Origin: a virus
Reading direction: 5' to 3' (one strand)
Length of the DNA: 64,000 nucleotides
Virus record (IMG/VR): IMGVR_UViG_3300029813_000255
Span: 1 to 64,000 of that record
Below the pieces are notes generated by a model. It saw only the letters and a program-made list of their open reading frames with translations. It had not been told where the DNA came from and ran no database searches. A program made the position numbers and the translations under genes. Positions 1 to 64,000 of the stretch are shown here, piece by piece (positions within the stretch are counted from its first letter, which is position 1; every line of letters starts with the position of its first letter).

Positions 1-126
1 AACGAAAAAGAAAAAATCGAGAAAATCCGACGAGAAGGAGGAGTTTATGATTTCAAATACGGACAATATATAATTGATGAAATTCATAATATCACGATAA
101 TGTATATGGAAGTGTATAAAGAATGA
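1..126 (+). CDS. Hypothetical protein, 5'-truncated
   Basis: Frame 1 is open from base 1 to TGA at 124-126, overlapping the next ATG (ATGA). Confidence 0.5.
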   Translation, partial: NEKEKIEKIRREGGVYDFKYGQYIIDEIHNITIMYMEVYKE

Positions 127-431
127 TAAGAAATCTAACATCAGAGCAGAAAGAAGAATTAATTGAGAGACTTGCTAAATTAGAGCATGAACAGTGGGTA
201 GAATGGGGTAAAAGTATTGCGCCTGAGTTGGTAGAACTTAGAGATGCTGCTTCAATTCCTCTTGTTAAGGATTTTTTAGTATTAAAGACAACTGAGCGGT
301 TACAGCGTTGGAATAGTTTTTGGGTTTCATACGAGGACTTGAATGAAAAAATAAAGGAACGAGACAGAGTATGGGCAAGGAAAGTTTTACATATATTTGA
401 AGAACTGAATATGGAAATTTTATCAAGATGA
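123..431 (+). CDS. Hypothetical protein
   Basis: 102 aa ORF, ATGA-coupled; EH..W...Y..L.E..KE.DR pattern. Confidence 0.65.
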   Translation: MIRNLTSEQKEELIERLAKLEHEQWVEWGKSIAPELVELRDAASIPLVKDFLVLKTTERLQRWNSFWVSYEDLNEKIKERDRVWARKVLHIFEELNMEILSR

Positions 432-658
432 AAAGAAAACCATTTAGATACATGGAATGTAAACGTTCTCAAATGACTGTTAGAGAACTAAAAAGGATAT
501 TAAAGAACTATCACGATGATACCGTCATTTATGTAGAACCAGAAAACTCTGCTAATAAAGGTGATACTCTTTGGGCACAGAAAGTTTTGGATTCGTATTG
601 CTGTGAAAAAAGAATAGGAAAAGAAGACGCTTTAATGCTTGTGGGAGATATAAAATGA
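428..658 (+). CDS. Hypothetical protein (MTVREL-type small viral protein)
   Basis: Coupled ORF in the + strand gene run. Confidence 0.55.
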   Translation: MKRKPFRYMECKRSQMTVRELKRILKNYHDDTVIYVEPENSANKGDTLWAQKVLDSYCCEKRIGKEDALMLVGDIK

Positions 659-800
659 AGAAATATCCACGAATTAAAACACATAAAGATCAAGTTTTGA
701 TAGTAATGGTGTTAGACGAAAAAGGAACAGCGACAACGGATTACTATTCTTTGAAAGAAATAAGGCAAATACTCAAAGAACAAAAAGAGGAAGATGAAAA

Positions 801-1088
801 ATGAAAATAATATGTGAAACTTGTAACCATGAGTTTGAAGGTGAAGAATGGATGAAACAATGCTACGATTGTTACAAAAACTTTAAAGGACAAAAGAGAA
901 TAAGTATAGTAAGAGAAGAACGGTCCATAGGCATAGTAATATTATCACATCCGACTTGTACAAAGAAGGAAATTGACGAATATATAAAAAAGAGATTTGG
1001 CTCTGTTAATACTCCTGAGAATTGGGGTGCTGTTGAAGTAACAGGTAAGAATCAAAAGGTGTGGTGGAACTGTCAGAATAGTGATTGA
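801..1088 (+). CDS. Zn-ribbon protein
   Basis: CETC...CYDC at the N-terminus. Confidence 0.6.
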   Translation: MKIICETCNHEFEGEEWMKQCYDCYKNFKGQKRISIVREERSIGIVILSHPTCTKKEIDEYIKKRFGSVNTPENWGAVEVTGKNQKVWWNCQNSD

Positions 1089-1106
1089 GAATAGTGGGTG
1101 ATATAA

Positions 1107-1349
1107 ATGGAAAAGAGACGCTCAGTAATTATGTCAATAGTAGTAATTATAGGGTGTTTAAGTATAATCGAGGGTATAGGGGTTCTTTTTGCTGATATTG
1201 TCTTTGCAAGGTTTCTTTTTGGTCTTGGAGTTTTTACAGGAATGATGATTTTATGGCTTGCTGATGTTTTTACATATATAATTCTAACAAGCAAAACTAA
1301 ACAAAATGAACCTAATATCAATAGACAAGCAAACCAAAGAAGCAAATAG
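1107..1349 (+). CDS. Small membrane protein
   Basis: Two hydrophobic segments; GGGTGA RBS. Confidence 0.55.
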   Translation: MEKRRSVIMSIVVIIGCLSIIEGIGVLFADIVFARFLFGLGVFTGMMILWLADVFTYIILTSKTKQNEPNINRQANQRSK

Positions 1350-2073
1350 TTGGCTCAAAACGTGGAAACGTCAAAAAAAGAAAGCATTGATTCTTCACGG
1401 TCATGTAGGCACAGGTAAAACTACTTTGGCATATCAGATAGCAGAGCAGCACAATTATGGTGTAGTAGAGTTTAACGCTTCTGATTTGAGAAACAAGGAG
1501 TTTATGCAGAAATTGAAGAAACTCTCGTTACAGAGTTCTTTTGAACCTACGCTTATACTATTAGACGAGTGCGATACCTTGGAATCTCGAATAAACGATC
1601 TTAAAGGTGTTATAGAAAAAACACAAAAACCTATTATTCTTACCACAAATTATTACGGTAAACTTTCAGGTGTAAACAAGGTTTGCAAGTCAATTCGATT
1701 CTACAAACCAAAACTATCTGACTTGAGTAAGTTGGAAGGGTCAGATTTAGCTAAGCTATCTGAGTCTGGAGCAAGTGATTTTAGGCAGGCTGTTGCTGTT
1801 GGACAGGGTTCACAGGGATATATTTCTACCTCAGAAAGCAAGCGAGACAGGCTTACTGAGATGATTAGGAGTGGACATTATGAGAAATTGGATGTGGTAG
1901 ATGTAGTGTTTTTGTTGGATTCATCCACCGAACTATATGGATTTTCATTATACGAGTGGATAAAAGCATTGCAGTGTAGGGATGTATGTGGTAGAGATAT
2001 GGTTTTGGAAGGATTAAGACCAGAGATGGAAATAAAGGAGTTTTTTTATAGTAAAAAAAGGATGGAGAAATGA
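1306..2073 (+). CDS. rfcL: Replication factor C large-subunit-like AAA+ ATPase (clamp loader)
   Basis: Walker A GHVGTGKT, RFC box EFNASDLR, Walker B LLDECD, sensor PIILTTN. Confidence 0.85.
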   Translation: MNLISIDKQTKEANSWLKTWKRQKKKALILHGHVGTGKTTLAYQIAEQHNYGVVEFNASDLRNKEFMQKLKKLSLQSSFEPTLILLDECDTLESRINDLKGVIEKTQKPIILTTNYYGKLSGVNKVCKSIRFYKPKLSDLSKLEGSDLAKLSESGASDFRQAVAVGQGSQGYISTSESKRDRLTEMIRSGHYEKLDVVDVVFLLDSSTELYGFSLYEWIKALQCRDVCGRDMVLEGLRPEMEIKEFFYSKKRMEK

Positions 2074-2342
2074 AAGAATGTTGGGTATGTATTGTGGAGA
2101 TTAGAGAAGACAATAAACCAGAGAGAAGTATTCCAAAGGGGTTTGATGCACCTATGCGCGGTGCAATAGAAAAAGTATTGGAAATAAATAATATAATGTA
2201 TGACCGGATAGAATCGGGATGGGGATTTCCTCCTTCGCAAGTCGGGAAACTCATTAGTACATGGACAAGATGTAATATTATTGATGATCAATTCGAGAAG
2301 GATTTAAGAGTTGGCAACAAATTAAGGAATAAAAAAGAATGA
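2070..2342 (+). CDS. Hypothetical protein
   Basis: Coupled ORF. Confidence 0.55.
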   Translation: MKECWVCIVEIREDNKPERSIPKGFDAPMRGAIEKVLEINNIMYDRIESGWGFPPSQVGKLISTWTRCNIIDDQFEKDLRVGNKLRNKKE

Positions 2343-2596
2343 AAGAAGAAGATATATATGAAGTGCGAGAAACAACTGTCAAAAGACCATTTCGATTGTA
2401 CGTAGATAATGAGTGGATAAGTAGTTATGAGACAGAAATAGAAGCGTTAAGTGGACTTAGTAGTTGGATAGCTAAGAATGGTCTTGAAAGTTTTGTGGAT
2501 GGATTGGAATATGTATTTGATAGTGCTTTTGTATGCAAAGTACTCAAGATAAAAACCGTACTAAAAGTACCAACTAAGGAGGAAGAGGAAGAATGA
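2339..2596 (+). CDS. Hypothetical protein
   Basis: Coupled ORF. Confidence 0.55.
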   Translation: MKEEDIYEVRETTVKRPFRLYVDNEWISSYETEIEALSGLSSWIAKNGLESFVDGLEYVFDSAFVCKVLKIKTVLKVPTKEEEEE

Positions 2597-3498
2597 AAGA
2601 AGAAGATATACCAAAAGAAGTTTCGGAAAGTATAAAGCGGATTAGTGAGAAGCGCTCAATACCACTTGAAAAAGTGATAGTTGAATACGAGAGAGTATTG
2701 GTGTCGGATAAAATACAAGGATGGGATGTGCCGGACATCGAAAGAGCGAAAGTTGCAGGGAAGATATTGTTCAAGGATTTTATGTTCAAGGAGCCTGTAA
2801 CGACATACTCAATGGTGATACCTATTGGAACAACCGAACCACGACTGAAAAAAGGTGCAAAGGACATTGTGGAGAATATGCGTTCAACTATGTTTGCTGC
2901 TGTTAGAGTCACTGACGAACCTTTTGAAGTGAAAGAAGTAGTTTTTAACGGAGAACAGGCAACGAGAGTTCAGGAAATACAGATGATAAGAGTGTATTCA
3001 AACGTAAAACTCTACGATAAGGGTTTCTTTATTGAGGTTGGAGACGATACAAAATTTGATAACCCGCAGAAACTTAAAAATATGTCAGAAGAAGATGTCA
3101 TAACCAAGATATGTAAGTTACCAAAACTGGACAAGCTTTCAGATGTAGTTACACATAGATCGAGGAGAGAAGATACAGGGTACATTGACAGGACTGATAT
3201 GTACCTGGTCGAGGGAATGGTGCAAAGAGGGTTTAAGAAGGGATATGCAATTAAGGACGAATCACTTGAATATGAAGAGAAATCGGTTAAGGTAGCAGGT
3301 GAAACTATTATTTTACCGCAAACCTTGACAGTTTGGGTTCCAAGCAGATTTTATAAGTGGGATGAAGATTCTGAGTTAGCTTTTTTAGGAACGATTGATA
3401 TTGGGCGACAAGATAAAAAACCCATTATGAACGCAGTACTTGCTTATCCAGTTGGTTTTGTCTGTGAGATACCTCAAGGCGGGAAGAAGGAGAAATAA
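2593..3498 (+). CDS. Putative OB-fold ssDNA-binding (RPA-like) protein
   Basis: 301 aa; helical N-terminus then beta-rich segments; lies in the replication module. Function inferred. Confidence 0.45.
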   Translation: MKEEDIPKEVSESIKRISEKRSIPLEKVIVEYERVLVSDKIQGWDVPDIERAKVAGKILFKDFMFKEPVTTYSMVIPIGTTEPRLKKGAKDIVENMRSTMFAAVRVTDEPFEVKEVVFNGEQATRVQEIQMIRVYSNVKLYDKGFFIEVGDDTKFDNPQKLKNMSEEDVITKICKLPKLDKLSDVVTHRSRREDTGYIDRTDMYLVEGMVQRGFKKGYAIKDESLEYEEKSVKVAGETIILPQTLTVWVPSRFYKWDEDSELAFLGTIDIGRQDKKPIMNAVLAYPVGFVCEIPQGGKKEK

Positions 3499-3501
3499 AA
3501 A

Positions 3502-4239
3502 ATGAGTGAAGAAAAAATAATAGATGAAGACGAATTAGATGGTTTGCTTGAAGAAGCAAAAGGAGAGAGTACAGAGCAAGCCGGGACTGTAAAAGAGCCA
3601 GAACTTGAACTTGAATTGGAGCCAGAAAGTCAGGGAGGGGAAAGTAGAGATTTGAAAGTAGAGGAAGAGCCAAGTACAGGACAAAAGGAAGTTGTACTGT
3701 CCGAAATGGTTTCTACAAATACACCAGAACAGCTACAACAGCCACGGGAAGCTATACAGCCAATAACACCGCAAACCGGATTAGTAGCACCTGTTTGTTC
3801 GGTTCAAGAATCAGTTAGGATTTTCAAGGAATTTGAGCAGGCAAAGAAAGAAATTCTTAGTGCTAAGGATGTACTGTGGATAGGAAGTGATGGAAGACCG
3901 GCAATTGAGGGAGAGGGAAGTCCACATATAAAAAGAAGTGGTTGGAGAAAGCTTGCAAGATTCTTTGGTCTGAGTTGGAATATTGAAGATATTGAAAGGA
4001 TGGATATGCGATCAGGAGGCTATATGTATAAAGTACGTGTAAAGGTATGGCATCCGGCAGGGGCTTCAGTTGTTTCTGAAGGACTGGCGTCGTCACGTGA
4101 CAAATTCTTCACGAAGGGTAATAAGATAGAACCAGCAGAAGAAAATATTGTAATGAAAGCTGAGACAGTTGCAATAAACAGAGCAATAAGTGATATATTG
4201 GGAAGTGGTGAAGTATCAGGAGAAGAGACAGTAGATTAA
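3502..4239 (+). CDS. Putative ssDNA-annealing/recombination protein (Rad52/Sak-like fold) with acidic N-terminal tail
   Basis: KRSGWRKLARFFGLS...YKVRVKV...EGLASS...MKAETVAINRAISD pattern typical of viral annealing proteins. Confidence 0.55.
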   Translation: MSEEKIIDEDELDGLLEEAKGESTEQAGTVKEPELELELEPESQGGESRDLKVEEEPSTGQKEVVLSEMVSTNTPEQLQQPREAIQPITPQTGLVAPVCSVQESVRIFKEFEQAKKEILSAKDVLWIGSDGRPAIEGEGSPHIKRSGWRKLARFFGLSWNIEDIERMDMRSGGYMYKVRVKVWHPAGASVVSEGLASSRDKFFTKGNKIEPAEENIVMKAETVAINRAISDILGSGEVSGEETVD

Positions 4240-4250
4240 AGCTTTATATA
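4238..4250 (+). promoter_or_regulatory. Archaeal BRE-TATA promoter of the RAMP cassette
   Basis: AAAGCTTTATATA. Same motif class at 15711, 29471, 32553, 41124, 42799, 52667, 55610, 61591, 63296 (+) and 15820, 25551, 28751 (-). Confidence 0.7.
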
Positions 4251-4282
4251 CTACTAACTTCTATTGTTGCATAGTGGTAAGC

Positions 4283-4465
4283 ATGAATAGTAAAGAAGTA
4301 TTGTATAAAATAAGAAGAGTGACTATATCAGAAAAGGCAAAGAAAACGTACATCGCTTTAGAAGACGAAAATGGAGAAACAGCAGGAACACTGAGTTTGA
4401 GAGGGAAGAAGGAAGGAATGATCGGAATGAAAGAAGTTAGGATATTAGGAGAGGAAGATGAGTGA
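4283..4465 (+). CDS. Small hypothetical protein, first gene of the RAMP cassette
   Basis: ATG about 30 nt after the TATA box; overlaps the RAMP gene start. Confidence 0.55.
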   Translation: MNSKEVLYKIRRVTISEKAKKTYIALEDENGETAGTLSLRGKKEGMIGMKEVRILGEEDE

Positions 4466-5003
4466 GAAGTTTAAGGTAGAAATAAGAGGAACGAGACCTT
4501 TATTGATGAATTCTCCGGCAAATATATTGGAGAATCAAACAACAAAGCGATCAAGAGAAGACATAACTCATAAAGAAGAAGCAGAAAAAGTTTTATATAA
4601 AGATAAGGATAACAAGCCAATTGTTCCTGCTCTAAATATTTTAACTTGTTTAAGAGATTCAGCAGTAAACTTTAAAGTTCCAGGTAGAGGTAAAAAGACA
4701 TTTAAGAACTTTATTTTTGCGGGATTGCGTATTGAACCAGAGCAAATCTCTATTATTTCAAGCAACGGGTGGAATGTAGATATACGAACTGTTGTGATAA
4801 ACCGAGGACGAGTTCCAAAAATAAGACCAAGATTTGATGAATGGAATTTAGAGTTTCAGATAGAAATACTCGATCCTATTATCACAGCGACAAATTTGAA
4901 GCAGATCTTAGTTGATGCCGGAAAATTTAACGGGCTACTGGATTTCAGACCTTTATTTGGTCTTTTTGAAGTGATAAAGTTCGAGAAGGTTAAAAGTGAG
5001 TAG
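4458..5003 (+). CDS. Stand-alone Cas7/RAMP-like RNA-binding protein (Vipr-like)
   Basis: Beta1 KVEIRGTRPLLMN, PIVPALNILTCLRDSA helix, RPRFDEW strand, C-terminal Gly loop AGKFNGLLDFRPLFGLFEV; adjacent pentamer array. Confidence 0.75.
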   Translation: MSEKFKVEIRGTRPLLMNSPANILENQTTKRSREDITHKEEAEKVLYKDKDNKPIVPALNILTCLRDSAVNFKVPGRGKKTFKNFIFAGLRIEPEQISIISSNGWNVDIRTVVINRGRVPKIRPRFDEWNLEFQIEILDPIITATNLKQILVDAGKFNGLLDFRPLFGLFEVIKFEKVKSE

Positions 5004-5298
5004 GGAAGATATACATATAACAAATCTGGAAGTAGTAGTAAAAGAATATCTTGATAAAAATAGAATAGATTATATATTCCAATTTCCAACCAGAACAGGT
5101 TTCGTAATAGATTTTGTTATACCGAATAAGAAAGTAGCAATAGAGGTAGATGGAAATGTTTGGCATAGTAGTAAGGAAGCAATAAAACGAGATAGGTTCA
5201 AGGATTATCAACTAAAGAAAGAAGGTTGGAAGGTGGTGAGAATCAAGGAAGAAGAGATAAATAGTTTAGATAGTTTACTCTTACCTGTTATTAGGTGA
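4996..5298 (+). CDS. DUF559/Vsr-like PD-(D/E)xK endonuclease
   Basis: IDFVIPNKKVAIEVDGNVWH...RDRFKD..LKKEGWKVVRI. Confidence 0.85.
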   Translation: MSREDIHITNLEVVVKEYLDKNRIDYIFQFPTRTGFVIDFVIPNKKVAIEVDGNVWHSSKEAIKRDRFKDYQLKKEGWKVVRIKEEEINSLDSLLLPVIR

Positions 5299-5395
5299 GC
5301 AAGGCGGAGCGTGGCGCTGCACGGCTCGGTAAGGCGATGTTCGGCTTGGCTTGGAACGGCAAAGCGGGGCGGGGTAAGGCTTGGTTTGGCATGGA
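5296..5395 (+). repeat. Array of 20 NN-GGY-type pentamers
   Basis: tgAGC aaGGC ggAGC gtGGC gcTGC acGGC tcGGT aaGGC gaTGT tcGGC ttGGC ttGGA acGGC aaAGC ggGGC ggGGT aaGGC ttGGT ttGGC atGGA. Position-4 G is invariant and 13/20 units end in GGY; GC-rich island in an AT-rich genome. Confidence 0.92.
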
Positions 5396-5430
5396 AGAGA
5401 AGGAGACATTTTTCTCCTTCTCTTATTTTA
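5395..5430 (+). terminator. Perfect 12-bp hairpin plus T-tract
   Basis: AAGAGAAGGAGA-catttt-TCTCCTTCTCTT then ATTTTA. Confidence 0.7.
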
Positions 5431-5446
5431 ATATATAAGAAATAAT

Positions 5447-5557
5447 GGGTACGAAAAACCAAGTTATCGTTGCTTGGTGTAGATAAGAAGAAATACTGGT
5501 AGTCTTATTGAAACCAACAGAGGACGCTTTGAGGAGGTGCAAACCCTCCCGTACCCA
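5447..5557 (+). ncRNA. tRNA-like structured element
   Basis: 7-bp acceptor-like stem GGGTACG/CGTACCC plus A; T-arm GGAGG-TGCAAAC-CCTCC directly before it; two inner hairpins; no canonical D or anticodon arm. Confidence 0.5.
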
Positions 5558-5563
5558 ATAAAT

Positions 5564-5800
5564 ATGAACGGAATAATGTTATACAAAGCAAAATTAGGAT
5601 TTCTTCAACTGAGAACTGCAAAAGCATTGACAAATAAACTTCAAGGAGAAGGTATTGTTAAGACTGCAAAAGTCTATCTTCCTGGAGTAGGTATCAATAC
5701 TTTTGTTGAAAATTGTTCTGAAAAGGGAAAGATTATTGTAGAGAGATACTTTAAGAATTGGACTCCGAATAAGATTGAATGGAAAGAAGAAAATGAGTGA
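5564..5800 (+). CDS. Hypothetical protein
   Basis: ORF; ATG 5564 preferred over GTG 5537, which lies inside the tRNA-like fold. Confidence 0.5.
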   Translation: MNGIMLYKAKLGFLQLRTAKALTNKLQGEGIVKTAKVYLPGVGINTFVENCSEKGKIIVERYFKNWTPNKIEWKEENE

Positions 5801-6131
5801 AAAGAGGTTTCAGTGGTACAGCTTGCCAGAAGAAGTAAGACATAAGTTAATGTGTATATCTACAGGATTTTACAATCTCAAAGATAGTGGTATGTGGATT
5901 CTTGCTCCAGCAGGGTATGAGTCAGGAGCGATTGTCATCTTGAGGACATATAGTTGTTTGTCATACGATATTTTTGTTCCCACTATTATCAATATGATGC
6001 GAGATGGAGTATTAACTGCTATTTTTCCAATCGGTATGAAAGTTGTAGATGTTGTGTTTTATCAGTTCGATAAGGACAATTCATTTCACTGTAATGCTTA
6101 TCGTAGAGCAGGATTAGAGGCGAATGAATGA
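5775..6131 (+). CDS. Hypothetical protein
   Basis: ORF coupled to primase. Confidence 0.55.
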   Translation: MNGKKKMSEKRFQWYSLPEEVRHKLMCISTGFYNLKDSGMWILAPAGYESGAIVILRTYSCLSYDIFVPTIINMMRDGVLTAIFPIGMKVVDVVFYQFDKDNSFHCNAYRRAGLEANE

Positions 6132-7105
6132 ATATAAATGGCGTTGGGTTTTTATTTTCCGTGTATCCGCGCGATATATCAATTCCGAATAGATTTAAAA
6201 AAGGTAGTTTTTATCGTAAACAAATAACTTGTGCGAGGGACTTTCAACGTTATCTATCCTTAATGAGCGGTTTATCAGTGGGAACGTACACGTCAGTTTA
6301 TGACACCGACGAGAAAGTAGTAGTGGATAAAATTGTTTTCGATTTCGATTCCAAAGATTTGATCGCAGGACTTAGAGATGTAGAGATTCTGATTGATAGA
6401 TTACACAAGCAAGATATACCGTATCTTGTTGTATTTAGCGGAAGAAAAGGATTTCATGTTTGGGGTTTGTTGAAACCAACTAAGCTACCGCGAGATGTAG
6501 CTGGATACTGTCTCGCTAACTTAGAGAGAAGTTTAATTAAAGGTTTAGATACAATTGATACACATCTAATAGGCAACGTGAGTGCAATGATTCGAGTTCC
6601 AAACACCTTGAACGATGGTAGATATTGCACTCCACTACCTTTCGAGTTCAGAAAAATGTCTCTTCAAGAGATTCTGGATTATAGCAAGACTCAACACACA
6701 ATAAACATCTTTCCAGGTGAATTCAAAACAATTCAAGAGTTAGCAGGTGATTTTAAATCTCCTCAAAGAAATAACAGAGAAGAGTTTAAAGATGAAATTA
6801 AGGTCAGTTCAGTTCCTAATATGGAAATTTTGGAAGAGCTGATTCGTCCTTGTATTATTAAAGAAATTCAAAAATCTAATCCATGTAGCACGGCGAGATT
6901 GGATTTTGTTTCGGAAATGATGTTCGCTACATTTACACCGAAACAGATTCTTGACGTTATTAGGGGATTAGATTGGGAGAATTTTGACGAACGAATGACA
7001 CAATATCAGATAAAAAAAGTCTTTGAGAAGAGATTAAAACCTTATAGTAATTCTAAGTTGAAAGAAGCGTTTGGTTGTGATAGCGATAGTTATTACTGGT
7101 GGTGA
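6128..7105 (+). CDS. priS: Archaeo-eukaryotic primase, PriS catalytic domain fused to a PriL/PriX-like C-terminal domain
   Basis: FDFDS, FSGRKGFHV, IRVPNTLN motifs; C-terminal RPCI...ENFDERMTQYQI. Confidence 0.85.
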   Translation: MNINGVGFLFSVYPRDISIPNRFKKGSFYRKQITCARDFQRYLSLMSGLSVGTYTSVYDTDEKVVVDKIVFDFDSKDLIAGLRDVEILIDRLHKQDIPYLVVFSGRKGFHVWGLLKPTKLPRDVAGYCLANLERSLIKGLDTIDTHLIGNVSAMIRVPNTLNDGRYCTPLPFEFRKMSLQEILDYSKTQHTINIFPGEFKTIQELAGDFKSPQRNNREEFKDEIKVSSVPNMEILEELIRPCIIKEIQKSNPCSTARLDFVSEMMFATFTPKQILDVIRGLDWENFDERMTQYQIKKVFEKRLKPYSNSKLKEAFGCDSDSYYWW

Positions 7106-7356
7106 ATAAAATGAGTATAATACTTTATTTTGTGTGTCTATATCTTCTAATAGGCTTTATAATGTCAATATACACTTTTTCAAGTACATGGAATGATATT
7201 AAGAAAGATAAGATAAGTGTTATTATAGTGAGTTTCATGTATTGCACCGTAACATGGATTCGGGTTGTTCTTAGTGGTTTTAGGCTGAGAAAGACCGTTA
7301 ACAATACGAGAAAAGGAAGAAGAAAAGATTCACTGCAAAGGGGGAAACAAAAATGA
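7099..7356 (+). CDS. Small membrane protein
   Basis: Two hydrophobic segments. Confidence 0.5.
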   Translation: MVNKMSIILYFVCLYLLIGFIMSIYTFSSTWNDIKKDKISVIIVSFMYCTVTWIRVVLSGFRLRKTVNNTRKGRRKDSLQRGKQK

Positions 7357-7760
7357 ATATTTTACACACTCAAATAATACTTTGTTTTATTGATTCTTTT
7401 CCACCCAACGTGATCTACAACACTCTTAAAGAGTTTGGCGTGGGCGTAAGAAAACAAGACTTTTTTGATAAGGTTCGAGAGATTAAGAATATACAGTTTG
7501 ACAAGGAAAAAGCTAAATTACTACATACACCGGTCAAATATCTCACAGAAGAGGAGAAAGAGGAGAAATATCGGTTACAGTATGATAAAATGGTAGATGA
7601 ATCGTTTAGACGGGGTCGAATTGAAAATAGAAAAGCTGCAAGGCAATTTATGAAAACAGACAATTATGAGGAGGATAGGGAGCTTATTCCAGGCGAGAAA
7701 GTAGAAGATGCTTATAACGAGATGACAAAATATTTGAAGTATGAGCAGGAGGTGAAATAA
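7353..7760 (+). CDS. Hypothetical protein
   Basis: 135 aa coupled ORF. Confidence 0.6.
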   Translation: MNILHTQIILCFIDSFPPNVIYNTLKEFGVGVRKQDFFDKVREIKNIQFDKEKAKLLHTPVKYLTEEEKEEKYRLQYDKMVDESFRRGRIENRKAARQFMKTDNYEEDRELIPGEKVEDAYNEMTKYLKYEQEVK

Positions 7761-7949
7761 ATGTTAAGAATATATGCAGTAGGATTGAAACTTGAATGTA
7801 GCGGTGTGACGTGTCTTGATTATGTGAATTTCTATCTGAAACGTTCAGATGCAGAAACAGATATAAAAGAACATAGAAAAATTGGTGAGAAAGGAGCGTT
7901 TGTTATTCCTATTGAGATTAAAGAGGAATATGAGGAGGATTTAAAATAA
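7761..7949 (+). CDS. Hypothetical protein
   Basis: GGAGGTGA RBS upstream. Confidence 0.5.
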   Translation: MLRIYAVGLKLECSGVTCLDYVNFYLKRSDAETDIKEHRKIGEKGAFVIPIEIKEEYEEDLK

Positions 7950-8114
7950 GATGTTGCAAAAATTTCGATGTGTATTAGAGTTCGATGTGCCTTACGGTAG
8001 CACTGTGGATGCAGAAGATGCGAAAAAGGAACTTAGAAAGAGAATTATTAATCGTTGTTATGCAGTCAAAATTTATGTGAATACTGTTAGAGAGATTACG
8101 GAGGAGTAATAAGT

Positions 8115-10325
8115 ATGAAAGGAATTATAATTTCTGGACACAGAAGAGGGAGTATGATAGATATTTGGCTGCGAACAGAAACCAATGAAAAACAAAAATT
8201 GACTATCAGTGATTTTTCTCCTTATTTTTATGTTTCTAATGATTTTGGAGAATATAAAGGAATCTACGGAGAATCTCTAACTAAAGTTCATACCAAGGAT
8301 CCTTCTCAGGTGAGGACTGAGAGAGAACATTACAAACGAAGTTGGGAAGCGGATATTCCTTTTGTTCGTAGAAGTTTAATTGACTTGGGTATTTACAAAG
8401 GAATAGAATTTCCTGAGAGTCCTCAATATATCTCTCAAAACGACGTAAAACCATGTAATGCGGACATTGAGCCGTTGGTTTTGTATTTGGATATTGAAAT
8501 ACTTCCAAGCGAAGGCTTTCCAACCGCTGAGAAAGCTGAAAAACCGGTTGTAAGTTTCTCTTTTAAGACCAATAAGAGTGATAAGTATTTTACATATATC
8601 TGGAGAGGGGACTTTAGGAGCGGTAGAAGAAACTATAGTAGTGAATGGGTAATATCTTATTGTGAAACCGAACAGGAACTTCTTTATGCTTTTTCAACCA
8701 TAATAGAGAAGATTCAACCAGATATTATTACAGGTTGGAATGTCATAGATTTTGACTTTGAATATCTGAGGAACAGGTTTAAGAAGTTGGATTTGCAATG
8801 GATAGACGAGAGAAGCTTTGAACTATTTGATATGCTTCAAGGTTATAAAAAGATTTTTTCGCAATCTTCATACGCACTGAAACGAGTAGCTGAGATAGAA
8901 GAGATAGCTAAGAAAGAGAATATAGAAACATTTAAAGAAGTGTCTGGCTACTATGAAACAGATATAAAGAGATTTGCTGAGTATAATAGGAGAGACGTAG
9001 AGTATGTAGCAAAGATAGATAAAAAGCATTCTTTGATAGAATATTTTCTAAATTTCAAGTGGTTGGTAGGGTTAGAAGATATTCAAAAGACTACTATAAA
9101 CTCTGTACTGATTGACACGTTGCTTCTTAGAGTAGCTAAGGAGAGAGGGATATGTTTACCGACGAAAGAGAAACATGAAGAACGCGAAAAGTACGAAGGT
9201 GCTTACGTTATGGTTGAGAAAGCGGGATTATATCAGGATACGGCTGTTTTTGACTTTAAATCATACTATCCTTATCTTATTATATCCTTCAATTTGTCAC
9301 CTGAGATTAAAGAAGGAGATTCAAAAGAAGGAATTATTCCATTTTTACTCAGGCAGTTGTTAACAGAAAAAGAGAAAATCAGTGACGAAATGCAAAAAGT
9401 ATTACCGGAAACACCTGAGTATAAGGCTCTTAAAATCCGCAAGGAAGCAACGAAGCGTGTCATTAATACTGTTTATGGGGGGACTGCTTATGTTGGTTTT
9501 AGGTTATACAAACGCGAAATAGCAGAAAAAACAACTAAGTATGGACGGGAAGGAATACAGCACTTAATATCGTTAGGTGATAAATACAATTACAAAGTAA
9601 TATTAGCGGATACAGATAGTATCTTTGCTCAAACAGAATTTGATAAGACAGAAGAGCTTTGTTCTACCTTAGAAACTGAAGTTCACAGTTATTTCCGTAA
9701 AGAGTATGGAGTAAAGATGAATTTGACGTTAGAATTTGAAAAATATATCCGAACTCTTCTTCTCACAGGTGTTAAGAAACGCTATGCAATGAGAATAAGC
9801 TATAATAACGGCGAATGTGACTATATTGAGACTAAAGGCTTTGAGAATATAAGGACTGATCAGTCTATCTTTACGAGAGATTTGTTGACAGAGTTGTTTG
9901 ATCTTATTCTCTACGATAATGATAAGAAAACGATTCAAAACTTTGTTCATGAGAAGCTGAATGAGTTTCCAAAAAGACCTCTGAGCGAGATAGGGATTAG
10001 TAGGGGGATTTCAAAACCATTTAATGAGTACAAAGCAAATACACCGCACGTGAGGGGATCAATTTATTCAAACACAAATCTCAACACTAATTTTTCACAT
10101 GGAGATAAAGTCCAGTTTTTGTGGGTCAGAGGCGTTGAAGGTTATCCACCAACTAACGTGATATGTTTCAATGAAGATACAGATTTAGCTAATTACAACG
10201 TAATAGTAGATTATGAAAGGATGAAACGTGTGTGTATTCTGGACAAGGTAACATCTATTTTGGATGCAGTTGGAATTGATTTGACTGGCAATAATAAACA
10301 GGCAACTTTTGAAAAGTTTATATAG
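8115..10325 (+). CDS. polB: Family B DNA polymerase with 3'-5' exonuclease
   Basis: ExoI YLDIE, ExoII GWNVIDFDF, ExoIII YNRRD, DFKSYYP, KRVINTVYG, ADTDS, KKRY. Confidence 0.96.
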   Translation: MKGIIISGHRRGSMIDIWLRTETNEKQKLTISDFSPYFYVSNDFGEYKGIYGESLTKVHTKDPSQVRTEREHYKRSWEADIPFVRRSLIDLGIYKGIEFPESPQYISQNDVKPCNADIEPLVLYLDIEILPSEGFPTAEKAEKPVVSFSFKTNKSDKYFTYIWRGDFRSGRRNYSSEWVISYCETEQELLYAFSTIIEKIQPDIITGWNVIDFDFEYLRNRFKKLDLQWIDERSFELFDMLQGYKKIFSQSSYALKRVAEIEEIAKKENIETFKEVSGYYETDIKRFAEYNRRDVEYVAKIDKKHSLIEYFLNFKWLVGLEDIQKTTINSVLIDTLLLRVAKERGICLPTKEKHEEREKYEGAYVMVEKAGLYQDTAVFDFKSYYPYLIISFNLSPEIKEGDSKEGIIPFLLRQLLTEKEKISDEMQKVLPETPEYKALKIRKEATKRVINTVYGGTAYVGFRLYKREIAEKTTKYGREGIQHLISLGDKYNYKVILADTDSIFAQTEFDKTEELCSTLETEVHSYFRKEYGVKMNLTLEFEKYIRTLLLTGVKKRYAMRISYNNGECDYIETKGFENIRTDQSIFTRDLLTELFDLILYDNDKKTIQNFVHEKLNEFPKRPLSEIGISRGISKPFNEYKANTPHVRGSIYSNTNLNTNFSHGDKVQFLWVRGVEGYPPTNVICFNEDTDLANYNVIVDYERMKRVCILDKVTSILDAVGIDLTGNNKQATFEKFI

Positions 10326-10333
10326 GATGAAAG

Positions 10334-10699
10334 ATGAGAAATACTGTAAAGACCAAGCGATTAAAGAATGGTGACAGACTTGTAGTTGTTAATATTGATG
10401 GAAAGTTTGAATACGCGCCTAAATATATTGATTTGAAAAGGTTGATAATGCACTTAGGCGCGATATATGGTAAGAAAGAAGTAACAAGAGAGTTGGGATT
10501 GGGGAAAACTACGGCTTTTCCAACTAAAAAGAAAAAGCAATACGGAGGTCAATGTAATCAAGGATATAGTAAAAGTTATGAAGAAGGGTATAACGAGGGA
10601 CGCTTGATTGGCTATGAAGAAGGTCTTGAAGTGAATTGTGAAGACGTTATAAAATTGTTGAAAATGTCAAAAGTAGATAAGGTTTGGAAAAAAAAATGA
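10334..10699 (+). CDS. Hypothetical protein
   Basis: ORF with GY..GY repeats. Confidence 0.55.
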   Translation: MRNTVKTKRLKNGDRLVVVNIDGKFEYAPKYIDLKRLIMHLGAIYGKKEVTRELGLGKTTAFPTKKKKQYGGQCNQGYSKSYEEGYNEGRLIGYEEGLEVNCEDVIKLLKMSKVDKVWKKK

Positions 10700-10847
10700 G
10701 AAAAATAAAGAAAGGTATTGTAGAAGTAGAGAACGCAGAGAGTCTGGGACAGCTAAAGGAAGGCGTTTTAGTTGTCCTTAAGAAGATTGACACAGAAATA
10801 GATTATTTGTGGACAGAAATAGATGAGTTACGGAGTAGGGAAATGAA

Positions 10848-11579
10848 ATGAAAGGAACAATAGAGACAGAATTGTTTAAGGGATTAGTGAAAGCTGTATC
10901 GTTGAATGGTGAAATAGAAACACCAGTGTTAACCTTTGAATCCGATCACTTGGAAACAACGAATATAGATATATCGCACTCAGTTATATCAGTTTGCAGA
11001 TTTGGAAAAGATAGTTTTGTGGAGTACAACATAGTGAAAGACGAAGAGATAACAATAGATGCAAGAAAAATTTTGAAATTGATAAAGAATCTTCACGGCG
11101 AAGAGGTAGATATAGAAACAAAAGAGTCATCACTTACTTTGGTAACAGAAACGGAGAAACTAAAAATACCTTTGTTGACAGTGAATAGACCAAAGAAACC
11201 AACAACGGTAAAAATAGAAGAAAATGGAGATATAGCTGTTGATATTGAAATCCAACTAAACGAGACAATTCCGGTACTCACTAAAGAATTAGGAACTTTA
11301 GACGAAACAGATACAATTTTTGAGGTTAAAGATGGTAAATTTTCTATTATGCAAGAAACCACAGATGGATACTCATTTCGTAGTGAAGTAAAGGAACATG
11401 TAGATTCACCGAACCTTGAAAGTAGGTTTAATACTGCTTTTCTTAAAACATTATTTAATTCGTGTATAGACAAAGAGGTTAGTATAAGACTTGCAAAACA
11501 AAAACCACTTGTATTAGATAACAAAACAGAGAATTATCAGACTGTGTTTATGTTAGCGCCGATGATAGAATATAAGTAA
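10848..11579 (+). CDS. pcn: PCNA sliding clamp
   Basis: 243 aa; D.SH.V motif, F..Y, C-terminal KPLVL...FMLAPMI. Confidence 0.88.
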   Translation: MKGTIETELFKGLVKAVSLNGEIETPVLTFESDHLETTNIDISHSVISVCRFGKDSFVEYNIVKDEEITIDARKILKLIKNLHGEEVDIETKESSLTLVTETEKLKIPLLTVNRPKKPTTVKIEENGDIAVDIEIQLNETIPVLTKELGTLDETDTIFEVKDGKFSIMQETTDGYSFRSEVKEHVDSPNLESRFNTAFLKTLFNSCIDKEVSIRLAKQKPLVLDNKTENYQTVFMLAPMIEYK

Positions 11580-11580
11580 A

Positions 11581-11928
11581 ATGAACAAAGAAGAAAAAGA
11601 AGCAGTAATAACCGAATATACAAACTATTGGACTTTAGTAAATAGTGTAAGAGACATAGTTTTGGATGCACTTGATGCCCTTCCGATAGGTGATGCAATA
11701 TCCGTACTGGACAGGGTTAAGACTGAATTAATTCAACAGGAGACGATACTATCAATGGATGAAGAAATGCAATCAGGACAAGATGAAGAGATTGAGAGTG
11801 AGTCAATAAATCCAGTTGCAATAAAAGGTAAGTTGGATGGAAAAGTAGAAGCGTTGTTGGAAAACATTAAAAACATGGGAGATGTAGGAGATATAAGTAA
11901 AGAGGTGAAAGAGAGAATAAATAGTTGA
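11581..11928 (+). CDS. Hypothetical protein
   Basis: ORF. Confidence 0.55.
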   Translation: MNKEEKEAVITEYTNYWTLVNSVRDIVLDALDALPIGDAISVLDRVKTELIQQETILSMDEEMQSGQDEEIESESINPVAIKGKLDGKVEALLENIKNMGDVGDISKEVKERINS

Positions 11929-11949
11929 TGTTAAGGGGTGTGAAAAAAA

Positions 11950-12318
11950 ATGAAGTCGAAAGTCGAAAAGCAGTTGGATATTGAATTTGAGAAAATGGGA
12001 GTAAAACCACATGTGTATCACTTTACAAGCAATGTTTCACCGTTTAATGCAGTTACAATTGTTGACGATAAGATACCACTTGGAGGTAATAAGGGAGCGT
12101 GGAGCAATATAAGAGGAGCAATAGACAATGTATTTAAACGTGAATACCTTTGGATGCAGAAGTGTTGTCCAGCTACTCGGTTTATTCAAGGATTGAAGTT
12201 GAGTCATATTTATGGTGTTGCTATCTGTGATGCACGAGACCAGTTCAATCGTCAACGAGGTCGTATAATTGGTAAAGAGAGGTTGTTAAAACACTTAAAA
12301 GAAGGAATACAAAAATGA
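11950..12318 (+). CDS. Hypothetical viral protein
   Basis: GVAICDARDQFNRQRGRIIG pattern seen in phage proteins. Confidence 0.6.
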   Translation: MKSKVEKQLDIEFEKMGVKPHVYHFTSNVSPFNAVTIVDDKIPLGGNKGAWSNIRGAIDNVFKREYLWMQKCCPATRFIQGLKLSHIYGVAICDARDQFNRQRGRIIGKERLLKHLKEGIQK

Positions 12319-12509
12319 CTGAAAAAGACGATTGGGCTTTCCTAAAGAAAGTCAAAAACGAAATAGAAGATTATCTACGAGGACGAGAAGGAACAATAAC
12401 TATCGAACAACGTAAAGATAAGTTTGTATTGAATATAATGTTAGCGAAGGAAGATAAGTTGAAGATATATTCTAACGATGTACCACGTTGTTTGCACATT
12501 TTGAGGTGA
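12315..12509 (+). CDS. Hypothetical protein
   Basis: Coupled ORF. Confidence 0.5.
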   Translation: MTEKDDWAFLKKVKNEIEDYLRGREGTITIEQRKDKFVLNIMLAKEDKLKIYSNDVPRCLHILR

Positions 12510-12524
12510 AAAATATTAAGAAAA

Positions 12525-12866
12525 ATGAAAAAAATAAGTATATCAGTTCCAACATTGATGGCTAATAGGATTGTTCTTAAAAGTATACAAGAGCCTGATT
12601 CAACAGTAATTGAGCGATTAATGATAGTTAATTACAAAGTTGGCAGTATGAATGAGCATCTACTAAAATACCACAAACTCGATTCAAACGTTCAAAGAGA
12701 AGAGTTTAAAGTAAATTTAGCAGAGACAATGTGCCATTGTATAACACTTGCTATGACAGAAGGATGGGACGTTTCAAAGTTAGTTGCATTAGGGTGGGAC
12801 AAAATCGGTGATAGGTTTAAGGATTTCGAGAAAGGTGTTTGGATAGATAGGAGTATAAAACTATGA
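12525..12866 (+). CDS. MazG-like helical protein (possibly degenerate NTP pyrophosphohydrolase)
   Basis: REEFKVNLAETMCHCITLA...GWD; coupled to the ThyA-like gene. Confidence 0.4.
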   Translation: MKKISISVPTLMANRIVLKSIQEPDSTVIERLMIVNYKVGSMNEHLLKYHKLDSNVQREEFKVNLAETMCHCITLAMTEGWDVSKLVALGWDKIGDRFKDFEKGVWIDRSIKL

Positions 12867-13603
12867 AATTACTTACAAAACTAATAGAAGAAAAGAACTT
12901 TCATAATGCGTATGCAAGAGCAGTACAAGCAGTGATACAAGAAGGAGCAGGTTTAGTAATAGGGGGGGCAGAACAGAGAAAACCAATAAAAGATAGCTGC
13001 ATGTTAATAAGTTTGATGGGGAGTGCAATTAAGCAAATAGAGAATAGAGAATTACATCCACTGTTTCCAACTAAAAGAAAGCACCTTGATGAGTATTGTA
13101 AAGAATTCACAAGAAGCTATGTGGAAAGATACCTTGAAATGCCACTTAATGAGAGATTTGCATATCTGTACTTTGAACGCTTAACATTATATTCCGGATA
13201 TAAAAAAAGCAATACTGTAGTAGATCAAATGTTGTCACTCAGAGAAGAATTGTTGGATAAAAAGGAACTCACTGTAACATCTAATAGAGATCAGGCAATA
13301 ACATGGCAAGTTGGACCTGATAATGAAACGTCATCTCCTCCATGTTTGCAACGTATACAGATAAGGTACATTCCAGAAAATAAAGTAGATGTTCACCTAA
13401 CATGGCGTAGTAGGGATCTTTATGCCGCATGGCAGAGTAATGTTATTTGTTTAATAGACATGCTTAATAGGGAAGTAATTAAGCCAAACAATTGTCAAAT
13501 AGTAAGAGTAATAGATTTCAGTGATAGTTTACACATATACAAAACGGACTTAGAGGAAGCAAAGAAAGTTAAATTAGTTCCCGTTAGTCCGCAGGAATTA
13601 TAG
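12863..13603 (+). CDS. thyA: Thymidylate synthase family protein (archaeal type)
   Basis: PPCLQ catalytic Cys, WRSRD, WQSN, SLHIY. Confidence 0.85.
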   Translation: MKLLTKLIEEKNFHNAYARAVQAVIQEGAGLVIGGAEQRKPIKDSCMLISLMGSAIKQIENRELHPLFPTKRKHLDEYCKEFTRSYVERYLEMPLNERFAYLYFERLTLYSGYKKSNTVVDQMLSLREELLDKKELTVTSNRDQAITWQVGPDNETSSPPCLQRIQIRYIPENKVDVHLTWRSRDLYAAWQSNVICLIDMLNREVIKPNNCQIVRVIDFSDSLHIYKTDLEEAKKVKLVPVSPQEL

Positions 13604-13616
13604 GTGAAAAAGAAAA

Positions 13617-14054
13617 ATGCCATACAAAAAGTTTTTTGAAGGAGGTAGTGAAGACTATAGTTTATACGATTTAGCAAGACTATTGACAAATCCAAACATA
13701 AGAGTTCTCTGGAAACACGCCGAAACCTTAATGTTCAAGCAAAAGGACAAAGGAATTTATGGTAAGACTTTTTTCTATGTCTTCTATCAGGACATAAAAG
13801 AAGAATTGCAACAAGAACAAGAGAGTTTCAAGTCAAAACTTGAAATTGCAAAAGAAGTAAGTACAGATGAAAGGTATTACAAACTAAAGAATGCACGTCA
13901 AAGAGAACTATATATGATTAGTGAGCATTTCTTATCAAGAACAGAGGCGCAGGATGTCATTGAACTGTTAAAACCAGAACTCGCTCAGATTATTAGAGAC
14001 GCTGAAGAGAACACGGAGGAAGATGTACATTATAGAGGAGAAGATAGAAGATGA
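13617..14054 (+). CDS. Hypothetical protein
   Basis: ORF with RBS. Confidence 0.6.
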   Translation: MPYKKFFEGGSEDYSLYDLARLLTNPNIRVLWKHAETLMFKQKDKGIYGKTFFYVFYQDIKEELQQEQESFKSKLEIAKEVSTDERYYKLKNARQRELYMISEHFLSRTEAQDVIELLKPELAQIIRDAEENTEEDVHYRGEDRR

Positions 14055-14202
14055 GTGATTTCACCGAAAAGATTTATGTATGTATGGTATGCGGCAATGA
14101 TTATACATTGAGTGAAGTTATCCGTAAATATGGGATAGGAATTCCGTTTGGTTATTGTTCTTCTCAATGTTATACAACTGATAGAATGGGAAACGATAAA
14201 AA

Positions 14203-14433
14203 ATGAAAATGGAAGAAGTATTGAATAAGGCTCAATTAGAAAGAATAAAAAAGATAGGAGAGGTAGCAGTAGAACGCAAAGATGCTATGTATGAAAGTCA
14301 GCAATTGAACTCAGAAGCACAAAAGATACTGATGGGATTAGTAGATGAAGACGCAGACGAACTCATAAGGGATATAATCAATGATAAGTTTGTTGAATAT
14401 ATGGATAAAGAAACTAAGAGGAGGAAAGAGTAA
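14203..14433 (+). CDS. Hypothetical protein
   Basis: ORF. Confidence 0.5.
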   Translation: MKMEEVLNKAQLERIKKIGEVAVERKDAMYESQQLNSEAQKILMGLVDEDADELIRDIINDKFVEYMDKETKRRKE

Positions 14434-14459
14434 ACAATGATAGAACGAGGCGAAAGATA

Positions 14460-15218
14460 ATGGTCGATAAAAAGGGGTTTTTACTAATGGGAATACTGCT
14501 ATTAGGTGGGTTATTTGCAATTATGATTTCACTTATGTGTTATGGCATATTGGTTCAAAAACCATATATATCAGTGGGTGATCGCGTTTTTGAACCAAAT
14601 GAGATGAAATATGGATATGTCGTTACTGCTTTTGACTGGCCAGATCATTTACCTACTAATGTACGCTTTGATGATGGAAATGGTGCTCAAGTCCCAGCAA
14701 AACGCTTGATAAAGGTAAATGGTTCTAAATATTTACAGATAGGCGAGTTTTCTATTTATCCGACTCCCCTTCGTAATTGGTATGCAAACAGATTTGAAGG
14801 TTGGCATTGTAAGCCACCAATTGCAGACATCAAAAATTACTGTGAAGCGATGTATGGAAATTATAGTAATAGATATAGTTGTTATAAAAAAACAGATAAT
14901 GAAATAATATATTATGATGTTGTTGCATTAAACGTGACGCTTTGGAAATGGCAAGGAATGATAGATAATACATCAAATATGTATAAGGAAGTACTTAAAA
15001 CGCGAAATGCTAATCAAAACTATCGAGATTACGAAGCTATAAACTACGCTCTTTTGTGTTCTTGGATGAATCATTATGGGCTAAGATATAACAATCGTAG
15101 TTTGCATATTGACGATTTTGACGAAATAAAAAGGAATGTCGTTTTTATGTGCCAGTATTGTAGGATATATGGTTATACAGGATATGATGAATACAGAGGG
15201 TGTTATCGCGTGTATTAG
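14460..15218 (+). CDS. Membrane-anchored hypothetical protein
   Basis: N-terminal TM helix, Tyr/Cys-rich body. Confidence 0.6.
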   Translation: MVDKKGFLLMGILLLGGLFAIMISLMCYGILVQKPYISVGDRVFEPNEMKYGYVVTAFDWPDHLPTNVRFDDGNGAQVPAKRLIKVNGSKYLQIGEFSIYPTPLRNWYANRFEGWHCKPPIADIKNYCEAMYGNYSNRYSCYKKTDNEIIYYDVVALNVTLWKWQGMIDNTSNMYKEVLKTRNANQNYRDYEAINYALLCSWMNHYGLRYNNRSLHIDDFDEIKRNVVFMCQYCRIYGYTGYDEYRGCYRVY

Positions 15219-15711
15219 TGGGAAAAACGGCACAAAAATATCTATATTGTTAGCATTGTAGAATATATCAAGTAATAGGACAAAAAAGGTAGAACAATAA
15301 TAGAACAGATATTAATTATAGTAATTGCTGTGGATATTGTAATATTTGCTATTTTAATTGGAGTAGTGTTTGGTCAACACTCAGTATGGAAAAGTTTACG
15401 TGAAAAAAGGACATGTTACAATAGATGGGTGGTATTATGCAGTAGTTAGAGTCAAGGAAGGCCAATACAAACGGTGGGACTAAACTGAAATAAAAAGGAA
15501 CCAAGAAGAAATGAAAAAACTGGAGATATGTACTTTTGTATTGTTAATATATACTATCTTTTTAGTATATATTATAAATAGTATAAATGCAATAACTCTT
15601 TGTACGTTACTTGGTTTGTTTTTAGTATTAGTATATATCTCAGAGAGAGTATATAGAAGTGAAGAAAAATGTTGGATTTTATAGATTTTAATATACATAT
15701 CTAATTTTTGA

Positions 15712-15840
15712 AAAGTTTATATAGGATGTTTTACATACCTATCAGTTTACAATCATTGCGCGAAAAGCAACGCATCTAAGGCAGTTCTTTAAGGAAAAAA
15801 CGACAACTATAATAAACTAAAAACATCATATATAAACTTT
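15712..15840. promoter_or_regulatory. Pair of convergent TATA promoters forming a 21-bp inverted repeat
   Basis: AAAGTTTATATAGGATGTTTT (15712-15732) vs reverse complement of 15820-15840, 1 mismatch. Confidence 0.65.
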
Positions 15841-15848
15841 AAAAGGAT

Positions 15849-16229
15849 GTGAAAGAAATGAGTGAAATTGTTGAAATGGAATGTGGGATATGTACTAAGA
15901 AGTTAGGATTAAACCGAAATAATATATTCCAAGGGAATATGATATGCGACAGTTGCAGCGAAACATTTGAAAAGCGATATTATAGAACAAAGAAGAAAAG
16001 ACAGGAAAGAGTTAGAAATAGAAATAGGAACAATATTTTGATGCGATATTTTGAAATGTTAGGGGAGATTGAAAAAGCTGAAAAAGTAGATTCAGAAATG
16101 GCAAAGGAAAATACTAAGATTTGTAGGACGATAGCAGGTACATTAGAATGGGTTTTAATAAAAGTAACGAGAGCAGAAGTAATAGAATGGAATAATAGAA
16201 AAAATGTGGAGTCTATATCAAAACAATGA
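15849..16229 (+). CDS. Zn-finger protein
   Basis: CGIC...CDSC. Confidence 0.6.
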   Translation: MKEMSEIVEMECGICTKKLGLNRNNIFQGNMICDSCSETFEKRYYRTKKKRQERVRNRNRNNILMRYFEMLGEIEKAEKVDSEMAKENTKICRTIAGTLEWVLIKVTRAEVIEWNNRKNVESISKQ

Positions 16230-17916
16230 GTTAGTTAGTCCATTACAATATTCAACAGGTACAGGACAGGATACAACAGTTACAGAGATAATAGAAGCTT
16301 TTGGGTCTTACGATGTTGTTTTTTTGAAAGGTAATGTAGGAAGCGGGAAGAGTGGGGTCGCTTTGAATGTAGCAAATAGTTGCGGAGGAGCTTTGATTGT
16401 TGTTCCTACAAAATTTCTTCAGCGGCAGTATGTTCAAGATTACTGTGAAAGCAAGTATAAAATCCTAAAAAATAACAAAGACTGGATGAAAATAAGCCTT
16501 GTTAAAGGTAGAAATAACTTTAGTTGTTTGTATGATCCATATCTCAAGTGTAATCATAAGTCACTGCCTTGCATAAGAACGTTACCAAAGAGAAAAGGAA
16601 AACCAGTTTCAAGATTAGAAATAGCGTCTGACTGTCCTTTTTTCAGTCCAATTATAAGAACAGAATTGGAAGCATTGTACGATAATGAGTTGGAATGTGA
16701 GTTTGAATCTATAAGGTATCAAGCAGTGGGCAATGATTTTTCTGTCCTAAGACGACAAGAACAGGTATGTCCTTACTATCAACAATATCAAGAGTACGGG
16801 ACATCAGATGTCGTCTTGATGAATTCAGCAATTTGGATGCTTGAGACTCTATCACTTAAAAGAAAGTCTGTAAAGCCAGTTGAAATAATTGACGAAGGTG
16901 ATGCCTTTTTGGATAGTCTTTCTCTAAAGAAGTCTATCAGTTACAGGCTGCTTGATGGCATAGCAGAGAAGCTGATTAAAGATAAGACAATTGGACAAGA
17001 AGAGATAGAAACTTTTACAGTAATCAAGAATCTGTTCAATGAAGTCACAAAAATAAATTATGAAGGTGATATTAGAGAAGACGAAAAGGAGTTTCTGGAG
17101 CAATTTGTAGAGTTTTTAGTTGATATAAGCGATGAAAACAGCGGTAAATATTCAGATATACTTGAGTTTTTGGACGTGTGTTATGTATCAATCAAGGATA
17201 GACAAATTGAATATTTCATACCAGAGCCAAAGATAGTTGTTAAGAGACTGTTAGGTTTGAGTGCTAAGAAGATGTTGTTTATGTCTGCTACGTTCCAATC
17301 AGAGAAAATTCTTGAAGATATTTTTGGCTTTGATAATTTCTGCTTTATCGAAGGTGAGCCAAAGTTTCCTGGTACGGTATATCCGAAGCGATTAGAAACT
17401 GAACGTAGAGTTACTTATAAAAATTGGAAGCATAAGGAGTTTAAGAATCTTTATTGGAGAAACCTAATTAATGCAATTAAGCAGTCCACAAAACCATGTA
17501 TGATACCAGTTCACGCTTTTAAGTACCTACCTGAAGCTATTCGTGAAAAGTTGGGAGGGCAAGGAACATTGAGAACAAAAGATGGAAATATTACATTTTC
17601 AACAGTAATGAAACGAGGCGTGGACTTGAAGGATGATCAGTGTAGAAGTATTGTAATGCTTAAATTTCCATTTCCAAACATGCAGGAACCGATCCTAAAG
17701 GCGATGCGACTGAAATTAGGCGATGAAAATTTCTGGCGGTATTATCACGACATTGCTAAGCGGGAGTTCATACAGACAATAGGAAGAGGTGTGAGACACA
17801 AAGATGACTGGGTTGAATTGTGGTCACCAGATCGAACAGTTCTGGGCTTTCTTGAGAATTTATGGAAAGGTAAGATTGATTGGAATGGAAAGGAGCAATT
17901 AAAAGTAGAGATATAG
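16204..17916 (+). CDS. DinG/XPD(Rad3)-like SF2 helicase
   Basis: GNVGSGKS, KGRNNFSC with Cys cluster, IIDEGD, MSAT, RGVDL, QTIGRGVRH. Confidence 0.88.
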   Translation: MWSLYQNNELVSPLQYSTGTGQDTTVTEIIEAFGSYDVVFLKGNVGSGKSGVALNVANSCGGALIVVPTKFLQRQYVQDYCESKYKILKNNKDWMKISLVKGRNNFSCLYDPYLKCNHKSLPCIRTLPKRKGKPVSRLEIASDCPFFSPIIRTELEALYDNELECEFESIRYQAVGNDFSVLRRQEQVCPYYQQYQEYGTSDVVLMNSAIWMLETLSLKRKSVKPVEIIDEGDAFLDSLSLKKSISYRLLDGIAEKLIKDKTIGQEEIETFTVIKNLFNEVTKINYEGDIREDEKEFLEQFVEFLVDISDENSGKYSDILEFLDVCYVSIKDRQIEYFIPEPKIVVKRLLGLSAKKMLFMSATFQSEKILEDIFGFDNFCFIEGEPKFPGTVYPKRLETERRVTYKNWKHKEFKNLYWRNLINAIKQSTKPCMIPVHAFKYLPEAIREKLGGQGTLRTKDGNITFSTVMKRGVDLKDDQCRSIVMLKFPFPNMQEPILKAMRLKLGDENFWRYYHDIAKREFIQTIGRGVRHKDDWVELWSPDRTVLGFLENLWKGKIDWNGKEQLKVEI

Positions 17917-17919
17917 AAA

Positions 17920-18297
17920 ATGATAGAAAAGAAAATAGTACTATCATTAATGATAGTACTATTTGTGATATTTATATATGTAGTAATTTCCATTATTACA
18001 TACCCAACCGAAGATTTGATAGCATACGAATGTCCAGAAGACAATAAAGTGCAATTTGAAGACCATAAAGTTATGTATGTTGTAGTAGATATGCAGTCAA
18101 GACCCTGTAAGGATATGCTAATTGAAATTATTTGTAATAGTAAAATACAACACAATGTTACACAAATTGATGGTAGTTGTTTATTTAGACAGAGTGGATA
18201 TTCTAACTACACGATAAGAGTTTATAACAAAACTATGAGTGCGCAGAAAGAGTTTAATATATATCCACTTAAAGCTTGTTATTTGCTTGTTACGTGA
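17920..18297 (+). CDS. Membrane-anchored protein
   Basis: N-terminal TM helix. Confidence 0.55.
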   Translation: MIEKKIVLSLMIVLFVIFIYVVISIITYPTEDLIAYECPEDNKVQFEDHKVMYVVVDMQSRPCKDMLIEIICNSKIQHNVTQIDGSCLFRQSGYSNYTIRVYNKTMSAQKEFNIYPLKACYLLVT

Positions 18298-18328
18298 TAG
18301 ATACAACAAAAGAAAAAGAGCAAAAATA

Positions 18329-19054
18329 ATGCGTACCATCACAAACACTATCCAAACTACTTTTTCATCAAGCTTGGAGACGCGAGCTTTATATTTGTAT
18401 GATTGCTATGTCGGTATAAGTAAAAATAACAAACATGGCAATTACCTTGATGTGGGATGTGGTTATGGAGTTAATTCATCTATTTTCGGACAAGACTTTA
18501 ATACCGTTTCTTGTCTCGATCTTAGTACTGAAAATTTGAATGAATGCAGAAGACGTATCACTTCGGAGAACAATAAAAAATCATTCTTTATAAGAGGTGA
18601 TGCGCAGTCACTACCTTTCAAACCCGATTGTTTTGATTTAATTTCAGCTTTCTCACTTATTGAGCATGTCACAGATAAACGAGCAATGCTAAGTAATCTT
18701 TTAAGTGTGTTAAAGAAAGATGGCGAGCTTGTGCTTCAATTTCCAAATAAGTATTTCTTTGTGGAGTTACATACAGGCTTACCTGTTTATTTTATTGTCC
18801 CATCTTTTATAAAACCTTGGTTTCTTAGGAAAATAGGCTATGAGAGACTGTTGGAGATAAATATTCCTACGATAAAAGAGATAAAAAGGATAATAGAAGG
18901 TTTAAGTGTTTCAGTCACGATAAGAAAATCTAAGGTGATATATCCAATAGAAACGATTCCGCGTGAATTGAGGTGGATATACAGAATTTTGAAAAAGCTA
19001 AAAGTACTGGATTTAGTACCTATGGGATGGATAGTATGTATTAGGAAAGCCTGA
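18329..19054 (+). CDS. Class I SAM-dependent methyltransferase
   Basis: LDVGCGYG, GDAQSLPF, SLIEHV, LKKDG. Confidence 0.88.
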   Translation: MRTITNTIQTTFSSSLETRALYLYDCYVGISKNNKHGNYLDVGCGYGVNSSIFGQDFNTVSCLDLSTENLNECRRRITSENNKKSFFIRGDAQSLPFKPDCFDLISAFSLIEHVTDKRAMLSNLLSVLKKDGELVLQFPNKYFFVELHTGLPVYFIVPSFIKPWFLRKIGYERLLEINIPTIKEIKRIIEGLSVSVTIRKSKVIYPIETIPRELRWIYRILKKLKVLDLVPMGWIVCIRKA

Positions 19055-19268
19055 AAGGTAATTTTTCAGACTACAAAGGAGAAAAAAAATGATAGAAAAA
19101 ATATTGTTATATATATTTATGGCGATGTGGGTAGGTAGTATAATTAGTTGCTTTACAATAGGAGTTCTTATGGAAGATCATAAAAAGTTAGAAAAAAATG
19201 CAATATTACCTGTAATTATCGGTATAATAACAACTTTTGTGATAACAACACAATGGTGGTAAAAACAA

Positions 19269-20258
19269 ATGAAAACAAAAATAGCGTTTGTATATTATGG
19301 AGATAGTACATTCGTAGAACAGGACTATAATATCCTATCTAAGTCCTTTGAAGTTCGTAAAGTGCAATTTGCTGGTATCAAGAGTATTTACGATATATAC
19401 AAAGCAACGAAGTGGGCAGATGTATCTTTCTGCTGGTTTGCGGATGTGTGGTCATTCATTGCAGTTGTATCTGCGAAACTATTAAAAAAGAAGTCAGTTG
19501 TAGTTATAGGTGGTTATGATGTTGAATGTGTAAAAGAGATTGAATACGGCATGTGTACAAAACCGTGGTGGCGTAGGTGGATGCGTACTTACACATTAAA
19601 GAACGCTACAATGCTTTTAGCGGTATCTGAATACACAGCACAAAAAACGCACCTGTTTGTTTATAAAGATGCACGTAAACTAAGTGTTGTTTACAACGGT
19701 ATAAATATAAACTATTTTGTACCAAAAGGCAAAAAAGAAAATATTGTATTAACGGTTGCTTCGGGTGGCAACAATGATATAATCAGATTAAAAGGGCTTG
19801 ATACTTTTGTCAAAATTGCAAAATACGTACGGAATACAAAATTTGTTGTAGTGGGATTAGATGAGAAAACCAGATACGAATTAAGTAAAATAGCTATTAG
19901 CGATAACATAAAACTATTAGGTAAGCTTCCGCAAGATGAACTTCTAAAATGGTATCAACGTGCAAAAGTGTATTGTCAACTATCTAAAGTAGAGAGTTTT
20001 GGTATGTCGTTAGCAGAAGCAATGTCGTGTGGATGTGTACCTGTTGTTCATGGTGTAGGTGGAATGCCAGAAGTGGAATGTCATACAGGAATTGAAGTAA
20101 TGTTAGTTGCGAATTCTAAAATGGTTGCACATAGTATACGTGAAGCATTACATATAGCAAATGATTTAAAAGGAGTAGAAGCAAGAGAACACATACAATA
20201 TTGTTTTTCTATTGAAGAACGCGAACGGAAATTAGTACAAATATTGGAGGAAATATAA
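19269..20258 (+). CDS. Glycosyltransferase family 4
   Basis: VVYNGI, KGLD, ESFGMSLAEAMSCG. Confidence 0.92.
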   Translation: MKTKIAFVYYGDSTFVEQDYNILSKSFEVRKVQFAGIKSIYDIYKATKWADVSFCWFADVWSFIAVVSAKLLKKKSVVVIGGYDVECVKEIEYGMCTKPWWRRWMRTYTLKNATMLLAVSEYTAQKTHLFVYKDARKLSVVYNGININYFVPKGKKENIVLTVASGGNNDIIRLKGLDTFVKIAKYVRNTKFVVVGLDEKTRYELSKIAISDNIKLLGKLPQDELLKWYQRAKVYCQLSKVESFGMSLAEAMSCGCVPVVHGVGGMPEVECHTGIEVMLVANSKMVAHSIREALHIANDLKGVEAREHIQYCFSIEERERKLVQILEEI

Positions 20259-20259
20259 A

Positions 20260-21309
20260 ATGAAACCGTTAGTAAGTATAGTCATACCTGCTTTTAATGC
20301 CGAAAAATACATAAGAGAAGCCGTGCTCTCTGTATATAAACAATATTATTCACCTTTTGAAGTTATTGTGGTTAATGACGGATCAACTGATAAAACAAAA
20401 GAATTTTTGTTAGATTCAGAGATGTTGCAAGTAACGGGTGATACATTGAACGTAATAGAATTGCCTAAAAACGAAGGCGCCGGAAATGCTTTGCGAGTCG
20501 GTTTTGAAGCAGCTAAAGGTGATTATGTGTGTTGGCTTTCAGCAGACGATAAATTTGTGGATGTAAATAAAACAAAGAAACAAGTAAAAGTAATGCAACA
20601 AACAAATGCCGACTGGTCGTACTATCCACAATTTCAAATGGGTGCAACAGTTAAGGATTCTAAGAAGGTAGTATCGCATTGCATTCCACACATTTCGTTC
20701 TTAGACGATAAAATCGAACGTGATAGCGGACTACTTTTCTTATCGTTATTATTTCACAATCCTATAAACGGCAGTACAACAATGTTCAAACGTGAAACTC
20801 TCAAAAACTTCGGTACTTTTGATAGCACTTTGAAACGCGCGGATGCTGATGGTGATCTTTGGCTACGATATGCTGTTTTAGGTGCAAAAGTAGTACGTGT
20901 AGAAGGAGGTTCGATTTTATATCGTACTCATTCCGCACAACTATCTAAAGATACAGAAGCGATGCTTTATGGTACAGAAATAACAAGATGTCGTGCTTTG
21001 AAATCAATCGAAGATACTACTTATTGTTTTGATGCTCTCTTAAATAAAAACAAATGGTTGCTATATGGTATGTTTACATTGCAACAATATAAGAAACGTC
21101 CTTTTGTGAGTAGAATGTTATGTTTACATGTGATAAGACATAGTGCGATGTACTCTTCTATGTTTGTGCGGTTTTGTGATAAGATTTTTAGAAAAGTGGA
21201 TATGTACATTGAAAACATTCTTGATTGGGCACGATTTGAATGTGAATTAGAAAGAGCGATGGTATCGGATGAATACAAAAAGCATTTAGAGAGATTTAAC
21301 AACAAATGA
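20260..21309 (+). CDS. Glycosyltransferase family 2
   Basis: VSIVIPAFN, VVNDGSTD, LSADD. Confidence 0.92.
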   Translation: MKPLVSIVIPAFNAEKYIREAVLSVYKQYYSPFEVIVVNDGSTDKTKEFLLDSEMLQVTGDTLNVIELPKNEGAGNALRVGFEAAKGDYVCWLSADDKFVDVNKTKKQVKVMQQTNADWSYYPQFQMGATVKDSKKVVSHCIPHISFLDDKIERDSGLLFLSLLFHNPINGSTTMFKRETLKNFGTFDSTLKRADADGDLWLRYAVLGAKVVRVEGGSILYRTHSAQLSKDTEAMLYGTEITRCRALKSIEDTTYCFDALLNKNKWLLYGMFTLQQYKKRPFVSRMLCLHVIRHSAMYSSMFVRFCDKIFRKVDMYIENILDWARFECELERAMVSDEYKKHLERFNNK

Positions 21310-22289
21310 AGAAAATACTAAGTATCATAGGAAACCGACCGAACACACTCAAATGGAGTGTATTATCACTTGAACTACGAAAAGTGTTTAAAGAAGTGGT
21401 TATTCACACGGGACAGCATTACGATTACAATATGGATGGTAGCTTCTTTAAAGATATGCACTTAAGTAAACCAGATTACTTCTTAGAAGTGGGGTCGGCG
21501 ACACACGGTAAACAAACGGGAGAGATGCTATCACAAATCGAAGCTATTTTATTGCAAGAAGAGCCAGATTGTGCTATTGTCTTCGGAGATACAAACACAA
21601 CTTTAGCGGGTGCGTTAGCAGCGTCTAAGCTAAACATAAAAGTAGCGCATGTAGAAGCGGGGGTGCGGTCTTTTAACATGAAGATGCCAGAAGAGTTGAA
21701 CCGTGTATTAGTAGACAACTCTTCAGATTACTTGTTTTGTCCTACACAAAAAGCGTTGTTCAATTTAGAATACATGGAAGGTAAGAAACATCTTTGTTAC
21801 TGTGGAGATGTTCTGGTGGATTTAGTACATAAATATGCGTTTACTAACCATTCTGATATATTAAATGAGTTAAATACCAAAAGAGGGAAATATTATGTTG
21901 TTACAATACACAGAGAGGAGAATACAACACAAAAAGAGCATTTTGAAAACATCATTAAAGATTTGTTTGGTTTGAAGTTTCCTGTTATTTTTCCATGTCA
22001 TCCCCGTACATATAAGAAGATCGTGGAATGGGACTTGTTAGATGAATGGTTTTTTCATGACGTTTGTGTCTATGAACCATTAAGTTACACAGACATGCTC
22101 TATTTAATACAAAACGCGAGACGTGTATACACGGATTCCGGTGGTGTGCAACGTGAAGCACTTATCTTAGATGTGCCATGTACGGTATTACGAAAAGAAA
22201 CCGAATGGGACGGTTTGAAAGACGATCATATGTTTAACAAAACAGGTGCATGTAAAGCTATTGTCACGACTTTAAAGGAGGTGTTATAA
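21306..22289 (+). CDS. wecB: UDP-N-acetylglucosamine 2-epimerase (non-hydrolysing)
   Basis: GNRP, HTGQHYD, GDTNT, HVEAGVRS, PEELNR, HREEN, TDSGGVQREA. Confidence 0.93.
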   Translation: MKKILSIIGNRPNTLKWSVLSLELRKVFKEVVIHTGQHYDYNMDGSFFKDMHLSKPDYFLEVGSATHGKQTGEMLSQIEAILLQEEPDCAIVFGDTNTTLAGALAASKLNIKVAHVEAGVRSFNMKMPEELNRVLVDNSSDYLFCPTQKALFNLEYMEGKKHLCYCGDVLVDLVHKYAFTNHSDILNELNTKRGKYYVVTIHREENTTQKEHFENIIKDLFGLKFPVIFPCHPRTYKKIVEWDLLDEWFFHDVCVYEPLSYTDMLYLIQNARRVYTDSGGVQREALILDVPCTVLRKETEWDGLKDDHMFNKTGACKAIVTTLKEVL

Positions 22290-23510
22290 GTGAAAATCGT
22301 ATTGATTAATCCACCAAGTCAATATTTAGAGAATGACGCTGCATATCCGCCAATGGGTTTGATGTATTTGGCTACACCTTTAGAAAAAGCAGGGCATGAA
22401 GTAGAGATATTGGATTTGACAGCTACAGTAAATTGGAAGCAAAAAGTACAATCGGTAGAAGCGGATTTGTTTGGTATCACCTGCGTTACTCCTAACTATC
22501 CAACAGTAAAAGAGATATGCCATTTATTGCCTGGAGAAATACCGAAAATGGTTGGCGGTGCACATCCTACTTTTATGCCGTATGATGTATTTAACGATTT
22601 AAAAGGATGTACTGTGGTAAAAGGTGAAGCAGACAATATGATAGTAGATATAGTAAATGATGTCAAAGAAGGTAATCTTTTCGGTATTTATAACGGCATC
22701 CCTAATAAACCTGCACGCCACTTTTTAGCTAACAAACCTGCACGCCACTTAGTAGATTTACATAAATATACTCCAGGTGGAGAGAAGGCAACACCTGTTT
22801 ATACTTCACGGGGATGTCCATATAATTGTACTTTTTGCTCAAAAATCACTGGAAACTATCCTCATATGTTTCATATTTCTCAGATAATTGGAGAAATAGA
22901 AGAGGTAAAAGAGATAGGATTTAATAATATTGTATTTGGCGATGACAATATAGCAGCACGTCCTTTGCATCTAAAAGCGTTATTGGGAGCAGTAGTGCCG
23001 TTAGATATAACATTTAGGTTGAATATGGATTCACGTCATATTACAACGGATATGCTTAAACAAGCAAAAGAAGCAGGTTGCACAGAAATAAGCATGGGTA
23101 TTGAATCCGGTAGTCAAAAAATGTTAAACGCTATGAATAAACAAACAATAGTAGAAAGAAACAAAAGAGCAATAGAAATGATAAAAGAAGCAGAGATCGT
23201 AGCGAAAGCGTATTTCATGGTGAATTTTCCGGGCGAAACCGAAACCACAGTACAAGAAACTATAGACTTCATACGAGGAACACAACCAGATAAAAGCTTT
23301 CTTTCCGCGTTTGCACCGCTTCCAGGTAGCTACGTATTTAAGCATCCTGCAGAATATGGTATCACGTGGATGTCATCGGATTGGAGTGATTACTATTTAG
23401 TGGGTAAAGAATTCGTACCATGTTTTATGTCTGAAGGATTAAGTATTAGAAATCAAACACGTTTTTATCAGACTTTACAGTGCGCAATTGAAATGGAGGA
23501 ACAAAAATGA
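22290..23510 (+). CDS. B12-binding radical SAM protein
   Basis: PPMGLMYLA, GGAHPT, SRGCPYNCTFC, GIESGS. Confidence 0.92.
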   Translation: MKIVLINPPSQYLENDAAYPPMGLMYLATPLEKAGHEVEILDLTATVNWKQKVQSVEADLFGITCVTPNYPTVKEICHLLPGEIPKMVGGAHPTFMPYDVFNDLKGCTVVKGEADNMIVDIVNDVKEGNLFGIYNGIPNKPARHFLANKPARHLVDLHKYTPGGEKATPVYTSRGCPYNCTFCSKITGNYPHMFHISQIIGEIEEVKEIGFNNIVFGDDNIAARPLHLKALLGAVVPLDITFRLNMDSRHITTDMLKQAKEAGCTEISMGIESGSQKMLNAMNKQTIVERNKRAIEMIKEAEIVAKAYFMVNFPGETETTVQETIDFIRGTQPDKSFLSAFAPLPGSYVFKHPAEYGITWMSSDWSDYYLVGKEFVPCFMSEGLSIRNQTRFYQTLQCAIEMEEQK

Positions 23511-24430
23511 AAAAAATCTTAGTATTGGGTGGTGCAGGAGTAGTAGGACGACATTTAGTACGTGCATTACGAGAGATAGATGAATATGAAGTGTGGGTTT
23601 TTGATCGTGTGAGGAAAACCGAAGAGAATTACATTCGAGGTGACATTGTAGATTATTATAGTATATCGAAAGCGTTTAGTCGAGTGCAACCAGATATAGT
23701 AGTGCATTTGGCGGGTATGGTCTCACGTTGGGAATGTGAAGAGACACCCATATTAGCTATACAAACAAACATAACAGGTATGTTCAATGTATGTTCACTT
23801 TCGTTACGGTATGGCGCAAGGTTGCTTTATTCTGGTACCTCAGAGGAATATGGTTCGGAGTTTGAAGACGGTGCAATCGTAACAGAAGAAACTCCTTTGG
23901 GTGCGGCAACAAATGTATATTGTCTAACGAAACGAAATGCAGATGAAATGGTACATTATTTTGCACACGCTAAACAATTAAGAGCAACGACTATGCGGTT
24001 CTTTATGTTTTATGGTACAGATGATGAACTCACGGACTATCGCTGTGCTATTACGAGATTTGTGCACGATGCACTACAAAACAAAACGTTGTTGGTACAT
24101 GAAGGCACGGAACGTAGTTGGTGTTATATGCCAAATGCGATAGAAGCAATACAAAAGATAATTGAACGTAAGCAAAAAGAAAACTACGAAATATTTAATA
24201 TTGGTAAAGAAGACCCTGTTACAGCAGAAGATTTAGCAGAGATGATAATATATCGAGTGGGTGCAGGGAGAATTGAGATGATACCAGCAGAAAGCACAAT
24301 AACGCCGATAAAGCGAGGAAGTTTTGAAAAGGCGAAACGAGAATTAGGATGGGAAGCTACTACATATTTAGGTGATGGATTAGACGAAGTAGTTCGATGG
24401 ATGAAAACGAAAATCGAAATAAGACTATGA
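23507..24430 (+). CDS. NAD-dependent sugar epimerase/dehydratase
   Basis: GGAGVVG, HLAG, YCLTK. Confidence 0.9.
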   Translation: MKKILVLGGAGVVGRHLVRALREIDEYEVWVFDRVRKTEENYIRGDIVDYYSISKAFSRVQPDIVVHLAGMVSRWECEETPILAIQTNITGMFNVCSLSLRYGARLLYSGTSEEYGSEFEDGAIVTEETPLGAATNVYCLTKRNADEMVHYFAHAKQLRATTMRFFMFYGTDDELTDYRCAITRFVHDALQNKTLLVHEGTERSWCYMPNAIEAIQKIIERKQKENYEIFNIGKEDPVTAEDLAEMIIYRVGAGRIEMIPAESTITPIKRGSFEKAKRELGWEATTYLGDGLDEVVRWMKTKIEIRL

Positions 24431-24753
24431 GACAAATAACTGGTAGGATTTGGTTAGGACGCTTGAAAGTAACATTTACACGTGTAAGTATGTACTTCTC
24501 GTATGTTAACTTTCTTTTATTGATTATGACGTTTTACAGTATAACAGGTTACAAATACGCTTCTTTATGGTTGTTTGCTTTAGTTGGTATAGTTGGTATT
24601 ATAACTATGGGATTGATTGACTATTTTGTTATGCTTCCATCCGAACAGGCTTTTATGAATCAACAGTTTGCACGCCATCAAAATCCAATATATGAAGATG
24701 TAAAGTACATCCGCAACGCTTTAGAAACAAAAAATGAGAAAAAAGATGAATGA
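24397..24753 (+). CDS. Small membrane protein
   Basis: Two TM segments; true start probably 24427. Confidence 0.6.
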   Translation: MDENENRNKTMRQITGRIWLGRLKVTFTRVSMYFSYVNFLLLIMTFYSITGYKYASLWLFALVGIVGIITMGLIDYFVMLPSEQAFMNQQFARHQNPIYEDVKYIRNALETKNEKKDE

Positions 24754-24991
24754 ATGTAGAACAGTAAAATCTATTATAGTATATACAAAAACAAACGGAT
24801 TCTGTACTTTTCTTAGTTCATATGGATATGTATATGTAAGAGAGAATATTGACAGGATTATTATGTCAGATTGGAAAGATTTTCTACGGTTGGTGTACTG
24901 TAACTATACAGACTTGAACGGTTATCGTATCGTGGAAAACAATGACTCAATAAAAGTACGTAGGTTTGTAGAAGAGGAGAAGGAGACGTAA
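24734..24991 (+). CDS. Hypothetical protein
   Basis: ORF. Confidence 0.45.
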   Translation: MRKKMNECRTVKSIIVYTKTNGFCTFLSSYGYVYVRENIDRIIMSDWKDFLRLVYCNYTDLNGYRIVENNDSIKVRRFVEEEKET

Positions 24992-25198
24992 TAACCAAAT
25001 GGTACTTCCAAATTTAGAAGGGTATTACAAAGAACGTGATAGATTAGTACGGGAAACAGAAATGGACTACATAGATGCTTGCAATTAAGCATGGCGCACA
25101 GAAATTGATAAGAAAAAAGAGAAAGGAACAAGGTATTAATAAAAAAGAAACGTTGGAATCCTTGTTCTTTATTATTTGTGTTGGATTAGTTGGATTAA

Positions 25199-25510
25199 CT
25201 AATACCCAGCGCCTCCACCACCGGTGCCGCCGAATCCACCTCTGATGTAGTATATGATTAGACCAGCCAGAACAGCTATTACTACGATCACCATCATTGA
25301 CCATCCGGTATTCATAATGGCAGTGATTTTTGTGAGTGCCGTATAGAATATACTACCACTCGTTATCTTTGCTATTCCATATATTTCGTTCACAACGTAT
25401 ACGGAGATTACACCTATCACTACAACGAAGAATATACCCATGGCTACGTCCTGTAGTTCTGCCATAGCTTTAACATCTTTGTGGAATTTTTCTATTGTAT
25501 CTTTTATCAT
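25199..25510 (-). CDS. Putative major capsid protein of spindle-virus type (two hydrophobic helices, class III signal-like leader)
   Basis: Own strong promoter and GGAGGTGA RBS before ATG 25510; FHKDVKA/MAEL leader, helix-loop-helix, Gly-rich tail; isolated on the - strand. Confidence 0.65.
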   Translation of the reverse strand: MIKDTIEKFHKDVKAMAELQDVAMGIFFVVVIGVISVYVVNEIYGIAKITSGSIFYTALTKITAIMNTGWSMMVIVVIAVLAGLIIYYIRGGFGGTGGGGAGY

Positions 25511-25542
25511 GTTGTTCACCTCCGCTTACAAATATATAGAAA

Positions 25543-25564
25543 AAAACATACTATATAAACTTTT
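25543..25564 (-). promoter_or_regulatory. BRE-TATA promoter of the MCP-like gene
   Basis: AAAAGTTTATATAGTATGTTTT on the - strand. Confidence 0.7.
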
Positions 25565-25573
25565 AACAAAAAA

Positions 25574-26170
25574 ATGAAATTCAAAACCCTATTTGCTCTT
25601 TTTCTTAGTGCGTCAATTATTAAACTATTGTTCGCGGCGACCATAAATTCACCGCATATAGTCTTCGATGAGACAATTTTATTTATTGAATCTCAAACTA
25701 TATGGCACAATCACAGTTACTTCGGTGGAAGATTATTTGAATTTCCTCAGTATCCGCCTCTTTATCCTCTGCTTATCAGTCCAACAGCCGTTTTTACTGA
25801 TGTAGTGCAATCTTTTAAAGCGATTTTAGTAATAAACTGTTTTATCTCAAGCACGGTAATCTTTCCTGTGTATTATCTTGCAAAGGAATACCTACCTGAA
25901 CGCGAAACACAGTTTACAGTCATCTTGATGTGTATATTACCATCATGTTTTCTCTATTCTTATGCTGTAATGTGTGAGAACTTGTTCGTACCATTATTTT
26001 TCTGTTCAATATACTTTATAAAGAAGAGCATAGACGAGGATAGTTTCAGAAATAATACTCTAACAGGTGTTTTTATATCACTTACGGTTTTAACAAAACT
26101 AACTGGTTTGGTTCTGGTAGGAGTTTATGTTATAGTTAAAATATTTATGTATTTTAAAAGGATAGAATAA
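25574..26170 (+). CDS. GT-C fold (ArnT/PMT, GT39-like) glycosyltransferase, N-terminal half
   Basis: FDE motif after TM1, YPPLYPLL, ENLFVPL, TKLTG. Confidence 0.75.
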   Translation: MKFKTLFALFLSASIIKLLFAATINSPHIVFDETILFIESQTIWHNHSYFGGRLFEFPQYPPLYPLLISPTAVFTDVVQSFKAILVINCFISSTVIFPVYYLAKEYLPERETQFTVILMCILPSCFLYSYAVMCENLFVPLFFCSIYFIKKSIDEDSFRNNTLTGVFISLTVLTKLTGLVLVGVYVIVKIFMYFKRIE

Positions 26171-27109
26171 ATGAAAAATAATACACTTTTTGGACTTCTT
26201 ATAATCGTTCTTGTAATCATTATGTACTTCTTTCTAAATGCTTCTCACTATGGTACTTCTTCTCACTCAACCATAACAGGGTATGGAACAGGACGATTTA
26301 CAACACAATTTTTTCCGCTTTTACTTGCACAGACTTTGTACCTTTCTCTGGCAGGAGCCGGAATAGCGTTCTTACTTTTTTTCGGTAAGCTCAAACAGTT
26401 CAAATTGTTCTGGTTAATAATTATTAGCTCGTTTATATTCATTGCTTATGCAATGCCTACTATGGGCGTTCACGGACGATATGTGGACGTGTTTGTCCCT
26501 TTGATGATAATAGGTGCATTTGCATATAAGGAAGGAAATAAACTACGTTTATTGCAAGGTTTTACACTTATTCTCGTATCAATACCAATGTTCTGCTTGT
26601 TTTGGAGAGATACAATAAATACTTTCTCTAATATCTATGTACTTATTCCATATATTCAGTATCTCTATGTACCATATATATTTTTAGTGTTTCTTTTTTT
26701 GACATCAATGACTGTTAAAGATAGAAAGAGAATTGCAACGATAACGTTTGTACTTTTACTCATAACGTTCACAGCGGGAAACGTTACAAACTTTCAATAT
26801 CTTAATCAAGCTTCGGATAACGCTTACGAGCACAGTTTAATAGGAAGGTATATCAATGAAAACAAGAACGTTGACGTAACCTTTGACAAGGATAACTTTG
26901 AAGATTGGTGGGGCACGTACTGTTTACTGAATTACTACAACTCAGGATACATACCAGTGGAAGATACTGAAAACATGACAGGCAACTACTTCATTTCGTC
27001 AAAGACACTGCCTTGCGATGTATTAGTAACAAATAAAAAATTCTGTTTAGTAGAAGAAGATAATAGTACAGAACTGTTATATCTATATAGGATAGGAAGA
27101 AAATGCTAA
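26171..27109 (+). CDS. Multi-TM protein, probable C-terminal half of the GT-C enzyme
   Basis: HGRYVDVFVP motif, several TM helices, same frame as the previous ORF. Confidence 0.65.
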   Translation: MKNNTLFGLLIIVLVIIMYFFLNASHYGTSSHSTITGYGTGRFTTQFFPLLLAQTLYLSLAGAGIAFLLFFGKLKQFKLFWLIIISSFIFIAYAMPTMGVHGRYVDVFVPLMIIGAFAYKEGNKLRLLQGFTLILVSIPMFCLFWRDTINTFSNIYVLIPYIQYLYVPYIFLVFLFLTSMTVKDRKRIATITFVLLLITFTAGNVTNFQYLNQASDNAYEHSLIGRYINENKNVDVTFDKDNFEDWWGTYCLLNYYNSGYIPVEDTENMTGNYFISSKTLPCDVLVTNKKFCLVEEDNSTELLYLYRIGRKC

Positions 27110-27537
27110 AAACAACCGTTGTATTGCTTTGCTTCTTGTTTGCTTCATATTTTGACATTAAAACAAGAGAAGTCAGTAACAATTTGTGGGTGATCGTGTT
27201 TCCATCAGGACTGTTATTTTTCAGCTATGCGTTACTTCTTTCGTTTTTCACAGTCTTAACCTCGTTCTTAATAACAGCGACCTTTGCTTTAGGATGCTGG
27301 AAATTTAAACAATTCGGTGGAGCGGATACAAAAGCGATCATAATAATAGGCTTGTTCTATCCATACTGGATGTACGGTGTACCTTTTGCTATTTTAGCTA
27401 CTTCAATAGGTTGTGCTGTACTCATTATTTTTTATGGTATCCAAAAGAAGTTTCATTTTAAGGAGCACTATCCTTTAATCCCATTCTTTACAGTTGGTTT
27501 GATCCTACTGCAAACATTAAGGTTTATAAACTATTAA
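27103..27537 (+). CDS. Prepilin/preflagellin peptidase (A24, PibD/FlaK-like)
   Basis: SYFDIKTREV and FGGADTK catalytic Asp motifs, PLIPF. Confidence 0.88.
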   Translation: MLKTTVVLLCFLFASYFDIKTREVSNNLWVIVFPSGLLFFSYALLLSFFTVLTSFLITATFALGCWKFKQFGGADTKAIIIIGLFYPYWMYGVPFAILATSIGCAVLIIFYGIQKKFHFKEHYPLIPFFTVGLILLQTLRFINY

Positions 27538-27542
27538 TAGGA

Positions 27543-27767
27543 ATGAGTATTATTATGGAAAACGAAAGCACGGAAGTAAAGAAAATGAACAAAGCGACAA
27601 TAATAGGTTTGGTAGTGGTAGTACTATTCTTTATACTACCTATAGCCAATGGAAACTCTGTCATTCCGAGCTGTATATCAGAGATAGAAGTAGGTGAGTT
27701 CATAGGTGGTATATTGAACTACTGGATAACAGTAGTGAAGACAATAATTGCAACCGTGAAGTGGTAA
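27543..27767 (+). CDS. Small membrane protein
   Basis: Hydrophobic segments. Confidence 0.5.
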   Translation: MSIIMENESTEVKKMNKATIIGLVVVVLFFILPIANGNSVIPSCISEIEVGEFIGGILNYWITVVKTIIATVKW

Positions 27768-27828
27768 GCAGAAAAAGAGCGGAGCGAAGCGTAGCGATAA
27801 AAGATTGATGGGAGTGAGTTAAAATTTC

Positions 27829-27904
27829 AGGAGTTACCGATCAGTAACTCCTACCGACACAATAGGAAAGATACTTCTTAGGAGTTACCGATCAGTAACT
27901 CCTA
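27829..27904. repeat. Two copies of a 25-bp near-palindrome, 51 bp apart
   Basis: AGGAGTTACCGATCAGTAACTCCTA at 27829 and 27880; the second copy overlaps the stop of the wHTH gene. Confidence 0.9.
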
Positions 27905-28512
27905 AAAATATCCATTATTTTCTTTAGTTGTTTTGGTTTGAGTGCTGATCTGTAAACCACTTTTCCTTTTGCTAATCTGAACGTTATAAATAGTCCTGCT
28001 TCTTTAAGTTTTTTCAAATGCTTTTTTGTCATACATTCTTTGACATTAAATTTTTTCATAAACTTTTTTATTGTTATTTCTCCTTCTTCTAACAGTATTT
28101 CTATTACTTCAATTGCATAATTTTGTTTTAGTATCTTAGTTATAGTTTCTTTATTTTCATTATAAGATACTGGACTTTTTGGTTTTTCAGAAGCAAAAAA
28201 GTTTATTGCATCTATCTCCAAAAAGTTTTTGAGTTTAAAGCTACGTCCTTCTTTATCGAGAGTAAATGCTATTCTTTTCTCGTGTGTTTTCTTGTTTATT
28301 GAATAAGTTATATATGTTCCTCTTTGTTTTGCGTCAGTTGTATTTATAGGTTCGCGTGCTTTATTAGACCAATTCTCTTCAATAGTAGGGCTTAGTTTCG
28401 ATAAGTCGTTATAATGGTCAATCCCTTTGTTATCAATCCAGTGCCCTAACTTAGTTGCTCCTTCGGGAAAGATAATATTAGGATTCCTGCTTTTGCTTTT
28501 CTGAATTTTCAT
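27892..28512 (-). CDS. C-terminal winged-helix DNA-binding protein (paralog of 62065-62745)
   Basis: IEILLEEGEIT...KHLKKLKEAGL...GKVVY. Confidence 0.7.
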   Translation of the reverse strand: MKIQKSKSRNPNIIFPEGATKLGHWIDNKGIDHYNDLSKLSPTIEENWSNKAREPINTTDAKQRGTYITYSINKKTHEKRIAFTLDKEGRSFKLKNFLEIDAINFFASEKPKSPVSYNENKETITKILKQNYAIEVIEILLEEGEITIKKFMKKFNVKECMTKKHLKKLKEAGLFITFRLAKGKVVYRSALKPKQLKKIMDIFRSY

Positions 28513-28714
28513 TCTTTTTCTCTCGAACTTCTTCTAATACCTGACCAATAAACCAAGAATCCAATCCTTTGCCTAATAGGTCATATTCTTGCATCAATTC
28601 AAATATTTGTGCAGGTACTTTGATGTATATCTGCATTATTTTTTTTCTACTGTTCATCCTTTTTCTCAACTGCTCCTTTTTCCGGGCATCGTTTTCGTCC
28701 CCGCACTGAATCAC
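28478..28714 (-). CDS. RHH-like small protein (paralog of 61893-62096)
   Basis: QIYIKVPAQIFELMQEYDLLGKGLDSWF vs QVYLRVPVFVFDEMQKHGLLNPGLDAWF. Confidence 0.65.
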   Translation of the reverse strand: MIQCGDENDARKKEQLRKRMNSRKKIMQIYIKVPAQIFELMQEYDLLGKGLDSWFIGQVLEEVREKKNENSEKQKQES

Positions 28715-28770
28715 TGAATTGTAGCTACTAATAAGATATTTAAGTCACAGATATATAAAGGTTTAATAAG

Positions 28771-28947
28771 ATGAACGAAAAAATAGAAGAAATAAGAATA
28801 AGTGATGTAGAAACTATAAATAAAATAAAAGCACTACAGAAACACAGAGAGAAATACATTACAAAAGGGAAGAAAGTAACAAAAAGGAAGATAGTACAAG
28901 AGTGTGTTAGGTTTGTGTATAATAATTATTATTTTGAGAAACGATAA
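28771..28947 (+). CDS. Small RHH-like protein (58 aa, below the ORF-track cutoff)
   Basis: MNEKIEEIRISDVETINKIK...KRKIVQECVRF. Confidence 0.45.
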   Translation: MNEKIEEIRISDVETINKIKALQKHREKYITKGKKVTKRKIVQECVRFVYNNYYFEKR

Positions 28948-28953
28948 AGTAAG

Positions 28954-29472
28954 ATGAATTACAAAGGACATTTAATTACAGGTCTTTTTTGTTTCTGTAC
29001 TCTCTCTGTAGCTCTCTTTATGTTTTCGTACCAAACATTTTGCTTTAATGATATACCTATATGGTTTATTGTATGTCTGTTTGCATCACTCGTACCCGAC
29101 CTTGACCATAAAGCCAGTAAGATACATGAATGGGCTTATTTGTGTTCAATCTTTTCGGGTTGCAGTATATATCTTGTTACAGGCAAAGTATATCAAGCAG
29201 TAATAATCACGGTATTGCTCTTACTTATTATCTTTTCTCTCTCTAAATTAAAGCATCGTGGTGTTACGCATAGTGTGGTTGGTTTTGTTGTATTCACATT
29301 GTTATTGTATATTGCTTTTTACTTTATTCATCCACATCCGGCTATAATTACGCTGTTTGGAGCGGTTGGATACCTGAGCCATTTAGTTGGTGATTATGTT
29401 TCTACGACTATGAAAATAAGGAGAAACAAGAAGGAGAAAAGACAGAAGAAGAAAGAAAATAAAAATATTTAA
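28954..29472 (+). CDS. Membrane-bound metal-dependent hydrolase (YdjM-like)
   Basis: H..G, PDLDH, HRGVTHS, YLSHLVGD. Confidence 0.85.
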   Translation: MNYKGHLITGLFCFCTLSVALFMFSYQTFCFNDIPIWFIVCLFASLVPDLDHKASKIHEWAYLCSIFSGCSIYLVTGKVYQAVIITVLLLLIIFSLSKLKHRGVTHSVVGFVVFTLLLYIAFYFIHPHPAIITLFGAVGYLSHLVGDYVSTTMKIRRNKKEKRQKKKENKNI

Positions 29473-29644
29473 ACCTTTATATAGAAGAAAATATATTTAC
29501 GTATTAAAGATAAAATGCCTTATATTAAAGACCCTGACTTTCGGGAGATATGCGTACTGGTGGAAATGATAGGAGAAACATCAGAGAATAGCGGAATCAC
29601 AAAAATGGTAAATAAAACAAACAATATCTTGGAGGGATACAAAC

Positions 29645-30466
29645 GTGAATGAGGAAGAGAGCGAAAAAGAATTTGTTGGTGTATGTGAATGCGGCTGCGG
29701 ACAGCAAGTTAAACCAGGACAGAGATTCATTCAAGGACATAATGTAAGACTCATTTTATATGAAGTAAAAAAGAAAGCAGCAGAAAAAGGAAATATTACA
29801 CGTAAGCGAAAAAGCGAAATTAAGCTTGGTATTCGTCCTCCACCCGAACCGATGCTGTGTGCATGTGGTTGCGGTAAGAAAGCAAAACTTGGAAATAGGT
29901 ATATTATTGGTCACAACCAACAAGGTAAACACCATAGTGAAGCGCATAAGAAATATTTATCAGCTATAAATATAGGTGAAAACCATCCAATGTTTGGTAC
30001 ACATCCTTCAGAAAAGACCAGACAAAAAATGTCAGATTCTCACATAGGAAATCCTGGGTTTTGGACAGGGAAAAAATTTAGTGCTGAACATGTAAAAAAT
30101 ATATCTAAGACACACACAGGAAAAAATGGCGACAAAGGTTCAAACTGGCAAGGCGGAATCTCGTTTTTACCTTATTGTGAAAAGTTTACTAAAGAATTTA
30201 AAGAACGGGTTAGAGATTTCTTTGGAAGGTGTTGTTATCTCTGCGCTAAAAACGAAATAGATAATGGTCGGAAACTTTCAGTACATCACGTTAACTATCA
30301 AAAAGATGCTTGTTGTATAGACGAAGTTAGACCTTTGTTCGTTCCTTTATGCCAAAGTTGCCATTCAAAAGTACACAACGATAGAGATGGATGGGAAAAG
30401 TTCTTTACATTGAGCTTAGATTTTTTGACAGATGGAAAATGTTTTACACCGAAAGGAGATAGGTAA
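29645..30466 (+). CDS. NUMOD3 + HNH homing-type endonuclease
   Basis: CxCGCG repeats, HPSEKTRQKMS, CCYLC...VHHVNY...LCQSCH. Confidence 0.85.
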   Translation: MNEEESEKEFVGVCECGCGQQVKPGQRFIQGHNVRLILYEVKKKAAEKGNITRKRKSEIKLGIRPPPEPMLCACGCGKKAKLGNRYIIGHNQQGKHHSEAHKKYLSAINIGENHPMFGTHPSEKTRQKMSDSHIGNPGFWTGKKFSAEHVKNISKTHTGKNGDKGSNWQGGISFLPYCEKFTKEFKERVRDFFGRCCYLCAKNEIDNGRKLSVHHVNYQKDACCIDEVRPLFVPLCQSCHSKVHNDRDGWEKFFTLSLDFLTDGKCFTPKGDR

Positions 30467-30468
30467 GC

Positions 30469-31026
30469 ATGTCAGAAGAATATGAAGATAGCGAAGAAGA
30501 ATATGTTAGTAGCGGCGGTGGAATAACGGCTGGTAGTGGAGATATACAAAGACCGCCTGTTGTAGAGCCAGCAATTTCATTCGAAAACGAGTGGGTTAGA
30601 TTTTTAGCCCTGTTAAGCGATGATTCTTCTCTTGGTCCGTTGATAAGTTATATTGAAAGTGTTGAACTAACAGATCGGGCAAAGGCGAAACTTCAAATAT
30701 ACATAATAACGTTGTTAGATAAGGAGTTTGCAATATCAAGGCTTGAAAATCGAGAGGACTACATGAAATTGATGGACGATAAATATATTTTGGATGCTGA
30801 CTTACCACTGGGACTGACGAGATTTGATATTACTCCTGAATTTCAACATATTCTTGATCTGGTTAGAATCAAGTTTGGAATCAAAATAAGGAGAAGTATG
30901 GGTGCTGGCTTTGAACGTAAAATAATAGCCACTACAAGGTCTGAGAACGTTAATGAGGAGCGGATAAGAACAAAGGCAGCGAAAGCAGGAACAATTCAAA
31001 AGATAAAAGGGATGTTTGGAGATTAG
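30469..31026 (+). CDS. Hypothetical protein (morphogenesis region)
   Basis: 185 aa ORF. Confidence 0.65.
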   Translation: MSEEYEDSEEEYVSSGGGITAGSGDIQRPPVVEPAISFENEWVRFLALLSDDSSLGPLISYIESVELTDRAKAKLQIYIITLLDKEFAISRLENREDYMKLMDDKYILDADLPLGLTRFDITPEFQHILDLVRIKFGIKIRRSMGAGFERKIIATTRSENVNEERIRTKAAKAGTIQKIKGMFGD

Positions 31027-31044
31027 TAGGAAGAGATAAAAAAA

Positions 31045-31845
31045 ATGGTAGTTTGTATATCAGAGGGTTATATTTTTGTATTAGTATTGATAATTGCTCT
31101 CTTAGCTATTGCAATAATTTTATTTTACACCAAGATAAAAAGAAACGCACCTGAAGCATTAATTATAGCGAAGGCAAGGGATAAAGGAACACCACTTGCT
31201 CTACTTCATTATCCTGAGGGAACGATTAGGTTACGTGAGCTTAAAGTTGAGAAAGATGTACCAGGAACATCAACACCATATTTTCTTATTGAGAAAGCAG
31301 GTATAAAATTTAGGAATCCAGACGGACGTAAGGTCGAACGATGGGAAGGCGATATACCTGTTATGAACTATTTTGTAAATATGCCTGAATCAGTAGCGAT
31401 AACAGATGTAGTGGCATATTCACAACTCAAAGATCATCTCAAAGTAAAAGGGATGGACATTGAAACTATTGAAGACCTCGCGTTTTTTGTGCTATCTGAG
31501 TACGAACGCACTGGTGATATGAATGTAGCGATGGAAAGTGCAAAGATTGATAGTGATGAGACAAAGGGTCGGGTCTTGAATTTCCTGAATTATGTTGAAG
31601 AACACAGAAAAGAACTGGAAAGTCTCAAACTTGAGTCTGGAATCTTTACATTCCAGACGGCAATACGTGCTCTGGACGCAACAATAGCTTATACCTCATC
31701 GAATGTAGCTCACATGAAAAGTGTTATCGAAGCGAGTATCAGGCACCAGCTCGAATCTTCAAGCACTGACATAATGAAATACGGTGTATTTGTTATAATG
31801 GTTGCTTTAGGACTGGGAACATTCATTATGTTAGCAAAGGGATAG
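31045..31845 (+). CDS. Membrane protein with N- and C-terminal TM helices
   Basis: Hydrophobic termini. Confidence 0.7.
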   Translation: MVVCISEGYIFVLVLIIALLAIAIILFYTKIKRNAPEALIIAKARDKGTPLALLHYPEGTIRLRELKVEKDVPGTSTPYFLIEKAGIKFRNPDGRKVERWEGDIPVMNYFVNMPESVAITDVVAYSQLKDHLKVKGMDIETIEDLAFFVLSEYERTGDMNVAMESAKIDSDETKGRVLNFLNYVEEHRKELESLKLESGIFTFQTAIRALDATIAYTSSNVAHMKSVIEASIRHQLESSSTDIMKYGVFVIMVALGLGTFIMLAKG

Positions 31846-31855
31846 GAACAGAAAA

Positions 31856-32554
31856 ATGGAAATATGCGAAATATGTAAAGAAAAAGGAAGAAGAAACACT
31901 AAATTCAAGAATAGTATGGGTCTGGGAATACACCTCGGTAAAAAGCATGGAATGAGTTTAGAAGAATATAGAAACACGTATAAGCAAGCAAAACCAATAG
32001 AGAAAGAAGAAGTAGTAGAAGAAATACACGTTGAAGAAGAGGAAGAACACGTACATGACGAACCAGTAGAACCAGTTGTCGAACCGGAAGTAGAATCGGA
32101 GAAAGAAATTAATGTACCTGAAACCGTAACACCCGAAACCAATGGACTACAGGAAATAAGTGATTATAGTCTATTAGATCCAGGTAATTTTGTAGCTATG
32201 TTCAGGTTTGAAAATACAGGAAACGAGACATACAAAAAAATTATTGGTATAGGAACTGTAATAGAAGATGAAAAAAGCACTGTTTCATCTCTGGTAATCG
32301 GTGACGATGGTTTAATCATTCCTGTGTTTCTGATACCCGAATTTGTTGGAATTGTTGAAATTAACAGTAAAGATTTTGGAAAAGCAGTTAAGAGCGGATG
32401 GATAAAACAGAAGAAGACAATGAAACAAAAGGTAAAGAAAGTATCGCATAGATCAGGATTATTTACACGGAAAAGAAAGTCTGTTACAAAAAACGTTACA
32501 AACGAAGAGTTAGTAGAAGGGTTCTCAAAAATTTTAGCAAGGCGCAAAAGATAA
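31856..32554 (+). CDS. C2H2 Zn-finger protein with acidic linker
   Basis: CEIC...HLGKKH. Confidence 0.7.
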   Translation: MEICEICKEKGRRNTKFKNSMGLGIHLGKKHGMSLEEYRNTYKQAKPIEKEEVVEEIHVEEEEEHVHDEPVEPVVEPEVESEKEINVPETVTPETNGLQEISDYSLLDPGNFVAMFRFENTGNETYKKIIGIGTVIEDEKSTVSSLVIGDDGLIIPVFLIPEFVGIVEINSKDFGKAVKSGWIKQKKTMKQKVKKVSHRSGLFTRKRKSVTKNVTNEELVEGFSKILARRKR

Positions 32555-32639
32555 AGCTTTATATAGAACAAATATTTTTTCTCATATGTACGAATTTAGA
32601 CTTCATAGAAACGCCTAATAAAAAGCGTAGCACGAGAAA

Positions 32640-35600
32640 ATGGAAACCACAAAAAGAGATGGGAAGAGAAAGAAATTATTTCCATTTGGAGACTACGACA
32701 AGGACGGCGTACCTAATCTAAGAGATTGTGATCCATTTGATTCCGCAAAACATGGTATATCATATGGTCCCAGAGGAAGAAGTATGCCATCTCGTGGAAG
32801 AGGTGGAGGAACATATACTGTGGGCGGGCAAACTGCAAAATTTGCTGGTGGACGAATTGTAAGTGTAGGTCCCAGTACAGGTGTAAGTAGAGGTGGAGGT
32901 AGAGGTGCACCTTCCGTATATGAAACATTAACACCATACGGACAATCGGTATATCGTGCAACTCGTGGTATGACACCAAGTAAACGTGGAGGTGCTATTG
33001 CTACATACGAAAGGGCACAGCGCGCACCAGGCACACTTACTTCAACGGAACGTGCAATGATCAGATCACATCTTGCTGAGTTTTCTTCTGAATTCAGACG
33101 AAAATTTGCTGAAGTTGAACGTAAGCTTACTCAGGCTGAACTAAAAAAGAAACTGGCAGAGAGAAAGAAGAAAATAATAGCAGAACGTCATGTTATAAAA
33201 AAAGGAGTCCCGTTATTCATACCAGGTGTTCCAAGCCTACTTTATGGAGTCACACCTAAAACAAAGGAGATGATTAGAGGAATAAAACCTAAAATAGTGC
33301 CTACAACTGTATCGTTGGTTAAAAAGGGTATTAAATTTACTCCTTTTGGAATTGCCACTGCTCCTGCTGTAGCTATTGCAGAAAGAATAAAACCAAAAAT
33401 AATACCTGCAATCAAAGAATACGAAACCTTTGTAAAAACACAAATACGAAAGACGAAAGAACATCCTATGGTTAAACCCTTTATGTATGCAACTACACGC
33501 GAGTATATCGAAGCAACCCCAGAAAAACAGGTTATAATGGCAATAGAATCAGCTAAAGGAAGAGCATTAACAACAAAAGAAAAAGCTGATATACATAAAG
33601 ACGTTGTAAAAGGAGAAATAGCGCATGGTAAATATAGAAAGTTATTTGGTTTACCAGCAAAACCAACACCGCGTGAAGTTGAAGCTGGTAAATTCAGAGC
33701 AGAAGTTCTAACAGGTCAATTAGCTCCTGCAGAAGAACGTTTTGCGAGATTGATTATCGAACCAATGGGATTAGCTGTGAAGGGCGAAAAAGCTAAAGCA
33801 AGAGCAGAACAGGCAAAACGAATAGAAAGCAGTTATAAAATATCTGAAAGTCATATAAAAAAAGAATGGATAAGTCCGAAAGGAGAAGTTGTTTTACCAC
33901 TAAAAATAAAGCCAGGTATAGAAACACTTGCCAGAAAAAACCCAGAAAAATACACTACTCCAGAAGGATTCTATAAAAGAGAATACGTTGAACTTACACC
34001 GGAAGCACAGAAATATGCTACTGCATATGAAACATATATAAACGAGTCTGCAAAACTCGGTGAAATGCCAAAAGCACATCCAACAAGACAGTTTGCCGCA
34101 GGAGGTGTAAAAATGCTTGCTGGTCTGCCTTTAATGCCGATTTTTATAGGACGAGTTGCTGCTGAGACTGTCGTCAAACCAACTGCTGCTCCAGGTAAGG
34201 CAGTTGCTTTTGGTACAGGAATGTATAAATACGCTAAAAAAGAGCCTTATGAATTTACCGGATCGGTAGCCGCAATGTGGGGTTTGGGTGGATTCAAAGG
34301 TGCTCCTGTGAAACCTAAAATTGCCGTTGCCAAATTTCCAAAAGCCAAAGCAGTAAGTATTGGTATAGAAAGAGTAATAAGACCGGGATTCTTAAAGAGA
34401 GGGGGATATAGAGAATATTATCCAGGAATTACAATTGGAAAAGGAGGTATAAAAAGGGTTTCAATTGGTAAACCAAAGATCAAAGGGGAAATATACGGAG
34501 ATAAACCAATTGAAATAACAACACCTTTTGAAGCAAGATTAGTAGTGAGTGCTATACCAGCAGAAGCAGCGAAAATACTTGAATCGAGAGCGGTATTGCG
34601 TTATATTACAAAAGCAGGGGTAACAGCAAGAGAATTAACACCTGTTATCAGAGAAACGTTAGGACATCATGGATTAACAAAATCTACTAATACAGTAATT
34701 AAACTTCTAAAAAAGGAAAAAGCAGACTTACATGGTTCAATAATGCAAGAAGCTGCAACAAGAAAATATGGTATTACACGCAGGACACCTGCCGATATTG
34801 ACTTAAAAGTTGCCGATATGGAAAGATTTGCAAGAAACGCAATCAAAGAAATTAACAAAGCCGAAGGTAGAGAAGCCGTTATACTCAAAGGTAAAAAGGT
34901 TATAATCAAGAAAACAGGCGAAAAATTATTTGATATTCACGGCAAAGGAGAACCTGGATTGTATGGTTCGATTTTTGATGAAGGTTATATGGGTTTAGGA
35001 ATGAAAGAAGATCCATACTTTAAAACGGCCGAAGGATTAAAAACTACTTCACTTTTAAGACAAACAACCAGAAAGTTTACAGCGGCACAAACAATTGCCG
35101 CTAAAGTTCGCGAATTTCCAATGGCTATGAAAGAAGTAGCTGAAGTATTCAGAGGTATGAAATACACACCAAAACTTAAATCAAAGATACTTAAAGGGCA
35201 TCCAAGAGGTGATAAAAGTATAATTTCTGCTGGAACCGATAGATTACAATTCCATCATATTGTTAAAACAGGAAAAGGTGAAACAGGAGTTTTAATGACT
35301 TATAATGAGCATTTAGCCATTGAAACTGCAATGGGTCGTCTTGGACCAGCAATCGGAAAAGATACTTTATTTCACAAATTATTTAGAGAAAGACCATCTC
35401 TTACACCGAAAGAAATTCAAGATATAATTAGACAAGGAAAATCTAAGCAGGTTCGGAACGAAATTAAATATATCTTAAAGGAAATAAAAGCAAGAGAAAC
35501 AGGTATTGATCCTTTCACAATAAAAGGAAGAATAATGCCTGAGCATAAAGGTAGAGTGAAAGATATTGCCGATGCCTACTTTGATAGTAAAGCGATGATA

Positions 35601-36152
35601 GCAGGATTAAAACATAGAGGTAGAATAGTATCAGCAAGACAAGCAGATATTCATTTAGATAAGTGGTTAGACTCGTGGGGAAAAGATACCGCAAACCATG
35701 TTAAAAGTTTGTATAAAGAGACAATAAAGAAAGAAGGTACTGAAAAAGCGTGGTTAGGTAGTTTTGAAGAGAGACCATATTCTTTATCGAAATCATACAA
35801 TCTTGTTAGTCAACTTAGGTATGTTCCACCTATATCAGCTATACCATCAGCTATACCATCAGCTATACCATCAGGACTTGTACCTTCAAAAATACCACCA
35901 CCGAAGTATCCGCCTTCAAAAATACCACCACCGAAGTATCCGCCTTCAAAAATACCGCCTTCAAAAATACCACCAATTGTACCGAAAGTGCCACTGAAAC
36001 TAAAACCGAAACCCGAAACGAAAGAGGAAAAAAGACGCAGACTAAAGCGAAAAAGAGAGACATATTACAAATACGGTGAAATTACACCAATCGCAACACC
36101 GGAGCAAATATTAGGAGGTATCTTCACAAAAGGAAAAAAATGGGGAAAATAA
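32640..36152 (+). CDS. Large basic protein: Ca-binding DxDxDG motif, RGG region, nucleotidyltransferase-like domain, Pro-rich tail
   Basis: GDYDKDGVPN; LHGS...PADIDL...FDIH...RVKDIAD; similar to 58261-59184. Confidence 0.7.
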   Translation: METTKRDGKRKKLFPFGDYDKDGVPNLRDCDPFDSAKHGISYGPRGRSMPSRGRGGGTYTVGGQTAKFAGGRIVSVGPSTGVSRGGGRGAPSVYETLTPYGQSVYRATRGMTPSKRGGAIATYERAQRAPGTLTSTERAMIRSHLAEFSSEFRRKFAEVERKLTQAELKKKLAERKKKIIAERHVIKKGVPLFIPGVPSLLYGVTPKTKEMIRGIKPKIVPTTVSLVKKGIKFTPFGIATAPAVAIAERIKPKIIPAIKEYETFVKTQIRKTKEHPMVKPFMYATTREYIEATPEKQVIMAIESAKGRALTTKEKADIHKDVVKGEIAHGKYRKLFGLPAKPTPREVEAGKFRAEVLTGQLAPAEERFARLIIEPMGLAVKGEKAKARAEQAKRIESSYKISESHIKKEWISPKGEVVLPLKIKPGIETLARKNPEKYTTPEGFYKREYVELTPEAQKYATAYETYINESAKLGEMPKAHPTRQFAAGGVKMLAGLPLMPIFIGRVAAETVVKPTAAPGKAVAFGTGMYKYAKKEPYEFTGSVAAMWGLGGFKGAPVKPKIAVAKFPKAKAVSIGIERVIRPGFLKRGGYREYYPGITIGKGGIKRVSIGKPKIKGEIYGDKPIEITTPFEARLVVSAIPAEAAKILESRAVLRYITKAGVTARELTPVIRETLGHHGLTKSTNTVIKLLKKEKADLHGSIMQEAATRKYGITRRTPADIDLKVADMERFARNAIKEINKAEGREAVILKGKKVIIKKTGEKLFDIHGKGEPGLYGSIFDEGYMGLGMKEDPYFKTAEGLKTTSLLRQTTRKFTAAQTIAAKVREFPMAMKEVAEVFRGMKYTPKLKSKILKGHPRGDKSIISAGTDRLQFHHIVKTGKGETGVLMTYNEHLAIETAMGRLGPAIGKDTLFHKLFRERPSLTPKEIQDIIRQGKSKQVRNEIKYILKEIKARETGIDPFTIKGRIMPEHKGRVKDIADAYFDSKAMIAGLKHRGRIVSARQADIHLDKWLDSWGKDTANHVKSLYKETIKKEGTEKAWLGSFEERPYSLSKSYNLVSQLRYVPPISAIPSAIPSAIPSGLVPSKIPPPKYPPSKIPPPKYPPSKIPPSKIPPIVPKVPLKLKPKPETKEEKRRRLKRKRETYYKYGEITPIATPEQILGGIFTKGKKWGK
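35834..35975 (+). repeat. In-frame tandem repeats (12 bp x3; 30 bp x2 plus partial units)
   Basis: ATCAGCTATACC x3 (SAIP); CCTTCAAAAATACCACCACCGAAGTATCCG x2 (PSKIPPPKYP). Confidence 0.9.
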
Positions 36153-36427
36153 GAACATTTCTTAGTGACAAAAACGCACAGTCTGGAGGCGTGATTACTT
36201 TTGTGGCTGTAATTTGTCTATTTTCATTTTTATATATATGCCTTGGCATGTTCATGGATCAAGTTATTACTATGCAGAATACCTTTGATCTACCATGTAC
36301 GCAAGAACGAAAGGACGCGCTGGAGACATGCTTTTTATATTGGTATTCGTTGCCCATTCTGGTATTACTGGGGATCGTCACCTGGATGATAAAAAATGCG
36401 CTCCGCGCAAAGTCAGGTTGGGTGTGA
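36140..36427 (+). CDS. Two-helix membrane protein with class III signal-like leader (minor capsid/pilin-like)
   Basis: FLSDKNA/QSGGVITF. Confidence 0.65.
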   Translation: MGKIRTFLSDKNAQSGGVITFVAVICLFSFLYICLGMFMDQVITMQNTFDLPCTQERKDALETCFLYWYSLPILVLLGIVTWMIKNALRAKSGWV

Positions 36428-36434
36428 CAAAGTG

Positions 36435-36737
36435 ATGGATAACAAAGGCTTTGGTATAATAGATGGAGTACTGACACTTACCATAGGCATTGTCGTCACG
36501 ACCTTTATTGTCTTCGCAGCCGGTATGGCACTGGACAGCTTTATATTCGAGTTTCAGTCGCTTGAGTTTGTATTAACAGATACTTTTTCAGAAGCAATGG
36601 AAGGTGTTAACGTACTCGGTGAAATGTTTTATATGATACCAATATTTATGCTGTTCATACTTACAGTATGGTTCTTCGCTGGAATTGTGCGTCGCCACAC
36701 CTATACAAGATATGACGAAGAAGAGGAAGAGTGGTAA
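36435..36737 (+). CDS. Two-helix membrane protein with class III signal-like leader (minor capsid/pilin-like)
   Basis: MDNKG/FGIIDGVL from ATG 36435. Confidence 0.65.
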   Translation: MDNKGFGIIDGVLTLTIGIVVTTFIVFAAGMALDSFIFEFQSLEFVLTDTFSEAMEGVNVLGEMFYMIPIFMLFILTVWFFAGIVRRHTYTRYDEEEEEW

Positions 36738-36740
36738 AAA

Positions 36741-37187
36741 ATGGAAAGAAAGAACAACATGGACGCATTACTTCTTGATAAAGAATGGTTACAGCGGAAA
36801 TATACTAAAGAAAAATGCAGTGTTGATGATATTGCTAATTTGTTAAAATGCAGTACTCATTCGGTACGCGATGCAATATCCCACCATAATATACTGGTGC
36901 ATAGTAACAGAGAAAACGACGTTATTAAACCGTTATATCCAAAGAAGCACAATGAAATGAAAACCATAATAATGTGGCTGTGTGGTCTATGGAGTTTAGG
37001 ACTCGGATTCCGAATGTCTTTAGAGCTGTTGCTATCAGATGGTTGGATTCACGTGCCACAGCACCCATTGAACATCTATTTCGATTTTATCCCTCTCTGC
37101 GTGTTTGGATTAATAACAGTATGGTTTCAAACTAAGGAATTGTTTAAGGTGGTACAAAAGAAAGGATGGGTGGATGCAACAGAATGA
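36741..37187 (+). CDS. HTH domain fused to two TM helices
   Basis: KEWLQRKY...SVDDIANLLKCS..SVR; hydrophobic C-terminal half. Confidence 0.55.
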   Translation: MERKNNMDALLLDKEWLQRKYTKEKCSVDDIANLLKCSTHSVRDAISHHNILVHSNRENDVIKPLYPKKHNEMKTIIMWLCGLWSLGLGFRMSLELLLSDGWIHVPQHPLNIYFDFIPLCVFGLITVWFQTKELFKVVQKKGWVDATE

Positions 37188-40100
37188 GAATGAAATGGCT
37201 TTTTGTTGTTGTGCTTTTGTGTTTTATAATGAGTACAGTTAGTGGTGCTGCTGAATTTAAAGATACTGTACAATATCATACGGCATTATCGGAATCATGG
37301 TCTGGAGATGGAACTATCGTGAACTATCCTGCTGCATATCCATATTCTAAAGCGATAGAGCTTTATTCCGGTGGTTTAAAGTCCGCAACAACTATTAACA
37401 AAACTTTAAGCGACTATTGGTCTTTTTATGTACGTGATCATAGTGGTACCGATTATGGAGATGAATTTTTGGGTGTTTTGTTTTATGATGAAGATGGTGG
37501 TTTGATACCAAGTGGACATATTTCCATGTTTTGGGGGGGTAATGATGCTTATGTTTTACGTGAAGTACACTTAACTACAAATATTCAACATATTGGACAT
37601 TCTGGTTATATAGAATTACAACGTGAAGGTGATCAAATGTATTTACGAGTTGATGGAGTAGATAAAGGTAGTTTAGGACCATGTACGAAAAGACCGGCGT
37701 ATATGCGAATATCTAATAATCGTGCTCACAGCAGTAAGTATATCGCTACTCGTTTTGATTCAATAACCACTGGAGATGGTATTGTGGGTATAGGACACCA
37801 AGCTAATCCTTTACATAGCGTTACAGAAGTTGCAAATAACGAATTGGATGTAGAATGGACATTAAAATCTATACCATTTAGTGAATACACAAATTCGCAA
37901 TACGATATGAAAGTAAAACGGGCTACATGGAATGAATTTTATAATGTGACTACTATAAAGGCAGCAGGAGATTCAGTAACTTTACCACGAGGATTTGTTA
38001 AATACAATTGGTCAAGTTTGTTTCAAGCAAATCATTTTGGATTGTATTGGTTTGAAACATATAAAAGTGGTAGCGGAGAACCAGAATTGATAGATCAAGA
38101 TTGGATTTTCTATAAAGATATAGGCGAACCTTCCACAATAAACATAGAAGACACAGAATACGCAATAGGTGAAGCAATGAATATATCTTATTACATAGAT
38201 TCTCCTGACTTCGGAGCAAACCAATACAAGATACAGATTTTTGATGCAACGGGACAGCTCAAAGACGAACGTGTTTTGACTATGCAAGCAGCCACAGAGC
38301 AAATCACATCTACAATAGACTGGGAAGAAGGTATGTTATATGCCGTTTTGGTGAAGGATACGAAACCAGCGATTATAGAAGACCCACCGGAAGATATTAT
38401 AGATTTAGCTTATGACTTTTGCACACTTTCAAATGTAATTTATATTACGGGAAAAGTGTATGATGCTTCCAATGCTGATAATTTAGTTGATGGAACGCTA
38501 TTAGATAATGTATCGTTGAATTGGACACAAGCAGGCACTATTTACAACACTACTTCAGATGCTAACGGCAATTACGAATTTACTGATCCTACTACACTTT
38601 TGGAAATAGAATGGTTTCAGGATGTTCCGATAACAGTACACGCAGAGAAAACGGGGTACACACACTCAGATTTCGATATGACTATAATTAAAGCGGGACG
38701 ATACACAGTAGATATTTATATGACACCGCCCTACGATTATGAAAACATATCTATTTCGGGTGTTGTCGCCGATGATATATTTCATCAAGCAATACCATAT
38801 GCCGAAGTACATATATGGAATGCTACGTGGTCTAATACAACATATACTAATACGTGGGGTTGGTATGAATTCAATAATCTTACAAACGGCACCTATAACA
38901 TGTATGCAAAGAAGGAAACATATAGACAAAGTGGTACAATACAAGTAAGTGCATGGAATATGTCATTAACGTTAGATAGTTGTGATACTTTAGATTACGT
39001 GGAATCAACTTTAGATACCTGTGACAGCGTAACAGGATGGAATTCGGATAATACGTTAACATTAAATACCACTGATTACATAAAAGGAACAGGATCGTTA
39101 CAGAGTGTAGGTACAAATACAATGGATTTCAATAAGACTTTTTCCGCTTTCAACTCTAATGTAACAAAGGAGGGATATTTCTATTTCTATTCAAAAATAG
39201 ACAACACAACAAATATAAGTTCAGTGAATGTAACAGTCACACTGAGTAGTAATGCAACAGGGACAACAGATACGTTAGTGTGGGAAATAAACAAAACACT
39301 TTTTACTGATACATGGAATCTTACTTTTTTGGAGTTGTCACAAGCAGTGGAAACGGGTACGTGTGATTTATCAGCAATTCGTTTCTTTGAATTAGAAAGC
39401 ACAAAATCTGCGAGTATCACTACAAAAATAGACTTTTTAGCGTTTATCGAATATGTTGATTGGAATTCTAATATTAATCTATCGCTTGATACGTCAGACA
39501 AACAAGAAGGTACAGCTTCTATATTAGCGAGCGGTAAAGCATGGATACCTGGTTCCTACGATCATTATTTTGGTTGGTCCCCCGGTGGAACAATACCTCC
39601 TCCGCCAGATGTACCCATTCCTGAATATTGGGTTGACCGATATTGGAGTGCACCCCCACCGGGAGCAAACAGTTTTTCATCATCAAATGAACTGGGACGG
39701 TTACAAATATGGTATAAACCTGACCATACAAAAGATCGTGATATTATATTAGCTTCCGGCGATACTACAAATTATTTGTACTGGCAAGATGTTGGTACTG
39801 TGGGTTCGTGGAATTTAGAACGTTTATTCTTTAAAGATGCATATGAAAATGGAACTATGAATTTTGGTGGAATACAATGGTTTGTTTTGTTGGGAAATCG
39901 TTCGGGTAGTGCAGATGCAGAGGATCGTATAGACAATATAGAATTAGTACAAACAGGAGGAACACGTCAAAACTTCTTTTTGGGCAAGTACTACGATTTA
40001 ACAGTTCATGCTAAAGATATGGATACCAGGTATACAATTACTTCATTCACAGCTATATTAGATAGTACAACAGTAGTCGAGACAACAACTGGTGCGATTG

Positions 40101-41125
40101 TTTTTCCGAATGTGACCTATGGTATCTATCCTTTAGAAGTCAGTGCAAATGGTTACTACACAAACAAGCAATACGTTTTTATGGGACAGGATACAGAACA
40201 AACAGTCTATCTCACAAAAATAGAGAATGTCAGTACTACTGGTGTAGGACAAGCTTACGCGCCAATTCCAGTTGAATTTCGTGTAATAAATATAGGTGGA
40301 ATTCCAAAAAGTAATGTAAACGTGTCGGCTGTTGGTATTGAAACTACAATGGGTGCATGGTCATGGCTCCAAGATATTTTTGGATATTCAAGTAAGGTGG
40401 AGCTTCAAAACACAAGCATGAACGGTACAACTGACAGTATGGGACACTTAACCTTTGTAATGGTAGAAACTATTAAATACAAAATAGACTTCACAAAACC
40501 GTCAGAAGGCATAAATGAAACCTTGTATTTCTATCCGAAAGAGAAACAATACACAATTGTTGTCACATCTCCCCGTGCGCCAAGTATGATAGATTATGTT
40601 GACTGGAATCTCAGTGTTCAACCTGAAAATTCAACGCATTCAAACCTGACTCTCTTCTACAACGATACTATGGCTCAAACGAGTAATTTGAGGTTCTTTG
40701 TTAAAGACGAAAACAGAAGCGAAATTTACAATCAATCATTTAGTAGTGAAAGTATTATTAGCGTTGGTTACCTCGTGAATAAGTCATCTGGTCAATCGTA
40801 CTTTTGGGGGTTTAATGTGACTCACGATGAGTTTGATGAATTCAAAGCGACAAAAGCTATTACTTTCAAGAGTAGGTTGATTGATCTGAAACTCAAACCC
40901 GGAAATGAAAATTACTACACCTGGATTTCTGTTTGCTTACTTGTTATGATCTCTACATTATTTTCTGCCGTAACGAGTAAATTTGGGTACGTTGTGATTC
41001 CGTTTATGGGTGGATTTTTCTATTGGATTGGCTGGCTGGAAATTTCTGCTGTCATTCTTAGTGTTGTTATGTTTTTCGGAGTCATTTTATATATGGGCAA
41101 GAAAGAAAGGGAGAGTGGACTATAA
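37166..41125 (+). CDS. Large secreted, C-terminally membrane-anchored virion/adhesin glycoprotein
   Basis: Signal peptide, carboxypeptidase-regulatory-like Ig domains, many N-x-S/T sequons, three C-terminal TM helices. Confidence 0.8.
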   Translation: MGGCNRMRMKWLFVVVLLCFIMSTVSGAAEFKDTVQYHTALSESWSGDGTIVNYPAAYPYSKAIELYSGGLKSATTINKTLSDYWSFYVRDHSGTDYGDEFLGVLFYDEDGGLIPSGHISMFWGGNDAYVLREVHLTTNIQHIGHSGYIELQREGDQMYLRVDGVDKGSLGPCTKRPAYMRISNNRAHSSKYIATRFDSITTGDGIVGIGHQANPLHSVTEVANNELDVEWTLKSIPFSEYTNSQYDMKVKRATWNEFYNVTTIKAAGDSVTLPRGFVKYNWSSLFQANHFGLYWFETYKSGSGEPELIDQDWIFYKDIGEPSTINIEDTEYAIGEAMNISYYIDSPDFGANQYKIQIFDATGQLKDERVLTMQAATEQITSTIDWEEGMLYAVLVKDTKPAIIEDPPEDIIDLAYDFCTLSNVIYITGKVYDASNADNLVDGTLLDNVSLNWTQAGTIYNTTSDANGNYEFTDPTTLLEIEWFQDVPITVHAEKTGYTHSDFDMTIIKAGRYTVDIYMTPPYDYENISISGVVADDIFHQAIPYAEVHIWNATWSNTTYTNTWGWYEFNNLTNGTYNMYAKKETYRQSGTIQVSAWNMSLTLDSCDTLDYVESTLDTCDSVTGWNSDNTLTLNTTDYIKGTGSLQSVGTNTMDFNKTFSAFNSNVTKEGYFYFYSKIDNTTNISSVNVTVTLSSNATGTTDTLVWEINKTLFTDTWNLTFLELSQAVETGTCDLSAIRFFELESTKSASITTKIDFLAFIEYVDWNSNINLSLDTSDKQEGTASILASGKAWIPGSYDHYFGWSPGGTIPPPPDVPIPEYWVDRYWSAPPPGANSFSSSNELGRLQIWYKPDHTKDRDIILASGDTTNYLYWQDVGTVGSWNLERLFFKDAYENGTMNFGGIQWFVLLGNRSGSADAEDRIDNIELVQTGGTRQNFFLGKYYDLTVHAKDMDTRYTITSFTAILDSTTVVETTTGAIVFPNVTYGIYPLEVSANGYYTNKQYVFMGQDTEQTVYLTKIENVSTTGVGQAYAPIPVEFRVINIGGIPKSNVNVSAVGIETTMGAWSWLQDIFGYSSKVELQNTSMNGTTDSMGHLTFVMVETIKYKIDFTKPSEGINETLYFYPKEKQYTIVVTSPRAPSMIDYVDWNLSVQPENSTHSNLTLFYNDTMAQTSNLRFFVKDENRSEIYNQSFSSESIISVGYLVNKSSGQSYFWGFNVTHDEFDEFKATKAITFKSRLIDLKLKPGNENYYTWISVCLLVMISTLFSAVTSKFGYVVIPFMGGFFYWIGWLEISAVILSVVMFFGVILYMGKKERESGL

Positions 41126-41158
41126 ACCTTTATAAATATAAATATCAAAGAATATATA

Positions 41159-42373
41159 ATGACAAAAGTAAAGTGTTTGATATGTGGAAAAGAATTTGAT
41201 TGGCTACCTCCTCACTTGAGAATTCATAATATTACTACCAAAGAATATTACAATAGATTTCCAGACGCTAAAATTATGGCAGATAATTTATCTCGTACAG
41301 GAGAAAATAATCCTGCGTATGGTAAACCTGCATGGAATAAAGGATTAACTAAAGAAACTGATAAAAGAGTTGAGAAATATTCAGGTAGCAGACCAGGTTC
41401 AAGACCTGATTTAAAAGAAAAACAAACAGGGAAAACATTTGAAGAGATTTGGGGTATAGAAAAAGCTACTGAAATAAAAAAAAATATAAGTGAAACAGCT
41501 AAAGGAAAATATGCCTCTGGTGAGACTATTTCAGAAAGGAAAGGCAAAACAAAGGAAAACGATACTGGATGTAAAAGAACAAGTGAAAAACTTAAAGGAA
41601 AACCAAAATCCGAAGAACACAAAAAAAAGTTGCGAGGAAAAAGAGGTCCAAATGAAAAATTAAAAGGGCGAATAATGTCAGAAGAGACCAGAAGAAAGAT
41701 GAGCAAAGCGAAAGACAAACACGCTAAACGAAAAGTTAATTGTAAATACTGCAATAAAGAATTTGTTGCATATCGTTCAGTAATTGAAAGTGGTGTAGGA
41801 ATTTTTTGTTCGATAAAATGCAAAGGAAAATACCAAACAGAACTTAATAAAGCTAACATATTAAAAACTAAATGTTCTTATTGCGGTAAAGAGATAACAA
41901 TTACTCCGTCTCGAATGAAGGCGCGTACTAATCTTTTTTGTTCAGTAAAATGTAATGCAAAATGGAAATCCGAAAATCTAACTAAAGAAAAATCATATCT
42001 ATGGAGGGGTGGAATATCCTTTAAACCATACTGTGAAAAATTTAATAATAATCTGAAAGAACGCGTTCGTACTTTTTTTGGTAGATGCTGTTATCTCTGC
42101 GGAAAAAATGAAATGGAAAATGGAAAAAAGCTTGACGTACATCACGTAAACTATCAAAAAATGGCGTGTTGTTCCGAAGAGATTAGACCTTTATTTGTTC
42201 CTTTATGTACATCATGTCATGGAAAAACACACGGAAACAGAGAATACTGGAAAGATTTTTTTACTACAAGTTTAGAATACTTAACAGATGGGAAGTGTTT
42301 CTATACCAAAGATGAAACAAAAGAAAGAATTCACAATATAAATATAGGCGGTGGTTCCCCTGCGCGCATTTGA
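41159..42373 (+). CDS. Zn-finger/NUMOD3 + HNH homing-type endonuclease
   Basis: C2H2 N-terminus, PAWNKGLTKETD, FCS..C repeats, HNH domain closely similar to 29645-30466. Confidence 0.85.
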   Translation: MTKVKCLICGKEFDWLPPHLRIHNITTKEYYNRFPDAKIMADNLSRTGENNPAYGKPAWNKGLTKETDKRVEKYSGSRPGSRPDLKEKQTGKTFEEIWGIEKATEIKKNISETAKGKYASGETISERKGKTKENDTGCKRTSEKLKGKPKSEEHKKKLRGKRGPNEKLKGRIMSEETRRKMSKAKDKHAKRKVNCKYCNKEFVAYRSVIESGVGIFCSIKCKGKYQTELNKANILKTKCSYCGKEITITPSRMKARTNLFCSVKCNAKWKSENLTKEKSYLWRGGISFKPYCEKFNNNLKERVRTFFGRCCYLCGKNEMENGKKLDVHHVNYQKMACCSEEIRPLFVPLCTSCHGKTHGNREYWKDFFTTSLEYLTDGKCFYTKDETKERIHNINIGGGSPARI

Positions 42374-42761
42374 AATTATACTTTTTATCCTGCTTTTACA
42401 AGCTTCTGTAGCGTTCGTAGGCAATATAGACCTATTTAAAGGTAGTGATCACATGGAATATTCTGCGTTAGCTGATAATCGCTATAGTACATGGAACGTT
42501 ACAGGAGAACTATCCGGATACAGTGTTGGGGAAGAAGCTTCAGCATGGGACTACTTTTCAGCTTCGGTAAGTTTCTTGATTGACGGACTGATAATGTTTT
42601 TCAAAATTATCTTTTCTGTGGTCTTTATATATCCGGTACTTGACAAAGTATTCGGACTTCCTTGGCAACTCTCGGCTTTGATACAGGTTGGTATTGTCAC
42701 TATTTACATATGGGGCTTAATGCAATACAAGAGCGGAAAATCTACGAAAATGATGGAATAA
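42351..42761 (+). CDS. Membrane protein (virion-associated?)
   Basis: Three hydrophobic segments. Confidence 0.65.
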   Translation: MVPLRAFEIILFILLLQASVAFVGNIDLFKGSDHMEYSALADNRYSTWNVTGELSGYSVGEEASAWDYFSASVSFLIDGLIMFFKIIFSVVFIYPVLDKVFGLPWQLSALIQVGIVTIYIWGLMQYKSGKSTKMME

Positions 42762-42870
42762 AAACTACACCCAAAACAAACCTTTTGTGAAAATATTGAA
42801 AAGGTTTATATATACCAATGCTTTACGTTTTCACAATGTTGAAATTAATACTGCGCAAAAGAGGGAGAAA

Positions 42871-45800
42871 ATGAAAGCAAGAAATGTATTTGTAACATTT
42901 ATATTAGTGAGTGTTGTATTGGCTTTGTTAGTAAGTGTAAGCGGCGCTACGTGGTGCAACAATGACTATGCTAAGAGGATAAATGTGAGTGTAAATAACA
43001 CAGGCGGTGCGGCATTAACTGATTATCAAGTTTATGTGAATTTGAATTCTAATCCAATAAATGAAAGTTCAATTAGAGTGTATAACTCTACAGGATGCAC
43101 ATTGAGGCCACATTGGTGTGAAAACACAACAAGTGGGAATTGCACTAAATTGTGGATAAATTATTCGAGTGTTGCTGCGAGTGCATGGACGAACAATACA
43201 GCAATATATTATGATAATGCAACAGTGAGTTCTGCAAGTAATATTACTACTACATTCGTGTTTGGTGATGATTTTAGTGTTGATGTTGATGTAAATCTGA
43301 TAGCAGAGCCTACAAATCCAACCAGAATTGTTGATGATGCTTGGGAAGCACTGGCTATAGTTGAACAGTCCGACTTCAATTATGGAGGAGAATATATAAG
43401 TTGGTATCGGTCGAATACCAGCGGGAATCAAGCAGTTGGCTTTGAAAATTCGACAGATGGAATTACATGGAATCCTGATTCAGGAAATCCAATTATTAGT
43501 TCTACTGCTCTTTATGTTTATGTTGTACAAGATGGTGATTGCTTCTATCTTTTTAAAAATACTGATAGTAATGGATATGGATCTATTTATCTATATAATG
43601 TTACCGATCATACAAATCCCGTTATTATGAACGGGGGAAATCCTGTATATACCCGCAGTTCAACAACTACTGATTGGGATTGGAGAATATTCAATCCAGG
43701 AGTTAGTATTGATAGTGACGGTGTATGGCACATGCTACTTGAAGGGCAATCAAATGCAGGAGTATTCCGATTAGGCTATGCTTATTCTAACCTCACAGAA
43801 ATGAATTGGTCTAAGCATAGATCAAGTTCGTATGTAATAAATACAGCAGGAAATCCATATTTAAAATATGTACCAGATAGAAATGCTCTTCTCGCGTTGT
43901 ACGGTGATATAAGTGGTAGTTATTGGAAGGTCATATCAAGTTGCGCAAATCTATCAGATGATCTTTCTTTGTCCGCAAGTTGGTATTCATCTCTAAACTT
44001 TGAAATAGCTCATTCTGGAATTCATACCGCAGATCCACATGCAATGTTTAATTTTAACGCTACATATCCTACAATGATTTCATATAATTATAATCAAGCA
44101 AGTATATATCAAACTTATTCGGCATTAGCACTTAATGAATTTTATGATGTTATAACAACAGAGGCATTTGAAAAATGGAATACATATGGTACGTCTACAA
44201 ATACGGTAAAGGACGGAATATTAAATATTACATCTGTATCAGATAATTGGGGAATATTCATAGGCAAAACAAGTGTTTCGATGCCAAATATAATTGAGGC
44301 GTGGGCAAAAGTTGCGGCTGCCGATGATCGCGCACGAGTAGCATTTTCATCAGATATAGATACTACTTCTACAAATCTCGTTGCATGGTGGTGGGCACAT
44401 GGAACCAGCAATCCATATGTTGCAGCTTATGTTGGTGGAAGTGGTGGATATACTCAATTAGGAGAAGCATTGAATCATGTAAATTATCATAGATATAAAA
44501 TAGAATGGATATCTGGAATTGCTAATTTCTATTATGATAGTGTATATAAAGCTAATAGAACAACAAACATACCAACATCAGATTTACCGGCGTGGATGCT
44601 CTCTGGAACTGGTGGTGATGTGATAGGCTATTGGGATTGGATATTCGTCCGTAAATACACTTCTGTTGAACCTTCTACTACTTTAGGCAACGAAGAGCAG
44701 CAAGCAGGAGGTACGACACCAATCATCTCAAATGTCCAAAACGGTTCTATTTCTCCAACATCACAATGGATAGACTGGAATGTAAACCAAACAGCACACA
44801 ACCGCGTATTGTATTCCAACCAAAGTGATTTGACACCAGCATGGTATTCTACGTGGAATAACAGTACAAATGCACCTAACATTACTTTGAGTGCATTGAC
44901 TGCAAGTACGCAATATTGGTATCAAGCGTGGTCGTACAACACAACGAATACTTCGCTAAGTGATAATTCCAGTACATTGAGTTTCACTACAGCAGCTACA
45001 GCCGAACCTGTGATAACACTGCTATCACAAACACCTTCGCAACTATTTCAGAATTCTACTGGTCACTTCAATCAAACATGGGGCATTTCACATAATTCAA
45101 CAGGACTGAATAATTCTACACTCACGTACATTTACCATAACATCTACGATTCTGATGCACATCATTCGTTAAGATTACCAATAAATGATCGTGCTCTACC
45201 AGATGGGTGGCGAGGCGATAACCGAAATGAAAGCGGTGTGACACGGTTGACACAAGAAGGCAACACAACAATCTTTGGTAGTGATTACTGGACATGGAGC
45301 GGCTTAGACTATAACAAATCACAAATGTCTATTGAAACTGTTAACAGCACATATACAAAAATACATATAAACAGTTCAACACAATGTATGATATTTTCTA
45401 ACTCATGGTATTTAAATCATAAAGAATTAGATTCAGCAGCAAAAACGGTTTACGATATAAAGAAGCAATCTCAGCTACTCGTGGAGATATACGACACTGA
45501 AATGATGAGAAATAGAGATAGAAACTACACGGTGTCTATTTGGATTGATACAGTTGACAATCCCACTGATATTCTGTATCCAATTGAGATATGGTGGGCA
45601 AATGCTTCTTTTGATCCTACTGCGGGTACTGCATTAACTGCATCGCCATACGCTGTAAAAATGATGGATATGACTGACGACGATTGGGAAACGCGGCAAT
45701 ATAATACCACCAATTCTCATTATATGCGATTCAATATTTATGCAGGTGCAGACCCTGTTATATTACCAACAAACGAATCATATCTGTTATTCAAACATGA

Positions 45801-48800
45801 TTATCCACGTCCGTACAAATTGAACGTTACGAATGTAGCAACGATAACGAATCGCTCTTTTGCACAAACTAACGTCTCATGGACGAGTTCATTTGACCAT
45901 CCAGCAGTATATACACCATATTCATACACACCAAATATATTTTTAACATTTCACCGAGGTAATCAGACATTTGAATCAAAATTATGGGTAGCAGATAATA
46001 ATAGCTTGTGGGGTAATTCCAGCTTGGAACAGAGCGATATAGGACAATCAAACTTCCCACCTACACCTGGTAGTTTTGAACATTTCGTTTTCTATGGCTA
46101 CAACGATACAACAATGGATTGTACGTATCGTGGCAACATAAGCGTTTATCTACAGACGGGTAGAGATGCAGACGGTGGTAATTGTACGAATAACCTAACA
46201 CTTTGCTACACGAATGGGACATATGTTGCAACAATAAACAATACGTTCAATACAACAGTAAACGATTATATCAGAACAATAAACTTTAATACTACACCGT
46301 ACTACTCAACAACCGACCTATATACACTCAAACTCGTAACGACAGACGATGAATTCGATAGTGTAACAACAGATTTGCCAGTAGTGTTTTCACTATCGCC
46401 GTTGGGTACAACGGGTGCATTGTACGACAGCCGACCGTATGCAGGCAGACTAACATTTTGGGGTATCCCAAACATTCCATTTGGATGTACAACAGCAAAC
46501 AATCCTAATTTGATAGAGTACAATGCAACCACGGACGAATACATACTTAAAACGTCTTTGCACCAATCACAGTACGGTGACACTTTTTATGCAAATGAAA
46601 CTACACGGATTGTCTCATATAATAACGATTCAACACCGTTCTATCGTTGGACCGGTAACCAAGTAACTACGAACATGACTACTACATCATGGAACGCAAC
46701 GACGCAATCGCCTGTTACAAGTGCAGAGGAATTTCGGACATACGTATATTCTGATCCATTTTATTCACGAGTTAATGTCAAAAATTCAAACTTATCATAT
46801 CTTGGGAATGGTCAGATACCATATCGGGGTGTGTATATCGGCTGTGGTGAAGATGCAGTGATTGATAATAACACGTTTATGCACAACGATCAGGGACTAT
46901 CGGTCTGGGGTGGCGGTAATTTCACAATATCGAACAACACAGTCATAGACCCAATTGACCATTCCATCTCTCTATATAATATAAGTGGAAACATTACTGT
47001 ACGAGATAACGTCATAACCAGCGATGTCGAAGCTCGTGGCATCTCAACAATACATGGTGGAGCTGGTAACGAATACATCAACAACACTATAACAGGATCA
47101 GCACAATCAGGCTTATATAATCAGTATATTACTGACAGCGTTTTTAGAGATAACACTATGAATAACGTCCAGAACGGTATTGTACTCTCCAAAGAGTGTG
47201 ATAACATCACCATTAAAGATAACAACATCACTGTTGAGATGGATGTGCATGGACATCCTGCATGGGGTATAACAATCATGAGTGGTACTCATAACGTTTA
47301 CAACAACACGATAAATGCCACAAACGGATATGGAATCGTCATGTCCAACTTATACACATCAATACCATGTATCAATTCAATCATGATTAACAATAGCATC
47401 AAAACCACGCAGGGTACACATACAGACGCAGGAGTATTCGCTGATTACGTACTCAATATGAACTCAACAGGGAACATCATTCGCGATCCACAGGACACTA
47501 CAAACAGTATCAGTATAAACAACGACATTTCGGACATCCGTATTGAGAACACGGATAACGCTGTCTTTTCAGAAGATAGCGCACATCGTACATACGCATA
47601 TCTCACTAACTTTTCGTTATATGCAGATACAAACGAATCATTTAACATTACACAGCGAAACATGACAGCGTTACCTTCAACAGATAAACTCAGCATGTGG
47701 AACGTGGAATGGGATGCAACAGTCAAGTTTAACGCATCTTCAGTGACTGGCGTGAATCCTACGTGGTATAACATAACGAACGCTACGTGGACAACCGAGA
47801 CAATAGACATATACCGAAACAATAGCTTGTTTTCAAATGAAGTAGCCGATGCAAACGGTACAATCACGTACAACTATTCTGATAGTTATTCGCAGAAATA
47901 TTTTGAATTTCAAGTACAAAGTGCGGCTGCAAATTACACACCACCTGATCCTACTACTTTAGCAAATACAACCGGTAATTTCTGGGTGAATCATACATGG
48001 AATAACGGCACAGGAAACATAACCAATTCGTATAACGTTTCTGTTAACTTAACGTGGTATAACACAACTACAAATAAGTACTATAACAATACAGGGCTAC
48101 CAGCACACAACTGGAGTAATGTTACCGTATGGGCATATAATAGTAGTGGAAATGGTACACTAAGCACTGGTAACATTTCACAGAATACGCAAATACCAAA
48201 CAATGTACCAGTTTTAAATGGATTGCCTGATAACACCACAGACGAGGATGTAAACCAAACAGATATATTCGATTTGGATAGCTATTTTACTGATGCAGAT
48301 GGAGATGCACCAACGTATTTAGTTGAGAGCAATAACCAAAGCGCGTATGTGAGCGTAACAATAAACGCTTCTAATAATGTAAGTTATACCTTAGCAAGTG
48401 GTTGGAATGGTACCGCATCAGTAGTAATAAATGTTACAGATGGATGGGGGGGTGAAGATAACGACACCTTCTTAATCATAGTGAATGCAGCACCACTTCC
48501 TGGGGATTACATACCAGATGATCCCACAAATTTGCAAAACACAACAGGCAATTATTGGGTGAATTATACATGGAATGTTGGAGGAGGAAACATAACAGAT
48601 TCTTATAATGTGAGTTGGAATTTGACGTGGTATAACACAACCACAGATACATTTATGAAAAAAGAAGTAGGTGCTTCAAATTGGGCTAACATCACGGTAT
48701 ATGCTTTTAATTCGAGTGGCAACGGCACACTCAGCACAGGTTATATTTCGGATGAAGTTCAAGCACCTGCTTTTGTGCCGGGTGACTATGTACCGCCTAA

Positions 48801-49836
48801 TCCTACTACGCTATTAAATACTACTGGAAACTACTATGTTAACTATACATGGGTTATGGGTGTGCCTGGTAACATAACAGACAGCTATAACGTATCATGG
48901 AATCTCAGTTGGTTTAATGGCACATTAACTGCTTACATGCAAAAGGAAGTGGGTGCGTCAAATTGGGGTAACATAACGGTTTATGCGTTCAACTCAAGTG
49001 GGAATGGTAGTTTAAGCGTAGGAAGTATTTCAGATAATGTACAAGCTCCAGCATACGTACCTGGTGATTATCCACCTGCAACACCAACATTTTTAACAAA
49101 CACCACAGGAAACGGATGGGTAAACTATACGTGGTCTTCAGGTGGTGGTGCAAACGTAACAGATTCATATAATATTTCATGGAACTTATCGTGGCACAAC
49201 ACTACTTTAGTAACGTACATGAATGATACCGTAGGAGAGTTTGGATGGGCTAACATATCCGTGTGGGCATTCAATTCAAGTGGAAATGGTTCTTTGAGTG
49301 TTGGAAGTATATCAGATAATACACAAGCGGATGGGGGTATGTTCACTACTTCTATGGGCACAACGCTATACAATTTAATAACATATTACGGTAGTGCCAC
49401 AAGCACGGCTGAACAGTTTGGATTAGACATCGGCTCAGTGGATTATATAGCATTGTATAACGGTTCGTTTTACACACACACAATGGGCTTTGCAGCTAAT
49501 AATTTCACTACATATCATGGTATAGGTTATTATGTGTATTTAAATGCGTCGGGTAGCCCTACATACCAGAGAAACAATATTTCAGATGTGCCTTACAACA
49601 CACAATTGTTTAATAGATGGAATACAATCGGTTGGACAAACACAACAGATACAAATGCGGAAAGTGTAGCGAGTTCGATAGGCAGCGCATGTAAATACAC
49701 GAGTTCGTTGAACGCGGATGGAGTTACGTACACTACTCACACGGTTGGATTCACATCAAATAATCATGCAGTTGAGAAGGGCGAAGGTTATTGGGTGTGG
49801 GTAAATACAGGAGTAAATTGGGGAAGGAATAGTTAG
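42871..49836 (+). CDS. Giant secreted adhesin/receptor-binding glycoprotein (DUF2341-like, beta-propeller-like, FN3, right-handed beta-helix, four ~95-aa repeats)
   Basis: Signal peptide from ATG 42871 after a TATA box; LTDYQV...IYYDN; NosD-like N..I..N repeats; PPDPT.L.NTTGN.WVN.TW repeats. Confidence 0.85.
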   Translation: MKARNVFVTFILVSVVLALLVSVSGATWCNNDYAKRINVSVNNTGGAALTDYQVYVNLNSNPINESSIRVYNSTGCTLRPHWCENTTSGNCTKLWINYSSVAASAWTNNTAIYYDNATVSSASNITTTFVFGDDFSVDVDVNLIAEPTNPTRIVDDAWEALAIVEQSDFNYGGEYISWYRSNTSGNQAVGFENSTDGITWNPDSGNPIISSTALYVYVVQDGDCFYLFKNTDSNGYGSIYLYNVTDHTNPVIMNGGNPVYTRSSTTTDWDWRIFNPGVSIDSDGVWHMLLEGQSNAGVFRLGYAYSNLTEMNWSKHRSSSYVINTAGNPYLKYVPDRNALLALYGDISGSYWKVISSCANLSDDLSLSASWYSSLNFEIAHSGIHTADPHAMFNFNATYPTMISYNYNQASIYQTYSALALNEFYDVITTEAFEKWNTYGTSTNTVKDGILNITSVSDNWGIFIGKTSVSMPNIIEAWAKVAAADDRARVAFSSDIDTTSTNLVAWWWAHGTSNPYVAAYVGGSGGYTQLGEALNHVNYHRYKIEWISGIANFYYDSVYKANRTTNIPTSDLPAWMLSGTGGDVIGYWDWIFVRKYTSVEPSTTLGNEEQQAGGTTPIISNVQNGSISPTSQWIDWNVNQTAHNRVLYSNQSDLTPAWYSTWNNSTNAPNITLSALTASTQYWYQAWSYNTTNTSLSDNSSTLSFTTAATAEPVITLLSQTPSQLFQNSTGHFNQTWGISHNSTGLNNSTLTYIYHNIYDSDAHHSLRLPINDRALPDGWRGDNRNESGVTRLTQEGNTTIFGSDYWTWSGLDYNKSQMSIETVNSTYTKIHINSSTQCMIFSNSWYLNHKELDSAAKTVYDIKKQSQLLVEIYDTEMMRNRDRNYTVSIWIDTVDNPTDILYPIEIWWANASFDPTAGTALTASPYAVKMMDMTDDDWETRQYNTTNSHYMRFNIYAGADPVILPTNESYLLFKHDYPRPYKLNVTNVATITNRSFAQTNVSWTSSFDHPAVYTPYSYTPNIFLTFHRGNQTFESKLWVADNNSLWGNSSLEQSDIGQSNFPPTPGSFEHFVFYGYNDTTMDCTYRGNISVYLQTGRDADGGNCTNNLTLCYTNGTYVATINNTFNTTVNDYIRTINFNTTPYYSTTDLYTLKLVTTDDEFDSVTTDLPVVFSLSPLGTTGALYDSRPYAGRLTFWGIPNIPFGCTTANNPNLIEYNATTDEYILKTSLHQSQYGDTFYANETTRIVSYNNDSTPFYRWTGNQVTTNMTTTSWNATTQSPVTSAEEFRTYVYSDPFYSRVNVKNSNLSYLGNGQIPYRGVYIGCGEDAVIDNNTFMHNDQGLSVWGGGNFTISNNTVIDPIDHSISLYNISGNITVRDNVITSDVEARGISTIHGGAGNEYINNTITGSAQSGLYNQYITDSVFRDNTMNNVQNGIVLSKECDNITIKDNNITVEMDVHGHPAWGITIMSGTHNVYNNTINATNGYGIVMSNLYTSIPCINSIMINNSIKTTQGTHTDAGVFADYVLNMNSTGNIIRDPQDTTNSISINNDISDIRIENTDNAVFSEDSAHRTYAYLTNFSLYADTNESFNITQRNMTALPSTDKLSMWNVEWDATVKFNASSVTGVNPTWYNITNATWTTETIDIYRNNSLFSNEVADANGTITYNYSDSYSQKYFEFQVQSAAANYTPPDPTTLANTTGNFWVNHTWNNGTGNITNSYNVSVNLTWYNTTTNKYYNNTGLPAHNWSNVTVWAYNSSGNGTLSTGNISQNTQIPNNVPVLNGLPDNTTDEDVNQTDIFDLDSYFTDADGDAPTYLVESNNQSAYVSVTINASNNVSYTLASGWNGTASVVINVTDGWGGEDNDTFLIIVNAAPLPGDYIPDDPTNLQNTTGNYWVNYTWNVGGGNITDSYNVSWNLTWYNTTTDTFMKKEVGASNWANITVYAFNSSGNGTLSTGYISDEVQAPAFVPGDYVPPNPTTLLNTTGNYYVNYTWVMGVPGNITDSYNVSWNLSWFNGTLTAYMQKEVGASNWGNITVYAFNSSGNGSLSVGSISDNVQAPAYVPGDYPPATPTFLTNTTGNGWVNYTWSSGGGANVTDSYNISWNLSWHNTTLVTYMNDTVGEFGWANISVWAFNSSGNGSLSVGSISDNTQADGGMFTTSMGTTLYNLITYYGSATSTAEQFGLDIGSVDYIALYNGSFYTHTMGFAANNFTTYHGIGYYVYLNASGSPTYQRNNISDVPYNTQLFNRWNTIGWTNTTDTNAESVASSIGSACKYTSSLNADGVTYTTHTVGFTSNNHAVEKGEGYWVWVNTGVNWGRNS

Positions 49837-50149
49837 GAAGCGAGAATGTATATAATACACATAGTAGGAATAGGTGTAGTGATTGGAATACTACTTGTGT
49901 GGGGATTAGAACGTTATGATACACGAGAATATCGAAAGAATTTCAAACGTAACTTAAAGGAGTTAGAAAAACAATGATAGTTCATAAAGAAAACGAGTTA
50001 ATGAGTATTTTAGAAAGAGTTACAACGGAAACGGACGAAGACCCTAACGTATGGAAGAAGGAAGAAGATTTTTACAACAAACACGGAAGGTTCTAAAAGT
50101 GAAACAAATATTGTATATAGAGAGAATAAAGAAAGAGAAGGAAATATAA

Positions 50150-50413
50150 ATGCCAGCAAAAAAATATTCATATAGAGAACAAGATAGACGCGATGCAATA
50201 CGATTAGCATTGCAACAAGCAAAAGGACGGGACGTTATCGTACAAAACAGGAAGTTGAAAGCAGAAGTAAATCGGCACGCTAAATTTTTTGAAGCATTAA
50301 AAAATGGAAAGGTCATCCCAAAACACATATACGATATAACGTTTAAGCGTGATTATCGTGGATTCATTAAGGATATAGAAAAATTTATTGGTAGGAAAGC
50401 ATACGAAACATGA
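50150..50413 (+). CDS. Basic hypothetical protein
   Basis: ORF. Confidence 0.55.
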   Translation: MPAKKYSYREQDRRDAIRLALQQAKGRDVIVQNRKLKAEVNRHAKFFEALKNGKVIPKHIYDITFKRDYRGFIKDIEKFIGRKAYET

Positions 50414-51177
50414 AAAAAATATTGTATCTAATAGGAATAATAGCCTCCGTAATCTTTGTAAGCTGTCTAATAGGTTTAGTTTTCGCCTTACCAAATCCAC
50501 ATTCATTATCAGGACGTGTGTATGACAACATAGGCAATCCTATTAGTGATGTTGAAATAGTCTTAACTAATCAGCGCACAGAAGGACAGCTTTACGTAAA
50601 AACAAATCAATGGGGCGAGTACCAACAGGATGCGTACAACCTACCAGAAGGTTACAAAAACGGCGATACAATCCATTATTACGCTCGTTTCAAAGGCTAT
50701 AAATTAGAAGAGGCTGCTACAATAGATATTGCTAAGGGGGGTACGAAACTTAATTTTGTATTTCCATTCTGTTTAGGATTCATCACACCTAAAGGTACAT
50801 ATCCTTCTATTGCAGGCACGCACAAAGGCATAATCATACCAAGTGCAACTATAAACGTTTCACACATAGAAACACGTGCGTGTGAAGGTACAGGAGGACA
50901 CGCTAAGTACGTTAAGATAACAGGTGACATTAGTTCAGAAGCAGTATGGAATGGCTATAACGACGAGTATCACACCTTAGAATTTGATGTACCCTTTACG
51001 TTAGAAAAAGGTAAAACGTACACATACGAGATTAAGACTGGTTCTTATCCACAAATTATACATCTGAGCGAGTTGGAAGTACCAGCGGGTGTAATCACGT
51101 GTACTGAATTTGTGGACACCAACGGAAAAGTTTATAAAGAAGGAATACCTTCTATATTGTTAGGAGAAGAGATATGA
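50410..51177 (+). CDS. Secreted protein: Ig-like GEYQQDA domain plus GTYPSI...TGSYPQI domain
   Basis: Signal peptide; paralogous N-domain; C-domain recalled from ANME-type surface proteins. Confidence 0.75.
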   Translation: MKKILYLIGIIASVIFVSCLIGLVFALPNPHSLSGRVYDNIGNPISDVEIVLTNQRTEGQLYVKTNQWGEYQQDAYNLPEGYKNGDTIHYYARFKGYKLEEAATIDIAKGGTKLNFVFPFCLGFITPKGTYPSIAGTHKGIIIPSATINVSHIETRACEGTGGHAKYVKITGDISSEAVWNGYNDEYHTLEFDVPFTLEKGKTYTYEIKTGSYPQIIHLSELEVPAGVITCTEFVDTNGKVYKEGIPSILLGEEI

Positions 51178-51908
51178 ACAAAATGATATGGATGTTTGAT
51201 ATTTTAGCAGTGGTATTTATATTTTTGAGTATCTGTATAGGACTATCAGTAGCGCAGCCTTTACCTTATTCATTGTCAGGGCACATCTTAGATAATGAAA
51301 GTGAATACATTGTAGGTGCTGAAATCACATTGATAAACGAACGTACAAACGACACTTTAGAACTTGTAAGCACAACAAACGGAGAATACCAACAGGATGC
51401 TTATAATTTCGCATTCCATTATCTTAATGGCGACACAATAAGATATAACGTGACTTATGGCGACATAGGAGCAGTTGAACTCAATGATATAGATATTACG
51501 AAAGGAGGTACGAAATTAGATATTACATTGACAGAAGAGGACAGTCCTGAAACCACACCTAATCCAACACCCAAGAATAAAGCACCACGTAAAACTACAG
51601 CGCATATGTACGATGATACAGACGGTGACGGTGTTTCTGATACCGAAGAACGTGTAAGAGGATGGGATAAAGACGATCCATGTATTCCCAATTCAGATTC
51701 TTTTGCGTGTAAAAGTAAAAGTACACCTCAATTGACACCAGAAGTTTTCTCGCCTCTCAAAGAAGAACCCACACCAATACCAATGGTTAAAGCGACACCA
51801 CGACAACCACCAAAAGTAATAGAATCACCAAAAAAGATGCCTGGATTTATTGGATTAGAGTTCTTAGCTGTTGTTATATTGTTTTTATATAAAAGGAGAA
51901 GGAGGTGA
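51174..51908 (+). CDS. Secreted GEYQQDA-domain protein with PGF-CTERM sorting signal
   Basis: C-terminus MPGFIGLEFLAVVILFLYKRRRR; DTDGDG motif; Pro/Thr linker. Confidence 0.8.
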   Translation: MNKMIWMFDILAVVFIFLSICIGLSVAQPLPYSLSGHILDNESEYIVGAEITLINERTNDTLELVSTTNGEYQQDAYNFAFHYLNGDTIRYNVTYGDIGAVELNDIDITKGGTKLDITLTEEDSPETTPNPTPKNKAPRKTTAHMYDDTDGDGVSDTEERVRGWDKDDPCIPNSDSFACKSKSTPQLTPEVFSPLKEEPTPIPMVKATPRQPPKVIESPKKMPGFIGLEFLAVVILFLYKRRRR

Positions 51909-52121
51909 TAAAATGGTAGGATTGAAAGAAGACGATCACGTCAAGATCAAGAAAAAATGTATTGGTTGTCGGGAAAAAGCATATAATTTTCTTTTGGTAA
52001 AAAAGGTATAGTAAGAAAAATAGAAAGAGAGAATGGTAAATGCATATATGTTGTAGAAGTAGATAAGCGTTTATATACCTTTACACGTCAAGCAATAGTT
52101 AAAAAGTAGGAAGAAAAAAAA

Positions 52122-52313
52122 ATGAACACACGAATAAAAGAATACATCTTAAGTAAATGTGTAAAACAGAAAAAAGAACGTGATTTGCTGCCGCAAGTAA
52201 CAAGGAAATTCGGTGTTACAAACGGTATAGCACAACAGTACATACGTAAATTAAAGAGCGAGGGATTATTGTACGTACCAGAAAAGAACACATTAAAAAC
52301 AATAAATATGTAG
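52122..52313 (+). CDS. Small winged-helix protein
   Basis: FGVTNGIAQQYIRKLKSEGLLYVP. Confidence 0.6.
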   Translation: MNTRIKEYILSKCVKQKKERDLLPQVTRKFGVTNGIAQQYIRKLKSEGLLYVPEKNTLKTINM

Positions 52314-52324
52314 GAGGTGACAAC

Positions 52325-52534
52325 ATGCTAATAAAAGGAAGAAAATTTAACGGGGAATTGTACCAAAATGAAGGATATGCAACTACGAAAGTAGAAGCAG
52401 AACGCAGGAAGAAGAAACTACAAGATCAAGGATTTAAAGTGCGTATAGTAAAACAAAAAGGAACAACCGTAATTGGTGCAACAAGCAAAGCCTATGGTAA
52501 AACGAACTATTTTATATATGCAAAGGCAAAATGA
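52325..52534 (+). CDS. Small basic protein
   Basis: GGAGGTGA RBS; similar to 55633-55845. Confidence 0.6.
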   Translation: MLIKGRKFNGELYQNEGYATTKVEAERRKKKLQDQGFKVRIVKQKGTTVIGATSKAYGKTNYFIYAKAK

Positions 52535-52872
52535 GATAAACAAATGACACAGGATATAAAAACAGAAATGGAAGCTAAGGCGAAACGAGGTGAAATAGAA
52601 GGAGTATCTAAACGTGCTATCTTTGACAAGGATGGAAACCTTTTTCTTGATTACTTTTGAAATAGGTAAAACTTTATATAGAAAGAAAAACAATGAATCC
52701 ACGTGGTAAAGTTTGGGATGTAAAAAATGATAGAAACAGGAATCATTAACATAGGGTTTGCATTAATCGCAGTATTAGTAATAGCTAATCTATATTATGC
52801 GATCCGAATAGTAGATAAAAAATCCGATATTTTCTTATTTCTTGAGAAAGAAGAAACAGAGGAAAGTATAAC

Positions 52873-53469
52873 GTGGAATCAAAAGTAGTAGTCTTATTAG
52901 GACTCTGTGTAATTTTAGGATTTGCAATAAACGGAGTTACTGCTTTGGATACACCTTATTCACTCTCAGGACATGTCTATGATAATAGTAGTAATCCGTT
53001 AGTTGGTGTAAACATTAAACTCACTAATATGAACAGTACCAATGTAATATATGCAACATCAACCAGTGGAGGTGAATACCAACAGGATGCAGCTAATTTT
53101 GTATTAGGATACAACAATAGCGATATTATCCAATATTACTGCACTTACGGTGTTGACTCGGTTACGTATAATGCAAGCATAGATACGAGTGGAGGGGGAA
53201 CACTACTTGATATGTATATAAATGTTACTCCTATTACTCCTATTGATGATATTCCTATGACAATCGGGGACTTTGCGAAAGATATAATGACACCTATTTT
53301 CAGTTTCTTTGCCATATTAATAATAGCAGCCTTTACAGGTGTAATTATTTATACCATTAAGTATGGAATCAAAATAGACATACTAACGAAACTGACATTA
53401 GGCTTCACTTTTGCTGTAATAATACTACTATTAGCTTTATATATAGGAGAAACGTTTAGTTCATTTTAG
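52873..53469 (+). CDS. GEYQQDA-domain membrane protein
   Basis: PYSLSGHVYD...GEYQQDAANF; two C-terminal TM helices. Confidence 0.75.
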   Translation: MESKVVVLLGLCVILGFAINGVTALDTPYSLSGHVYDNSSNPLVGVNIKLTNMNSTNVIYATSTSGGEYQQDAANFVLGYNNSDIIQYYCTYGVDSVTYNASIDTSGGGTLLDMYINVTPITPIDDIPMTIGDFAKDIMTPIFSFFAILIIAAFTGVIIYTIKYGIKIDILTKLTLGFTFAVIILLLALYIGETFSSF

Positions 53470-54173
53470 TGAGTCGAAGAATGAAAATAGCAAAAGAAAT
53501 ATTAAAACTAAGCATAATCATATTTGTACTAATAACCTTAGTTACTGTTTCTTTTGCTGCTATACAGACAATAGGATCATCAAACGGTATTAATAATGCA
53601 ACGCTAACCGGGGATATTACTTCAGGGGCACCTCCACCTGCTGAAGTTTGGTTTGAATACGGAGGTAAAACGGGGTGTTATTTACATCATTCTGAGCATC
53701 TAACTGTAAATGCAACCGGAAATTTCATAATTAACATCTCAGGTTTTCCGCTCATATTGGAGCAGACATACTATTATAGAGCAGCGGGCAACGTATCTGG
53801 CAATGTTACACACGGCGGCGAAATGTCGTTTACTCTGGACCCTGCCGAAGATATGCCCGAAAAGAACTTTGGAAAGCATTTTGAAGAACTTAAAGAAAGC
53901 AGGTTTAATCTTACAAGATTAGCTACTGTTCTTCCGAAGACATGGACCGACATTATACTTGAAACCAGGATATTTTACGGGATGTTTTTCGGGATGATAT
54001 TTTTAGCGTTATGGATAAGACAAGAGGATGTCGGAATACCTGCACTGCTCGGAATGCTAATAGGAGGGACACTGTGGTACTGGTTACCGCCTGAGTGGAT
54101 GAATCTTGTACAATCGCTCTTTATAGTATCTTTTGCTGCACTTATATATGCTATAATAAAAGGGAGAAAATAA
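53469..54173 (+). CDS. FN3-like domain membrane protein
   Basis: VWFEYG...QTYYYRA; three C-terminal TM helices. Confidence 0.7.
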   Translation: MSRRMKIAKEILKLSIIIFVLITLVTVSFAAIQTIGSSNGINNATLTGDITSGAPPPAEVWFEYGGKTGCYLHHSEHLTVNATGNFIINISGFPLILEQTYYYRAAGNVSGNVTHGGEMSFTLDPAEDMPEKNFGKHFEELKESRFNLTRLATVLPKTWTDIILETRIFYGMFFGMIFLALWIRQEDVGIPALLGMLIGGTLWYWLPPEWMNLVQSLFIVSFAALIYAIIKGRK

Positions 54174-54174
54174 G

Positions 54175-54486
54175 ATGAAAGACGAAAAAAGGAAACACGT
54201 ACCATTTTCGATTGAAGTAAAGATAAGAGACTCAAAAGGAAGGACGGTCTGGAAATGGCGTGAAAGTCGTGGTAACCTTCTGTTTGGATTAAAAAAAACT
54301 AACGAGTATGCAGAAACATTACTTGGAATAGACAATAAACAACTACCGAGATCAGAGCCAGAGCCAGATACTAATATTAGGAGAGTCGAACCGAGAAACA
54401 TTACATTCATTGAACGCGCTTTTGGAAAAATTGAACCAATCGAACCAATATTTGGAGTGAATAAAAAAGGAGGTGAGAGAAGATGA
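54175..54486 (+). CDS. Hypothetical protein
   Basis: ORF. Confidence 0.55.
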   Translation: MKDEKRKHVPFSIEVKIRDSKGRTVWKWRESRGNLLFGLKKTNEYAETLLGIDNKQLPRSEPEPDTNIRRVEPRNITFIERAFGKIEPIEPIFGVNKKGGERR

Positions 54487-54734
54487 AATCTATTGGAATG
54501 GCGATTGTATTTACAGCGGTTGTCTTCATATTATTCATGGGTATTAGCATGATAAGTCAAATACCGGAACCAGATTCTGGAACAGAGGAATACACTCAAT
54601 TTGAAAGCCTCGCTAAGATAGCAAATATTGGATATATAGGCTTCTATGCAGTCCTACTAATAATAATGGCAATTGCTATAATAATGGCACTGCAAATAGG
54701 ATCAAAGAAAGGGAGCAGGAGAAGCAGATGGTGA
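54483..54734 (+). CDS. Two-helix hydrophobic protein (MCP-like topology)
   Basis: Two TM helices, basic tail, GGAGGTGA RBS. Confidence 0.6.
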   Translation: MKSIGMAIVFTAVVFILFMGISMISQIPEPDSGTEEYTQFESLAKIANIGYIGFYAVLLIIMAIAIIMALQIGSKKGSRRSRW

Positions 54735-55594
54735 AAACAAATGACATTGTAAAAATTAGTATAACAATAATGTTATTAACGTTAGCAGTGAGCAATAGCA
54801 CAGCACTGACCACTCCTTATTCTCTGAGTGGACACATCTATGATTCAGACGGTACAACACCTATTGTAGGCGCGAGTATCTCATTTACCAACCAGAACTC
54901 GTCAGAGGTGATCTACGCTACCAGTACAACCAATGGAGAGTACCAACAGGATGCTGCTAATTTTGCATCAGGATACTATGATAACAATACAATACAATAC
55001 CAAACAACCTACTTTACACAATCCAATACTACCGCAGCAAACATAACTGTTTCAAGTGGAGGAACGTTACTCAACATTGTATTAAGTGCAGCTACTGGCG
55101 GTGCAAGTAATATAACGGCTGAAATAGGTAGCAGGTACATAAAATGGAGTTGGAATTCAAGTGGTAGTGTTGCAGTGTACATAGATGGTATATTCGTAAC
55201 AAACACAACCTTAAATTATTACATTCTCTCAGATTTGAATCCACGTGAAACACACACAATTGCATTATGCAGTCCGAGTGGAGCTGTCTATGACAGTTCA
55301 AGTGACAGAACCTTTTACCCCGAAATCTTATTCTACATCATCTTTCTTCTCGCGGGATTACTGCTAATAGCAGAAGTCATTGTAACTTTTATGCCGCAAA
55401 AAATGATTGGTATTGTCTTAGGTGCTTTGGCTTTTATAATGGGTATTTTTGGCTTTTACATGGCTTATCCATACCACTTCTCAATTATGGCTTATTTATG
55501 TATTACAATAGCAGTCATAGCATTGATATGGATTATACTGATTATATTTAGTTTAATAGTACGCGAACCAGATGACTTTGGGTTGGACTTATGA
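54728..55594 (+). CDS. GEYQQDA-domain + FN3-like membrane protein
   Basis: PYSLSGHIYD...GEYQQDAANF; three C-terminal TM helices. Confidence 0.75.
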   Translation: MVKTNDIVKISITIMLLTLAVSNSTALTTPYSLSGHIYDSDGTTPIVGASISFTNQNSSEVIYATSTTNGEYQQDAANFASGYYDNNTIQYQTTYFTQSNTTAANITVSSGGTLLNIVLSAATGGASNITAEIGSRYIKWSWNSSGSVAVYIDGIFVTNTTLNYYILSDLNPRETHTIALCSPSGAVYDSSSDRTFYPEILFYIIFLLAGLLLIAEVIVTFMPQKMIGIVLGALAFIMGIFGFYMAYPYHFSIMAYLCITIAVIALIWIILIIFSLIVREPDDFGLDL

Positions 55595-55632
55595 TGAGAA
55601 AAAAACCATAAATCTTTATATAGACTAAAAAT

Positions 55633-55845
55633 ATGTCTATAACAGAAGTAAGAAAAAGGAGGGTAAAAATGATAAAGCGAAATATGTTTACTACCAAGAA
55701 ATTTGGTGGGAAAACATGGCTTTTTTGTATGAGTGGCGACAAAAAAATCGTTGAATCCAAAACGAAACGGATGCAACAGGACGGATACAAAACGAAACTC
55801 CTGAAGAGCGGAAATAAATGGGATTTGTGGATTAGTCAGGATTAG
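55633..55845 (+). CDS. Small basic protein
   Basis: After TATA at 55610. Confidence 0.55.
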   Translation: MSITEVRKRRVKMIKRNMFTTKKFGGKTWLFCMSGDKKIVESKTKRMQQDGYKTKLLKSGNKWDLWISQD

Positions 55846-55856
55846 GGCGCGACCAG

Positions 55857-56294
55857 ATGACAATCTTAGACAAAATAAGAGAACAGAGAGAACAAAGAGA
55901 AGTCATCAAGACAGTAGAGGAAGCTAAGCTAAGGAAAAAGAAACCACAGATAGAAAAGGAATTAGAGAAAGAAGCTATAGAACTTGCCAAAGAACTTGAA
56001 GTAACTTTCGATGAAGCATTGATCTACGTCAAGAATGAAAAGAAGAAAGAACACAGACAAAAAATAGCACATGAACGACAGGAACAATTTGCTACAAAAG
56101 GCAAGAAAATCTTACGTGGATTGGAAGATTGGGGTGCAAGAGCAAACCAACCGCTGAAACCACAACCACATGATATAGAAACAACGACAGAAATACAGCC
56201 GGAAGTAAAAACAAAAGATGTAAAGCAACCTATACCTACGAAAAGAGAGAAACCAAAGAACTTCTTTGAAACATGTAAGGAGGTTAACAAATGA
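55857..56294 (+). CDS. Charged coiled-coil protein
   Basis: ORF. Confidence 0.6.
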   Translation: MTILDKIREQREQREVIKTVEEAKLRKKKPQIEKELEKEAIELAKELEVTFDEALIYVKNEKKKEHRQKIAHERQEQFATKGKKILRGLEDWGARANQPLKPQPHDIETTTEIQPEVKTKDVKQPIPTKREKPKNFFETCKEVNK

Positions 56295-56839
56295 AAAAGA
56301 AAAGAAACAAACATAATAAAAAATGTTATGTAGTAGAAAGAGCATTTGGTCATAGCTCAGCACTCCCAACGTTCGGCGATGCCGATGGAGACGGTGTACC
56401 AAACTTTTTTGATTGCCAACCCAGAAATCCTTATAAAGATGGTATTCTTAGGGATGTTGGCGAAGCTGTGAAAACAAGAGTTAAGCATGAAGTCGGTGAC
56501 GTAAAAGAGCGTGTAATAGAGGAAATCGCTGGAGAAAAAAAGAGAGCAGAACGATTAGAGATTGAAGAAGTTGAAGAAGAAGCGTATCTTAGGGAACGAA
56601 AAAAAGCAGCAGAAGAAGAAGCGCGAATAAAAGCCAGAGCCAGAATTGAAAGACATAAAGAAGCAGAAGAAGAACGAAAATCAAGACGGCGAGAAGCCAT
56701 TAGAGAAGAAGCAGAAGCACGAAGATCATTTCAACGCAGATCCAGAGTTCGACCCAAAGTCCGACCACTCACAAAACCCATAACCGAAAAAACCGAAAAA
56801 GCTCACATACCATATACCAGTCGCAGAATTTATACATAG
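56291..56839 (+). CDS. DxDxDG Ca-binding motif plus E/R-rich helix protein
   Basis: FGDADGDGVPNFFDCQP, matching the N-terminus of 32640-36152. Confidence 0.65.
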   Translation: MKKKRNKHNKKCYVVERAFGHSSALPTFGDADGDGVPNFFDCQPRNPYKDGILRDVGEAVKTRVKHEVGDVKERVIEEIAGEKKRAERLEIEEVEEEAYLRERKKAAEEEARIKARARIERHKEAEEERKSRRREAIREEAEARRSFQRRSRVRPKVRPLTKPITEKTEKAHIPYTSRRIYT

Positions 56840-56857
56840 TGAATATTAGGTAAAAAA

Positions 56858-57496
56858 ATGAAACCAACCAGTAAAATGCGAAAATTGGGAGAGAGAACAA
56901 TTGAAGTATTAGAGTACGGTGGACAAAGAACAAAAAAAATAAAGCGAATCGTATACAGTAAACCTACACTGGTAAAAGGACATCCTACTTATTGGTTTAA
57001 ACTGGTAAATGATATATGGAAAAATACAACCAAAAAAGGCATAAAAAGTGGGATCGTAGTAACTAAGAATGAATTTGAAAAACTACATGAGAAACTGCAA
57101 ACAAATAATTCAAAACATGGTAGAGAAAAGGTAAAAGTAAATGGATATACCAAACATAAATGGCGATGTCCAAAGTGTGGAAGAGCAGCACCTGACGATT
57201 TTTGTATCGTACACGGTGATGTTACTGCTGTGGATATAACAAAAAACGCAAAGATACGGAAAATGGCTCTTGAATACTCTACAAAAACAGAAAAAATCGA
57301 AAAAGAACGAAAACGAAAAGATATTATTGGTAAGCAAGTTAGTATTACACAAGTCAAAAAGAGACAAGCACAACGTACAAAAAGAGCACGTTCAATGGAC
57401 TCCAAGAAACGAGCTAAACGAGTTGTAAAAGCAGGTAGATACCATTTATGGCTGAAACATCCTGAGAGGTACGATATTGAAGGAGTGGATACATAA
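56858..57496 (+). CDS. Basic Zn-ribbon protein
   Basis: CPKC...CIVH. Confidence 0.6.
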   Translation: MKPTSKMRKLGERTIEVLEYGGQRTKKIKRIVYSKPTLVKGHPTYWFKLVNDIWKNTTKKGIKSGIVVTKNEFEKLHEKLQTNNSKHGREKVKVNGYTKHKWRCPKCGRAAPDDFCIVHGDVTAVDITKNAKIRKMALEYSTKTEKIEKERKRKDIIGKQVSITQVKKRQAQRTKRARSMDSKKRAKRVVKAGRYHLWLKHPERYDIEGVDT

Positions 57497-57698
57497 GGAG
57501 GTGATATAAATGGTAAGATATGTAGTAACAGGATATATAAAAATCAAAGGATACAGAGATACAATAACAAATCCTTTAACTAAGGAAGAAGCACAAGAGC
57601 GTAAAAAGTCTTTACAGAGAGAATTGAAAGAATCAATACCAAGATACAGATGGGTAAAAGCACTGCGTATAGAAAAAGCAAAGTAGGAGGTGACATAA

Positions 57699-57947
57699 AT
57701 GGGAGAAATAGTAAAAGATAAATTAGGAAAAAAAGTAAAAGTTGATAGAGTATCAGGGTATCTCTACTTTACAAAAGGAGACCCAATAAGCATATACAGA
57801 GCGAAGATGCAGCACAAAGGACGCAGCAAATCAAAACAAGCACACATACTTGTAACAAAGACAAGTGTACCGCGTACAAAAGGATATATGTTTTATTTGG
57901 ATAAATCAGGCTGCCTCGCGCGAGCCAGAATGGGAAAGAAGAAATGA
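57699..57947 (+). CDS. Small basic protein resembling archaeal chromatin protein CC1 (tandem R..GY.(Y/F)...RA.M)
   Basis: DRVSGYLYF...RAKM / PRTKGYMFYLDKSG..ARARM; family recalled from memory. Confidence 0.5.
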   Translation: MGEIVKDKLGKKVKVDRVSGYLYFTKGDPISIYRAKMQHKGRSKSKQAHILVTKTSVPRTKGYMFYLDKSGCLARARMGKKK

Positions 57948-58141
57948 CCAAAACATTTAAATATAAGGAAAAATATGGAGTCAAATGGATTAGTGAAGAC
58001 GGTAAAACTTGGTTTGCAAATACACAAAGCGATGCTTTTGACAGTGGTATATGGAGTGGAGTTACAACTGAACAACTAAACGATCCAAAATACCTTGCCA
58101 AGATATCAGCGAGTAAAATCTACTGGAACAAATATGTGTAA
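57944..58141 (+). CDS. Hypothetical protein
   Basis: Coupled ORF. Confidence 0.5.
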   Translation: MTKTFKYKEKYGVKWISEDGKTWFANTQSDAFDSGIWSGVTTEQLNDPKYLAKISASKIYWNKYV

Positions 58142-58260
58142 GAAAAAAATAGGAAAAATAATAGATGTTAAAGTAAAGGGCAACATACTAAGATTTGTTA
58201 ACATACATAAAGGTAGTAAAGATGAATTTTCAATTGTTATCGAATCTGGACATATAAAAG

Positions 58261-59184
58261 ATGCAACTAACAAGCCAAGAACTACATAATGCTGGAATGA
58301 CCATCGTCAGATTTGCATCAACAGCAAGAACGCTGGTCAGAAAGAACGTATCCTCAGCGCACGCCACGACCATTTCAAAGAAGACAGGCGAAGCTATTGA
58401 CAACTGGTTAAGAAAGCAAACAGGACACATTATTTATGGATCGTTACCAAGTTATAGACAGTCATTTCAAGCCAGAAAACCGGTGGACTTAGACTTAGTT
58501 GTGGATGACTTAAAAGAAGCTGCAACCGAAATACTTGAACTTTTCAAAAAGACATCTAAAAAAGAGTCTCGAATCAAACAAACAAAATATGGATATTGTA
58601 TCCAGACTAAGACAAATGGAGCGTGGATAACAGCGGTGGATATACACAAACTCGGTACATATCACCGTAAGTATGTTCATGGTAGTACTCTCGAACCTTA
58701 CAAAAAAGACAAACTCATTATCCAAAGAATAACAGACCAGGTGTTACGAAAAGCTGATTCGGTAATGGAACAACGAATTATCAAACCTAAACGACACTTA
58801 AAAGACGTAGTGGACTTTATTAACATATCAAAGCTACTTATTGAGTCCAAAGAGATAAGACAATTAGCCAAGATAGCGAAAGGTAAAAAAGTAAAAGAGG
58901 CGAACCAGATTCTTGTAGAAGCAAAGGAAGCAAGAGACGCATTGAAAATATGGGAGCAATACGCACGCGCAATCAAAGATTACGGTAAGAAACACAGGAT
59001 CAAGAAAGCTGTAATACCACCTCAAAAGAAAGAACAATTCATTGCCTTTGCTAAGTCGAATCCTAAAATCGCTGTTGAGAACTTGATGTTTACCAATGGT
59101 AGCATTGAAAAAGTTGAGAAAATGCCGAAGCAAAAAGAAGATTTTTTTAGAAGTGTGTTTTTAGAAGTAAAAAATAGGAGGTGA
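58261..59184 (+). CDS. Pol-beta superfamily nucleotidyltransferase-like protein
   Basis: IIYGS...PVDLDLVV...VDIH...RHLKDVVD. Confidence 0.7.
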   Translation: MQLTSQELHNAGMTIVRFASTARTLVRKNVSSAHATTISKKTGEAIDNWLRKQTGHIIYGSLPSYRQSFQARKPVDLDLVVDDLKEAATEILELFKKTSKKESRIKQTKYGYCIQTKTNGAWITAVDIHKLGTYHRKYVHGSTLEPYKKDKLIIQRITDQVLRKADSVMEQRIIKPKRHLKDVVDFINISKLLIESKEIRQLAKIAKGKKVKEANQILVEAKEARDALKIWEQYARAIKDYGKKHRIKKAVIPPQKKEQFIAFAKSNPKIAVENLMFTNGSIEKVEKMPKQKEDFFRSVFLEVKNRR

Positions 59185-59511
59185 AACGAATGGCAAAGAA
59201 ACGAATCAATTATAAAAAATTAACACCCGCTCAAGCGCAAAAAATGATTGATGAATCAAAAGGAATGACCAAAGCAAAATGGGAAAAATTATGGGCTATA
59301 GCACATGGGAGAAATAGATAGTATAGGTGATATAAATGGTAGCAAAACGAATCAGTACAATGTCTATTACAGAAATTAAGGAAGAAAGGAAAGCAATCAA
59401 TGTTAAATTGGATGAGCCAAAACGAAAGGTATTCTCAAAGAGTACACAAGCACTATTGGCACGTGATAAAAAGCTTTTGATCAGATTAACAAAATTGCGA
59501 AATGATAGGAG

Positions 59512-59760
59512 ATGACAAGAATGGTAAAGAAAAAATTATGGATTCAATCCGCGACCCTAAAAGAAGGTACACTTAGCAGGCAGTTAGGTATCCCTATCAA
59601 GGATAACATACCTGTAACACTATTGAAAGCGATAAGAGATGCTGACATAGGTGAGACAATAAAAAATCCAACAAAGAAAGGTAAGAAGCAGTTCAAAGTT
59701 ACGAAACTATTGAAACAGCGAAGTGTTTTAGCTCTGACCTTGAAAGGGTTTAAGAAGTAG
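59512..59760 (+). CDS. Small basic viral protein (WIQ...LGIP...LALTL)
   Basis: Pattern common in small basic phage proteins. Confidence 0.6.
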   Translation: MTRMVKKKLWIQSATLKEGTLSRQLGIPIKDNIPVTLLKAIRDADIGETIKNPTKKGKKQFKVTKLLKQRSVLALTLKGFKK

Positions 59761-59763
59761 GAG

Positions 59764-59976
59764 GTGATAAAAATGGCAAAAAAGTTAACAACATCCGAAT
59801 GTAGAAAACGAGCACGGAAATATGAAGCAGAATGTAAATGGACAAAAGCATTAGAATGGTACGGTAAAGCAATAAGTCGGTATCCACACCCTATCGGTGC
59901 ACTTGCTGAATTGGATTTAAATAATCTTAAAGCGGCGAAACGTGAGGTAGCAGCATTTATCAAAGCAAATAAATAG
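59764..59976 (+). CDS. Small TPR-like helical protein
   Basis: WTKALEWYGKAI; RBS. Confidence 0.55.
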   Translation: MIKMAKKLTTSECRKRARKYEAECKWTKALEWYGKAISRYPHPIGALAELDLNNLKAAKREVAAFIKANK

Positions 59977-59979
59977 GAG

Positions 59980-60195
59980 GTGATAAGAATGGTAAAAAGT
60001 AAAGAAAAATGGAACGTTACATTTAAAAGAGAAGGTGGTAAGTGGTCTGTGCCGAAAGTATTTTCAACAGTTGCACTCGCTTTGAAAACAATGCGCTATG
60101 ACGACAGAGGTTACAAAATGAGCGGAGAGTACGATGTTGAGATCAGACGAGGTAGGACACGTAAGGGTAAATTGATACGACAATACAAACGGTAA
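59980..60195 (+). CDS. Small basic protein
   Basis: GGAGGTGA RBS. Confidence 0.55.
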   Translation: MIRMVKSKEKWNVTFKREGGKWSVPKVFSTVALALKTMRYDDRGYKMSGEYDVEIRRGRTRKGKLIRQYKR

Positions 60196-60218
60196 CATAA
60201 AAATAGAAGATGACATAA

Positions 60219-60500
60219 ATGGTAGGACACAAACTAAAATGTGAAATATGTGGGCGTAGAGTAAAATCGTATCTACGTCGTAAAGGAAAATATAAAGACA
60301 AATATACTTGCGATGCGTGCTGGAGTTATGAATGGAAAAAAGAAAAAAAAAACTCAAAGCAACCAACTGGAGTGAAATCTGAATTCCATGCCCCATGTCG
60401 CGAAAAATATCGTATTGCCCTTTCAGCTTTACGCTTTTTATGTAAATTCCATAATTGTGATGCCATTATAAAAGCGATTAGAAAGGACTTGAAAAAATAA
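60219..60500 (+). CDS. Zn-finger protein
   Basis: CEIC...CDAC. Confidence 0.55.
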   Translation: MVGHKLKCEICGRRVKSYLRRKGKYKDKYTCDACWSYEWKKEKKNSKQPTGVKSEFHAPCREKYRIALSALRFLCKFHNCDAIIKAIRKDLKK

Positions 60501-60893
60501 CGATTCTTAATTGTGTCATATCCGCTCTCTAACACAACAAAAACTAAGAGTTAATATCAAGTATGGTAGAAGCTATAATATCGCGTGTAACAATGGAATA
60601 AGTCTATCTCATACCATTTGATATGCGCATAGAAGATAGGAAACAACATACTTATAAAAAAATTGCAGCACATTCATAAAAAAAGTTTAGGCTATCGAAA
60701 GTCTTAAATACCTATATTACATTGTGCATAGATATGCACACAATAAAGAAGCTAAAATGGGGAGCAGTTACGGACAGCGGAGTATGCTTGGGATTGGTAG
60801 AGATAGCAATATACACGATAGGAATGTGATAAAAATGCTAACACGTACAAACCACAAAAGTTTGTATGAAGAAATTTTATCGCGCCCTCAGTC

Positions 60894-61211
60894 TTGGAAT
60901 ACATTGAACAACGCAGAAATGGAAACAATAAAAAAATTTGGAGAAAAATCAAAATGAGCAAAACGATTAGCTTCCCTTTTGAGTGGCGATATGGACACAT
61001 AAGAAAACTCACGAGAGAAGAAAAAAATGAAGCGAACAAGGAAAGGCACCAAGGCAAGAAACACTATCAAAAACCATGTGTACTGTGCGGTGAAGAGGGG
61101 CACATCGAATTTAGAAAAGTAAGTGAAGGCAATAGTTCTCTTATCTGTGAGTCCTGCGCCGAGCAATACGTTTTATCGGCGACAAGATTAATGGAGAAGG
61201 GAATAGAATGA
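60894..61211 (+). CDS. Zn-ribbon protein
   Basis: CVLC...CESC. Confidence 0.55.
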   Translation: MEYIEQRRNGNNKKIWRKIKMSKTISFPFEWRYGHIRKLTREEKNEANKERHQGKKHYQKPCVLCGEEGHIEFRKVSEGNSSLICESCAEQYVLSATRLMEKGIE

Positions 61212-61262
61212 GTAAAGTACTGGAATTTCTATCCGACACTATAAAGAGGAGTAGAGAAAAGG

Positions 61263-61550
61263 ATGAATGAAAAAAGAAAAATAAGCACTATATGGTATTT
61301 TGTTGCCATTGCCGCTGCGGGTTTGTTTTTGGTATATGCCGGATTAGCTATCGCATGGATAATACCTATGGGTGCAGAGAAGTTAGATACGTATTTTAAT
61401 GCTCCACAAGAAATTGCAGACGAAAGATTCATAGTAGAGTATCAAGAAACTGGTATTGGTATTTATCACGATAATGTGTTAAATGTAACTTGTTATTCAA
61501 CAGGTGTAGGACTTTCATGTATTCCTGATGGTGAAATAGGAAGAAGATGA
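61263..61550 (+). CDS. Membrane-anchored protein
   Basis: TM helix plus VTCY...GLSCIP. Confidence 0.6.
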   Translation: MNEKRKISTIWYFVAIAAAGLFLVYAGLAIAWIIPMGAEKLDTYFNAPQEIADERFIVEYQETGIGIYHDNVLNVTCYSTGVGLSCIPDGEIGRR

Positions 61551-61672
61551 TGAAAAAACGGAGGAAGAGCACGGAAGGTTGTTATGTATTAAAAGTTTAT
61601 ATAGAATGAAATTAAAGCATTTTACAGTGTTGAAATCTTATTTCATGTGTTATAGAGAGGTAGAGAAAAAGA

Positions 61673-61909
61673 ATGGAAAAAATGAAAGAAGAAGGAGTGG
61701 AAATAAATAAACGACAATGTACAATTTGCGGACACACACTACAAAAACGTAAGCCGGGATATGTATGTAAAAATTGGAACTGTCCTTTGTATTGGAAATT
61801 GGGAGTCGGTTATGTATTTCAAATAACTGAAGGTGGATATGTTATTAACAACAGACTTCCAATGATAAAAGACGTGTTACGAGTATGGAAAAATGAATGG
61901 AAAAAATGA
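61673..61909 (+). CDS. Zn-ribbon protein
   Basis: CTIC...CKNWNC; after TATA at 61591. Confidence 0.6.
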   Translation: MEKMKEEGVEINKRQCTICGHTLQKRKPGYVCKNWNCPLYWKLGVGYVFQITEGGYVINNRLPMIKDVLRVWKNEWKK

Positions 61910-62096
61910 CAATGGTTTAACTAAGCAAGTCTATCTTAGAGTTCCTGTTTTTGTGTTTGATGAAATGCAAAAGCATGGTTTACTGAATCCTGGATTAGAT
62001 GCGTGGTTTACAGCCGAAATTATGAAACGAATTATGGGTGGAAAAATGGAAGAGAAAAGTAACGATGAAAATAACAAAGTCATCCCCAGCAAGTAA
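61893..62096 (+). CDS. RHH-like small protein (paralog of 28478-28714)
   Basis: See alignment under 28478. Confidence 0.65.
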   Translation: MNGKNDNGLTKQVYLRVPVFVFDEMQKHGLLNPGLDAWFTAEIMKRIMGGKMEEKSNDENNKVIPSK

Positions 62097-62745
62097 AAGA
62101 GTTTCAAACATTAGATCGGAAAGAATTAAAGTTGAACTCACCACAGATGACGAACATTTTCGGATAGAAGAAATACCACCTTTTGCAGACTTTCCAGACT
62201 CAAAGAAGTACAGTTATAAATTTTTAGGATATACAAAAAATAAAAAAGGAGAAACCATACAAACATTCAGTGTAAGAAAAAGAAGGAAGAAAAAAGACGC
62301 TCACCTAACACTCAAATGGAACGCAACTATTAAACTAAATGATATAACAGACATTAAGGATAATGATAATTATAAATTAGTTACAGTTCATCTCGGACTT
62401 CCGAAACCTACAATACGAAACTTGAGAAACGAATTTAACAATTTTTTGAACCCAAAAACTTCAGTAAAATATAATCCTGATACAAACAAAATTCTAAAAA
62501 TTATGGAAACGGAAAAATATGCTTTTGGAATAATAAAAATGTTATTTGAGAAGGATGAAATATTTACTGAAGAAATAATGGAAAGATTCATTATCACTAA
62601 ACCAAGTGCATTAAAATATCTGACTCAATTAGAGCAACATGAAATAATTGAATCCGACTCAACCAGACATAATAAAAAAGTCTACATGCTTAAACTTGAC
62701 AAGGATGAATTAAAGAAGATGATAAAAGAATATTTTAAGTTTTAA
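62065..62745 (+). CDS. C-terminal winged-helix DNA-binding protein (paralog of 27892-28512)
   Basis: MKITKS start matches MKIQKS; PK..V.YN...YA..II..L...EI...KYL..LE...KVY. Confidence 0.7.
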   Translation: MKITKSSPASKRVSNIRSERIKVELTTDDEHFRIEEIPPFADFPDSKKYSYKFLGYTKNKKGETIQTFSVRKRRKKKDAHLTLKWNATIKLNDITDIKDNDNYKLVTVHLGLPKPTIRNLRNEFNNFLNPKTSVKYNPDTNKILKIMETEKYAFGIIKMLFEKDEIFTEEIMERFIITKPSALKYLTQLEQHEIIESDSTRHNKKVYMLKLDKDELKKMIKEYFKF

Positions 62746-62747
62746 AA

Positions 62748-62881
62748 TGAATTAAGTTTTCTTTATTCAAAAAATCACGGAGCTGTAAGATAGTTCTAAA
62801 GTAGAATTAAGTTTTCTTTATTCTACTCCATAATTAATATATACTTATTATGCGGTAGAATTAAGTTTTCTTTATTCTACT
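62748..62881. repeat. Three copies of an imperfect palindrome, 54-55 bp period
   Basis: (GTA)GAATTAAGTTTTCTTTATTC(TAC), cores at 62749, 62804, 62858. Confidence 0.9.
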
Positions 62882-63396
62882 TTTTATCTACACGAACGAA
62901 GCACGTAGAGAAGGTATTGTAAGTAAAAAACCACTTTAAGAGATATTTCAGAATGTTCTATTTTTAATTACTAAATTTAGTACACATCCACTCCTATCAT
63001 ATCATATCGCTTCGCTCTTTTTTCTGACTTACATAACTAAACAAAAGAAGAAAATTGAAACGGAGCGAAGCGTAGTGTAAGAATATAATTGGAGTAGCTA
63101 AATCAGAAAGTAAGACCTAAATTGGTTGGTAGCTACATACCTAAGCCCACCCTCCACCCCTATATTCTCTCTTAACGAGAGAATAAGAAACAACTACTCT
63201 GACAGGTATTTAACTAATATGGACGATTATAATCAGAAATATAAAACATTAGTACATTGTTTATGTTGGAACGCTTGAGAAGAGATGTTATAAATAAACC
63301 TTTATATACAACAAAATCATAATAAAATAAAATACTCCAGTAGGTAAATTACACTACAAAGATAAAAAGCGAACTAAAACAAACTTAGATAGCGAA

Positions 63397-63813
63397 ATGG
63401 CGTATGGAAAAGGGAGATCGGATGGGTTCGGTGGAAAGAACCTACATAGTATATATATTACTGAGACCTACTGGGCAGCGTCAATGGGTGCATCTGTCCT
63501 CTATTCGACCCTTATTGGTGGCGAAGTCCTTACACAACGAAAAATTACGGAGTTTATTAAATCTTTCCGTACATTTTTTTTTAATACGTATATTGAGATA
63601 GGACAGGATAACGAAGACTTGGTGGATAAAATTGAAGACAAGTTCAAGACGCTATCTATATACAGTAAGGTAAGCGGAGGCGAAATAATAATTAACAGAA
63701 AGCAGTTGATGAGCTTGTTAACGTTATGGGATAGCTTTAACATTCAGGTACAGCAGAACCCATTGATGGAAATTATTAAGCATACTGACGTGATGGGAGA
63801 TAGGGAGTGGTAG
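63397..63813 (+). CDS. Hypothetical protein
   Basis: After TATA at 63296. Confidence 0.6.
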   Translation: MAYGKGRSDGFGGKNLHSIYITETYWAASMGASVLYSTLIGGEVLTQRKITEFIKSFRTFFFNTYIEIGQDNEDLVDKIEDKFKTLSIYSKVSGGEIIINRKQLMSLLTLWDSFNIQVQQNPLMEIIKHTDVMGDREW

Positions 63814-64000
63814 ATGGAGAAACCAAAGAAAAGGATTTTGGAAGAGTCCGACTTTGTTAAGAGTCTCCGAAAAACGTTACACGATGGTTTTGGTAAGTTT
63901 ATTATTTGCACAGGACTACCAGGTACGGGGAAGTCATACTGCGCGATCAGATTACTTGAAATAGTTGATCCTAACTTCTCTGCTGACAATATTGTAGTTG
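63814..64000 (+). CDS. P-loop ATPase, 3'-truncated (candidate morphogenetic/packaging ATPase)
   Basis: MEKPKKR...IICTGLPGTGKSYCAIRLLEIVDPNFS; Walker A. Confidence 0.75.
   Translation, partial: MEKPKKRILEESDFVKSLRKTLHDGFGKFIICTGLPGTGKSYCAIRLLEIVDPNFSADNIVV

Follow-up and report, generated by a model that had tools for sequence, protein, structure and literature searches.

VIPR (Viral Interference Programmable Repeat) systems are RNA-guided DNA binders described in 2026 (bioRxiv 10.64898/2026.04.26.720920 and.720927). These preprints present them as a phage silencing weapon against satellites and prophages and assign nuclease forms to cellular defence; they also list archaeal viruses and nuclease-bearing types. 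Residues H17, R138, D177, W178, and R179 of the Vipr protein from phage SUSP1 hold the GGY bases, and the NN dinucleotides pair with DNA reading NNx NNx, a code that skips 1 nt (bioRxiv 10.64898/2026.04.26.720920 and.720927). The authors of the same preprints propose that CRISPR originated from viral VIPR.

Here we describe a locus in an 80.6-kb virus genome, probably that of an archaeal virus, of which the first 64,000 nucleotides are referred to as the window. A preliminary description had linked this locus to a GGY/NN guide concept under the VIPR name. The concept is real, as the two preprints document, and the locus has its defining features.

The cassette, its guide tract, and its hairpins

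We compared two insertion sites with their empty counterparts, and this comparison identifies window positions 4240-5430 as a mobile cassette of about 1.2 kb. In the present genome the cassette follows orf245. Three relatives (L336, L337, and L338) are cassette-free here, with orf301 and orf245 followed directly by orf118/primpol. In three other genomes (L081, L083, and L084) the same cassette directly follows the stop codon of a helicase gene, and the DNA downstream of it matches the DNA after the helicase gene in the present genome. Homology to the L084 cassette starts at window position 4236, although the genomic site is different. The L001 and L002 genomes have no helicase homologue.

Within the cassette, the list of open reading frames (ORFs) gives the order up63-vipr-vap-vrRNA (Table 1). 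The ORFs are as previously outlined, a small one of 63 or 60 aa and two that encode proteins of 181 and 100 aa, and a TATA-like box would act as the promoter. Searches of Pfam and PHROG gave no match for up63, which is found in the closest relatives only and retains 82% identity in L083 and L084 despite different flanking genes.

Table 1. Features of the cassette and of the adjacent orf245 (window coordinates)
Feature	Positions	Strand	Basis or detail
Own diverged copy of the predicted guide target, in orf245 (3502-4239)	4078..4134	+	Codon-phased, 105-160 bp from cassette
Cassette left edge and TATA-like box TTTATATA (4243-4250)	4240..4273	+	Right after orf245 stop codon (4237-4239)
up63, 63 aa from GTG (60 aa from ATG at 4283)	4274..4465	+	Travels with the cassette
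vipr, 181-aa Cas7-like protein (minimal RAMP), predicted to form a polymer along the vrRNA	4458..5003	+	Homology, predicted fold
vap, 100-aa stand-alone EDxHD/Vsr-like nuclease catalytic domain	4996..5298	+	Pfam, profile, AF2, Foldseek
5' hairpin, CTTACCTG / loop TTAT / TAGGTGAG	5280..5299	+	8 bp including 2 G-U pairs
Predicted vrRNA guide region, 19 NN-GGY units	5301..5395	+	Sequence and pentamer parsing
3' hairpin and T-rich run	5395..5430	+	Perfect 12 bp, 5395-5406 with 5413-5424, loop CATTTT

The guide tract carries the NN series AA GG GT GC AC TC AA GA TC TT TT AC AA GG GG AA TT TT AT. Position 4 of the pentamer is G in every unit (19/19), position 3 is G in 15 of 19, and position 5 is C or T in 17 of 19, while positions 1 and 2 vary. 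Twenty pentamers had been counted before; 19 of these stand as true units, and the would-be twentieth, TGAGC at 5296-5300, is instead the 3' arm of the 5' hairpin. The tract is indeed the GC-rich island it was said to be, with 64% GC against 36% for the genome. It is the sole NNGGY tract in the 80.6-kb genome, with a score of 39.2 compared with 10.5 for the runner-up and 11.9 for the highest value in 30 shuffled genomes. Tandem Repeats Finder reported no repeat in 5000-5700, because just three of the five pentamer positions recur. A permissive Rfam scan of 4200-5600 returned no family at or above its gathering score. The motif GATGAG in the 5' hairpin had raised the suspicion of a hammerhead, and none was found in that scan. 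A search for sequencing runs that contain the locus listed no RNA run, and two DNA runs shared just 6-7% of the sampled words with it.

The 5' hairpin lies directly ahead of the repeats and overlaps the vap stop codon. Its call rests on single-sequence folds, in which its energy is -8.9 kcal/mol, compared with -2.7 for shuffled sequences (RNAfold). Nearly every tract in the clade is preceded by a hairpin at the equivalent position, with differing stems (CTCATC/GATGAG, CCCTC/GAGGG, and CTCTC/GAGAG). Covariation is weak: when 19 such regions were aligned with MAFFT, RNAalifold recovered just 4 pairs, because the loops vary in length. At the other end, the closing hairpin is perfectly paired, as the preliminary description had it, and has an energy of -18.5 kcal/mol. 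Together with the T-rich run, it probably terminates the vrRNA or caps its 3' end and probably also marks the right edge of the cassette. In L146, L147, L087, and L001 the final tract is likewise followed by a strong hairpin, although this 3' hairpin is not conserved.

The Vipr and Vap proteins

Homology and structure prediction place the 181-aa gene and its tract in the VIPR family as a true member. The sole PDB sequence match of the protein is 36pp_D, annotated as 'SUSP1 Vipr protein', with an E value of 6.1e-8 from the single sequence. A family profile gives the same match at 1.8e-21, covering residues 3-176, again with no other PDB match. The protein also matches phrog_4652 (4.6e-21), and no Pfam model matched it. 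The Cas7/RAMP layout that had been read from the sequence is thus backed by homology to SUSP1 Vipr, and the AF2 model (pLDDT 89.3, pTM 0.83) likewise returned Cas7-type structures in Foldseek. The top matches were type VII Cas7, Csm3, and Cmr4 (probability 1.0, TM 0.55-0.64). At E <= 1e-3 the search gave 97 PDB matches; all among the matches listed are chains of CRISPR effector complex subunits. The protein fits a minimal RAMP fold with one RRM core, in which, based on alignment, the long beta-hairpin at residues 106-126 would correspond to the thumb, and the conserved C-terminal G-x-L-D-F-R-P-x-F-G loop to the G-loop.

Residues N18, R123, D162, F163, and R164 align with the SUSP1 residues H17, R138, D177, W178, and R179, respectively. 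These GGY-contact positions are invariant or almost so in 34 homologues, and N18 is H in several clade members. The earlier suggestion of one subunit per GGY, with the NN bases displayed, agrees with cryo-EM of SUSP1 and, with the GGY-binding residues kept, would by analogy apply here as well.

The association of vipr with pentamer tracts, which the preliminary description had proposed as a check, extends across the family. All 80 of 80 homologue loci in IMG/VR have same-strand NNGGY tracts flanking vipr, with variable NN and constant GGY. The VIPR paper sets the threshold at >=4 tandem YNNGG units beside vipr; here there are 19 on the same strand. Among deposited phages, tblastn recovered SUSP1-like Felixounavirus Vipr homologues at 27-31% identity, and the close relatives found here come from metagenomes only, none from NCBI. 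As had been remarked, the window contains no CRISPR-like repeat-spacer array. Apart from the Cas7-like Vipr, a scan of nearby and large ORFs found no cas families.

Vap had been described as a DUF559 nuclease, and its match to PF04480/DUF559 (1.7e-8) passes the cut-off, as does a stronger one to PF18741 (MTES_1575; 2.3e-12). Its family profile matches 3r3p, the catalytic domain of I-Bth0305I, with an E value of 4.3e-11. The AF2 model (pLDDT 87) has 3r3p as its first Foldseek match (TM 0.7, 33% identity), followed by Vsr. Alignment of 14 homologues shows five invariant residues (D39, E50, D52, H57, and D66). D39, H57, and D66 align with I-Bth0305I D196, H213, and D222, and D52 aligns with N208 (Vsr H64). 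E12, which is Glu in most homologues, aligns with E170. The alignment with the catalytic domain takes up all 100 aa, and Vap has no NUMOD/HTH recognition region. The vap gene is a free-standing ORF that overlaps the vipr stop codon and is not borne by an intron or intein. Because the NUMOD/HTH region and intron or intein residence are both absent, Vap shares the EDxHD catalytic domain yet is not a full member of that family. Profiles and the predicted fold thus characterise it as an intact homing-endonuclease-type catalytic domain without a recognition domain.

Vap accompanies Vipr in every fetched relative that has a Vipr identity of >=43% and sequence kept downstream of vipr. Across the clade, vap, vipr, and the vrRNAs occur in four different gene orders. 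An interaction between Vipr and Vap is a proposal; the characterised VIPR systems act through silencing.

Guide matches and orf245 alleles

In silico, the 1-nt-skip code holds in this clade. The L081 guide matches 27 of 32 positions (84%) at genome position 68649, within the helicase gene, when 1 nt is skipped. Skips of 0, 2, and 3 yield no more than 20-21, which is at chance; 3000 shuffles average 20.6 +/- 0.8 and peak at 25, so that none reaches 27. The L082 guide matches 38 of 48 positions (79%) at window position 40421, also with a skip of 1 and with 11 consecutive perfect units; the remaining skips score 27, again at chance (null 27.6 +/- 0.9), and 0/3000 shuffles reach 38. Both matches are codon-phased, with the wobble position skipped. 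In addition, the L081 guide fits the helicase of the present virus better than its own helicase (27/32 against 22/32, or 27/34 against 22/34 when scored over 34 positions).

For the guide of the present cassette, the best skip-1 match in its own genome is the segment of orf245 listed in Table 1, with 24/38 overall and 20/28 in units 2-15. The score of 24/38 is at chance level genome-wide and has z = 3.0 inside the 3-kb flanks. A target in the virus's own genome was rejected on this basis, with no self-targeting above chance.

Decoded by the skip-1 rule, the guide reads G-V-A-T-S-K-D-S-F-F-T-K-G-G, and units 2-15 allow GVATS[KN][DE]S[FL][FL]T[KN]GG. Four of the 76 aligned orf245 homologues (P0123, P0133, P0134, and P0139) read GVATSKDSFFTKGG, in which 14/14 residues are guide-compatible; these alleles are known as proteins, and their codons (e.g., AGY for Ser, as in L336) could lower the match at the DNA level. 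The virus's own orf245 reads GLASSRDKFFTKGN and retains 9/14 decoded residues. Five of the 14 decoded codons have diverged in it, which puts it below the matching level of the VIPR paper. At the DNA level, the orf245 alleles of cassette-free genomes match units 2-15 at 23-25/28 (82-89%), compared with 20/28 for the own allele. These comparisons indicate that the guide is aimed at the orf245 allele of cassette-free relatives and not at its own.

The match is limited to part of the guide. No DNA was found that matches >=80% across all 19 units (best 27/38), and the 80% level is attained in units 2-15 only. Unit 1 and units 16-19 mismatch the actual orf245 alleles, the last four units (AA TT TT AT) fitting no allele; IMG/VR contains just two orf245 homologues. 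Four exact 8-unit seeds (units 1-8, 5-12, 9-16, and 12-19) hit 174 IMG/VR loci, with a best extension of 26/38, which is chance. The complete L001 and L002 genomes yielded no target for the guide, and tblastn of orf245 against deposited phages gave no match.

The sole other close orf245 homologue with a low-matching allele is P0122. Its genome probably also bears the cassette, because P0122 lies on a 2,238-bp contig, equal to the longest contig of Vipr P0002, which is 83% identical to the Vipr described here.

Across guides, similarity to the flanks at z >= 3 was found for 5/34 guides of the Vap clade, compared with 3/267 other VIPR guides (Fisher p = 6e-4). In the arrays that carry several guides (L092, L137, and L095), flank similarity is lacking for most of them, and the target gene of the L082 guide is not known to adjoin the L082 cassette. 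Homing therefore cannot be the sole use of these guides.

Proposed mechanism, alternatives, and relation to known systems

We consider it quite probable, taking the explanation as a whole, that this locus is a VIPR and Vap cassette with a guide against a rival orf245 allele, likely serving RNA-guided homing. In this mechanism, the tract would be transcribed into a vrRNA of roughly 120 nt. As homology to SUSP1 suggests, Vipr would polymerise along this RNA into an RNP, each NNGGY unit being occupied by a single protomer. The GGY bases would be buried, and the 19 NN dinucleotides would be presented for pairing with DNA reading NNx NNx. During co-infection, the filament would mark the rival orf245 allele and recruit Vap, itself devoid of a DNA-binding domain, for cleavage. 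Repair off the cassette-bearing genome would then copy the cassette and the resistant allele by gene conversion, which would amount to RNA-guided homing. As a minimum outcome, the rival gene would be silenced or the rival genome damaged. More tentatively, and with somewhat less than even confidence, we suggest an RNA-guided homing endonuclease whose recognition and cutting functions reside in different components, acting as a natural guide-RNA gene drive among archaeal viruses with reciprocal targeting between cassette sites.

The locus extends the VIPR family to a deep-branching, metagenome-only clade whose hosts are probably archaea. It also points to a new use, a self-propagating cassette with a guide against the allele of a neighbouring gene in rivals. 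If Vipr and vrRNA do deliver Vap, the locus would show how a homing endonuclease guided by protein can replace its recognition domain with RNA guidance, and the cassette would join TnpB/IscB as the second natural example in which guide RNAs spread the element encoding them. The pair would also be a compact programmable cutter (181 + 100 aa) that reads 2 of every 3 bases. For the proposal that CRISPR arose from VIPR, it would mean that cleavage was already coupled to Vipr in a virus, before any move to a host genome.

The cassette could instead be a killer-plus-immunity pair that operates without gene conversion, which we regard as possible but rather doubtful. The guide, with or without cutting by Vap, would destroy or silence an important gene of competing relatives, and this gene would be the adjacent one simply because tight linkage holds the guide and the resistant allele together through recombination between co-infecting viruses. 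The L082 match at window 40421, perhaps not adjacent to the L082 cassette, fits this account, as does the suggestion of reciprocal targeting, with the L081 guide directed at the helicase of the present virus and the present guide at the L338-type orf245. The VIPR paper likewise reads nuclease-bearing types as target-destroying. Taken alone, however, this account leaves unexplained why one cassette occupies two sites, each beside its own target gene at 100-200 bp. Such adjacency at two sites is a signature of homing, and the homing and killer-plus-immunity models are compatible.

We judge it unlikely that the system only silences the rival orf245, with the 100-aa nuclease as a hitch-hiker, a free-standing homing endonuclease that relies on weak DNA specificity of its own to move itself and the vipr locus with it. 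Virus genomes often contain free-standing homing endonuclease genes, and the nearest relative of Vap is a protein-guided homing endonuclease. Characterised VIPR systems repress transcription, and that of SUSP1 represses satellite genes. Nevertheless, Vap lacks the NUMOD/HTH region that I-Bth0305I requires (PMC3239194). Its presence with vipr throughout the clade, even in relatives with a Vipr identity of 43% and across four gene orders, is unlike that of a recent passenger, and the guides also point to the insertion-proximal allele at two independent sites. Finally, it is very improbable that the tract is something other than a guide RNA, whether a GC-rich repeat arisen by chance, a stretch of coding sequence, a G-rich structure in the DNA, or a regulatory element: short ORFs of 44-47 aa do overlap it and both Tandem Repeats Finder and Rfam are silent, but a period of 5 is unfit for coding, the score lies far beyond shuffled genomes, tracts accompany vipr at all loci surveyed, and the tracts of relatives decode to genes under the published skip rule only.

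Of the known systems, type II VIPR (Escherichia phage SUSP1 and a Pseudomonas fulva prophage) shares with this locus a homologous effector, a tandem YNNGG guide, a virus-borne location, and the lack of a CRISPR array. It also shares the skip-1 code (in silico here) and coding-DNA targets with the wobble base skipped, without self-targeting. The published clades have 9-16 units, compared with one guide of 19 units here, and the vrRNA of the SUSP1 clade has a 3' pseudoknot tail, compared with a short 5' hairpin per tract and a plain 3' hairpin. Type II Vap is predicted to bind DNA and type II VIPR targets satellites or prophages, whereas here Vap is an EDxHD/Vsr-type nuclease domain and the cassette moves between sites with a guide against an allele of the neighbouring gene. 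Types III and V likewise combine Vipr and vrRNA with a putative nuclease, interpreted by the authors as a means of destroying the target; those systems are described as enriched in cellular defence islands, act against viruses, and have an HNH nuclease according to a supplementary legend, while the present one is virus-borne, Vsr/EDxHD-type, and directed against sister viruses. The clade may fall within one of the seven types of the paper. The preliminary description had supposed that a version from an archaeal virus, with a nuclease linked to it, might be undescribed. This is too broad, as archaeal viruses and nuclease-bearing VIPRs are already listed, but a virus-borne EDxHD/Vsr-type Vap aimed at a neighbour allele was not found in the VIPR papers searched.

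The I-Bth0305I/EDxHD family (PMC3239194) shares the catalytic domain and its Vsr-type active-site residues with Vap (E 4.3e-11, TM 0.7). Together with the free-standing T-even endonucleases ('intronless homing'), this family also shares a nearby target in a neighbour gene, patchy presence, and a diverged allele in the carrier. In contrast to I-Bth0305I, Vap lacks the NUMOD/HTH half and lies outside any intron or intein, and recognition would come in trans from the RNA-guided filament.

The Cas7 backbones of class 1 CRISPR-Cas systems (Csm3, Cmr4, and type VII Cas7) have the same RAMP fold and periodic binding of guide RNA, but with a period of 6 and 5 reading bases, compared with a period of 5, 2 reading bases, and no array for Vipr. 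In OMEGA systems (TnpB/IscB with omega RNA, in IS200/IS605), the guided nuclease is borne by the element, the guide corresponds to the element-free site, and cutting with recombination restores or spreads the element. The cassette is comparable as a mobile element that would have an RNA-guided nuclease and a guide matching the element-free site. The link between homing endonucleases and OMEGA is covered by a 2026 review (PMC13565253). OMEGA systems differ in having unrelated RuvC/HNH single effectors and contiguous guides and in residing in cellular transposons, whereas the cassettes described here reside in virus genomes.

Vipr protein, guide tract and layout of the locus

Taken together, the evidence makes it nearly certain that this locus is a VIPR (Viral Interference Programmable Repeat) system (bioRxiv 10.64898/2026.04.26.720920 and.720927), and VIPR as a system is already known. 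As described in the 2026 preprint, Vipr is a minimal RAMP protein, its vrRNAs are made of 9-16 YNNGG repeats whose NN dinucleotides read DNA with every third base skipped, and seven types with accessory vap genes occur mostly in phages and archaeal viruses. The companion cryo-EM paper places one protomer on each repeat and identifies the GGY-holding residues.

Against all PDB sequences, the 181-aa protein had one match only, the SUSP1 Vipr protein (E 6e-8), and a profile of 34 homologues matched the same protein over its full length (E 1.8e-21). The AlphaFold model (pLDDT 89) resembles Cas7-type subunits, namely type VII Cas7, Csm3, and Cmr4. Residues N18, R123, D162, F163, and R164 correspond to SUSP1 H17, R138, D177, W178, and R179 and are conserved in the family. 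NNGGY tracts lie immediately before and/or after the homologue gene, on the same strand, in 80/80 IMG/VR loci, and the window lacks a CRISPR array. The VIPR reading is supported by the SUSP1 match, the Cas7-like fold, the GGY residues, the tracts of the relatives, and the lack of an array. The preliminary description had pointed to a GGY/NN guide concept and proposed a lone Cas7/RAMP-like protein with no CRISPR array, to be checked by structure and by periodic tracts in homologues; the concept proved real and published in 2026, and this interpretation is supported.

Features of the cassette
Feature	Position	Strand	Source
TATA-like box TTTATATA	4243-4250	+	sequence
ORF of 63 aa	4274-4465	+	ORF list
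ORF of 181 aa (vipr)	4458-5003	+	ORF list
ORF of 100 aa (vap), overlapping the end of the 181-aa ORF	4996-5298	+	ORF list
8-bp hairpin at tract start, overlapping the stop codon of the 100-aa ORF	5280-5299	+	
vrRNA guide tract, 19 pentamers	5301-5395	+	
Perfect 12-bp hairpin at tract end, then T-rich run	5395-5406 with 5413-5424	+	

The same description had reported a GC-rich run of tandem GGY pentamers with variable NN, closed by a perfect 12-bp hairpin, and this was borne out, with 19 units counted here. In the frame N-N-G-G-Y, G occupies position 4 in 19/19 units and position 3 in 15/19, position 5 is C or T in 17/19, and positions 1-2 vary freely. Tract GC is 64% compared with 36% for the genome, and by tract score (39.2) the tract is unique in the genome, where the runner-up scored 10.5 and the maximum over 30 shuffled genomes was 11.9. 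The tract is presumably transcribed and loaded into Vipr. The cassette opens with the 63-aa ORF, which is restricted to the closest relatives and had no family match; it is 82% conserved between this virus and the related locus L084, more than Vipr (64%), and could be a regulator or partner of the VIPR system.

Accessory nuclease domain

The 100-aa protein, Vap, matches Pfam MTES_1575 and DUF559. A profile built from its family matches 3r3p, which is the catalytic domain of homing endonuclease I-Bth0305I (E 4.3e-11). The closest structure to its model (pLDDT 87) is likewise 3r3p (TM 0.7, 33% identity), followed by Vsr. Residues D39, H57, and D66 of Vap, which correspond to I-Bth0305I D196, H213, and D222, do not vary among 14 homologues, most of which also have Glu at E12, the position aligned with E170. 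By alignment, Vap has the predicted active-site residues of the Vsr/EDxHD type.

In every fetched relative with at least 43% Vipr identity that retains sequence downstream of vipr, vap adjoins vipr, and it is missing from the more distant VIPR loci fetched. Four gene orders occur: vipr-vrRNA-vap, vipr-vrRNA-vap-vrRNA, vipr-vap-vrRNA (this window), and vipr-vap followed by seven vrRNAs. The last unit and start of the 3' hairpin at 5391-5410 (GGCATGGAAGAGAAGG) resemble the tract-vap junction of loci L001 (4660-4680) and L086, in which the tract runs directly into the vap ATG (GGCATGGAAAGAAAC); this likeness may be left over from a rearrangement linking two of these orders, vipr-vrRNA-vap and vipr-vap-vrRNA. 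Short hairpins stand before nearly all tracts of the clade, with stems that vary by subclade (CTCATC/GATGAG, CCCTC/GAGGG, and CTCTC/GAGAG), whereas the SUSP1 clade has a 3' pseudoknot tail.

Virus genome and guide matches

The whole record is 80,611 bp with 141-bp direct terminal repeats, and the window is its first 64 kb. Genes lie almost all on one strand and encode a family B DNA polymerase, a primase-polymerase, helicases, glycosyltransferases, a radical SAM protein, and methylases. TATA-like boxes upstream of genes, together with homologues of neighbouring genes that are labelled Syntropharchaeia and Aenigmatarchaeota or lie on Guaymas sediment MAG contigs, hint indirectly at an archaeal host. 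At 62746-62881, a 27-nt palindromic repeat (GTAGAATTAAGTTTTCTTTATTCTAC) occurs three times, with the copies 54-55 nt apart; having three copies only, it resembles an iteron or operator set more than a CRISPR array.

We decoded the tracts of all fetched loci and scanned them over this genome; two guides, both of close relatives (L081 and L082), stood out. Units 2-17 of the L081 guide match genome positions 68649-68699 (4.6 kb past the window end; positions 4649-4699 of locus L217) at 27/32 NN positions, compared with 20-21 for other skip lengths; shuffled guides averaged 20.6 +/- 0.8 with a maximum of 25, and 0/3000 reached 27/32. The target is an SF2 helicase gene (genome 67707-68849, motif region HLFEEGMDIPEVDLVIL). 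Units 2-25 of the L082 guide match window 40421-40492 at 38/48 NN positions, including 11 consecutive perfect units (other skips 27; null 27.6 +/- 0.9; 0/3000 shuffles reached 38/48), within the ORF at 37166-41125 for a 1319-aa surface-type protein with a signal peptide and a C-terminal membrane segment. Both sites lie inside ORFs and are codon-phased, the skipped base being the wobble position. Judged by these matches, the published 1-nt-skip code works in this clade. Given the L082 match, the virus looks like a target of its relatives' VIPR systems.

The virus's own guide did not match anything significantly in the viral genome itself, the complete genomes of two relatives, or IMG/VR searched by exact seeds. 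Its best own-genome match, 24/38 at 4078-4134, is codon-phased and falls inside orf245, the gene directly upstream of the cassette, 105-160 bp before the stop. Taken as codons, units 2-15 spell G-V-A-T-S-[KN]-[DE]-S-[FL]-[FL]-T-[KN]-G-G, and the virus's own orf245 reads G-L-A-S-S-R-D-K-F-F-T-K-G-N, fitting at 9/14 residues. Among 76 aligned metagenomic homologues, four, known as proteins only, read G-V-A-T-S-K-D-S-F-F-T-K-G-G and fit at 14/14, and most others fit at 11-13/14. At the DNA level, four informative fetched alleles match units 2-15 at 23-25/28, compared with 20/28 for the own allele; no allele matches the last four units. The only other close homologue with a low-matching allele, P0122, is on a 2,238-bp contig, the same size as the longest contig of Vipr homologue P0002 (83% identical), from which we infer that the P0122 genome bears the cassette.

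The orf245 gene itself (3502-4239) is highly conserved in the virus group, with 60-86% identity over the C-terminal 150 aa among more than 70 metagenomic homologues. It had no match in Pfam and a weak one in PHROG; its C-terminal motif (…AETVAINRAISDILG) may resemble RecT-type annealing proteins.

Presence and absence of the cassette at two sites

We compared two insertion sites with their empty counterparts. In L336, L337, and L338, orf118/primase-polymerase comes straight after orf301-orf245, and vipr, vap, and the tract are all missing. L081, L083, and L084 carry the same cassette (small ORF 82% identical) immediately behind the stop codon of a helicase gene 57% identical to that of this virus, and the sequence after the cassette matches the DNA following this genome's helicase gene, where the junction is empty. 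Each site thus has the cassette in one of the two lineages and lacks it in the other, a presence/absence polymorphism at two sites that marks the cassette as mobile.

The L081 guide matches this virus's helicase at 27/34 and its own helicase at 22/34, at a site ~200 bp before the stop codon. As far as these alignments show, guides at both sites fit the insertion-proximal allele more closely in relatives that lack the cassette than in the carrier itself. Matches to the guide's own 3-kb flanks with z of at least 3 were found for 5/34 Vap-clade guides and 3/267 other VIPR guides (Fisher p = 6e-4), and these matches are codon-phased in adjacent ORFs.

Contig Ga0190286_1000051 (63.6 kb; L087 and L123) carries two vipr-vap-vrRNA units ~47 kb apart; one keeps only C-terminal vipr (residues 96-171) and may be a second, decayed insertion. 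Several Vipr and orf245 homologues have longest contigs of equal size: P0018/P0133 (26,505 bp), P0029/P0143 (25,338 bp), P0022/P0147 (20,277 bp), and P0019/P0153 (73,321 bp). P0019 is 99% identical to the Vipr of L084, a locus with its cassette at the helicase site. The equal contig sizes suggest viruses with the cassette at the helicase site and a susceptible orf245 allele; if so, those viruses and this one would target each other reciprocally.

Allele-directed targeting of sister viruses is the probable role of these guides. Nuclease-driven homing is a more tentative proposal, in which the filament would bring Vap to the target and cutting would lead to the cassette being copied. Two main rivals account for the cassette otherwise: silencing may be the sole VIPR activity, with the nuclease as a passenger, or the cassette may be a killer-plus-immunity pair kept together by linkage, with no gene conversion. 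Guides that hit distant genes, as that of L082 does, and arrays with multiple guides show that plain competition plays a part as well.

The close relatives identified in this analysis come from metagenome sources only. The word "homing" is not used in the VIPR papers searched, and "nuclease" is absent throughout the VIPR infection paper; the discovery paper places nucleases in cellular defence types, and its type list may include this clade. The homing proposal likens the cassette to free-standing homing endonuclease genes, in which the nuclease gene likewise neighbours the gene it targets, relatives lack the insertion, and the carrier's own allele is protected. I-Bth0305I requires its N-terminal NUMOD/HTH half to find its site (PMC3239194), whereas Vap is the catalytic domain alone, without that half; the recognition role of a homing endonuclease would here have passed to an RNA-guided filament.

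What the first reader, a model, noticed from the sequence alone, without database searches (positions are those of the whole stretch)
4078..5395. Array dinucleotides decode, skipping wobble bases, to a diverged allele of the neighbouring gene
Seen: the NN series from 5301 is aa gg gt gc ac tc aa ga tc tt tt ac aa gg gg aa tt tt at. Read as NNx triplets this gives (K/N)-G-V-A-T-S-(K/N)-(D/E)-S-(F/L)-(F/L)-T-(K/N)-G-G-(K/N)-(F/L). The upstream annealing-protein gene at 4078-4128 reads gaa gga ctg gcg tcg tca cgt gac aaa ttc ttc acg aag ggt aat aag ata = E-G-L-A-S-S-R-D-K-F-F-T-K-G-N-K-I. Over units 5306-5376, 10 of 15 dinucleotides match codon positions 1-2 exactly (22/30 nt), including five in a row. 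Several mismatches are conservative (L/V, S/T, R/K). A rough binomial estimate is about 1e-8 per site, though the span was chosen post hoc. Inference: the guide uses a 2-on/1-off code in register with codons, so synonymous escape is ineffective. It would target the ortholog in a related competing virus, while this genome's own copy is protected by mismatches.
Basis: partly seen in the sequence, partly recalled or inferred. Interest (0 to 1): 0.97.

Follow-up and report, generated by a model that had tools for sequence, protein, structure and literature searches.

The report
VIPR guide RNA targeting rivals' annealing gene
The five-base repeat array is the guide RNA of a VIPR system, a CRISPR-related viral DNA-targeting system first described in 2026. 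Its variable letters spell the neighbouring recombination gene as rival viruses carry it, not this virus's own diverged copy.

Summary
Window 5301-5395 is 19 NN-GGY pentamers, flanked by a conserved 5' hairpin and a terminator. It lies just downstream of a 181-aa Cas7-like protein gene (4458-5003). This is a VIPR locus (Vipr protein plus vrRNA; bioRxiv 10.64898/2026.04.26.720920).

Inside the window alone, the match to 4078-4128 (24/34 nt) is no better than chance: 29% of order-shuffled arrays do as well.

The evidence from outside the window decides it:
- Metagenomic orthologues of the neighbouring Rad52-like annealing gene read G-V-A-T-S-K-D-S-F-F-T-K-G-G at that site.
- That equals the decoded units 2-15 exactly, a run of 14. 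Permuted arrays reach 8 at most, and twelve sister guides reach 6 at most.
- The virus's own allele scores 9/14, among the lowest in the family.
- At DNA level, cassette-free relatives match 26-27/32 and self matches 23/32.

The ~1.2-kb cassette (small ORF, vipr, Vsr/DUF559-like nuclease, vrRNA) is mobile. A homologous cassette at another site also aims at its own flanking gene.

The kind is known. This is a new member with a homing-like layout, and this scan has noted that layout before on other DNA.

The parts
3502..4239 (+). Gene for a Rad52-like single-strand annealing protein (245 aa). This is the gene family the guide targets, and this copy is the diverged, poorly matching allele.
   Evidence: No Pfam, PHROG or PDB sequence hit. 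The AF2 model has a core pLDDT of 76-92 for residues 150-230. The top 17 Foldseek hits are human RAD52 (E 1.5e-4 to 1.6e-3), and Mgm101 also appears. There are 90 orthologue clusters in metagenomes.
4078..4128 (+). Self pseudo-target: the site in the virus's own annealing gene that aligns with the guide.
   Evidence: 23/32 NN letters over units 1-16 and 9/14 decoded residues. Mismatches are at units 3, 5, 7, 9 and 15 (L for V, S for T, R for K, K for S, N for G).
4240..4273 (+). Left end of the mobile cassette, with a TATA-like CTTTATATA (4242-4250) directly after the stop codon of the annealing gene.
   Evidence: Synteny break against L110 and L111. The same motif sits at the left end of the homologous cassette in L056.
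4283..4465 (+). Small conserved ORF (about 60 aa) of the cassette; a candidate accessory (vap-like) gene of unknown function.
   Evidence: tblastx gives 77-81% identity to L056 9784-9996, directly upstream of vipr there. No family hit.
4458..5003 (+). vipr: a 181-aa single-domain RAMP (Cas7-like) protein.
   Evidence: AF2 pLDDT 91.5. Foldseek hits Cmr4, Csm3 and type VII Cas7 at E 2e-6 to 1e-5. The G-rich loop is conserved: G155, G159, D162, R164, P165, G168, F170. tblastn reaches the Felixounavirus group of phage SUSP1, for example SUSP2, at E 6e-6 over 92% of the protein. It matches phrog_4652. Period-5 GG arrays flank homologues on the same strand in nearly all of the 44 IMG/VR loci.
4996..5298 (+). 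Vsr/DUF559-type (MTES_1575) endonuclease; the candidate nuclease accessory gene of this VIPR clade.
   Evidence: Pfam PF18741 at 2.3e-12 and PF04480 at 1.7e-8. A homologue lies beside vipr in 25 of the fetched loci.
5280..5299 (+). 5' hairpin handle of the vrRNA (CTTACC / GGTGAG arms, two inner pairs, TTAT loop).
   Evidence: Conserved in 12 vrRNAs of the clade. 89% of cells are paired, against 27-45% with slid partners, and three pairs change on both sides.
5301..5395 (+). vrRNA repeat tract of 19 NN-GGY units. Units 2-15 (5306-5375) are the part that matches targets. Units 17-19 match nothing, and the clade's arrays end in similar AAGGY/ATGGA units.
5394..5429 (+). Terminator-like hairpin followed by a T run, closing the vrRNA.
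   Evidence: A 12-bp stem in the MFE fold. The same hairpin follows the solo vrRNA in L109.

Best explanation
Window 4240-5430 is a roughly 1.2-kb mobile VIPR cassette in an uncultivated virus of about 80 kb from marine sediment, probably an archaeal virus.

How it is expected to work, from the published mechanism:
- Vipr protomers (4458-5003) coat the vrRNA (5280-5429).
- Each protomer sequesters one GGY and presents the neighbouring NN.
- The NN series pairs with double-stranded DNA, skipping every third base.

The target. Units 2-15 specify the codons for G-V-A-T-S-K-D-S-F-F-T-K-G-G. This is the consensus form of a conserved segment of the Rad52-like annealing gene that lies directly upstream of the cassette. 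That form is carried by related viruses, including relatives that lack the cassette. Because the skipped base is the wobble base, synonymous changes cannot protect a target. This virus's own allele differs by five amino-acid changes in the 14 codons, so it falls below the match level considered effective.

What is shown here:
- the family identity of the protein and the RNA;
- the exact decoded match to rival alleles, and the poor match to self;
- the presence/absence polymorphism of the cassette.

What is inferred:
- that the ribonucleoprotein binds the rival allele during co-infection;
- that it then silences the gene, or marks it for the adjacent Vsr-like nuclease.
For: - Vipr fold and homology.
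- Arrays flank vipr homologues on the same strand: 258 arrays on the gene strand against 11 on the other.
- Published system and rule.
- Decoded run of 14 residues exact in P0123, P0133, P0135 and P0140. 2000 permutations reach at most 8 (mean 4.9). Twelve other guides of the clade reach at most 6 on the same protein set.
- Self scores 9/14, in the bottom 6 of 75 family members.
- DNA level: L111 27/32, L109 26/32, L110 24/32, self 23/32. All are in codon register on the sense strand.
- Skip 1 alone gives high-quality hits among 181 arrays searched against 0.68 Mb.
- Relatives' guides hit this genome at 40,424-40,495 and at 68,652-68,700.
- L110 and L111 are syntenic but lack the cassette.
Against: - DNA of the four perfect-peptide orthologues could not be fetched. 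The two Ser codons (units 6 and 9) could be AGY instead of TCN, as Ser-9 is in L109, which would give 24-26/28 rather than 28/28.
- No exact 10-unit match exists in IMG/VR.
- Within the window the self-match is statistically unremarkable.
- The published vrRNAs have 9-16 repeats and a 3' tail. This one has 19 units and a 5' hairpin, so its mature ends are unknown.
- There are no expression or binding data for this locus.
- The host is not established.
Confidence: 0.85

Rival explanations
1. RNA-guided homing, or a linked poison-antidote element. This refines the best explanation. The cassette spreads like a free-standing homing endonuclease gene. The guide marks the flanking gene of cassette-free relatives close to the insertion point. 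The Vsr-like nuclease cuts or nicks there. Repair from the cassette-bearing genome then co-converts the resistant allele and the cassette.
For: - Two homologous cassettes sit at two different sites, and each guide aims at the last 115-200 nt of the gene immediately upstream of its own insertion point. G000 sits after the annealing gene. L056/L055 sit after a helicase-like gene, and G000 is 'empty' at that site.
- The L055 guide matches the G000 allele at 27/32 and its own allele at 24/32.
- A nuclease gene lies beside vipr in 25 loci.
- The closest relative that carries the cassette (P0122 with P0002 on a 2.2-kb contig) shares the resistant allele.
- A close relative's contig has a diverged 92-nt patch at 3999-4090, abutting the target.
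Against: - No cleavage is shown, and characterised VIPRs silence rather than cut.
- Tight linkage of guide and resistant allele is also expected for a pure silencing weapon.
- Only two independent insertion sites could be evaluated.
- Other guides of the clade (L054, and the second guide of L066) aim at genes 8 kb or more from any cassette.
Confidence: 0.4
2. The guide regulates the virus's own annealing gene through the partial 72% match (autoregulation).
For: The best 1-nt-skip match in the whole genome is the self site, in codon register.
Against: - The guide fits the family consensus far better than it fits self: 14/14 against 9/14.
- Self is among the worst-matching alleles in the family.
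- The paper found no self hits at 80% or above in any system.
Confidence: 0.05
3. The resemblance between the NN series and the gene is chance, and the array has another role such as a protein-binding 3' UTR, a small ORF (5295-5438), or a G-quadruplex tract.
For: The window-only shuffle test is not significant. A 47-aa ORF overlaps the array.
Against: - The 14-residue exact run compares with a permutation maximum of 8.
- The arrays accompany vipr homologues in about 100 loci.
- The constraint is on nucleotides, not on a reading frame: GGY recurs every 5 nt, so the same motif falls in all three codon phases.
Confidence: 0.01
4. The vrRNA is a decoy that diverts a rival's Vipr, as satellite solo vrRNAs do, rather than an offensive guide.
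For: Solo vrRNAs exist in this group (L109), and decoy use has been published for satellites.
Against: Here the vrRNA sits with an intact vipr and nuclease in one operon-like cassette. It spells a conserved essential-looking viral gene, not a host decoy site.
Confidence: 0.05

Closest known systems
VIPR systems (Vipr + vrRNA + vap). The experimental exemplar is type II of Escherichia phage SUSP1 (bioRxiv 10.64898/2026.04.26.720920, 10.64898/2026.04.26.720927, 10.64898/2026.10.15.759431).
   Same: - A small stand-alone RAMP protein.
- A guide made of GGY/NN pentamers on the same strand, next to the gene.
- NN pairing with a 1-nt skip on the wobble base.
- A target in a competing viral element.
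- No self hit at 80% or above.
   Different: - A single vrRNA of 19 units with a conserved 5' hairpin instead of the SUSP1 3' pseudoknot tail.
- The accessory gene is a Vsr/DUF559-type nuclease, and it is carried by a virus. The paper reports nuclease vaps only in the types it calls host-defensive.
- The target is the allele of the gene flanking the cassette.
- The virus is probably archaeal.
- I could not assign the type number (I-VII), because figures and tables are not held.
Free-standing homing endonuclease genes of T4-like phages (Seg/Mob; intronless homing and marker exclusion). This comparison rests on established knowledge, not on a test here.
   Same: - A mobile cassette between conserved genes.
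- A target close to the insertion point, in relatives that lack the cassette.
- The carrier's own site is protected by sequence differences.
   Different: Specificity here would come from an RNA guide and a RAMP filament, not from the nuclease's own DNA-binding domain. Cleavage is unproven.
Cas7 backbone of class 1 CRISPR effectors (Csm3, Cmr4, type VII Cas7).
   Same: Same fold: RRM core, G-rich loop and thumb. The protein polymerises along a guide with a fixed periodicity.
   Different: - No CRISPR array, no other cas genes, no adaptation module.
- A 5-nt period with only 2 pairing bases, instead of a 6-nt period with 5.
Solo (orphan) vrRNAs of satellites and phages (bioRxiv 10.64898/2026.10.15.759431).
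   Same: Relative L109 has only a hairpin, a repeat tract and a terminator at the same site after the annealing gene, with no vipr.
   Different: The window's vrRNA is not solo. The L109 repeats are degenerate (NNG-A/C-T).

Membership tests
VIPR | Vipr: a small single-RRM RAMP with a G-rich loop and thumb, outside any CRISPR-cas context. | tested here: met
   AF2 pLDDT 91.5. Cas7 (Csm3/Cmr4/type VII) Foldseek hits at E about 1e-6. The G-loop is invariant across 27 homologues. No CRISPR-like repeat array was found in the window.
VIPR | Sequence homology to an experimentally characterised Vipr clade (SUSP1, Felixounavirus). | tested here: met
   tblastn gave 129 phage records, including Escherichia phage SUSP2 and many Felixounavirus records, at 26% identity over 92% of the protein and E 6e-6. 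SUSP1 itself was not among the 40 rows shown.
VIPR | vrRNA: four or more tandem YNNGG/GGYNN repeats beside vipr, with GGY conserved and NN hypervariable between relatives. | tested here: met
   19 units here. 258 arrays on the gene strand across about 100 loci. The NN series differ between relatives that are 60-66% identical in protein.
VIPR | Natural target found under the 1-nt skip rule at 80% NN match or better, in another mobile element, in codon register. | tested here: met
   L111 84% and L109 81% over units 1-16. Decoded 14/14 in four orthologue clusters. Skip 1 alone is enriched. DNA of the perfect-peptide contigs was not obtainable.
VIPR | No self-targeting at 80% NN match or better. 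| tested here: met
   The best self site is 23/32 (72%).
VIPR | The vrRNA is expressed, co-purifies with Vipr, and the complex binds gapped dsDNA targets. | not testable with these tools
   The only runs found are DNA contigs of one marine-sediment study.
Free-standing homing endonuclease-like mobile cassette | Presence/absence polymorphism of the cassette at a fixed site between conserved genes. | tested here: met
   G000 is occupied, and L110 and L111 are empty after the annealing gene. L056 is occupied and G000 empty after the helicase-like gene.
Free-standing homing endonuclease-like mobile cassette | The recognition site lies near the insertion point in cassette-free genomes, and the carrier's own site is resistant. 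| tested here: met
   Targets lie 115-200 nt upstream of the insertion point in both cassettes. Self matches are 72-75%, against 81-84% for cassette-free alleles.
Free-standing homing endonuclease-like mobile cassette | The nuclease cleaves the recognition site and the cassette is copied in by repair. | not testable with these tools
   Only the domain assignment (PF18741/PF04480) and the conserved adjacency are available.
CRISPR-Cas (class 1) | A CRISPR repeat-spacer array plus a multi-gene cas operon. | tested here: not met
   No such array appears in the tandem or direct repeat scans, and the neighbours are replication genes.

The most novel reading that the evidence does not exclude
In this clade of probably archaeal viruses, VIPR cassettes act as RNA-programmed homing elements or linked poison-antidote gene drives. 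Each cassette carries one guide against the sensitive allele of the gene it sits beside, a Vsr-like nuclease to break that allele in co-infecting relatives, and a tightly linked resistant allele. The cassette would therefore spread by gene conversion. None of the three VIPR preprints' text that I searched mentions homing. This scan's earlier notes report the same layout on other DNA.
Probability: 0.4. Interest if true: 0.85.

Novelty: new member of a known kind. Interest (0 to 1): 0.6.

Why it matters
This gives a clean natural example, in a probably archaeal virus, of three things:
- a guide with a consensus-matching target;
- a resistant self allele that escaped through amino-acid changes;
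- cassette-free relatives at the same site.

Because the cassette is mobile, carries a nuclease, and aims at its own flank, it also makes the question 'can VIPR drive its own spread?' directly testable with four small parts.

Tried and rejected
- **Rfam and ARAGORN.** Neither found anything in the window.
- **Early readings of the array.** I first considered a TRAP-like protein-binding repeat, a G-quadruplex tract, and the overlapping 47-aa ORF. I dropped all three once arrays were seen beside vipr homologues everywhere and the VIPR papers were found.
- **Window-only shuffle and skip controls.** These were ambiguous.
- **Exact 10-unit pattern scans of IMG/VR.** 0 hits.
- **Protein-seeded scans of IMG/VR.** The annealing gene found no relatives there. 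Alignment A1 was too diverse to seed a scan.
- **The look-up of encoding contigs.** The contigs encoding P0123, P0133, P0135 and P0140 could therefore not be read, and the listing of cluster members gave no accession numbers.
- **The single metagenome scan.** I spent it on vipr relatives. None of those loci contained the annealing gene.
- **Read laying on two marine-sediment runs.** It showed only short contigs of close relatives, with no cover over 4024-4079 and no perfect-target allele.
- **Profile of the annealing protein against PDB sequences.** No hit. Only the fold search found RAD52.
Full report
**1. The observation.**
Window 5301-5395 consists of 19 five-base units of the form NN-GGY. 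G is at position 4 in all 19 units, G at position 3 in 15, and C/T at position 5 in 17. The array is unique in the window and far beyond chance as a pattern: 11 overlapping pattern matches against 0.35 expected. It is preceded by a hairpin (5280-5299) and followed by a 12-bp hairpin with a T run (5394-5429).

Aligned as NNx with codons at 4078-4128, it matches 24/34 letters.

That figure did not survive a proper in-window control:
- 29% of arrays with shuffled unit order find an equally good site somewhere in the 128,000 positions of the window.
- Skips of 0 and 4 give equal maxima.

On the window alone the claim would have failed.

**2. What the array is.**
The 181-aa ORF just upstream (4458-5003) has a relative in an IMG/VR virus (L008, 60% identity). 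That relative carries two such arrays, each behind a hairpin with the same TTAT loop and with compensatory stem changes.

Alignment-seeded scans then fetched 44 viral and 56 metagenomic loci encoding homologues. Nearly all carry period-5 GG arrays directly beside the gene. I counted 258 arrays on the gene's strand and 11 on the other.

The protein folds with high confidence (pLDDT 91.5). Its best structural matches are the Cas7 backbone subunits Cmr4, Csm3 and type VII Cas7, and it has an invariant glycine-rich loop.

A literature search found the system in three 2026 preprints: VIPR, made of a Vipr RAMP protein plus vrRNAs of alternating GGY/NN. The preprints report the following:
- The NN bases pair with double-stranded DNA while one base is skipped.
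- The skipped base usually falls on the codon wobble position.
- Natural targets lie in competing phages, satellites and prophages.

The window's Vipr is detectably homologous to the Felixounavirus proteins of the SUSP1 group. The locus is therefore a VIPR system.

**3. The specific target.**
The 245-aa neighbour (3502-4239) has no family hit by sequence. Its modelled core resembles the RAD52 N-terminal domain, so 'annealing protein' is reasonable.

A database search found 90 orthologue clusters. Eight more clusters differ at one residue.

| Comparison | Longest decoded run |
|---|---|
| Window vrRNA against the orthologues | 14 |
| 2000 order-permuted arrays, same proteins | mean 4.9, maximum 8 |
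| Twelve other vrRNAs of the same viral clade | at most 6 |

The virus's own allele scores 9/14, in the lowest 6 of 75 family members. Its closest relative (P0122), which shares a 2.2-kb contig with a Vipr that is 83% identical, has the same unusual allele.

DNA was available for three relatives found in MAG contigs. All matches are in codon register on the sense strand.

| Sequence | NN letters matched, units 1-16 |
|---|---|
| L111 | 27/32 |
| L109 | 26/32 |
| L110 | 24/32 |
| Self | 23/32 |

Twelve of the 14 residues fix their first two codon letters, so the perfect-peptide alleles must match at least 24/28. They reach 28/28 if both serines are TCN. In L109 the second serine is AGC.

Units 17-19 match none of the target alleles aligned. 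The arrays of the clade end in similar AAGGY/ATGGA units, so these terminal units are probably not part of the guide.

**4. An independent check of the rule.**
I searched 181 distinct arrays against all fetched DNA (0.68 Mb) in 12-unit blocks. Eight arrays reached 21/24 or better with skip 1. None did with skip 0 or 2.

The hits include the following:
- The guide of L054 against window 40,424-40,495, inside gene 37166-41125, with 11 perfect units in a row.
- The guides of L053 and L055/L056 against G000 68,652-68,700 (27/32). This lies in a helicase-like gene outside the window.
- One phage guide (L042) against the vipr genes of a dozen other phages.

So this genome is itself a target of its relatives' guides, which fits inter-viral conflict.

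**5. The cassette is mobile and aims at its own flank.**
- tblastx shows that L110 and L111 are syntenic with G000 1.3-10 kb but lack 4240-5430.
- L109 has only a degenerate solo vrRNA at that spot, with the same hairpin and terminator.
- L056 carries the homologous cassette (small ORF, vipr, vrRNA, nuclease) between the orthologues of G000 68,865 and 69,268, where G000 has no cassette.
- Both cassettes start right after the stop codon of the upstream gene with a TATA-like CTTTATATA.
- In both cases the guide's target lies 115-200 nt upstream of that stop codon. In both cases the carrier's own allele matches worse (72-75%) than the cassette-free allele (81-84%).
- A Vsr/DUF559-type nuclease gene lies beside vipr in 25 loci.

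This is the layout of free-standing homing endonuclease genes, here with an RNA guide. It is equally the layout expected of a tightly linked weapon and resistance allele. Which of the two applies, cutting with gene conversion or silencing only, cannot be decided from sequence.

**6. Comparison and novelty.**
The kind of system, its code and its role in viral competition are already in print as preprints, so the finding is a new member of a known kind.

It differs from the characterised type II systems in these ways:
- a single 19-unit guide with a 5' hairpin handle;
- a virus-borne nuclease accessory gene;
- flank-directed targeting;
- a probably archaeal virus, judging from the family-B polymerase, the archaeo-eukaryotic-type primase hit, and orthologues binned with Aenigmatarchaeota and Syntropharchaeia.

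The word 'homing' does not occur in the discovery or competition preprints. This scan's earlier notes, however, describe the same flank-targeting layout, and a DUF559-type nuclease, on other genomes. Those notes are unchecked by me and are not counted as evidence.

**7. Limits.**
- Read laying gave no cover of the perfect allele.
- No expression, binding or cleavage data exist for this locus.

Noticed in passing
window 40424-40495 (inside ORF 37166-41125): A relative's vrRNA (L054, array at 1018-1187) matches this site under the 1-nt skip rule, with 11 perfect units in a row and 23/24 in the best 12-unit block. So this virus is itself a predicted target of a sibling's VIPR.
   Followed up: partly
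G000 68652-68700 (outside the window; helicase-like gene 67701-68849): The guides of L053 and L055/L056 match this site at 27/32. L056 carries the homologous VIPR cassette directly after its own copy of this gene, and G000 is empty there.
   Followed up: yes
L109:1578-1730: A solo vrRNA (hairpin, about 18 degenerate NNG-A/C-T units, and the same terminator) sits directly after the annealing gene with no vipr or nuclease. It is either a decayed cassette or an orphan guide.
   Followed up: partly
L058:1395-1530: The vrRNA beside an intact vipr and nuclease uses NNGAT units instead of NNGGY, which is a variant repeat consensus.
   Followed up: no
L040:4254-5071; L043:3628-4033: The bacterial-phage relatives show very different array architectures. 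One has ten tandem vrRNAs of 11-13 units separated by a GGAATCATATTCAT-like element. Another has a continuous tract of 82 units.
   Followed up: no
L042:3573-3745: One guide matches the antisense strand of the vipr genes of about a dozen other phage loci (21-23/24). This fits the published 'VIPR targets other VIPRs'.
   Followed up: partly
window 3999-4090: In a marine-sediment run, a contig otherwise close to the window replaces this 92-nt patch with a diverged stretch of equal length. The patch abuts the guide's site. This may be a local conversion tract.
   Followed up: no
ARAGORN and Rfam (gathering thresholds) report nothing in the window.
   Followed up: partly
L008:3563-4085: In this relative the nuclease gene lies between two vrRNAs, and its start codon overlaps the last unit (ATGGA) of the first array. 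The window's array ends with the same ATGGA followed by similar letters, so the gene order within the cassette has been rearranged.
   Followed up: no

What the first reader, a model, noticed from the sequence alone, without database searches (positions are those of the whole stretch)
3502..5430. Possible RNA-guided homing (gene-drive) cassette
Seen: a DUF559/Vsr-type nuclease overlaps the RAMP gene, its stop codon is the first pentamer, and the decoded target lies only about 110-160 bp upstream of the cassette promoter. Knowledge: free-standing phage homing endonucleases cut a neighbouring conserved gene in cassette-less relatives and spread by recombinational repair, while their own allele is resistant. 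Inference: a RAMP-guide filament recruits the nuclease to cut the co-infecting relative beside the insertion point, driving cassette inheritance rather than only silencing.
Basis: inference. Interest (0 to 1): 0.85.

Follow-up and report, generated by a model that had tools for sequence, protein, structure and literature searches.

The report
VIPR cassette with homing-type nuclease
An archaeal virus carries a VIPR RNA-guided system (first described in 2026) joined to a small homing-endonuclease-type nuclease, and its guide RNA spells the neighbouring recombinase gene as rival viruses without the cassette carry it, which fits an RNA-programmed homing or rival-exclusion element, although cutting is not shown.

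Summary
Window 4240-5431 is a compact cassette: 63-aa ORF, Vipr (RAMP), a 100-aa DUF559/EDxHD nuclease overlapping it, and one vrRNA of 19 YNNGG units ending in a terminator hairpin. The system is already published as VIPR in 2026 bioRxiv preprints, including the read-two-skip-one code.

New here:
- All 37 relatives fetched with the same flanking genes lack vipr and the nuclease. One keeps a decayed guide.
- The guide matches a conserved stretch about 110 bp before the insertion point in those relatives (16 of 37 at 80% or more, best 88%). The virus's own allele matches 72% because of amino-acid changes.
- An independent virus group shows the same more sharply. Two different Vipr+DUF559 cassettes sit at one gene junction, and one guide matches empty-site relatives at 29 of 30 positions, ending 12 bp from the insertion point.
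- The nuclease is a bare catalytic domain. Its closest solved relative is homing endonuclease I-Bth0305I.

Guide-directed cutting and copy-in are inferred, not shown. I put homing or marker exclusion at about 0.5. This scan has noted the same guide-next-to-target pattern on other DNA. Verdict: new variant of a known kind.

The parts
3502..4239 (+). Left flank and target-bearing neighbour: 245-aa protein with a Rad52/Mgm101-like single-strand annealing fold in residues ~100-235
   Evidence: AlphaFold2 model with pLDDT about 90 over 100-235. Foldseek top hits are human RAD52 and yeast Mgm101, E 1e-4 to 2e-3, prob 1.00. 133 homologs found, with a highly conserved C-terminal domain.
4078..4134 (+). 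The virus's own, diverged copy of the vrRNA target site (codons 193-211, EGLASSRDKFFTKGNKIEP), in frame with skip bases on wobble positions
   Evidence: 23/32 NN for guide units 1-16 and 24/38 for all 19 units. The homologous site is the best hit in nearly every relative. L195, N207 and P211 are rare at otherwise conserved columns.
4240..4273 (+). Start of the insert, with a TATA-like box TTTATATA (4243-4250) as putative cassette promoter
   Evidence: Read from the sequence. A similar AAGCTTATATACT motif heads the L005/L043 cassette. Promoter function is inferred.
4274..4465 (+). 63-aa ORF overlapping the vipr start by 8 nt; function unknown and not conserved in sister cassettes
   Evidence: No Pfam or PHROG hit. 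No tblastn hit in any fetched locus. Sister cassettes carry a small Zn-ribbon ORF at this position.
4458..5003 (+). vipr: 181-aa RAMP protein that should polymerise on the vrRNA
   Evidence: The family profile hits PDB 36pp 'SUSP1 Vipr protein' at E 1.8e-21 over the full length. It hits phrog_4652 at 5e-21. Counterparts of the SUSP1 GGY-binding residues are kept: N18 for H17, R123 for R138, D162-F163-R164 for D177-W178-R179.
4996..5298 (+). 100-aa DUF559/MTES_1575 nuclease: a bare EDxHD (Vsr-like) catalytic domain, the accessory (vap-like) gene of this Vipr clade
   Evidence: Pfam hits. Nearest solved structure is 3R3P at E 6e-9 over residues 10-94, which is the I-Bth0305I catalytic domain (PMC3239194). 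E12, D39, D52, H57 and D66 are invariant in four cassettes. It is found next to vipr in WIN, L043, L044, L045 and L114/L115 only.
5280..5299 (+). 5' hairpin of the vrRNA (7 bp, loop GTTATT), overlapping the last codons and the stop of the nuclease gene
   Evidence: Read from the sequence. The same hairpin, with compensatory changes, precedes the arrays in L005/L043 (two arrays), L006 and L114.
5300..5394 (+). vrRNA repeat tract of 19 YNNGG units. Units 1-16 (5300-5379) are the likely guide; the last 2-3 units (ending ..CATGG) are conserved among clade arrays and probably not guide
   Evidence: NN string: AA GG GT GC AC TC AA GA TC TT TT AC AA GG GG AA TT TT AT.
5395..5431 (+). 3' hairpin (12-bp stem, 6-nt loop) plus a U-rich run: vrRNA tail and terminator
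   Evidence: It is present in both the MFE and the centroid RNA fold; the whole 171-nt stretch 5270-5440 folds with z -3.9. It is conserved in L006.
5447..5556 (+). Structured RNA element closed by a 7-bp stem; possibly part of the insert or a processing signal
   Evidence: 83% identical in L006, directly after that locus's remnant guide. 32 predicted pairs, 4 with compensatory changes. ARAGORN and Rfam find nothing significant.
5537..6131 (+). Two small ORFs (87 and 118 aa) also absent from all fetched relatives; unclear whether they belong to the mobile unit
   Evidence: No tblastn or blastn hit in L006-L042.
6128..7105 (+). Right flank: primase-polymerase-like gene, which directly follows the SSAP gene in empty-site relatives
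   Evidence: Weak Pfam DNA_primase_S hit. Synteny holds in 26 relatives, with a gap of only about 40 bp in L009.

Best explanation
This is a VIPR system of a nuclease-linked clade that behaves as an RNA-programmed homing or marker-exclusion cassette.

Shown by sequence and comparison:
- Vipr is a true homolog of the structurally solved SUSP1 Vipr.
- The single vrRNA has the published GGY/NN architecture.
- Read by the published read-two-skip-one rule, the guide spells a conserved, in-frame stretch of the Rad52-like recombinase gene immediately upstream, as cassette-less relatives carry it.
- The virus's own allele has amino-acid changes inside the footprint.
- The cassette is an insertion polymorphism at exactly that gene junction.
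- The partner gene is a bare EDxHD homing-endonuclease catalytic domain with intact active-site residues and no DNA-binding domain.

Inferred:
- In a cell co-infected by a cassette-less relative, Vipr protomers assemble on the vrRNA and the filament opens the rival's SSAP gene about 110 bp from the empty site.
- The DUF559 nuclease, which lacks targeting of its own, cuts there.
- Recombinational repair from the cassette-bearing genome copies in the resistant allele together with the cassette. At the least, it removes the rival's allele from the progeny pool.
For: VIPR membership:
- PDB 36pp Vipr hit at E 1.8e-21.
- Pentamer arrays flank Vipr homologs in E. coli, Pseudomonas, Mycobacterium and Vibrio phages and in most of 68 IMG/VR loci.
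- The code and mechanism are published.

Insertion polymorphism:
- None of 37 relatives has vipr or DUF559 anywhere in the fetched locus.
- In 26 of them the primase gene is also in view, so the junction is seen to be empty.

Target in relatives:
- The best hit in nearly every relative is the homologous SSAP site.
- For the 16-unit guide, 16 of 37 reach 80% or more and the best is 28/32. Shuffled guides reach at most 24.
- Four protein homologs read EGVATSKDSFFTKGG, which equals guide units 2-15.

Resistant allele linked to the cassette:
- P0123 shares the rare L195/N207 allele.

Independent replicate:
- Nine relatives show an empty ATGA junction between a head-tail adaptor gene and the next gene, and two more have an unrelated 317-bp insert there.
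- Two different Vipr+DUF559 cassettes, with Vipr 49% identical to each other, occupy that junction.
- One guide matches the eleven cassette-less relatives that show the site at 25-29 of 30 (median 28; shuffled guides reach at most 21), ending 12 bp before the junction.
- Its own allele scores 24/30, with K-to-R and Q-to-G in the centre of the footprint.

Clade-wide signal:
- 6 of 8 arrays of DUF559-linked cassettes have unusually good partial self-matches, against 6 of 104 other VIPR arrays (Fisher 1e-5).
- Four of these lie in frame in the gene next to the cassette.

Nuclease:
- 3R3P (I-Bth0305I) hit at E 6e-9 and invariant E12/D39/D52/H57/D66.

Decay stage:
- L006 keeps the hairpin, 8 units and the terminator but no protein genes. 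This fits the loss stage of a homing-element life cycle.
Against: - No result shows that the nuclease binds Vipr, is guided by it, or cuts.
- Every VIPR tested experimentally so far acts by transcriptional silencing.
- The preprint places predicted nucleases in host-borne antiviral types, not viral ones.
- No fetched DNA carries a perfect target for this window's guide. The best is 88%, and that figure depends on dropping the last three units after the fact.
- The own allele still matches 72%, and the mismatch tolerance of this clade is unknown.
- In L044 the partial self-matches lie about 2 kb from the cassette and are not clearly in frame.
- Tight linkage of a guide to a resistant allele would also be selected without any copy-in.
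- The sample is small: five cassettes in four genomic contexts.
Confidence: 0.5

Rival explanations
1. Rival exclusion without copy-in. The VIPR-nuclease cassette destroys or silences co-infecting relatives by targeting their conserved recombinase gene. The guide sits next to the resistant allele only because selection keeps a 'poison' and its 'antidote' tightly linked under frequent recombination. The cassette reached its sites by ordinary illegitimate recombination.
For: - The published role of VIPR is inter-virus competition, including guides aimed at relatives.
- The guide matches relatives better than self.
- Linkage is expected for any killer-immunity pair.
Against: - The targets end 12 to about 110 bp from the exact empty junction in two unrelated virus groups. 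This is closer than linkage alone requires.
- Two different cassettes occupy the same junction.
- The partner is a homing-endonuclease catalytic domain.
- In viruses that recombine, a break beside a heterologous insert is expected to be repaired from the insert-bearing genome, so exclusion and homing are hard to separate.
Confidence: 0.3
2. Two independent elements. VIPR only silences, and the DUF559 gene is a separate free-standing selfish nuclease (or a repair or anti-defence enzyme) that merely rides next to vipr.
For: - Experimentally tested VIPRs need no nuclease.
- The same genome holds a full-length Zn-ribbon-plus-EDxHD endonuclease splitting a methyltransferase gene at contig 74117-74893. 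This shows that the domain also works as a protein-guided selfish nuclease.
Against: - The gene is kept beside vipr in five cassettes whose Vipr proteins are only 41-60% identical, in four different genomic contexts.
- It overlaps vipr by 8 nt here, and its 3' end encodes the vrRNA 5' hairpin.
- At 96-113 aa it has no DNA-binding domain, unlike I-Bth0305I and the 258-aa paralog.
- Partial self-matches are specific to this clade.
Confidence: 0.12
3. Autoregulation. The vrRNA binds the virus's own SSAP gene through the imperfect match and tunes its expression.
For: The partial self-match is in frame and lies next to the cassette.
Against: - The guide fits relatives' alleles better than its own in both virus groups.
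- The self match is below the published 80% criterion and not above chance genome-wide.
- Own-allele differences are amino-acid changes at otherwise conserved columns, which points to escape rather than tuning.
Confidence: 0.03

Closest known systems
VIPR systems (Vipr + vrRNA + vap): Escherichia phage SUSP1 and the Pseudomonas fulva prophage. bioRxiv 10.64898/2026.04.26.720920, 10.64898/2026.04.26.720927, 10.64898/2026.10.15.759431
   Same: - Homologous Vipr protein.
- vrRNA built of GGY/NN pentamers with a structured 3' end.
- Read-two-skip-one code with skip bases on codon wobble positions.
- Targets lie in competing viral elements, and no self hit reaches 80%.
- A small accessory gene sits beside vipr.
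- Decayed or solo guides occur.
   Different: - The accessory gene is an EDxHD/Vsr-like nuclease in a virus. The preprint places predicted nucleases in host-borne antiviral types III and V.
- There is a single guide, whose 5' hairpin overlaps the nuclease stop codon.
- The target is the allele of the gene next to the cassette's own insertion point in cassette-less siblings.
- Homing is not discussed in any of the four held papers.
EDxHD homing endonucleases, prototype I-Bth0305I (PDB 3R3P; PMC3239194), and free-standing phage homing endonucleases of the T4 Seg/Mob kind (the latter from general knowledge)
   Same: - Same catalytic fold and the same five active-site positions.
- The gene sits between conserved viral core genes.
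- The recognition site lies next to the insertion point in empty alleles.
- The occupied allele differs in sequence.
- Relatives show presence, absence and decay.
   Different: - There is no protein DNA-binding domain (NUMOD or HTH).
- Specificity would come from a separate RAMP-RNA filament.
- It is not inside an intron or intein.
- Cleavage has not been demonstrated.
OMEGA systems (TnpB/IscB with omega RNA), which use RNA-guided cuts to keep or spread their transposon (from general knowledge; reviewed in PMC13565253, listed but not read)
   Same: The logic is the same: a mobile element carries an RNA guide that directs a nuclease to the element-free allele, so that repair restores the element.
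   Different: - The proteins are unrelated (RuvC or HNH single effectors, against a RAMP filament plus a Vsr-like nuclease).
- OMEGA uses a contiguous guide and is a transposon rather than a virus cassette.
- No homology was tested or is expected.
Class 1 CRISPR-Cas (Cas7 filaments with a recruited nuclease such as Cas3)
   Same: A RAMP filament on a guide RNA opens DNA and, in this reading, hands it to a separate nuclease.
   Different: - There is no CRISPR array, cas1/cas2 or Cas5/6/8.
- The RNA period is 5 nt and the DNA period 3 nt, instead of 6 nt.
- The guide is hard-wired.

Membership tests
VIPR system | Vipr protein: minimal RAMP homologous to the characterised Vipr | tested here: met
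   The profile of 62 relatives hits PDB 36pp 'SUSP1 Vipr protein' at E 1.8e-21, covering positions 3-177 of 182. The D-[W/F]-R-P G-loop motif and the thumb R-P are conserved.
VIPR system | Adjacent vrRNA of tandem YNNGG (GGY/NN) units with variable NN, on the vipr strand | tested here: met
   19 units at 5300-5394. The same caller finds arrays beside vipr in most of the 72 phage and IMG/VR loci holding a Vipr homolog (L001-L004, L043-L110), almost always on the + strand.
VIPR system | Conserved structured 3' tail after the repeats | tested here: inconclusive
   A stable 12-bp hairpin with a U-run follows the repeats and is conserved in L006. The pseudoknot described for the SUSP1 clade was not looked for.
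VIPR system | Natural targets at 80% NN or more by the 1-nt-skip rule, with skip bases on wobble positions | tested here: met
   16 of 37 relatives reach 81-88% with the 16-unit guide, all at one in-frame site. With all 19 units the best is 74%. A sister cassette's guide reaches 97%.
VIPR system | No self-target at 80% or more | tested here: met
   The best self site is 72% (16 units) or 63% (19 units).
VIPR system | Vipr-vrRNA ribonucleoprotein that binds double-stranded DNA | not testable with these tools
   Needs purification and binding assays.
EDxHD (Vsr-like) homing endonuclease | Catalytic domain with the E/D/x/H/D active-site residues | tested here: met
   3R3P hit at E 6e-9. E12, D39, D52, H57 and D66 align with E170, D196, N208, H213 and D222 of I-Bth0305I and are invariant in four cassettes.
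EDxHD (Vsr-like) homing endonuclease | N-terminal sequence-specific DNA-binding region (NUMOD/HTH) | tested here: not met
   The protein is 100 aa and consists of the catalytic domain only. It is therefore not filed as a member of that family of complete enzymes.
Homing element (functional class) | Presence/absence polymorphism at one site among relatives | tested here: met
   Window group: none of 37 relatives holds the protein genes and one keeps a remnant guide. Second group: 3 occupied sites, 9 relatives with the empty ATGA junction in view, and 2 with an unrelated 317-bp insert.
Homing element (functional class) | Recognition site beside the insertion point in empty alleles, with the occupied allele altered | tested here: met
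   The target ends about 110 bp (window group) or 12 bp (L114 group) before the empty junction. Occupied genomes carry amino-acid changes inside the footprint.
Homing element (functional class) | Site-specific cleavage and repair-mediated copying of the element | not testable with these tools
   Needs cleavage and cross experiments.
CRISPR-Cas | CRISPR repeat-spacer array and adaptation genes | tested here: not met
   No repeat array other than the pentamers, and no further cas-like genes among the ORFs of 1-9000.

The most novel reading that the evidence does not exclude
Vipr-vrRNA filaments serve as the DNA-recognition module of a split, RNA-programmed homing endonuclease. A bare EDxHD nuclease cuts the cassette-free allele a few to about 100 bp from the empty site. 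The cassette, together with a linked escape allele, is then copied into rival viruses during co-infection. This would be a natural RNA-guided gene drive in viruses of archaea and bacteria, built on a RAMP lineage argued to predate CRISPR.
Probability: 0.45. Interest if true: 0.85.

Novelty: new variant of a known kind. Interest (0 to 1): 0.7.

Why it matters
VIPR was described in 2026 as a silencing system for warfare between viruses. If the nuclease-linked viral clade works as read here, it shows three further things.

- RAMP-RNA filaments were coupled to a DNA cutter inside viruses themselves, not only after capture by hosts.
- RNA-guided recognition has been used for homing outside the TnpB/IscB world.
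- The codon-aware read-two-skip-one code lets a selfish cassette track a conserved protein motif across diverged rivals.

The idea is directly testable with three small parts: a 181-aa protein, a 100-aa nuclease and a guide RNA of about 150 nt. It could also yield a very compact programmable DNA cutter.

Tried and rejected
- **Pfam on the 181-aa, 63-aa and 245-aa proteins:** no hit.
- **Tandem Repeats Finder:** does not see the pentamers.
- **Rfam:** nothing at gathering score. At E up to 1 there were only sub-threshold matches: sR52 (E 0.069), Plastid-psbA-2 (E 0.64) and a CsrC-like match (E 0.019) over the G-rich array. I reject all three.
- my first guide scan was out of phase by one base and served only as an accidental null.
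- **The look-up of encoding contigs:** I could not fetch the contigs that hold both a Vipr and an SSAP homolog (P0002/P0123, P0018/P0124 and others). The adjacency on the 2,238-bp contig is inferred from the lengths only.
- **IMG/VR scans:** single-protein queries with Vipr and with the SSAP gave one locus and none. The SSAP alignment gave none. An exact 14-unit guide pattern gave none.
- **Relatives of the L043 downstream gene:** only the contig itself was found, so its two in-frame neighbour matches stay unreplicated.
- **GTDB genome scan:** only two distant Vipr loci.
- **All-against-all search of 153 called arrays for 80%-or-better targets among the fetched loci:** only a few short, chance-level hits.
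- **L045 second array, and L114 first and second arrays:** no convincing target.
- **Complex prediction, Vipr + DUF559:** no verdict.
- **Sequencing runs:** no RNA holder listed. Two DNA runs of one marine-sediment sample hold only fragments. Laid at 80% likeness, these include cassette-bearing pieces and one L009-like empty junction. This is too fragmentary to use as evidence.
- **L101, L106 and L107:** their partial self-hits (P 0.03-0.14) are in the range expected by chance among 104 arrays. I did not follow them up.
- **Supplements of the VIPR preprint:** not held, so I could not tell which published type, if any, this clade belongs to.
Full report
**What is there**

On the + strand, a 245-aa gene (3502-4239) is followed by four tightly packed features:
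- a 63-aa ORF (4274-4465);
- a 181-aa ORF (4458-5003);
- a 100-aa ORF (4996-5298) that overlaps the previous one by 8 nt;
- a G-rich tract.

The 100-aa protein matches Pfam MTES_1575 (2e-12) and DUF559 (2e-8), and weakly Vsr. The 181-aa protein matches only PHROG 4652, a family of unknown function.

The tract at 5300-5394 is 19 YNNGG pentamers. It is the strongest period-5 signal in the window. A 12-bp hairpin and a U-run follow. A 7-bp hairpin at 5280-5299 precedes the first clean unit and contains the nuclease stop codon.

**It is a published system**

tblastn found distant homologs (27-31% identity) of the 181-aa protein in Felixounavirus, Pseudomonas, Mycobacterium, Gordonia and Vibrio phages. 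The four loci I opened all have pentamer arrays beside the gene.

A literature search then found the 2026 preprints on VIPR. They describe:
- a minimal RAMP protein, Vipr, that polymerises on vrRNAs made of GGY/NN repeats;
- the NN dinucleotides pairing with DNA while every third target base is skipped, usually the codon wobble base;
- use of the system in conflicts between viral elements;
- seven types, with accessory 'vap' genes.

A profile of this protein's relatives hits the deposited SUSP1 Vipr structure at E 1.8e-21 over the full length. The residues that hold the two guanines and the pyrimidine have counterparts here.

**The self site alone is weak; the relatives make it strong**

Read as NNx, the 19 dinucleotides match 4078-4134 at 24 of 38 positions. 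Another site in the genome does as well, and a third of shuffled guides reach that score.

Translated as codons, however, the guide reads x-G-V-A-T-S-x-D-S-F-F-T-K-G-G. That is essentially the consensus of 50 homologs of the neighbouring protein at exactly that place. The virus's own protein reads G-L-A-S-S-R-D-K-F-F-T-K-G-N.

I fetched 37 metagenome loci with homologs of the neighbouring gene.
- In nearly every one, the best match to the guide anywhere in the locus is the homologous site.
- The last two or three units (ending CATGG) recur at the 3' end of sister arrays and are probably not guide.
- With them removed, 16 of 37 relatives reach the published 80% criterion and the best reaches 28 of 32. 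Shuffled guides never exceed 24. The own allele scores 23 of 32.
- At the protein level, four closer homologs read all 14 consecutive codons of units 2-15.

The trimming was decided after seeing the data, so I report both figures. With all 19 units the best relative is 28 of 38 (P about 0.005).

**The cassette is an insertion polymorphism at that junction**

- No relative has vipr or the nuclease anywhere in its fetched locus.
- 29 relatives show the 301-aa gene upstream of the SSAP gene.
- 26 show the primase-polymerase gene downstream. In L009 the gap between the SSAP and primase genes is about 40 bp.
- One relative, L006, keeps the 5' hairpin, eight homologous pentamers, the terminator and the downstream structured element, but no protein genes. 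It is either a decayed cassette or a solo guide.
- The only other homolog with the rare own-type allele (L195, N207) is P0123.
- Three of the six residues that are peculiar to this virus at conserved columns fall inside the 19-codon footprint.

The neighbouring protein has a Rad52/Mgm101-like annealing fold, so the target is the rival's recombinase gene.

**The nuclease**

- Its closest solved relative is 3R3P (E 6e-9). This is the isolated catalytic domain of homing endonuclease I-Bth0305I, prototype of the EDxHD family.
- The five active-site positions are invariant in four cassettes.
- Unlike I-Bth0305I, it has no DNA-binding region.
- Among the Vipr loci I fetched, this nuclease occurs only in the closest clade: the window, L043 (the same contig as L005), L044, L045 and L114/L115. 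Their Vipr proteins are 41-60% identical to this one, and they sit in four different genomic contexts.

**Is target-next-to-cassette a rule?**

For 112 arrays I asked how good the best partial self-match within the locus is compared with shuffled guides. Six of the eight arrays from nuclease-linked cassettes rank near the top (P 0.08 or less), against six of 104 others (Fisher 1e-5).
- In L043 both guides match, in frame, the gene that starts 72 bp after the cassette. One match begins at its start codon.
- In L045 a guide matches, in frame, the last 60 bp of the upstream head-tail adaptor gene.
- L044 is less clear. Its matches lie about 2 kb away.

**An independent replicate**

IMG/VR holds 14 relatives of the L045 adaptor gene.
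- In nine of them the adaptor stop overlaps the next gene's start (ATGA), which is an empty site. Two more have an unrelated 317-bp insert, and one locus ends before the junction.
- L045 and L114/L115 carry two different cassettes at exactly that junction. Each has a Zn-ribbon ORF, vipr, vrRNAs and DUF559, and their Vipr proteins are 49% identical to each other.
- The L114 guide that follows the nuclease gene matches the adaptor 3' end of the eleven cassette-less relatives that show the site at 25 to 29 of 30 (median 28). Shuffled guides reach at most 21.
- Wobble bases vary freely among these relatives, and the target ends 12 bp before the junction.
- L114's own allele scores 24, with K-to-R and Q-to-G in the centre of the footprint.
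- L045's first guide hits the same stretch: 21-23 of 28 in the cassette-less relatives against 19 in itself.

**Reading**

Several features together are the signature of a free-standing homing endonuclease gene:
- sites a few to about 100 bp from the empty junction;
- occupied alleles altered inside the footprint;
- presence, absence and decay among siblings;
- different cassettes at one junction;
- a homing-type catalytic domain that cannot find DNA by itself.

Here the protein DNA-binding module is replaced by a Vipr-vrRNA filament. The steps from binding to cutting to copy-in are inference. Complex prediction gave no verdict, and no expression data were available.

The main rival is exclusion of competitors without copy-in, with the guide linked to its escape allele by selection. 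In recombining viruses the two are hard to separate. I give the homing or marker-exclusion reading 0.5, pure exclusion or silencing 0.3, an unrelated hitch-hiking nuclease 0.12, and autoregulation 0.03.

**Novelty**

- The system itself is already known.
- None of the four held VIPR papers mentions a virus-borne, EDxHD-linked clade whose guides point at the cassette's own empty site.
- The first preprint states that predicted nucleases occur only in host-borne antiviral types.
- Notes of this scan report the same pattern on other genomes. I used them as leads only.
- I class the finding as a new variant of a known kind.

Noticed in passing
window 5447-5556; L006 1007-1120: A structured RNA element closed by a 7-bp stem with a T-arm-like hairpin follows the vrRNA terminator. 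It is 83% identical in L006, with 4 compensatory pairs among 32. ARAGORN and Rfam do not recognise it. It could be a processing signal or part of the mobile unit.
   Followed up: partly
L006 891-1000: This relative has no vipr or nuclease. It keeps the vrRNA 5' hairpin, eight pentamers homologous to the window's first units, and the terminator, directly after the SSAP stop codon. It is a decayed cassette or a solo guide of the kind described in bioRxiv 10.64898/2026.10.15.759431.
   Followed up: partly
same contig, outside the window: G000 C1 72753-75188: A 258-aa protein (74117-74893) has N-terminal CxxC Zn-ribbon repeats and a C-terminal DUF559/EDxHD domain 36% identical to the cassette nuclease. 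It sits between two ORFs that look like halves of a DNA methyltransferase (DPPY motif upstream, FxGxG motif downstream). This looks like a classical protein-guided homing endonuclease in the same genome.
   Followed up: partly
window 3502-4239: The 245-aa protein, with no Pfam hit, has a Rad52/Mgm101-like annealing fold behind a long acidic, low-confidence N-terminus. It is widespread in archaeal-virus-like contigs; source names include Aenigmatarchaeota, Syntropharchaeia and Nanopusillus.
   Followed up: yes
L012 785-879; L024 280-369: Two short pentamer arrays (8-9 units) lie about 5 kb upstream of the SSAP gene in cassette-less relatives, with no vipr in the fetched locus. They may be solo vrRNAs.
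   Followed up: no
L045 1240-2136; L114 1009-1902; L116 3135-3998: An HNH endonuclease gene overlaps the start of the head-tail adaptor gene in some relatives and is absent from others. The adaptor gene is thus flanked by two different kinds of selfish nuclease genes.
   Followed up: no
L005 5561-5680; L045 2670-2800; L114 2445-2570: A small conserved Zn-ribbon ORF (C-x-H-C-G-H ... Y-A-T-C-P-x-C) heads the sister cassettes upstream of vipr. The window has an unrelated 63-aa ORF in that position.
   Followed up: no
L004 (Vibrio phage 1.266.O) 1819-1888, 2631-2800; L114 3318-3392, 3693-3772: Non-canonical repeat units occur: GCA/NN in the Vibrio phage and WGT/NN in L114. The strict YNNGG caller misses them. 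The WGT/NN array is the one with the 29/30 target.
   Followed up: partly

Follow-up and report, generated by a model that had tools for sequence, protein, structure and literature searches.

A viral A24 peptidase gene adjoins a candidate spindle-virus coat-protein gene with a conserved class III-like leader

The window analyzed here comprises positions 1-64,000 of the 80,611-bp (80.6 kb) genome of an archaeal virus. A sequence-only reading had placed in it a prepilin-type peptidase and three small proteins; all four genes are found where it had put them, and each of the three small proteins has two hydrophobic helices. These genes and the others considered below are as follows (a slash marks the proposed cut).

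25199..25510, minus strand: coat-protein candidate MCP1, predicted precursor of 103 aa in which a leader of 15 aa (last residues K-A) is followed by two hydrophobic helices and a tail rich in Gly
25574..27109, plus strand: GT-C type membrane glycosyltransferase, PMT_2-like (PF13231, E 3.8e-11), opening the operon whose last gene is that of the peptidase
27103..27537, plus strand: A24 (class III signal) peptidase of minimal size (144 aa); catalytic residues D18 and D75 (motif GGAD)
27543..27767, plus strand: 74-aa protein with one hydrophobic helix (...KKMNKA/TIIGLVVVV), 6 nt 3' of the peptidase gene
36140..36427, plus strand: two-helix protein of the structural block, 95 aa, leader ...FLSDKNA/QSGG
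36435..36737, plus strand: two-helix protein, 100 aa, with an acidic tail and the 5-aa leader MDNKG/FGIIDG (K4-G5)
54483..54734, plus strand: leaderless, VP3-like paralogue of MCP1, 83 aa, starting at the expected mature MCP1 start

The glycosyltransferase gene, which is written as two abutting open reading frames (25574-26170 and 26171-27109), is overlapped at its end by 7 nt of the peptidase gene, and the MCP1 gene lies 55 nt away from this operon in divergent orientation. The gene order of the operon is kept at locus L001, and relatives of the peptidase (P0004), of MCP1 (P0041) and of the 36435 protein (P0037) are each listed on a 60,473-bp contig. No match to T2SSE (the pilus ATPase), T2SSF (the platform protein), Pilin_N or a VirB4-type ATPase was obtained anywhere in the genome, and a virus-borne pilus system was ruled out because ATPase, platform protein and pilin are all missing from it. 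A head-tailed virus was likewise ruled out, since neither an HK97 capsid nor a terminase was found in the genome. Scans of IMG/VR with the peptidase, the 36435 protein, a 266-aa protein, MCP alignments A4 and A6, P0049 and P0028 gave no related locus, GTDB genomes scanned for the MCP gave no match, and nothing related to the region, the peptidase or the MCP turned up in a phage collection. Ten other proteins of the structural block had no match in PHROGs, and the ESM Atlas returned nothing usable for the 14460 protein.

The peptidase matches PF01478 at 46.2 bits (cut-off 26.5, E 6.8e-12) over profile positions 2-104 of 104, and a six-frame search of the complete 80,611-bp genome returned it as the sole A24 match (46.9 bits). 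D18 lies in SYFDIK and D75 in FGGADTK, which align with the DFR and GGGD motifs of FlaK; when the peptidase profile is compared with FlaK 3S0X (E 2.3e-6), DIK falls on D18 and GGAD on GGGD. Both aspartates are invariant in eight sequences, including six relatives and the A24 protein of locus L002, and the dN/dS ratio of the peptidase against a relative is 0.11 (dS 0.68). The predicted model has six helices at a mean pLDDT of only 59.7, and a Foldseek search with it placed FlaK 3S0X at the top with probability 0.96 but an E value of 0.43 over 89 columns. Like FlaK, PibD and EppA (MEROPS A24B), the viral protein has the Pfam A24 domain and is probably a polytopic membrane protein, and like FlaK it has one Asp in helix 1 and a second in a GxGD-type motif. 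Unlike FlaK, however, its motif is GGAD, with Ala replacing the Gly before Asp, and its 144 residues match only positions 5-94 of 230, leaving out the C-terminal part of FlaK; orthology to FlaK was ruled out because the score against the FlaK equivalog model NF040695 (32 bits) is far under the 330-bit cut-off. Judged from its sequence, the product of 27103-27537 is a genuine A24 enzyme, as had been proposed, and is intact and under purifying selection. Because both catalytic Asp residues are kept and dN/dS is 0.11, it is predicted to be an active protease.

MCP1 starts with the ATG at 25510, which follows a perfect Shine-Dalgarno sequence, GGAGGTGA, at a distance of 5 nt; the IMG gene call likewise gives 103 aa, and the promoter has A/T-rich boxes. 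MCP1 matches phrog_16261, annotated as a virion structural protein, at E 1.1e-4, and three members of its family match the same PHROG independently at E values of 1e-4 to 9e-4; phrog_16261 was absent when looked for in SSV1, His1 and PAV1. The family comprises 22 metagenomic members, 24-59% identical to the window protein. Within the genome, an hmmsearch with the A3 profile over 467 open reading frames identified the 54483-54734 paralogue at E 3.6e-5, aligned from profile position 32, and its perfect Shine-Dalgarno sequence, GGAGGTGA, is identical to that of MCP1. The start of family member P0015 likewise coincides with the proposed mature end of MCP1 or lies close to it. AlphaFold2 predicts MCP1 to be a hairpin (helices 2-46 and 54-89, pLDDT 71.6). 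Foldseek with this model gave no matches in BFVD or the PDB, VIA-align gave only generic helical hairpins with Z scores up to 8.8, such searches being uninformative for a hairpin fold, and PDB sequence searches returned only noise. The phrog_16261 match, the leaderless VP3-like paralogue and the absence of an HK97 capsid or terminase together argue for MCP1 as a coat protein; it looks like the coat protein of a spindle virus on these sequence grounds, and would then probably be the major capsid protein. The earlier designation as a putative MCP is borne out to this extent, whereas homology to fusellovirus VP1 is no more than tentative on the statistics.

The cut in the SSV1 coat protein was mapped in the 1980s. 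In six fusellovirus VP1 precursors the Glu that was mapped as the mature end in SSV1 is immediately preceded by [KR][GA], the same type of site that adjoins the proposed mature end of MCP1, and in hhalign comparisons of the MCP family with SSV1 VP1 (30% probability) and with a profile of VP1 from seven viruses (20.5%), both weak, VKA/M of MCP1 was placed on TKG/E and ITSGS on LTSGT. The same comparison gave 1.7% for His1 VP21 and 14.6% for PAV1 ORF121. MCP1 also resembles SSV1 VP1 in being a small precursor with two hydrophobic helices separated by a Ser/Thr/Gly loop, and the leaderless paralogue elsewhere in the genome recalls the VP1/VP3 arrangement of SSV1. The differences are that the leader is 15 aa in MCP1 and up to about 70 aa in fusellovirus VP1, that the +1 residue, a conserved Glu in VP1, varies in the MCP1 family, and that MCP1, unlike VP1 and VP3, does not match PF06281, for which the genome gave no match at E values up to 10 and none by hmmscan, so that homology is unproven. 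Deletion of residues 61-65 (KLTKG) from SSV1 VP1 is lethal although E66Q and E66A are tolerated, and the maturation protease is given as unknown, fuselloviruses encoding no protease gene (PMC5748691); the virus described here, in contrast, encodes an A24 peptidase. In the literature collection that was searched, no paper was found that ties the protease maturing SSV1 VP1 to a prepilin peptidase.

In class III signal sequences Gly at -1 is critical and positions -2 and -3 are usually basic, while PibD tolerates variation and accepts leaders as short as 3-4 residues (PMC4187195). The MCP1 leader, MIKDTIEKFHKDVKA/MAELQDVAMG, has K at -2 and A at -1 (K14-A15). Among the 19 leaders of the family that were compared, residue -1 is G or A in 18 and K or R occupies -2 or -3 in 14, with the canonical basic residue at -2 in only six and mostly at -3 in the others. 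The hydrophobic core of MCP1 starts about nine residues past the site, after the partly polar MAELQDVA (E at +3, D at +6); SSV1 VP1 has a similarly polar start, EATNIG. In eight homologues of the 36435 protein (77-91% identical) the site varies only as K/R at -2 and G/A at -1 within a conserved MDN[KR][GA][FY]GII[DE]G, and the 36435 protein itself, which reads FGIIDGVLTLTIGIVV, shares a D at +5 with EppA substrates. In the 36140 leader, in contrast, position -2 is N and position -3 is K, which makes it non-canonical and only loosely class III-like, with a resemblance to FMxDxxAQ of P0010 and P0016. MCP1 and the 36435 protein thus combine a short leader with a basic residue at -2 and G/A at -1; the 36140 protein does not. 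As to kinship among these proteins, which are all 95-103 aa long, the 36435 protein was rejected as an MCP paralogue (hhalign 0.2%, hmmsearch E 8.9), and the 36140 protein gave 30% over 86 columns by hhalign against the MCP family, with an hmmsearch E value of only 0.56. We regard the 27543-27767 protein as a weak additional candidate substrate on the basis of its N-terminal sequence; its homologue at L001 starts without the NKA.

Across the genome, [KR][GA] stands right before an N-terminal hydrophobic helix in five of 33 plausible genes, and shuffled leaders give 3.3, so that this motif is not enriched over chance. What goes beyond chance is conservation: in a diverged family, 18 of the 19 leaders have G or A at -1. 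Support for the cut sites comes from conservation and gene context. The claim of three class III-like leaders holds for MCP1 (K-A) and the 36435 protein (K-G), whose leaders are conserved, and to speak of three substrates is too strong given the non-canonical 36140 leader and the chance-level motif count.

We propose, at roughly even confidence and on sequence evidence, that the virus-encoded A24 enzyme cuts the leaders off its own hairpin virion proteins, MCP1 being the main substrate and the 36435 protein a probable second one. The viral class III signal peptidase, a predicted GxGD aspartyl protease of family A24, would remove a short cytoplasmic leader from hairpin virion proteins already in the host membrane. 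The MCP1 precursor, encoded next door, would be cut after K14-A15 and the 36435 protein probably after K4-G5. A subsequent step may be glycosylation of the coat protein on its Ser/Thr-rich outer loop by the GT-C glycosyltransferase of the operon.

Several observations speak for another reading, in which the leaders either stay on or are removed by an enzyme other than the viral one, a class III peptidase of the host or an unrelated protease: the genome motif count is at chance level, the 36140 leader is non-canonical, and fuselloviruses lack a protease gene (PMC5748691). The viral A24 protein would then be an accessory of a glycosylation cluster with another membrane role, and the motifs would reflect the positive-inside rule plus small residues. 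The retained catalytic aspartates and the low dN/dS, however, argue for an active protease, and G/A at one fixed column in nearly all of the diverged leaders exceeds what the positive-inside rule would give; we judge this reading unlikely, and use of a host enzyme by relatives would be compatible with viral cleavage rather than against it. The peptidase might instead act on host proteins by processing, over-processing or competing for pilins or archaellins, and could in this way alter the cell surface, for example by blocking superinfection via pili or by aiding attachment or release. The usual substrates of A24 enzymes are pilins and archaellins (PMC4187195), archaeal viruses use or encode pilins, such as the SNJ2 pilins cut by host PibD (PMC12426801), and for a virus without a recognizable pilin, host proteins would be the sole canonical substrates. 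Nevertheless, a host with pilins already owns a peptidase, the viral gene is operon-linked to the GT-C gene and adjoins a coat-protein gene with no surface-filament gene beside it, and the viral hairpins have conserved leaders resembling cut sites, all of which make a host target distinctly improbable in our view.

We give still less credence to the idea that the 25199 hairpin is another kind of membrane protein, involved in egress or resembling a holin or a conjugative pilin, so that the gene pair would have a parallel in archaeal integrative conjugative elements (ICEs), where A24 is paired with a VirB2-like hairpin. Three family members independently match the same virion structural PHROG, both paralogues have a perfect Shine-Dalgarno sequence, and the pairing of a precursor with a paralogue that has no leader follows VP1 and VP3. 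Searches of the genome yielded neither another type of capsid nor a match to a VirB4-type or T2SSE-type ATPase. Against these points, the MCP assignment rests on weak PHROG matches (E about 1e-4), thaumarchaeal ICEs carry prepilin peptidases (PMC6563490), and the nearest A24 protein found outside the lineage (L002, 29% identity) adjoins a VirB4-like ATPase and a two-helix protein.

Viral cleavage of viral hairpins can also be set against other known systems. The candidate viral substrates are like those of FlaK, PibD and EppA in having short basic leaders ending in G/A ahead of a hydrophobic helix, but the viral gene has no pilus or archaellum genes nearby. Type IV pilins and archaellins have one N-terminal helix and a beta-rich globular head; all three viral candidates are two-helix proteins, MCP1 being a hairpin by AlphaFold2, and are not conventional pilins. 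The link to pilus biogenesis suggested by the sequence-only reading is therefore limited to a shared enzyme type, as the candidate substrates are hairpins and there is no assembly ATPase or platform gene. Archaeal ICEs of Thaumarchaeota (PMC6563490) likewise have an A24 gene on a mobile element, and the A24 relatives retrieved outside the virus lineage by pattern-based scans (about 30% identical) are thaumarchaeal, L002 lying in an ICE-like context; those ICEs, however, also carry VirB4/VirD4 or FlaI/TadC and pilins, none of which the virus has. Among viruses, the genome resembles a published group that includes the itzamnaviruses, to which it may belong, in its large size, in keeping its enzyme and structural halves apart, in having an RNA-primed-type PolB and thymidylate synthase, and in having hydrophobic helical MCPs, of which itzamnaviruses have two copies. 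No mention of a viral prepilin peptidase was found in the published description of that group or in its supplements.

An A24 gene adjoining a probable coat-protein gene with a matching site provides a concrete candidate enzyme together with its presumed substrate, a pair amenable to testing in vitro. We tentatively suggest, at somewhat less than even confidence, that the coat proteins of spindle-shaped archaeal viruses in general are matured by A24 peptidases. Most of these viruses, SSV1 included, would borrow host PibD or FlaK, and the present lineage would bring its own enzyme, perhaps since such a peptidase is often missing from its hosts. If this general reading is true, the capsid precursor would follow the route of a pilin as far as its cleavage, and the assembly of a uniquely archaeal virion type would be tied to a cellular pilin-processing step. 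The resistance of PibD deletions to SSVs (PMC7217056) would then be open to rereading, PibD being needed, perhaps, for coat maturation besides pili.

A virus-encoded prepilin peptidase and three in-genome class III substrates, one of them the coat-protein candidate, had been proposed by the sequence-only reading. The genes concerned, with a second copy of the coat-protein gene, are:

25199-25510 (-): MCP1, the coat-protein candidate, on the strand opposite to the glycosyltransferase/peptidase operon and 55 nt from it
25574-27109 (+): PMT_2-like GT-C membrane glycosyltransferase, first gene of that operon
27103-27537 (+): A24 peptidase, last gene of that operon
36140-36427 (+): proposed substrate
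36435-36737 (+): proposed substrate
54483-54734: leaderless second MCP copy

The assignment of the peptidase holds. Its product matches Pfam Peptidase_A24 over the entire profile (46.2 bits; cut-off 26.5), and a profile of the enzyme and its relatives aligns with FlaK (3S0X) at E 2.3e-6, with both catalytic Asp residues paired (the first with SYFDIK, and GGGD with FGGAD). FlaK is also the best Foldseek match of the structural model, which is of low confidence. At 144 residues the enzyme is a minimal form; a FlaK orthologue is ruled out (32 bits against a cut-off of 330). Both Asp residues are retained in 6/6 relatives (72-85% identity), and comparison with the copy in L001, a locus with homologous gene order, gives a dN/dS of 0.11 at dS 0.68. 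The overlap of the peptidase gene, which has only a weak Shine-Dalgarno sequence, with the upstream GT-C gene is also kept in L001. The GT-C gene itself comprises two exactly abutting ORFs (stop ending at 26170, next ATG at 26171), for which a genuine split of the gene, read-through and an error are the candidate explanations.

Another A24 peptidase (211 residues, 29% identical to the viral enzyme) is encoded within the 4419-13369 region of L002, a 143-kb metagenome contig, where it lies between genes for a VirB4-like ATPase, a VirB2-like protein with two helices and a large polytopic protein; the region looks like an archaeal conjugative element. When GTDB was scanned with patterns to which L002 had contributed, most of the A24 genes recovered were from Nitrososphaerota, at ~30% identity.

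MCP1 (103 residues) is predicted to form a two-helix hairpin, and matches phrog_16261, 'virion structural protein' (E 1.1e-4), as do two family members merely ~32-35% identical to it. Exhaustive HMMER searching found 22 relatives, whose leaders are poorly conserved apart from the proposed cut-site positions. Among 19 leader-bearing sequences, 18 have G/A in a single column whose spacing to the first hydrophobic core is constant, 14 have K/R at -2 or -3, and 12 have D at -4. The relative P0015 begins where the mature protein is proposed to begin. Alignment of the leaderless copy, identified by a profile search of the genome's own ORFs (E 3.6e-5), likewise begins just after the proposed cut. An identical perfect Shine-Dalgarno sequence, GGAGGTGA, precedes both paralogues (25511-25530 and 54468-54482); the ATG of MCP1 follows it by 5 nt, with two A/T-rich boxes further upstream. 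Another relative, P0009 (161 residues, from a 721-bp metagenome contig), shares ~91% identity with MCP1 from residue 36 onwards, and its first 93 residues, hydrophilic and unrelated to MCP1, stand in place of the leader and first helix; P0009 must have arisen by recombination or as a chimera of the assembly.

A parallel is found in the fuselloviruses, where precursor VP1, with its class III-type site and helical hairpin, and the leaderless paralogue VP3 share the design of MCP1 and its second copy. The SSV1 VP1 reading frame contains PKLTKG EATNIG; the N-terminus found in virions, E66, is the Glu of EATNIG, and residues 61-65 are KLTKG (primers and text, PMC5748691). Virus lacking residues 61-65 is not infectious, the substitutions E66Q and E66A are tolerated, and the maturing protease is described as 'not known' (PMC5748691). 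All six aligned fusellovirus VP1 precursors have [KR][GA] before the mature Glu (TKG, TRG, TKG, RRA, KKA, RRA). Under class III rules Gly at -1 is critical and -2/-3 are usually basic, and PibD is flexible, taking leaders of 3-4 residues (PMC4187195); judged by its sequence, the VP1 site is a canonical class III site. Profile comparison of the MCP family with VP1 places V-K-A/M on T-K-G/E and ITSGS on LTSGT, at low probabilities (30% for SSV1 VP1, 20.5% for a seven-virus profile), and the genome has no match to PF06281. In the literature searched, we found no paper tying a prepilin peptidase to SSV1 VP1 maturation.

The proposal of three substrates stands in part, with conserved sites in MCP1 and the 36435 protein. 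The latter begins MDNKG/FGIIDG, and its 8 homologues show only K/R and G/A exchanges at -2/-1; profile comparisons with the MCP family rejected it as an MCP paralogue. The 36140 leader (FLSDKNA/QSGG) has N at -2 and is similar to the FMxDxxAQ leaders found in part of the MCP family; against that family the protein scores 30% by hhalign but E 0.56 by hmmsearch. Relatives of the peptidase, of MCP1 and of the 36435 protein each have a longest contig of 60,473 bp, and thus probably share a single contig. The genome's most canonical class III-like start (MVDKKG/FLLMGILLLGGLF) belongs to a 252-residue protein with a single N-terminal helix (14460-15218, +), encoded in the enzyme half and without a match in Pfam, NCBIfam or Atlas; it could be a further substrate or a plain signal anchor.

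The full IMG/VR record, of which the window is the first 64 kb, is 80,611 bp with direct terminal repeats, and encodes a family B DNA polymerase, an XPD-like helicase, a thymidylate-synthase-like gene and a long glycosylation cluster, within which lies a B12-binding radical SAM methyltransferase-like gene (22290-23510, +). Downstream of the enzyme genes and this cluster is a block encoding secreted or anchored proteins of very large size, together with numerous small membrane proteins. The overall layout is similar to that of the large spindle-shaped ANME-1 viruses (PMC9894754). Searches found no tRNA in the record and neither an HK97 capsid nor a terminase in the genome. NUMOD3- and HNH-type homing-endonuclease-like genes (29645-30466, 36741-37187 and 41159-42373, +) are scattered within the structural block, one directly 3' of the 36435 gene.

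[KR][GA] ahead of an N-terminal helix occurs in 5/33 genes, against 3.3 expected from shuffled leaders, so the bare motif is not evidence; what counts as evidence is the conservation, together with the gene order and the site in SSV1. Searches of the genome for a T2SSE ATPase, a T2SSF platform protein and archaeal Pilin_N gave no match, and the enzyme thus stands without a filament system. One alternative is that host or other proteases cut the leaders, and another is that the viral peptidase targets host pilins. The hairpin may instead have a non-capsid role, against which the phrog_16261 matches and the VP1/VP3 design are to be set. The most likely reading, to which we give about even credence, is that, on the cytoplasmic side of the membrane, the viral A24 peptidase removes the leader from the coat protein and from one or more further hairpins; the outer loop may then be glycosylated by the co-transcribed GT-C enzyme, a step that we only infer.
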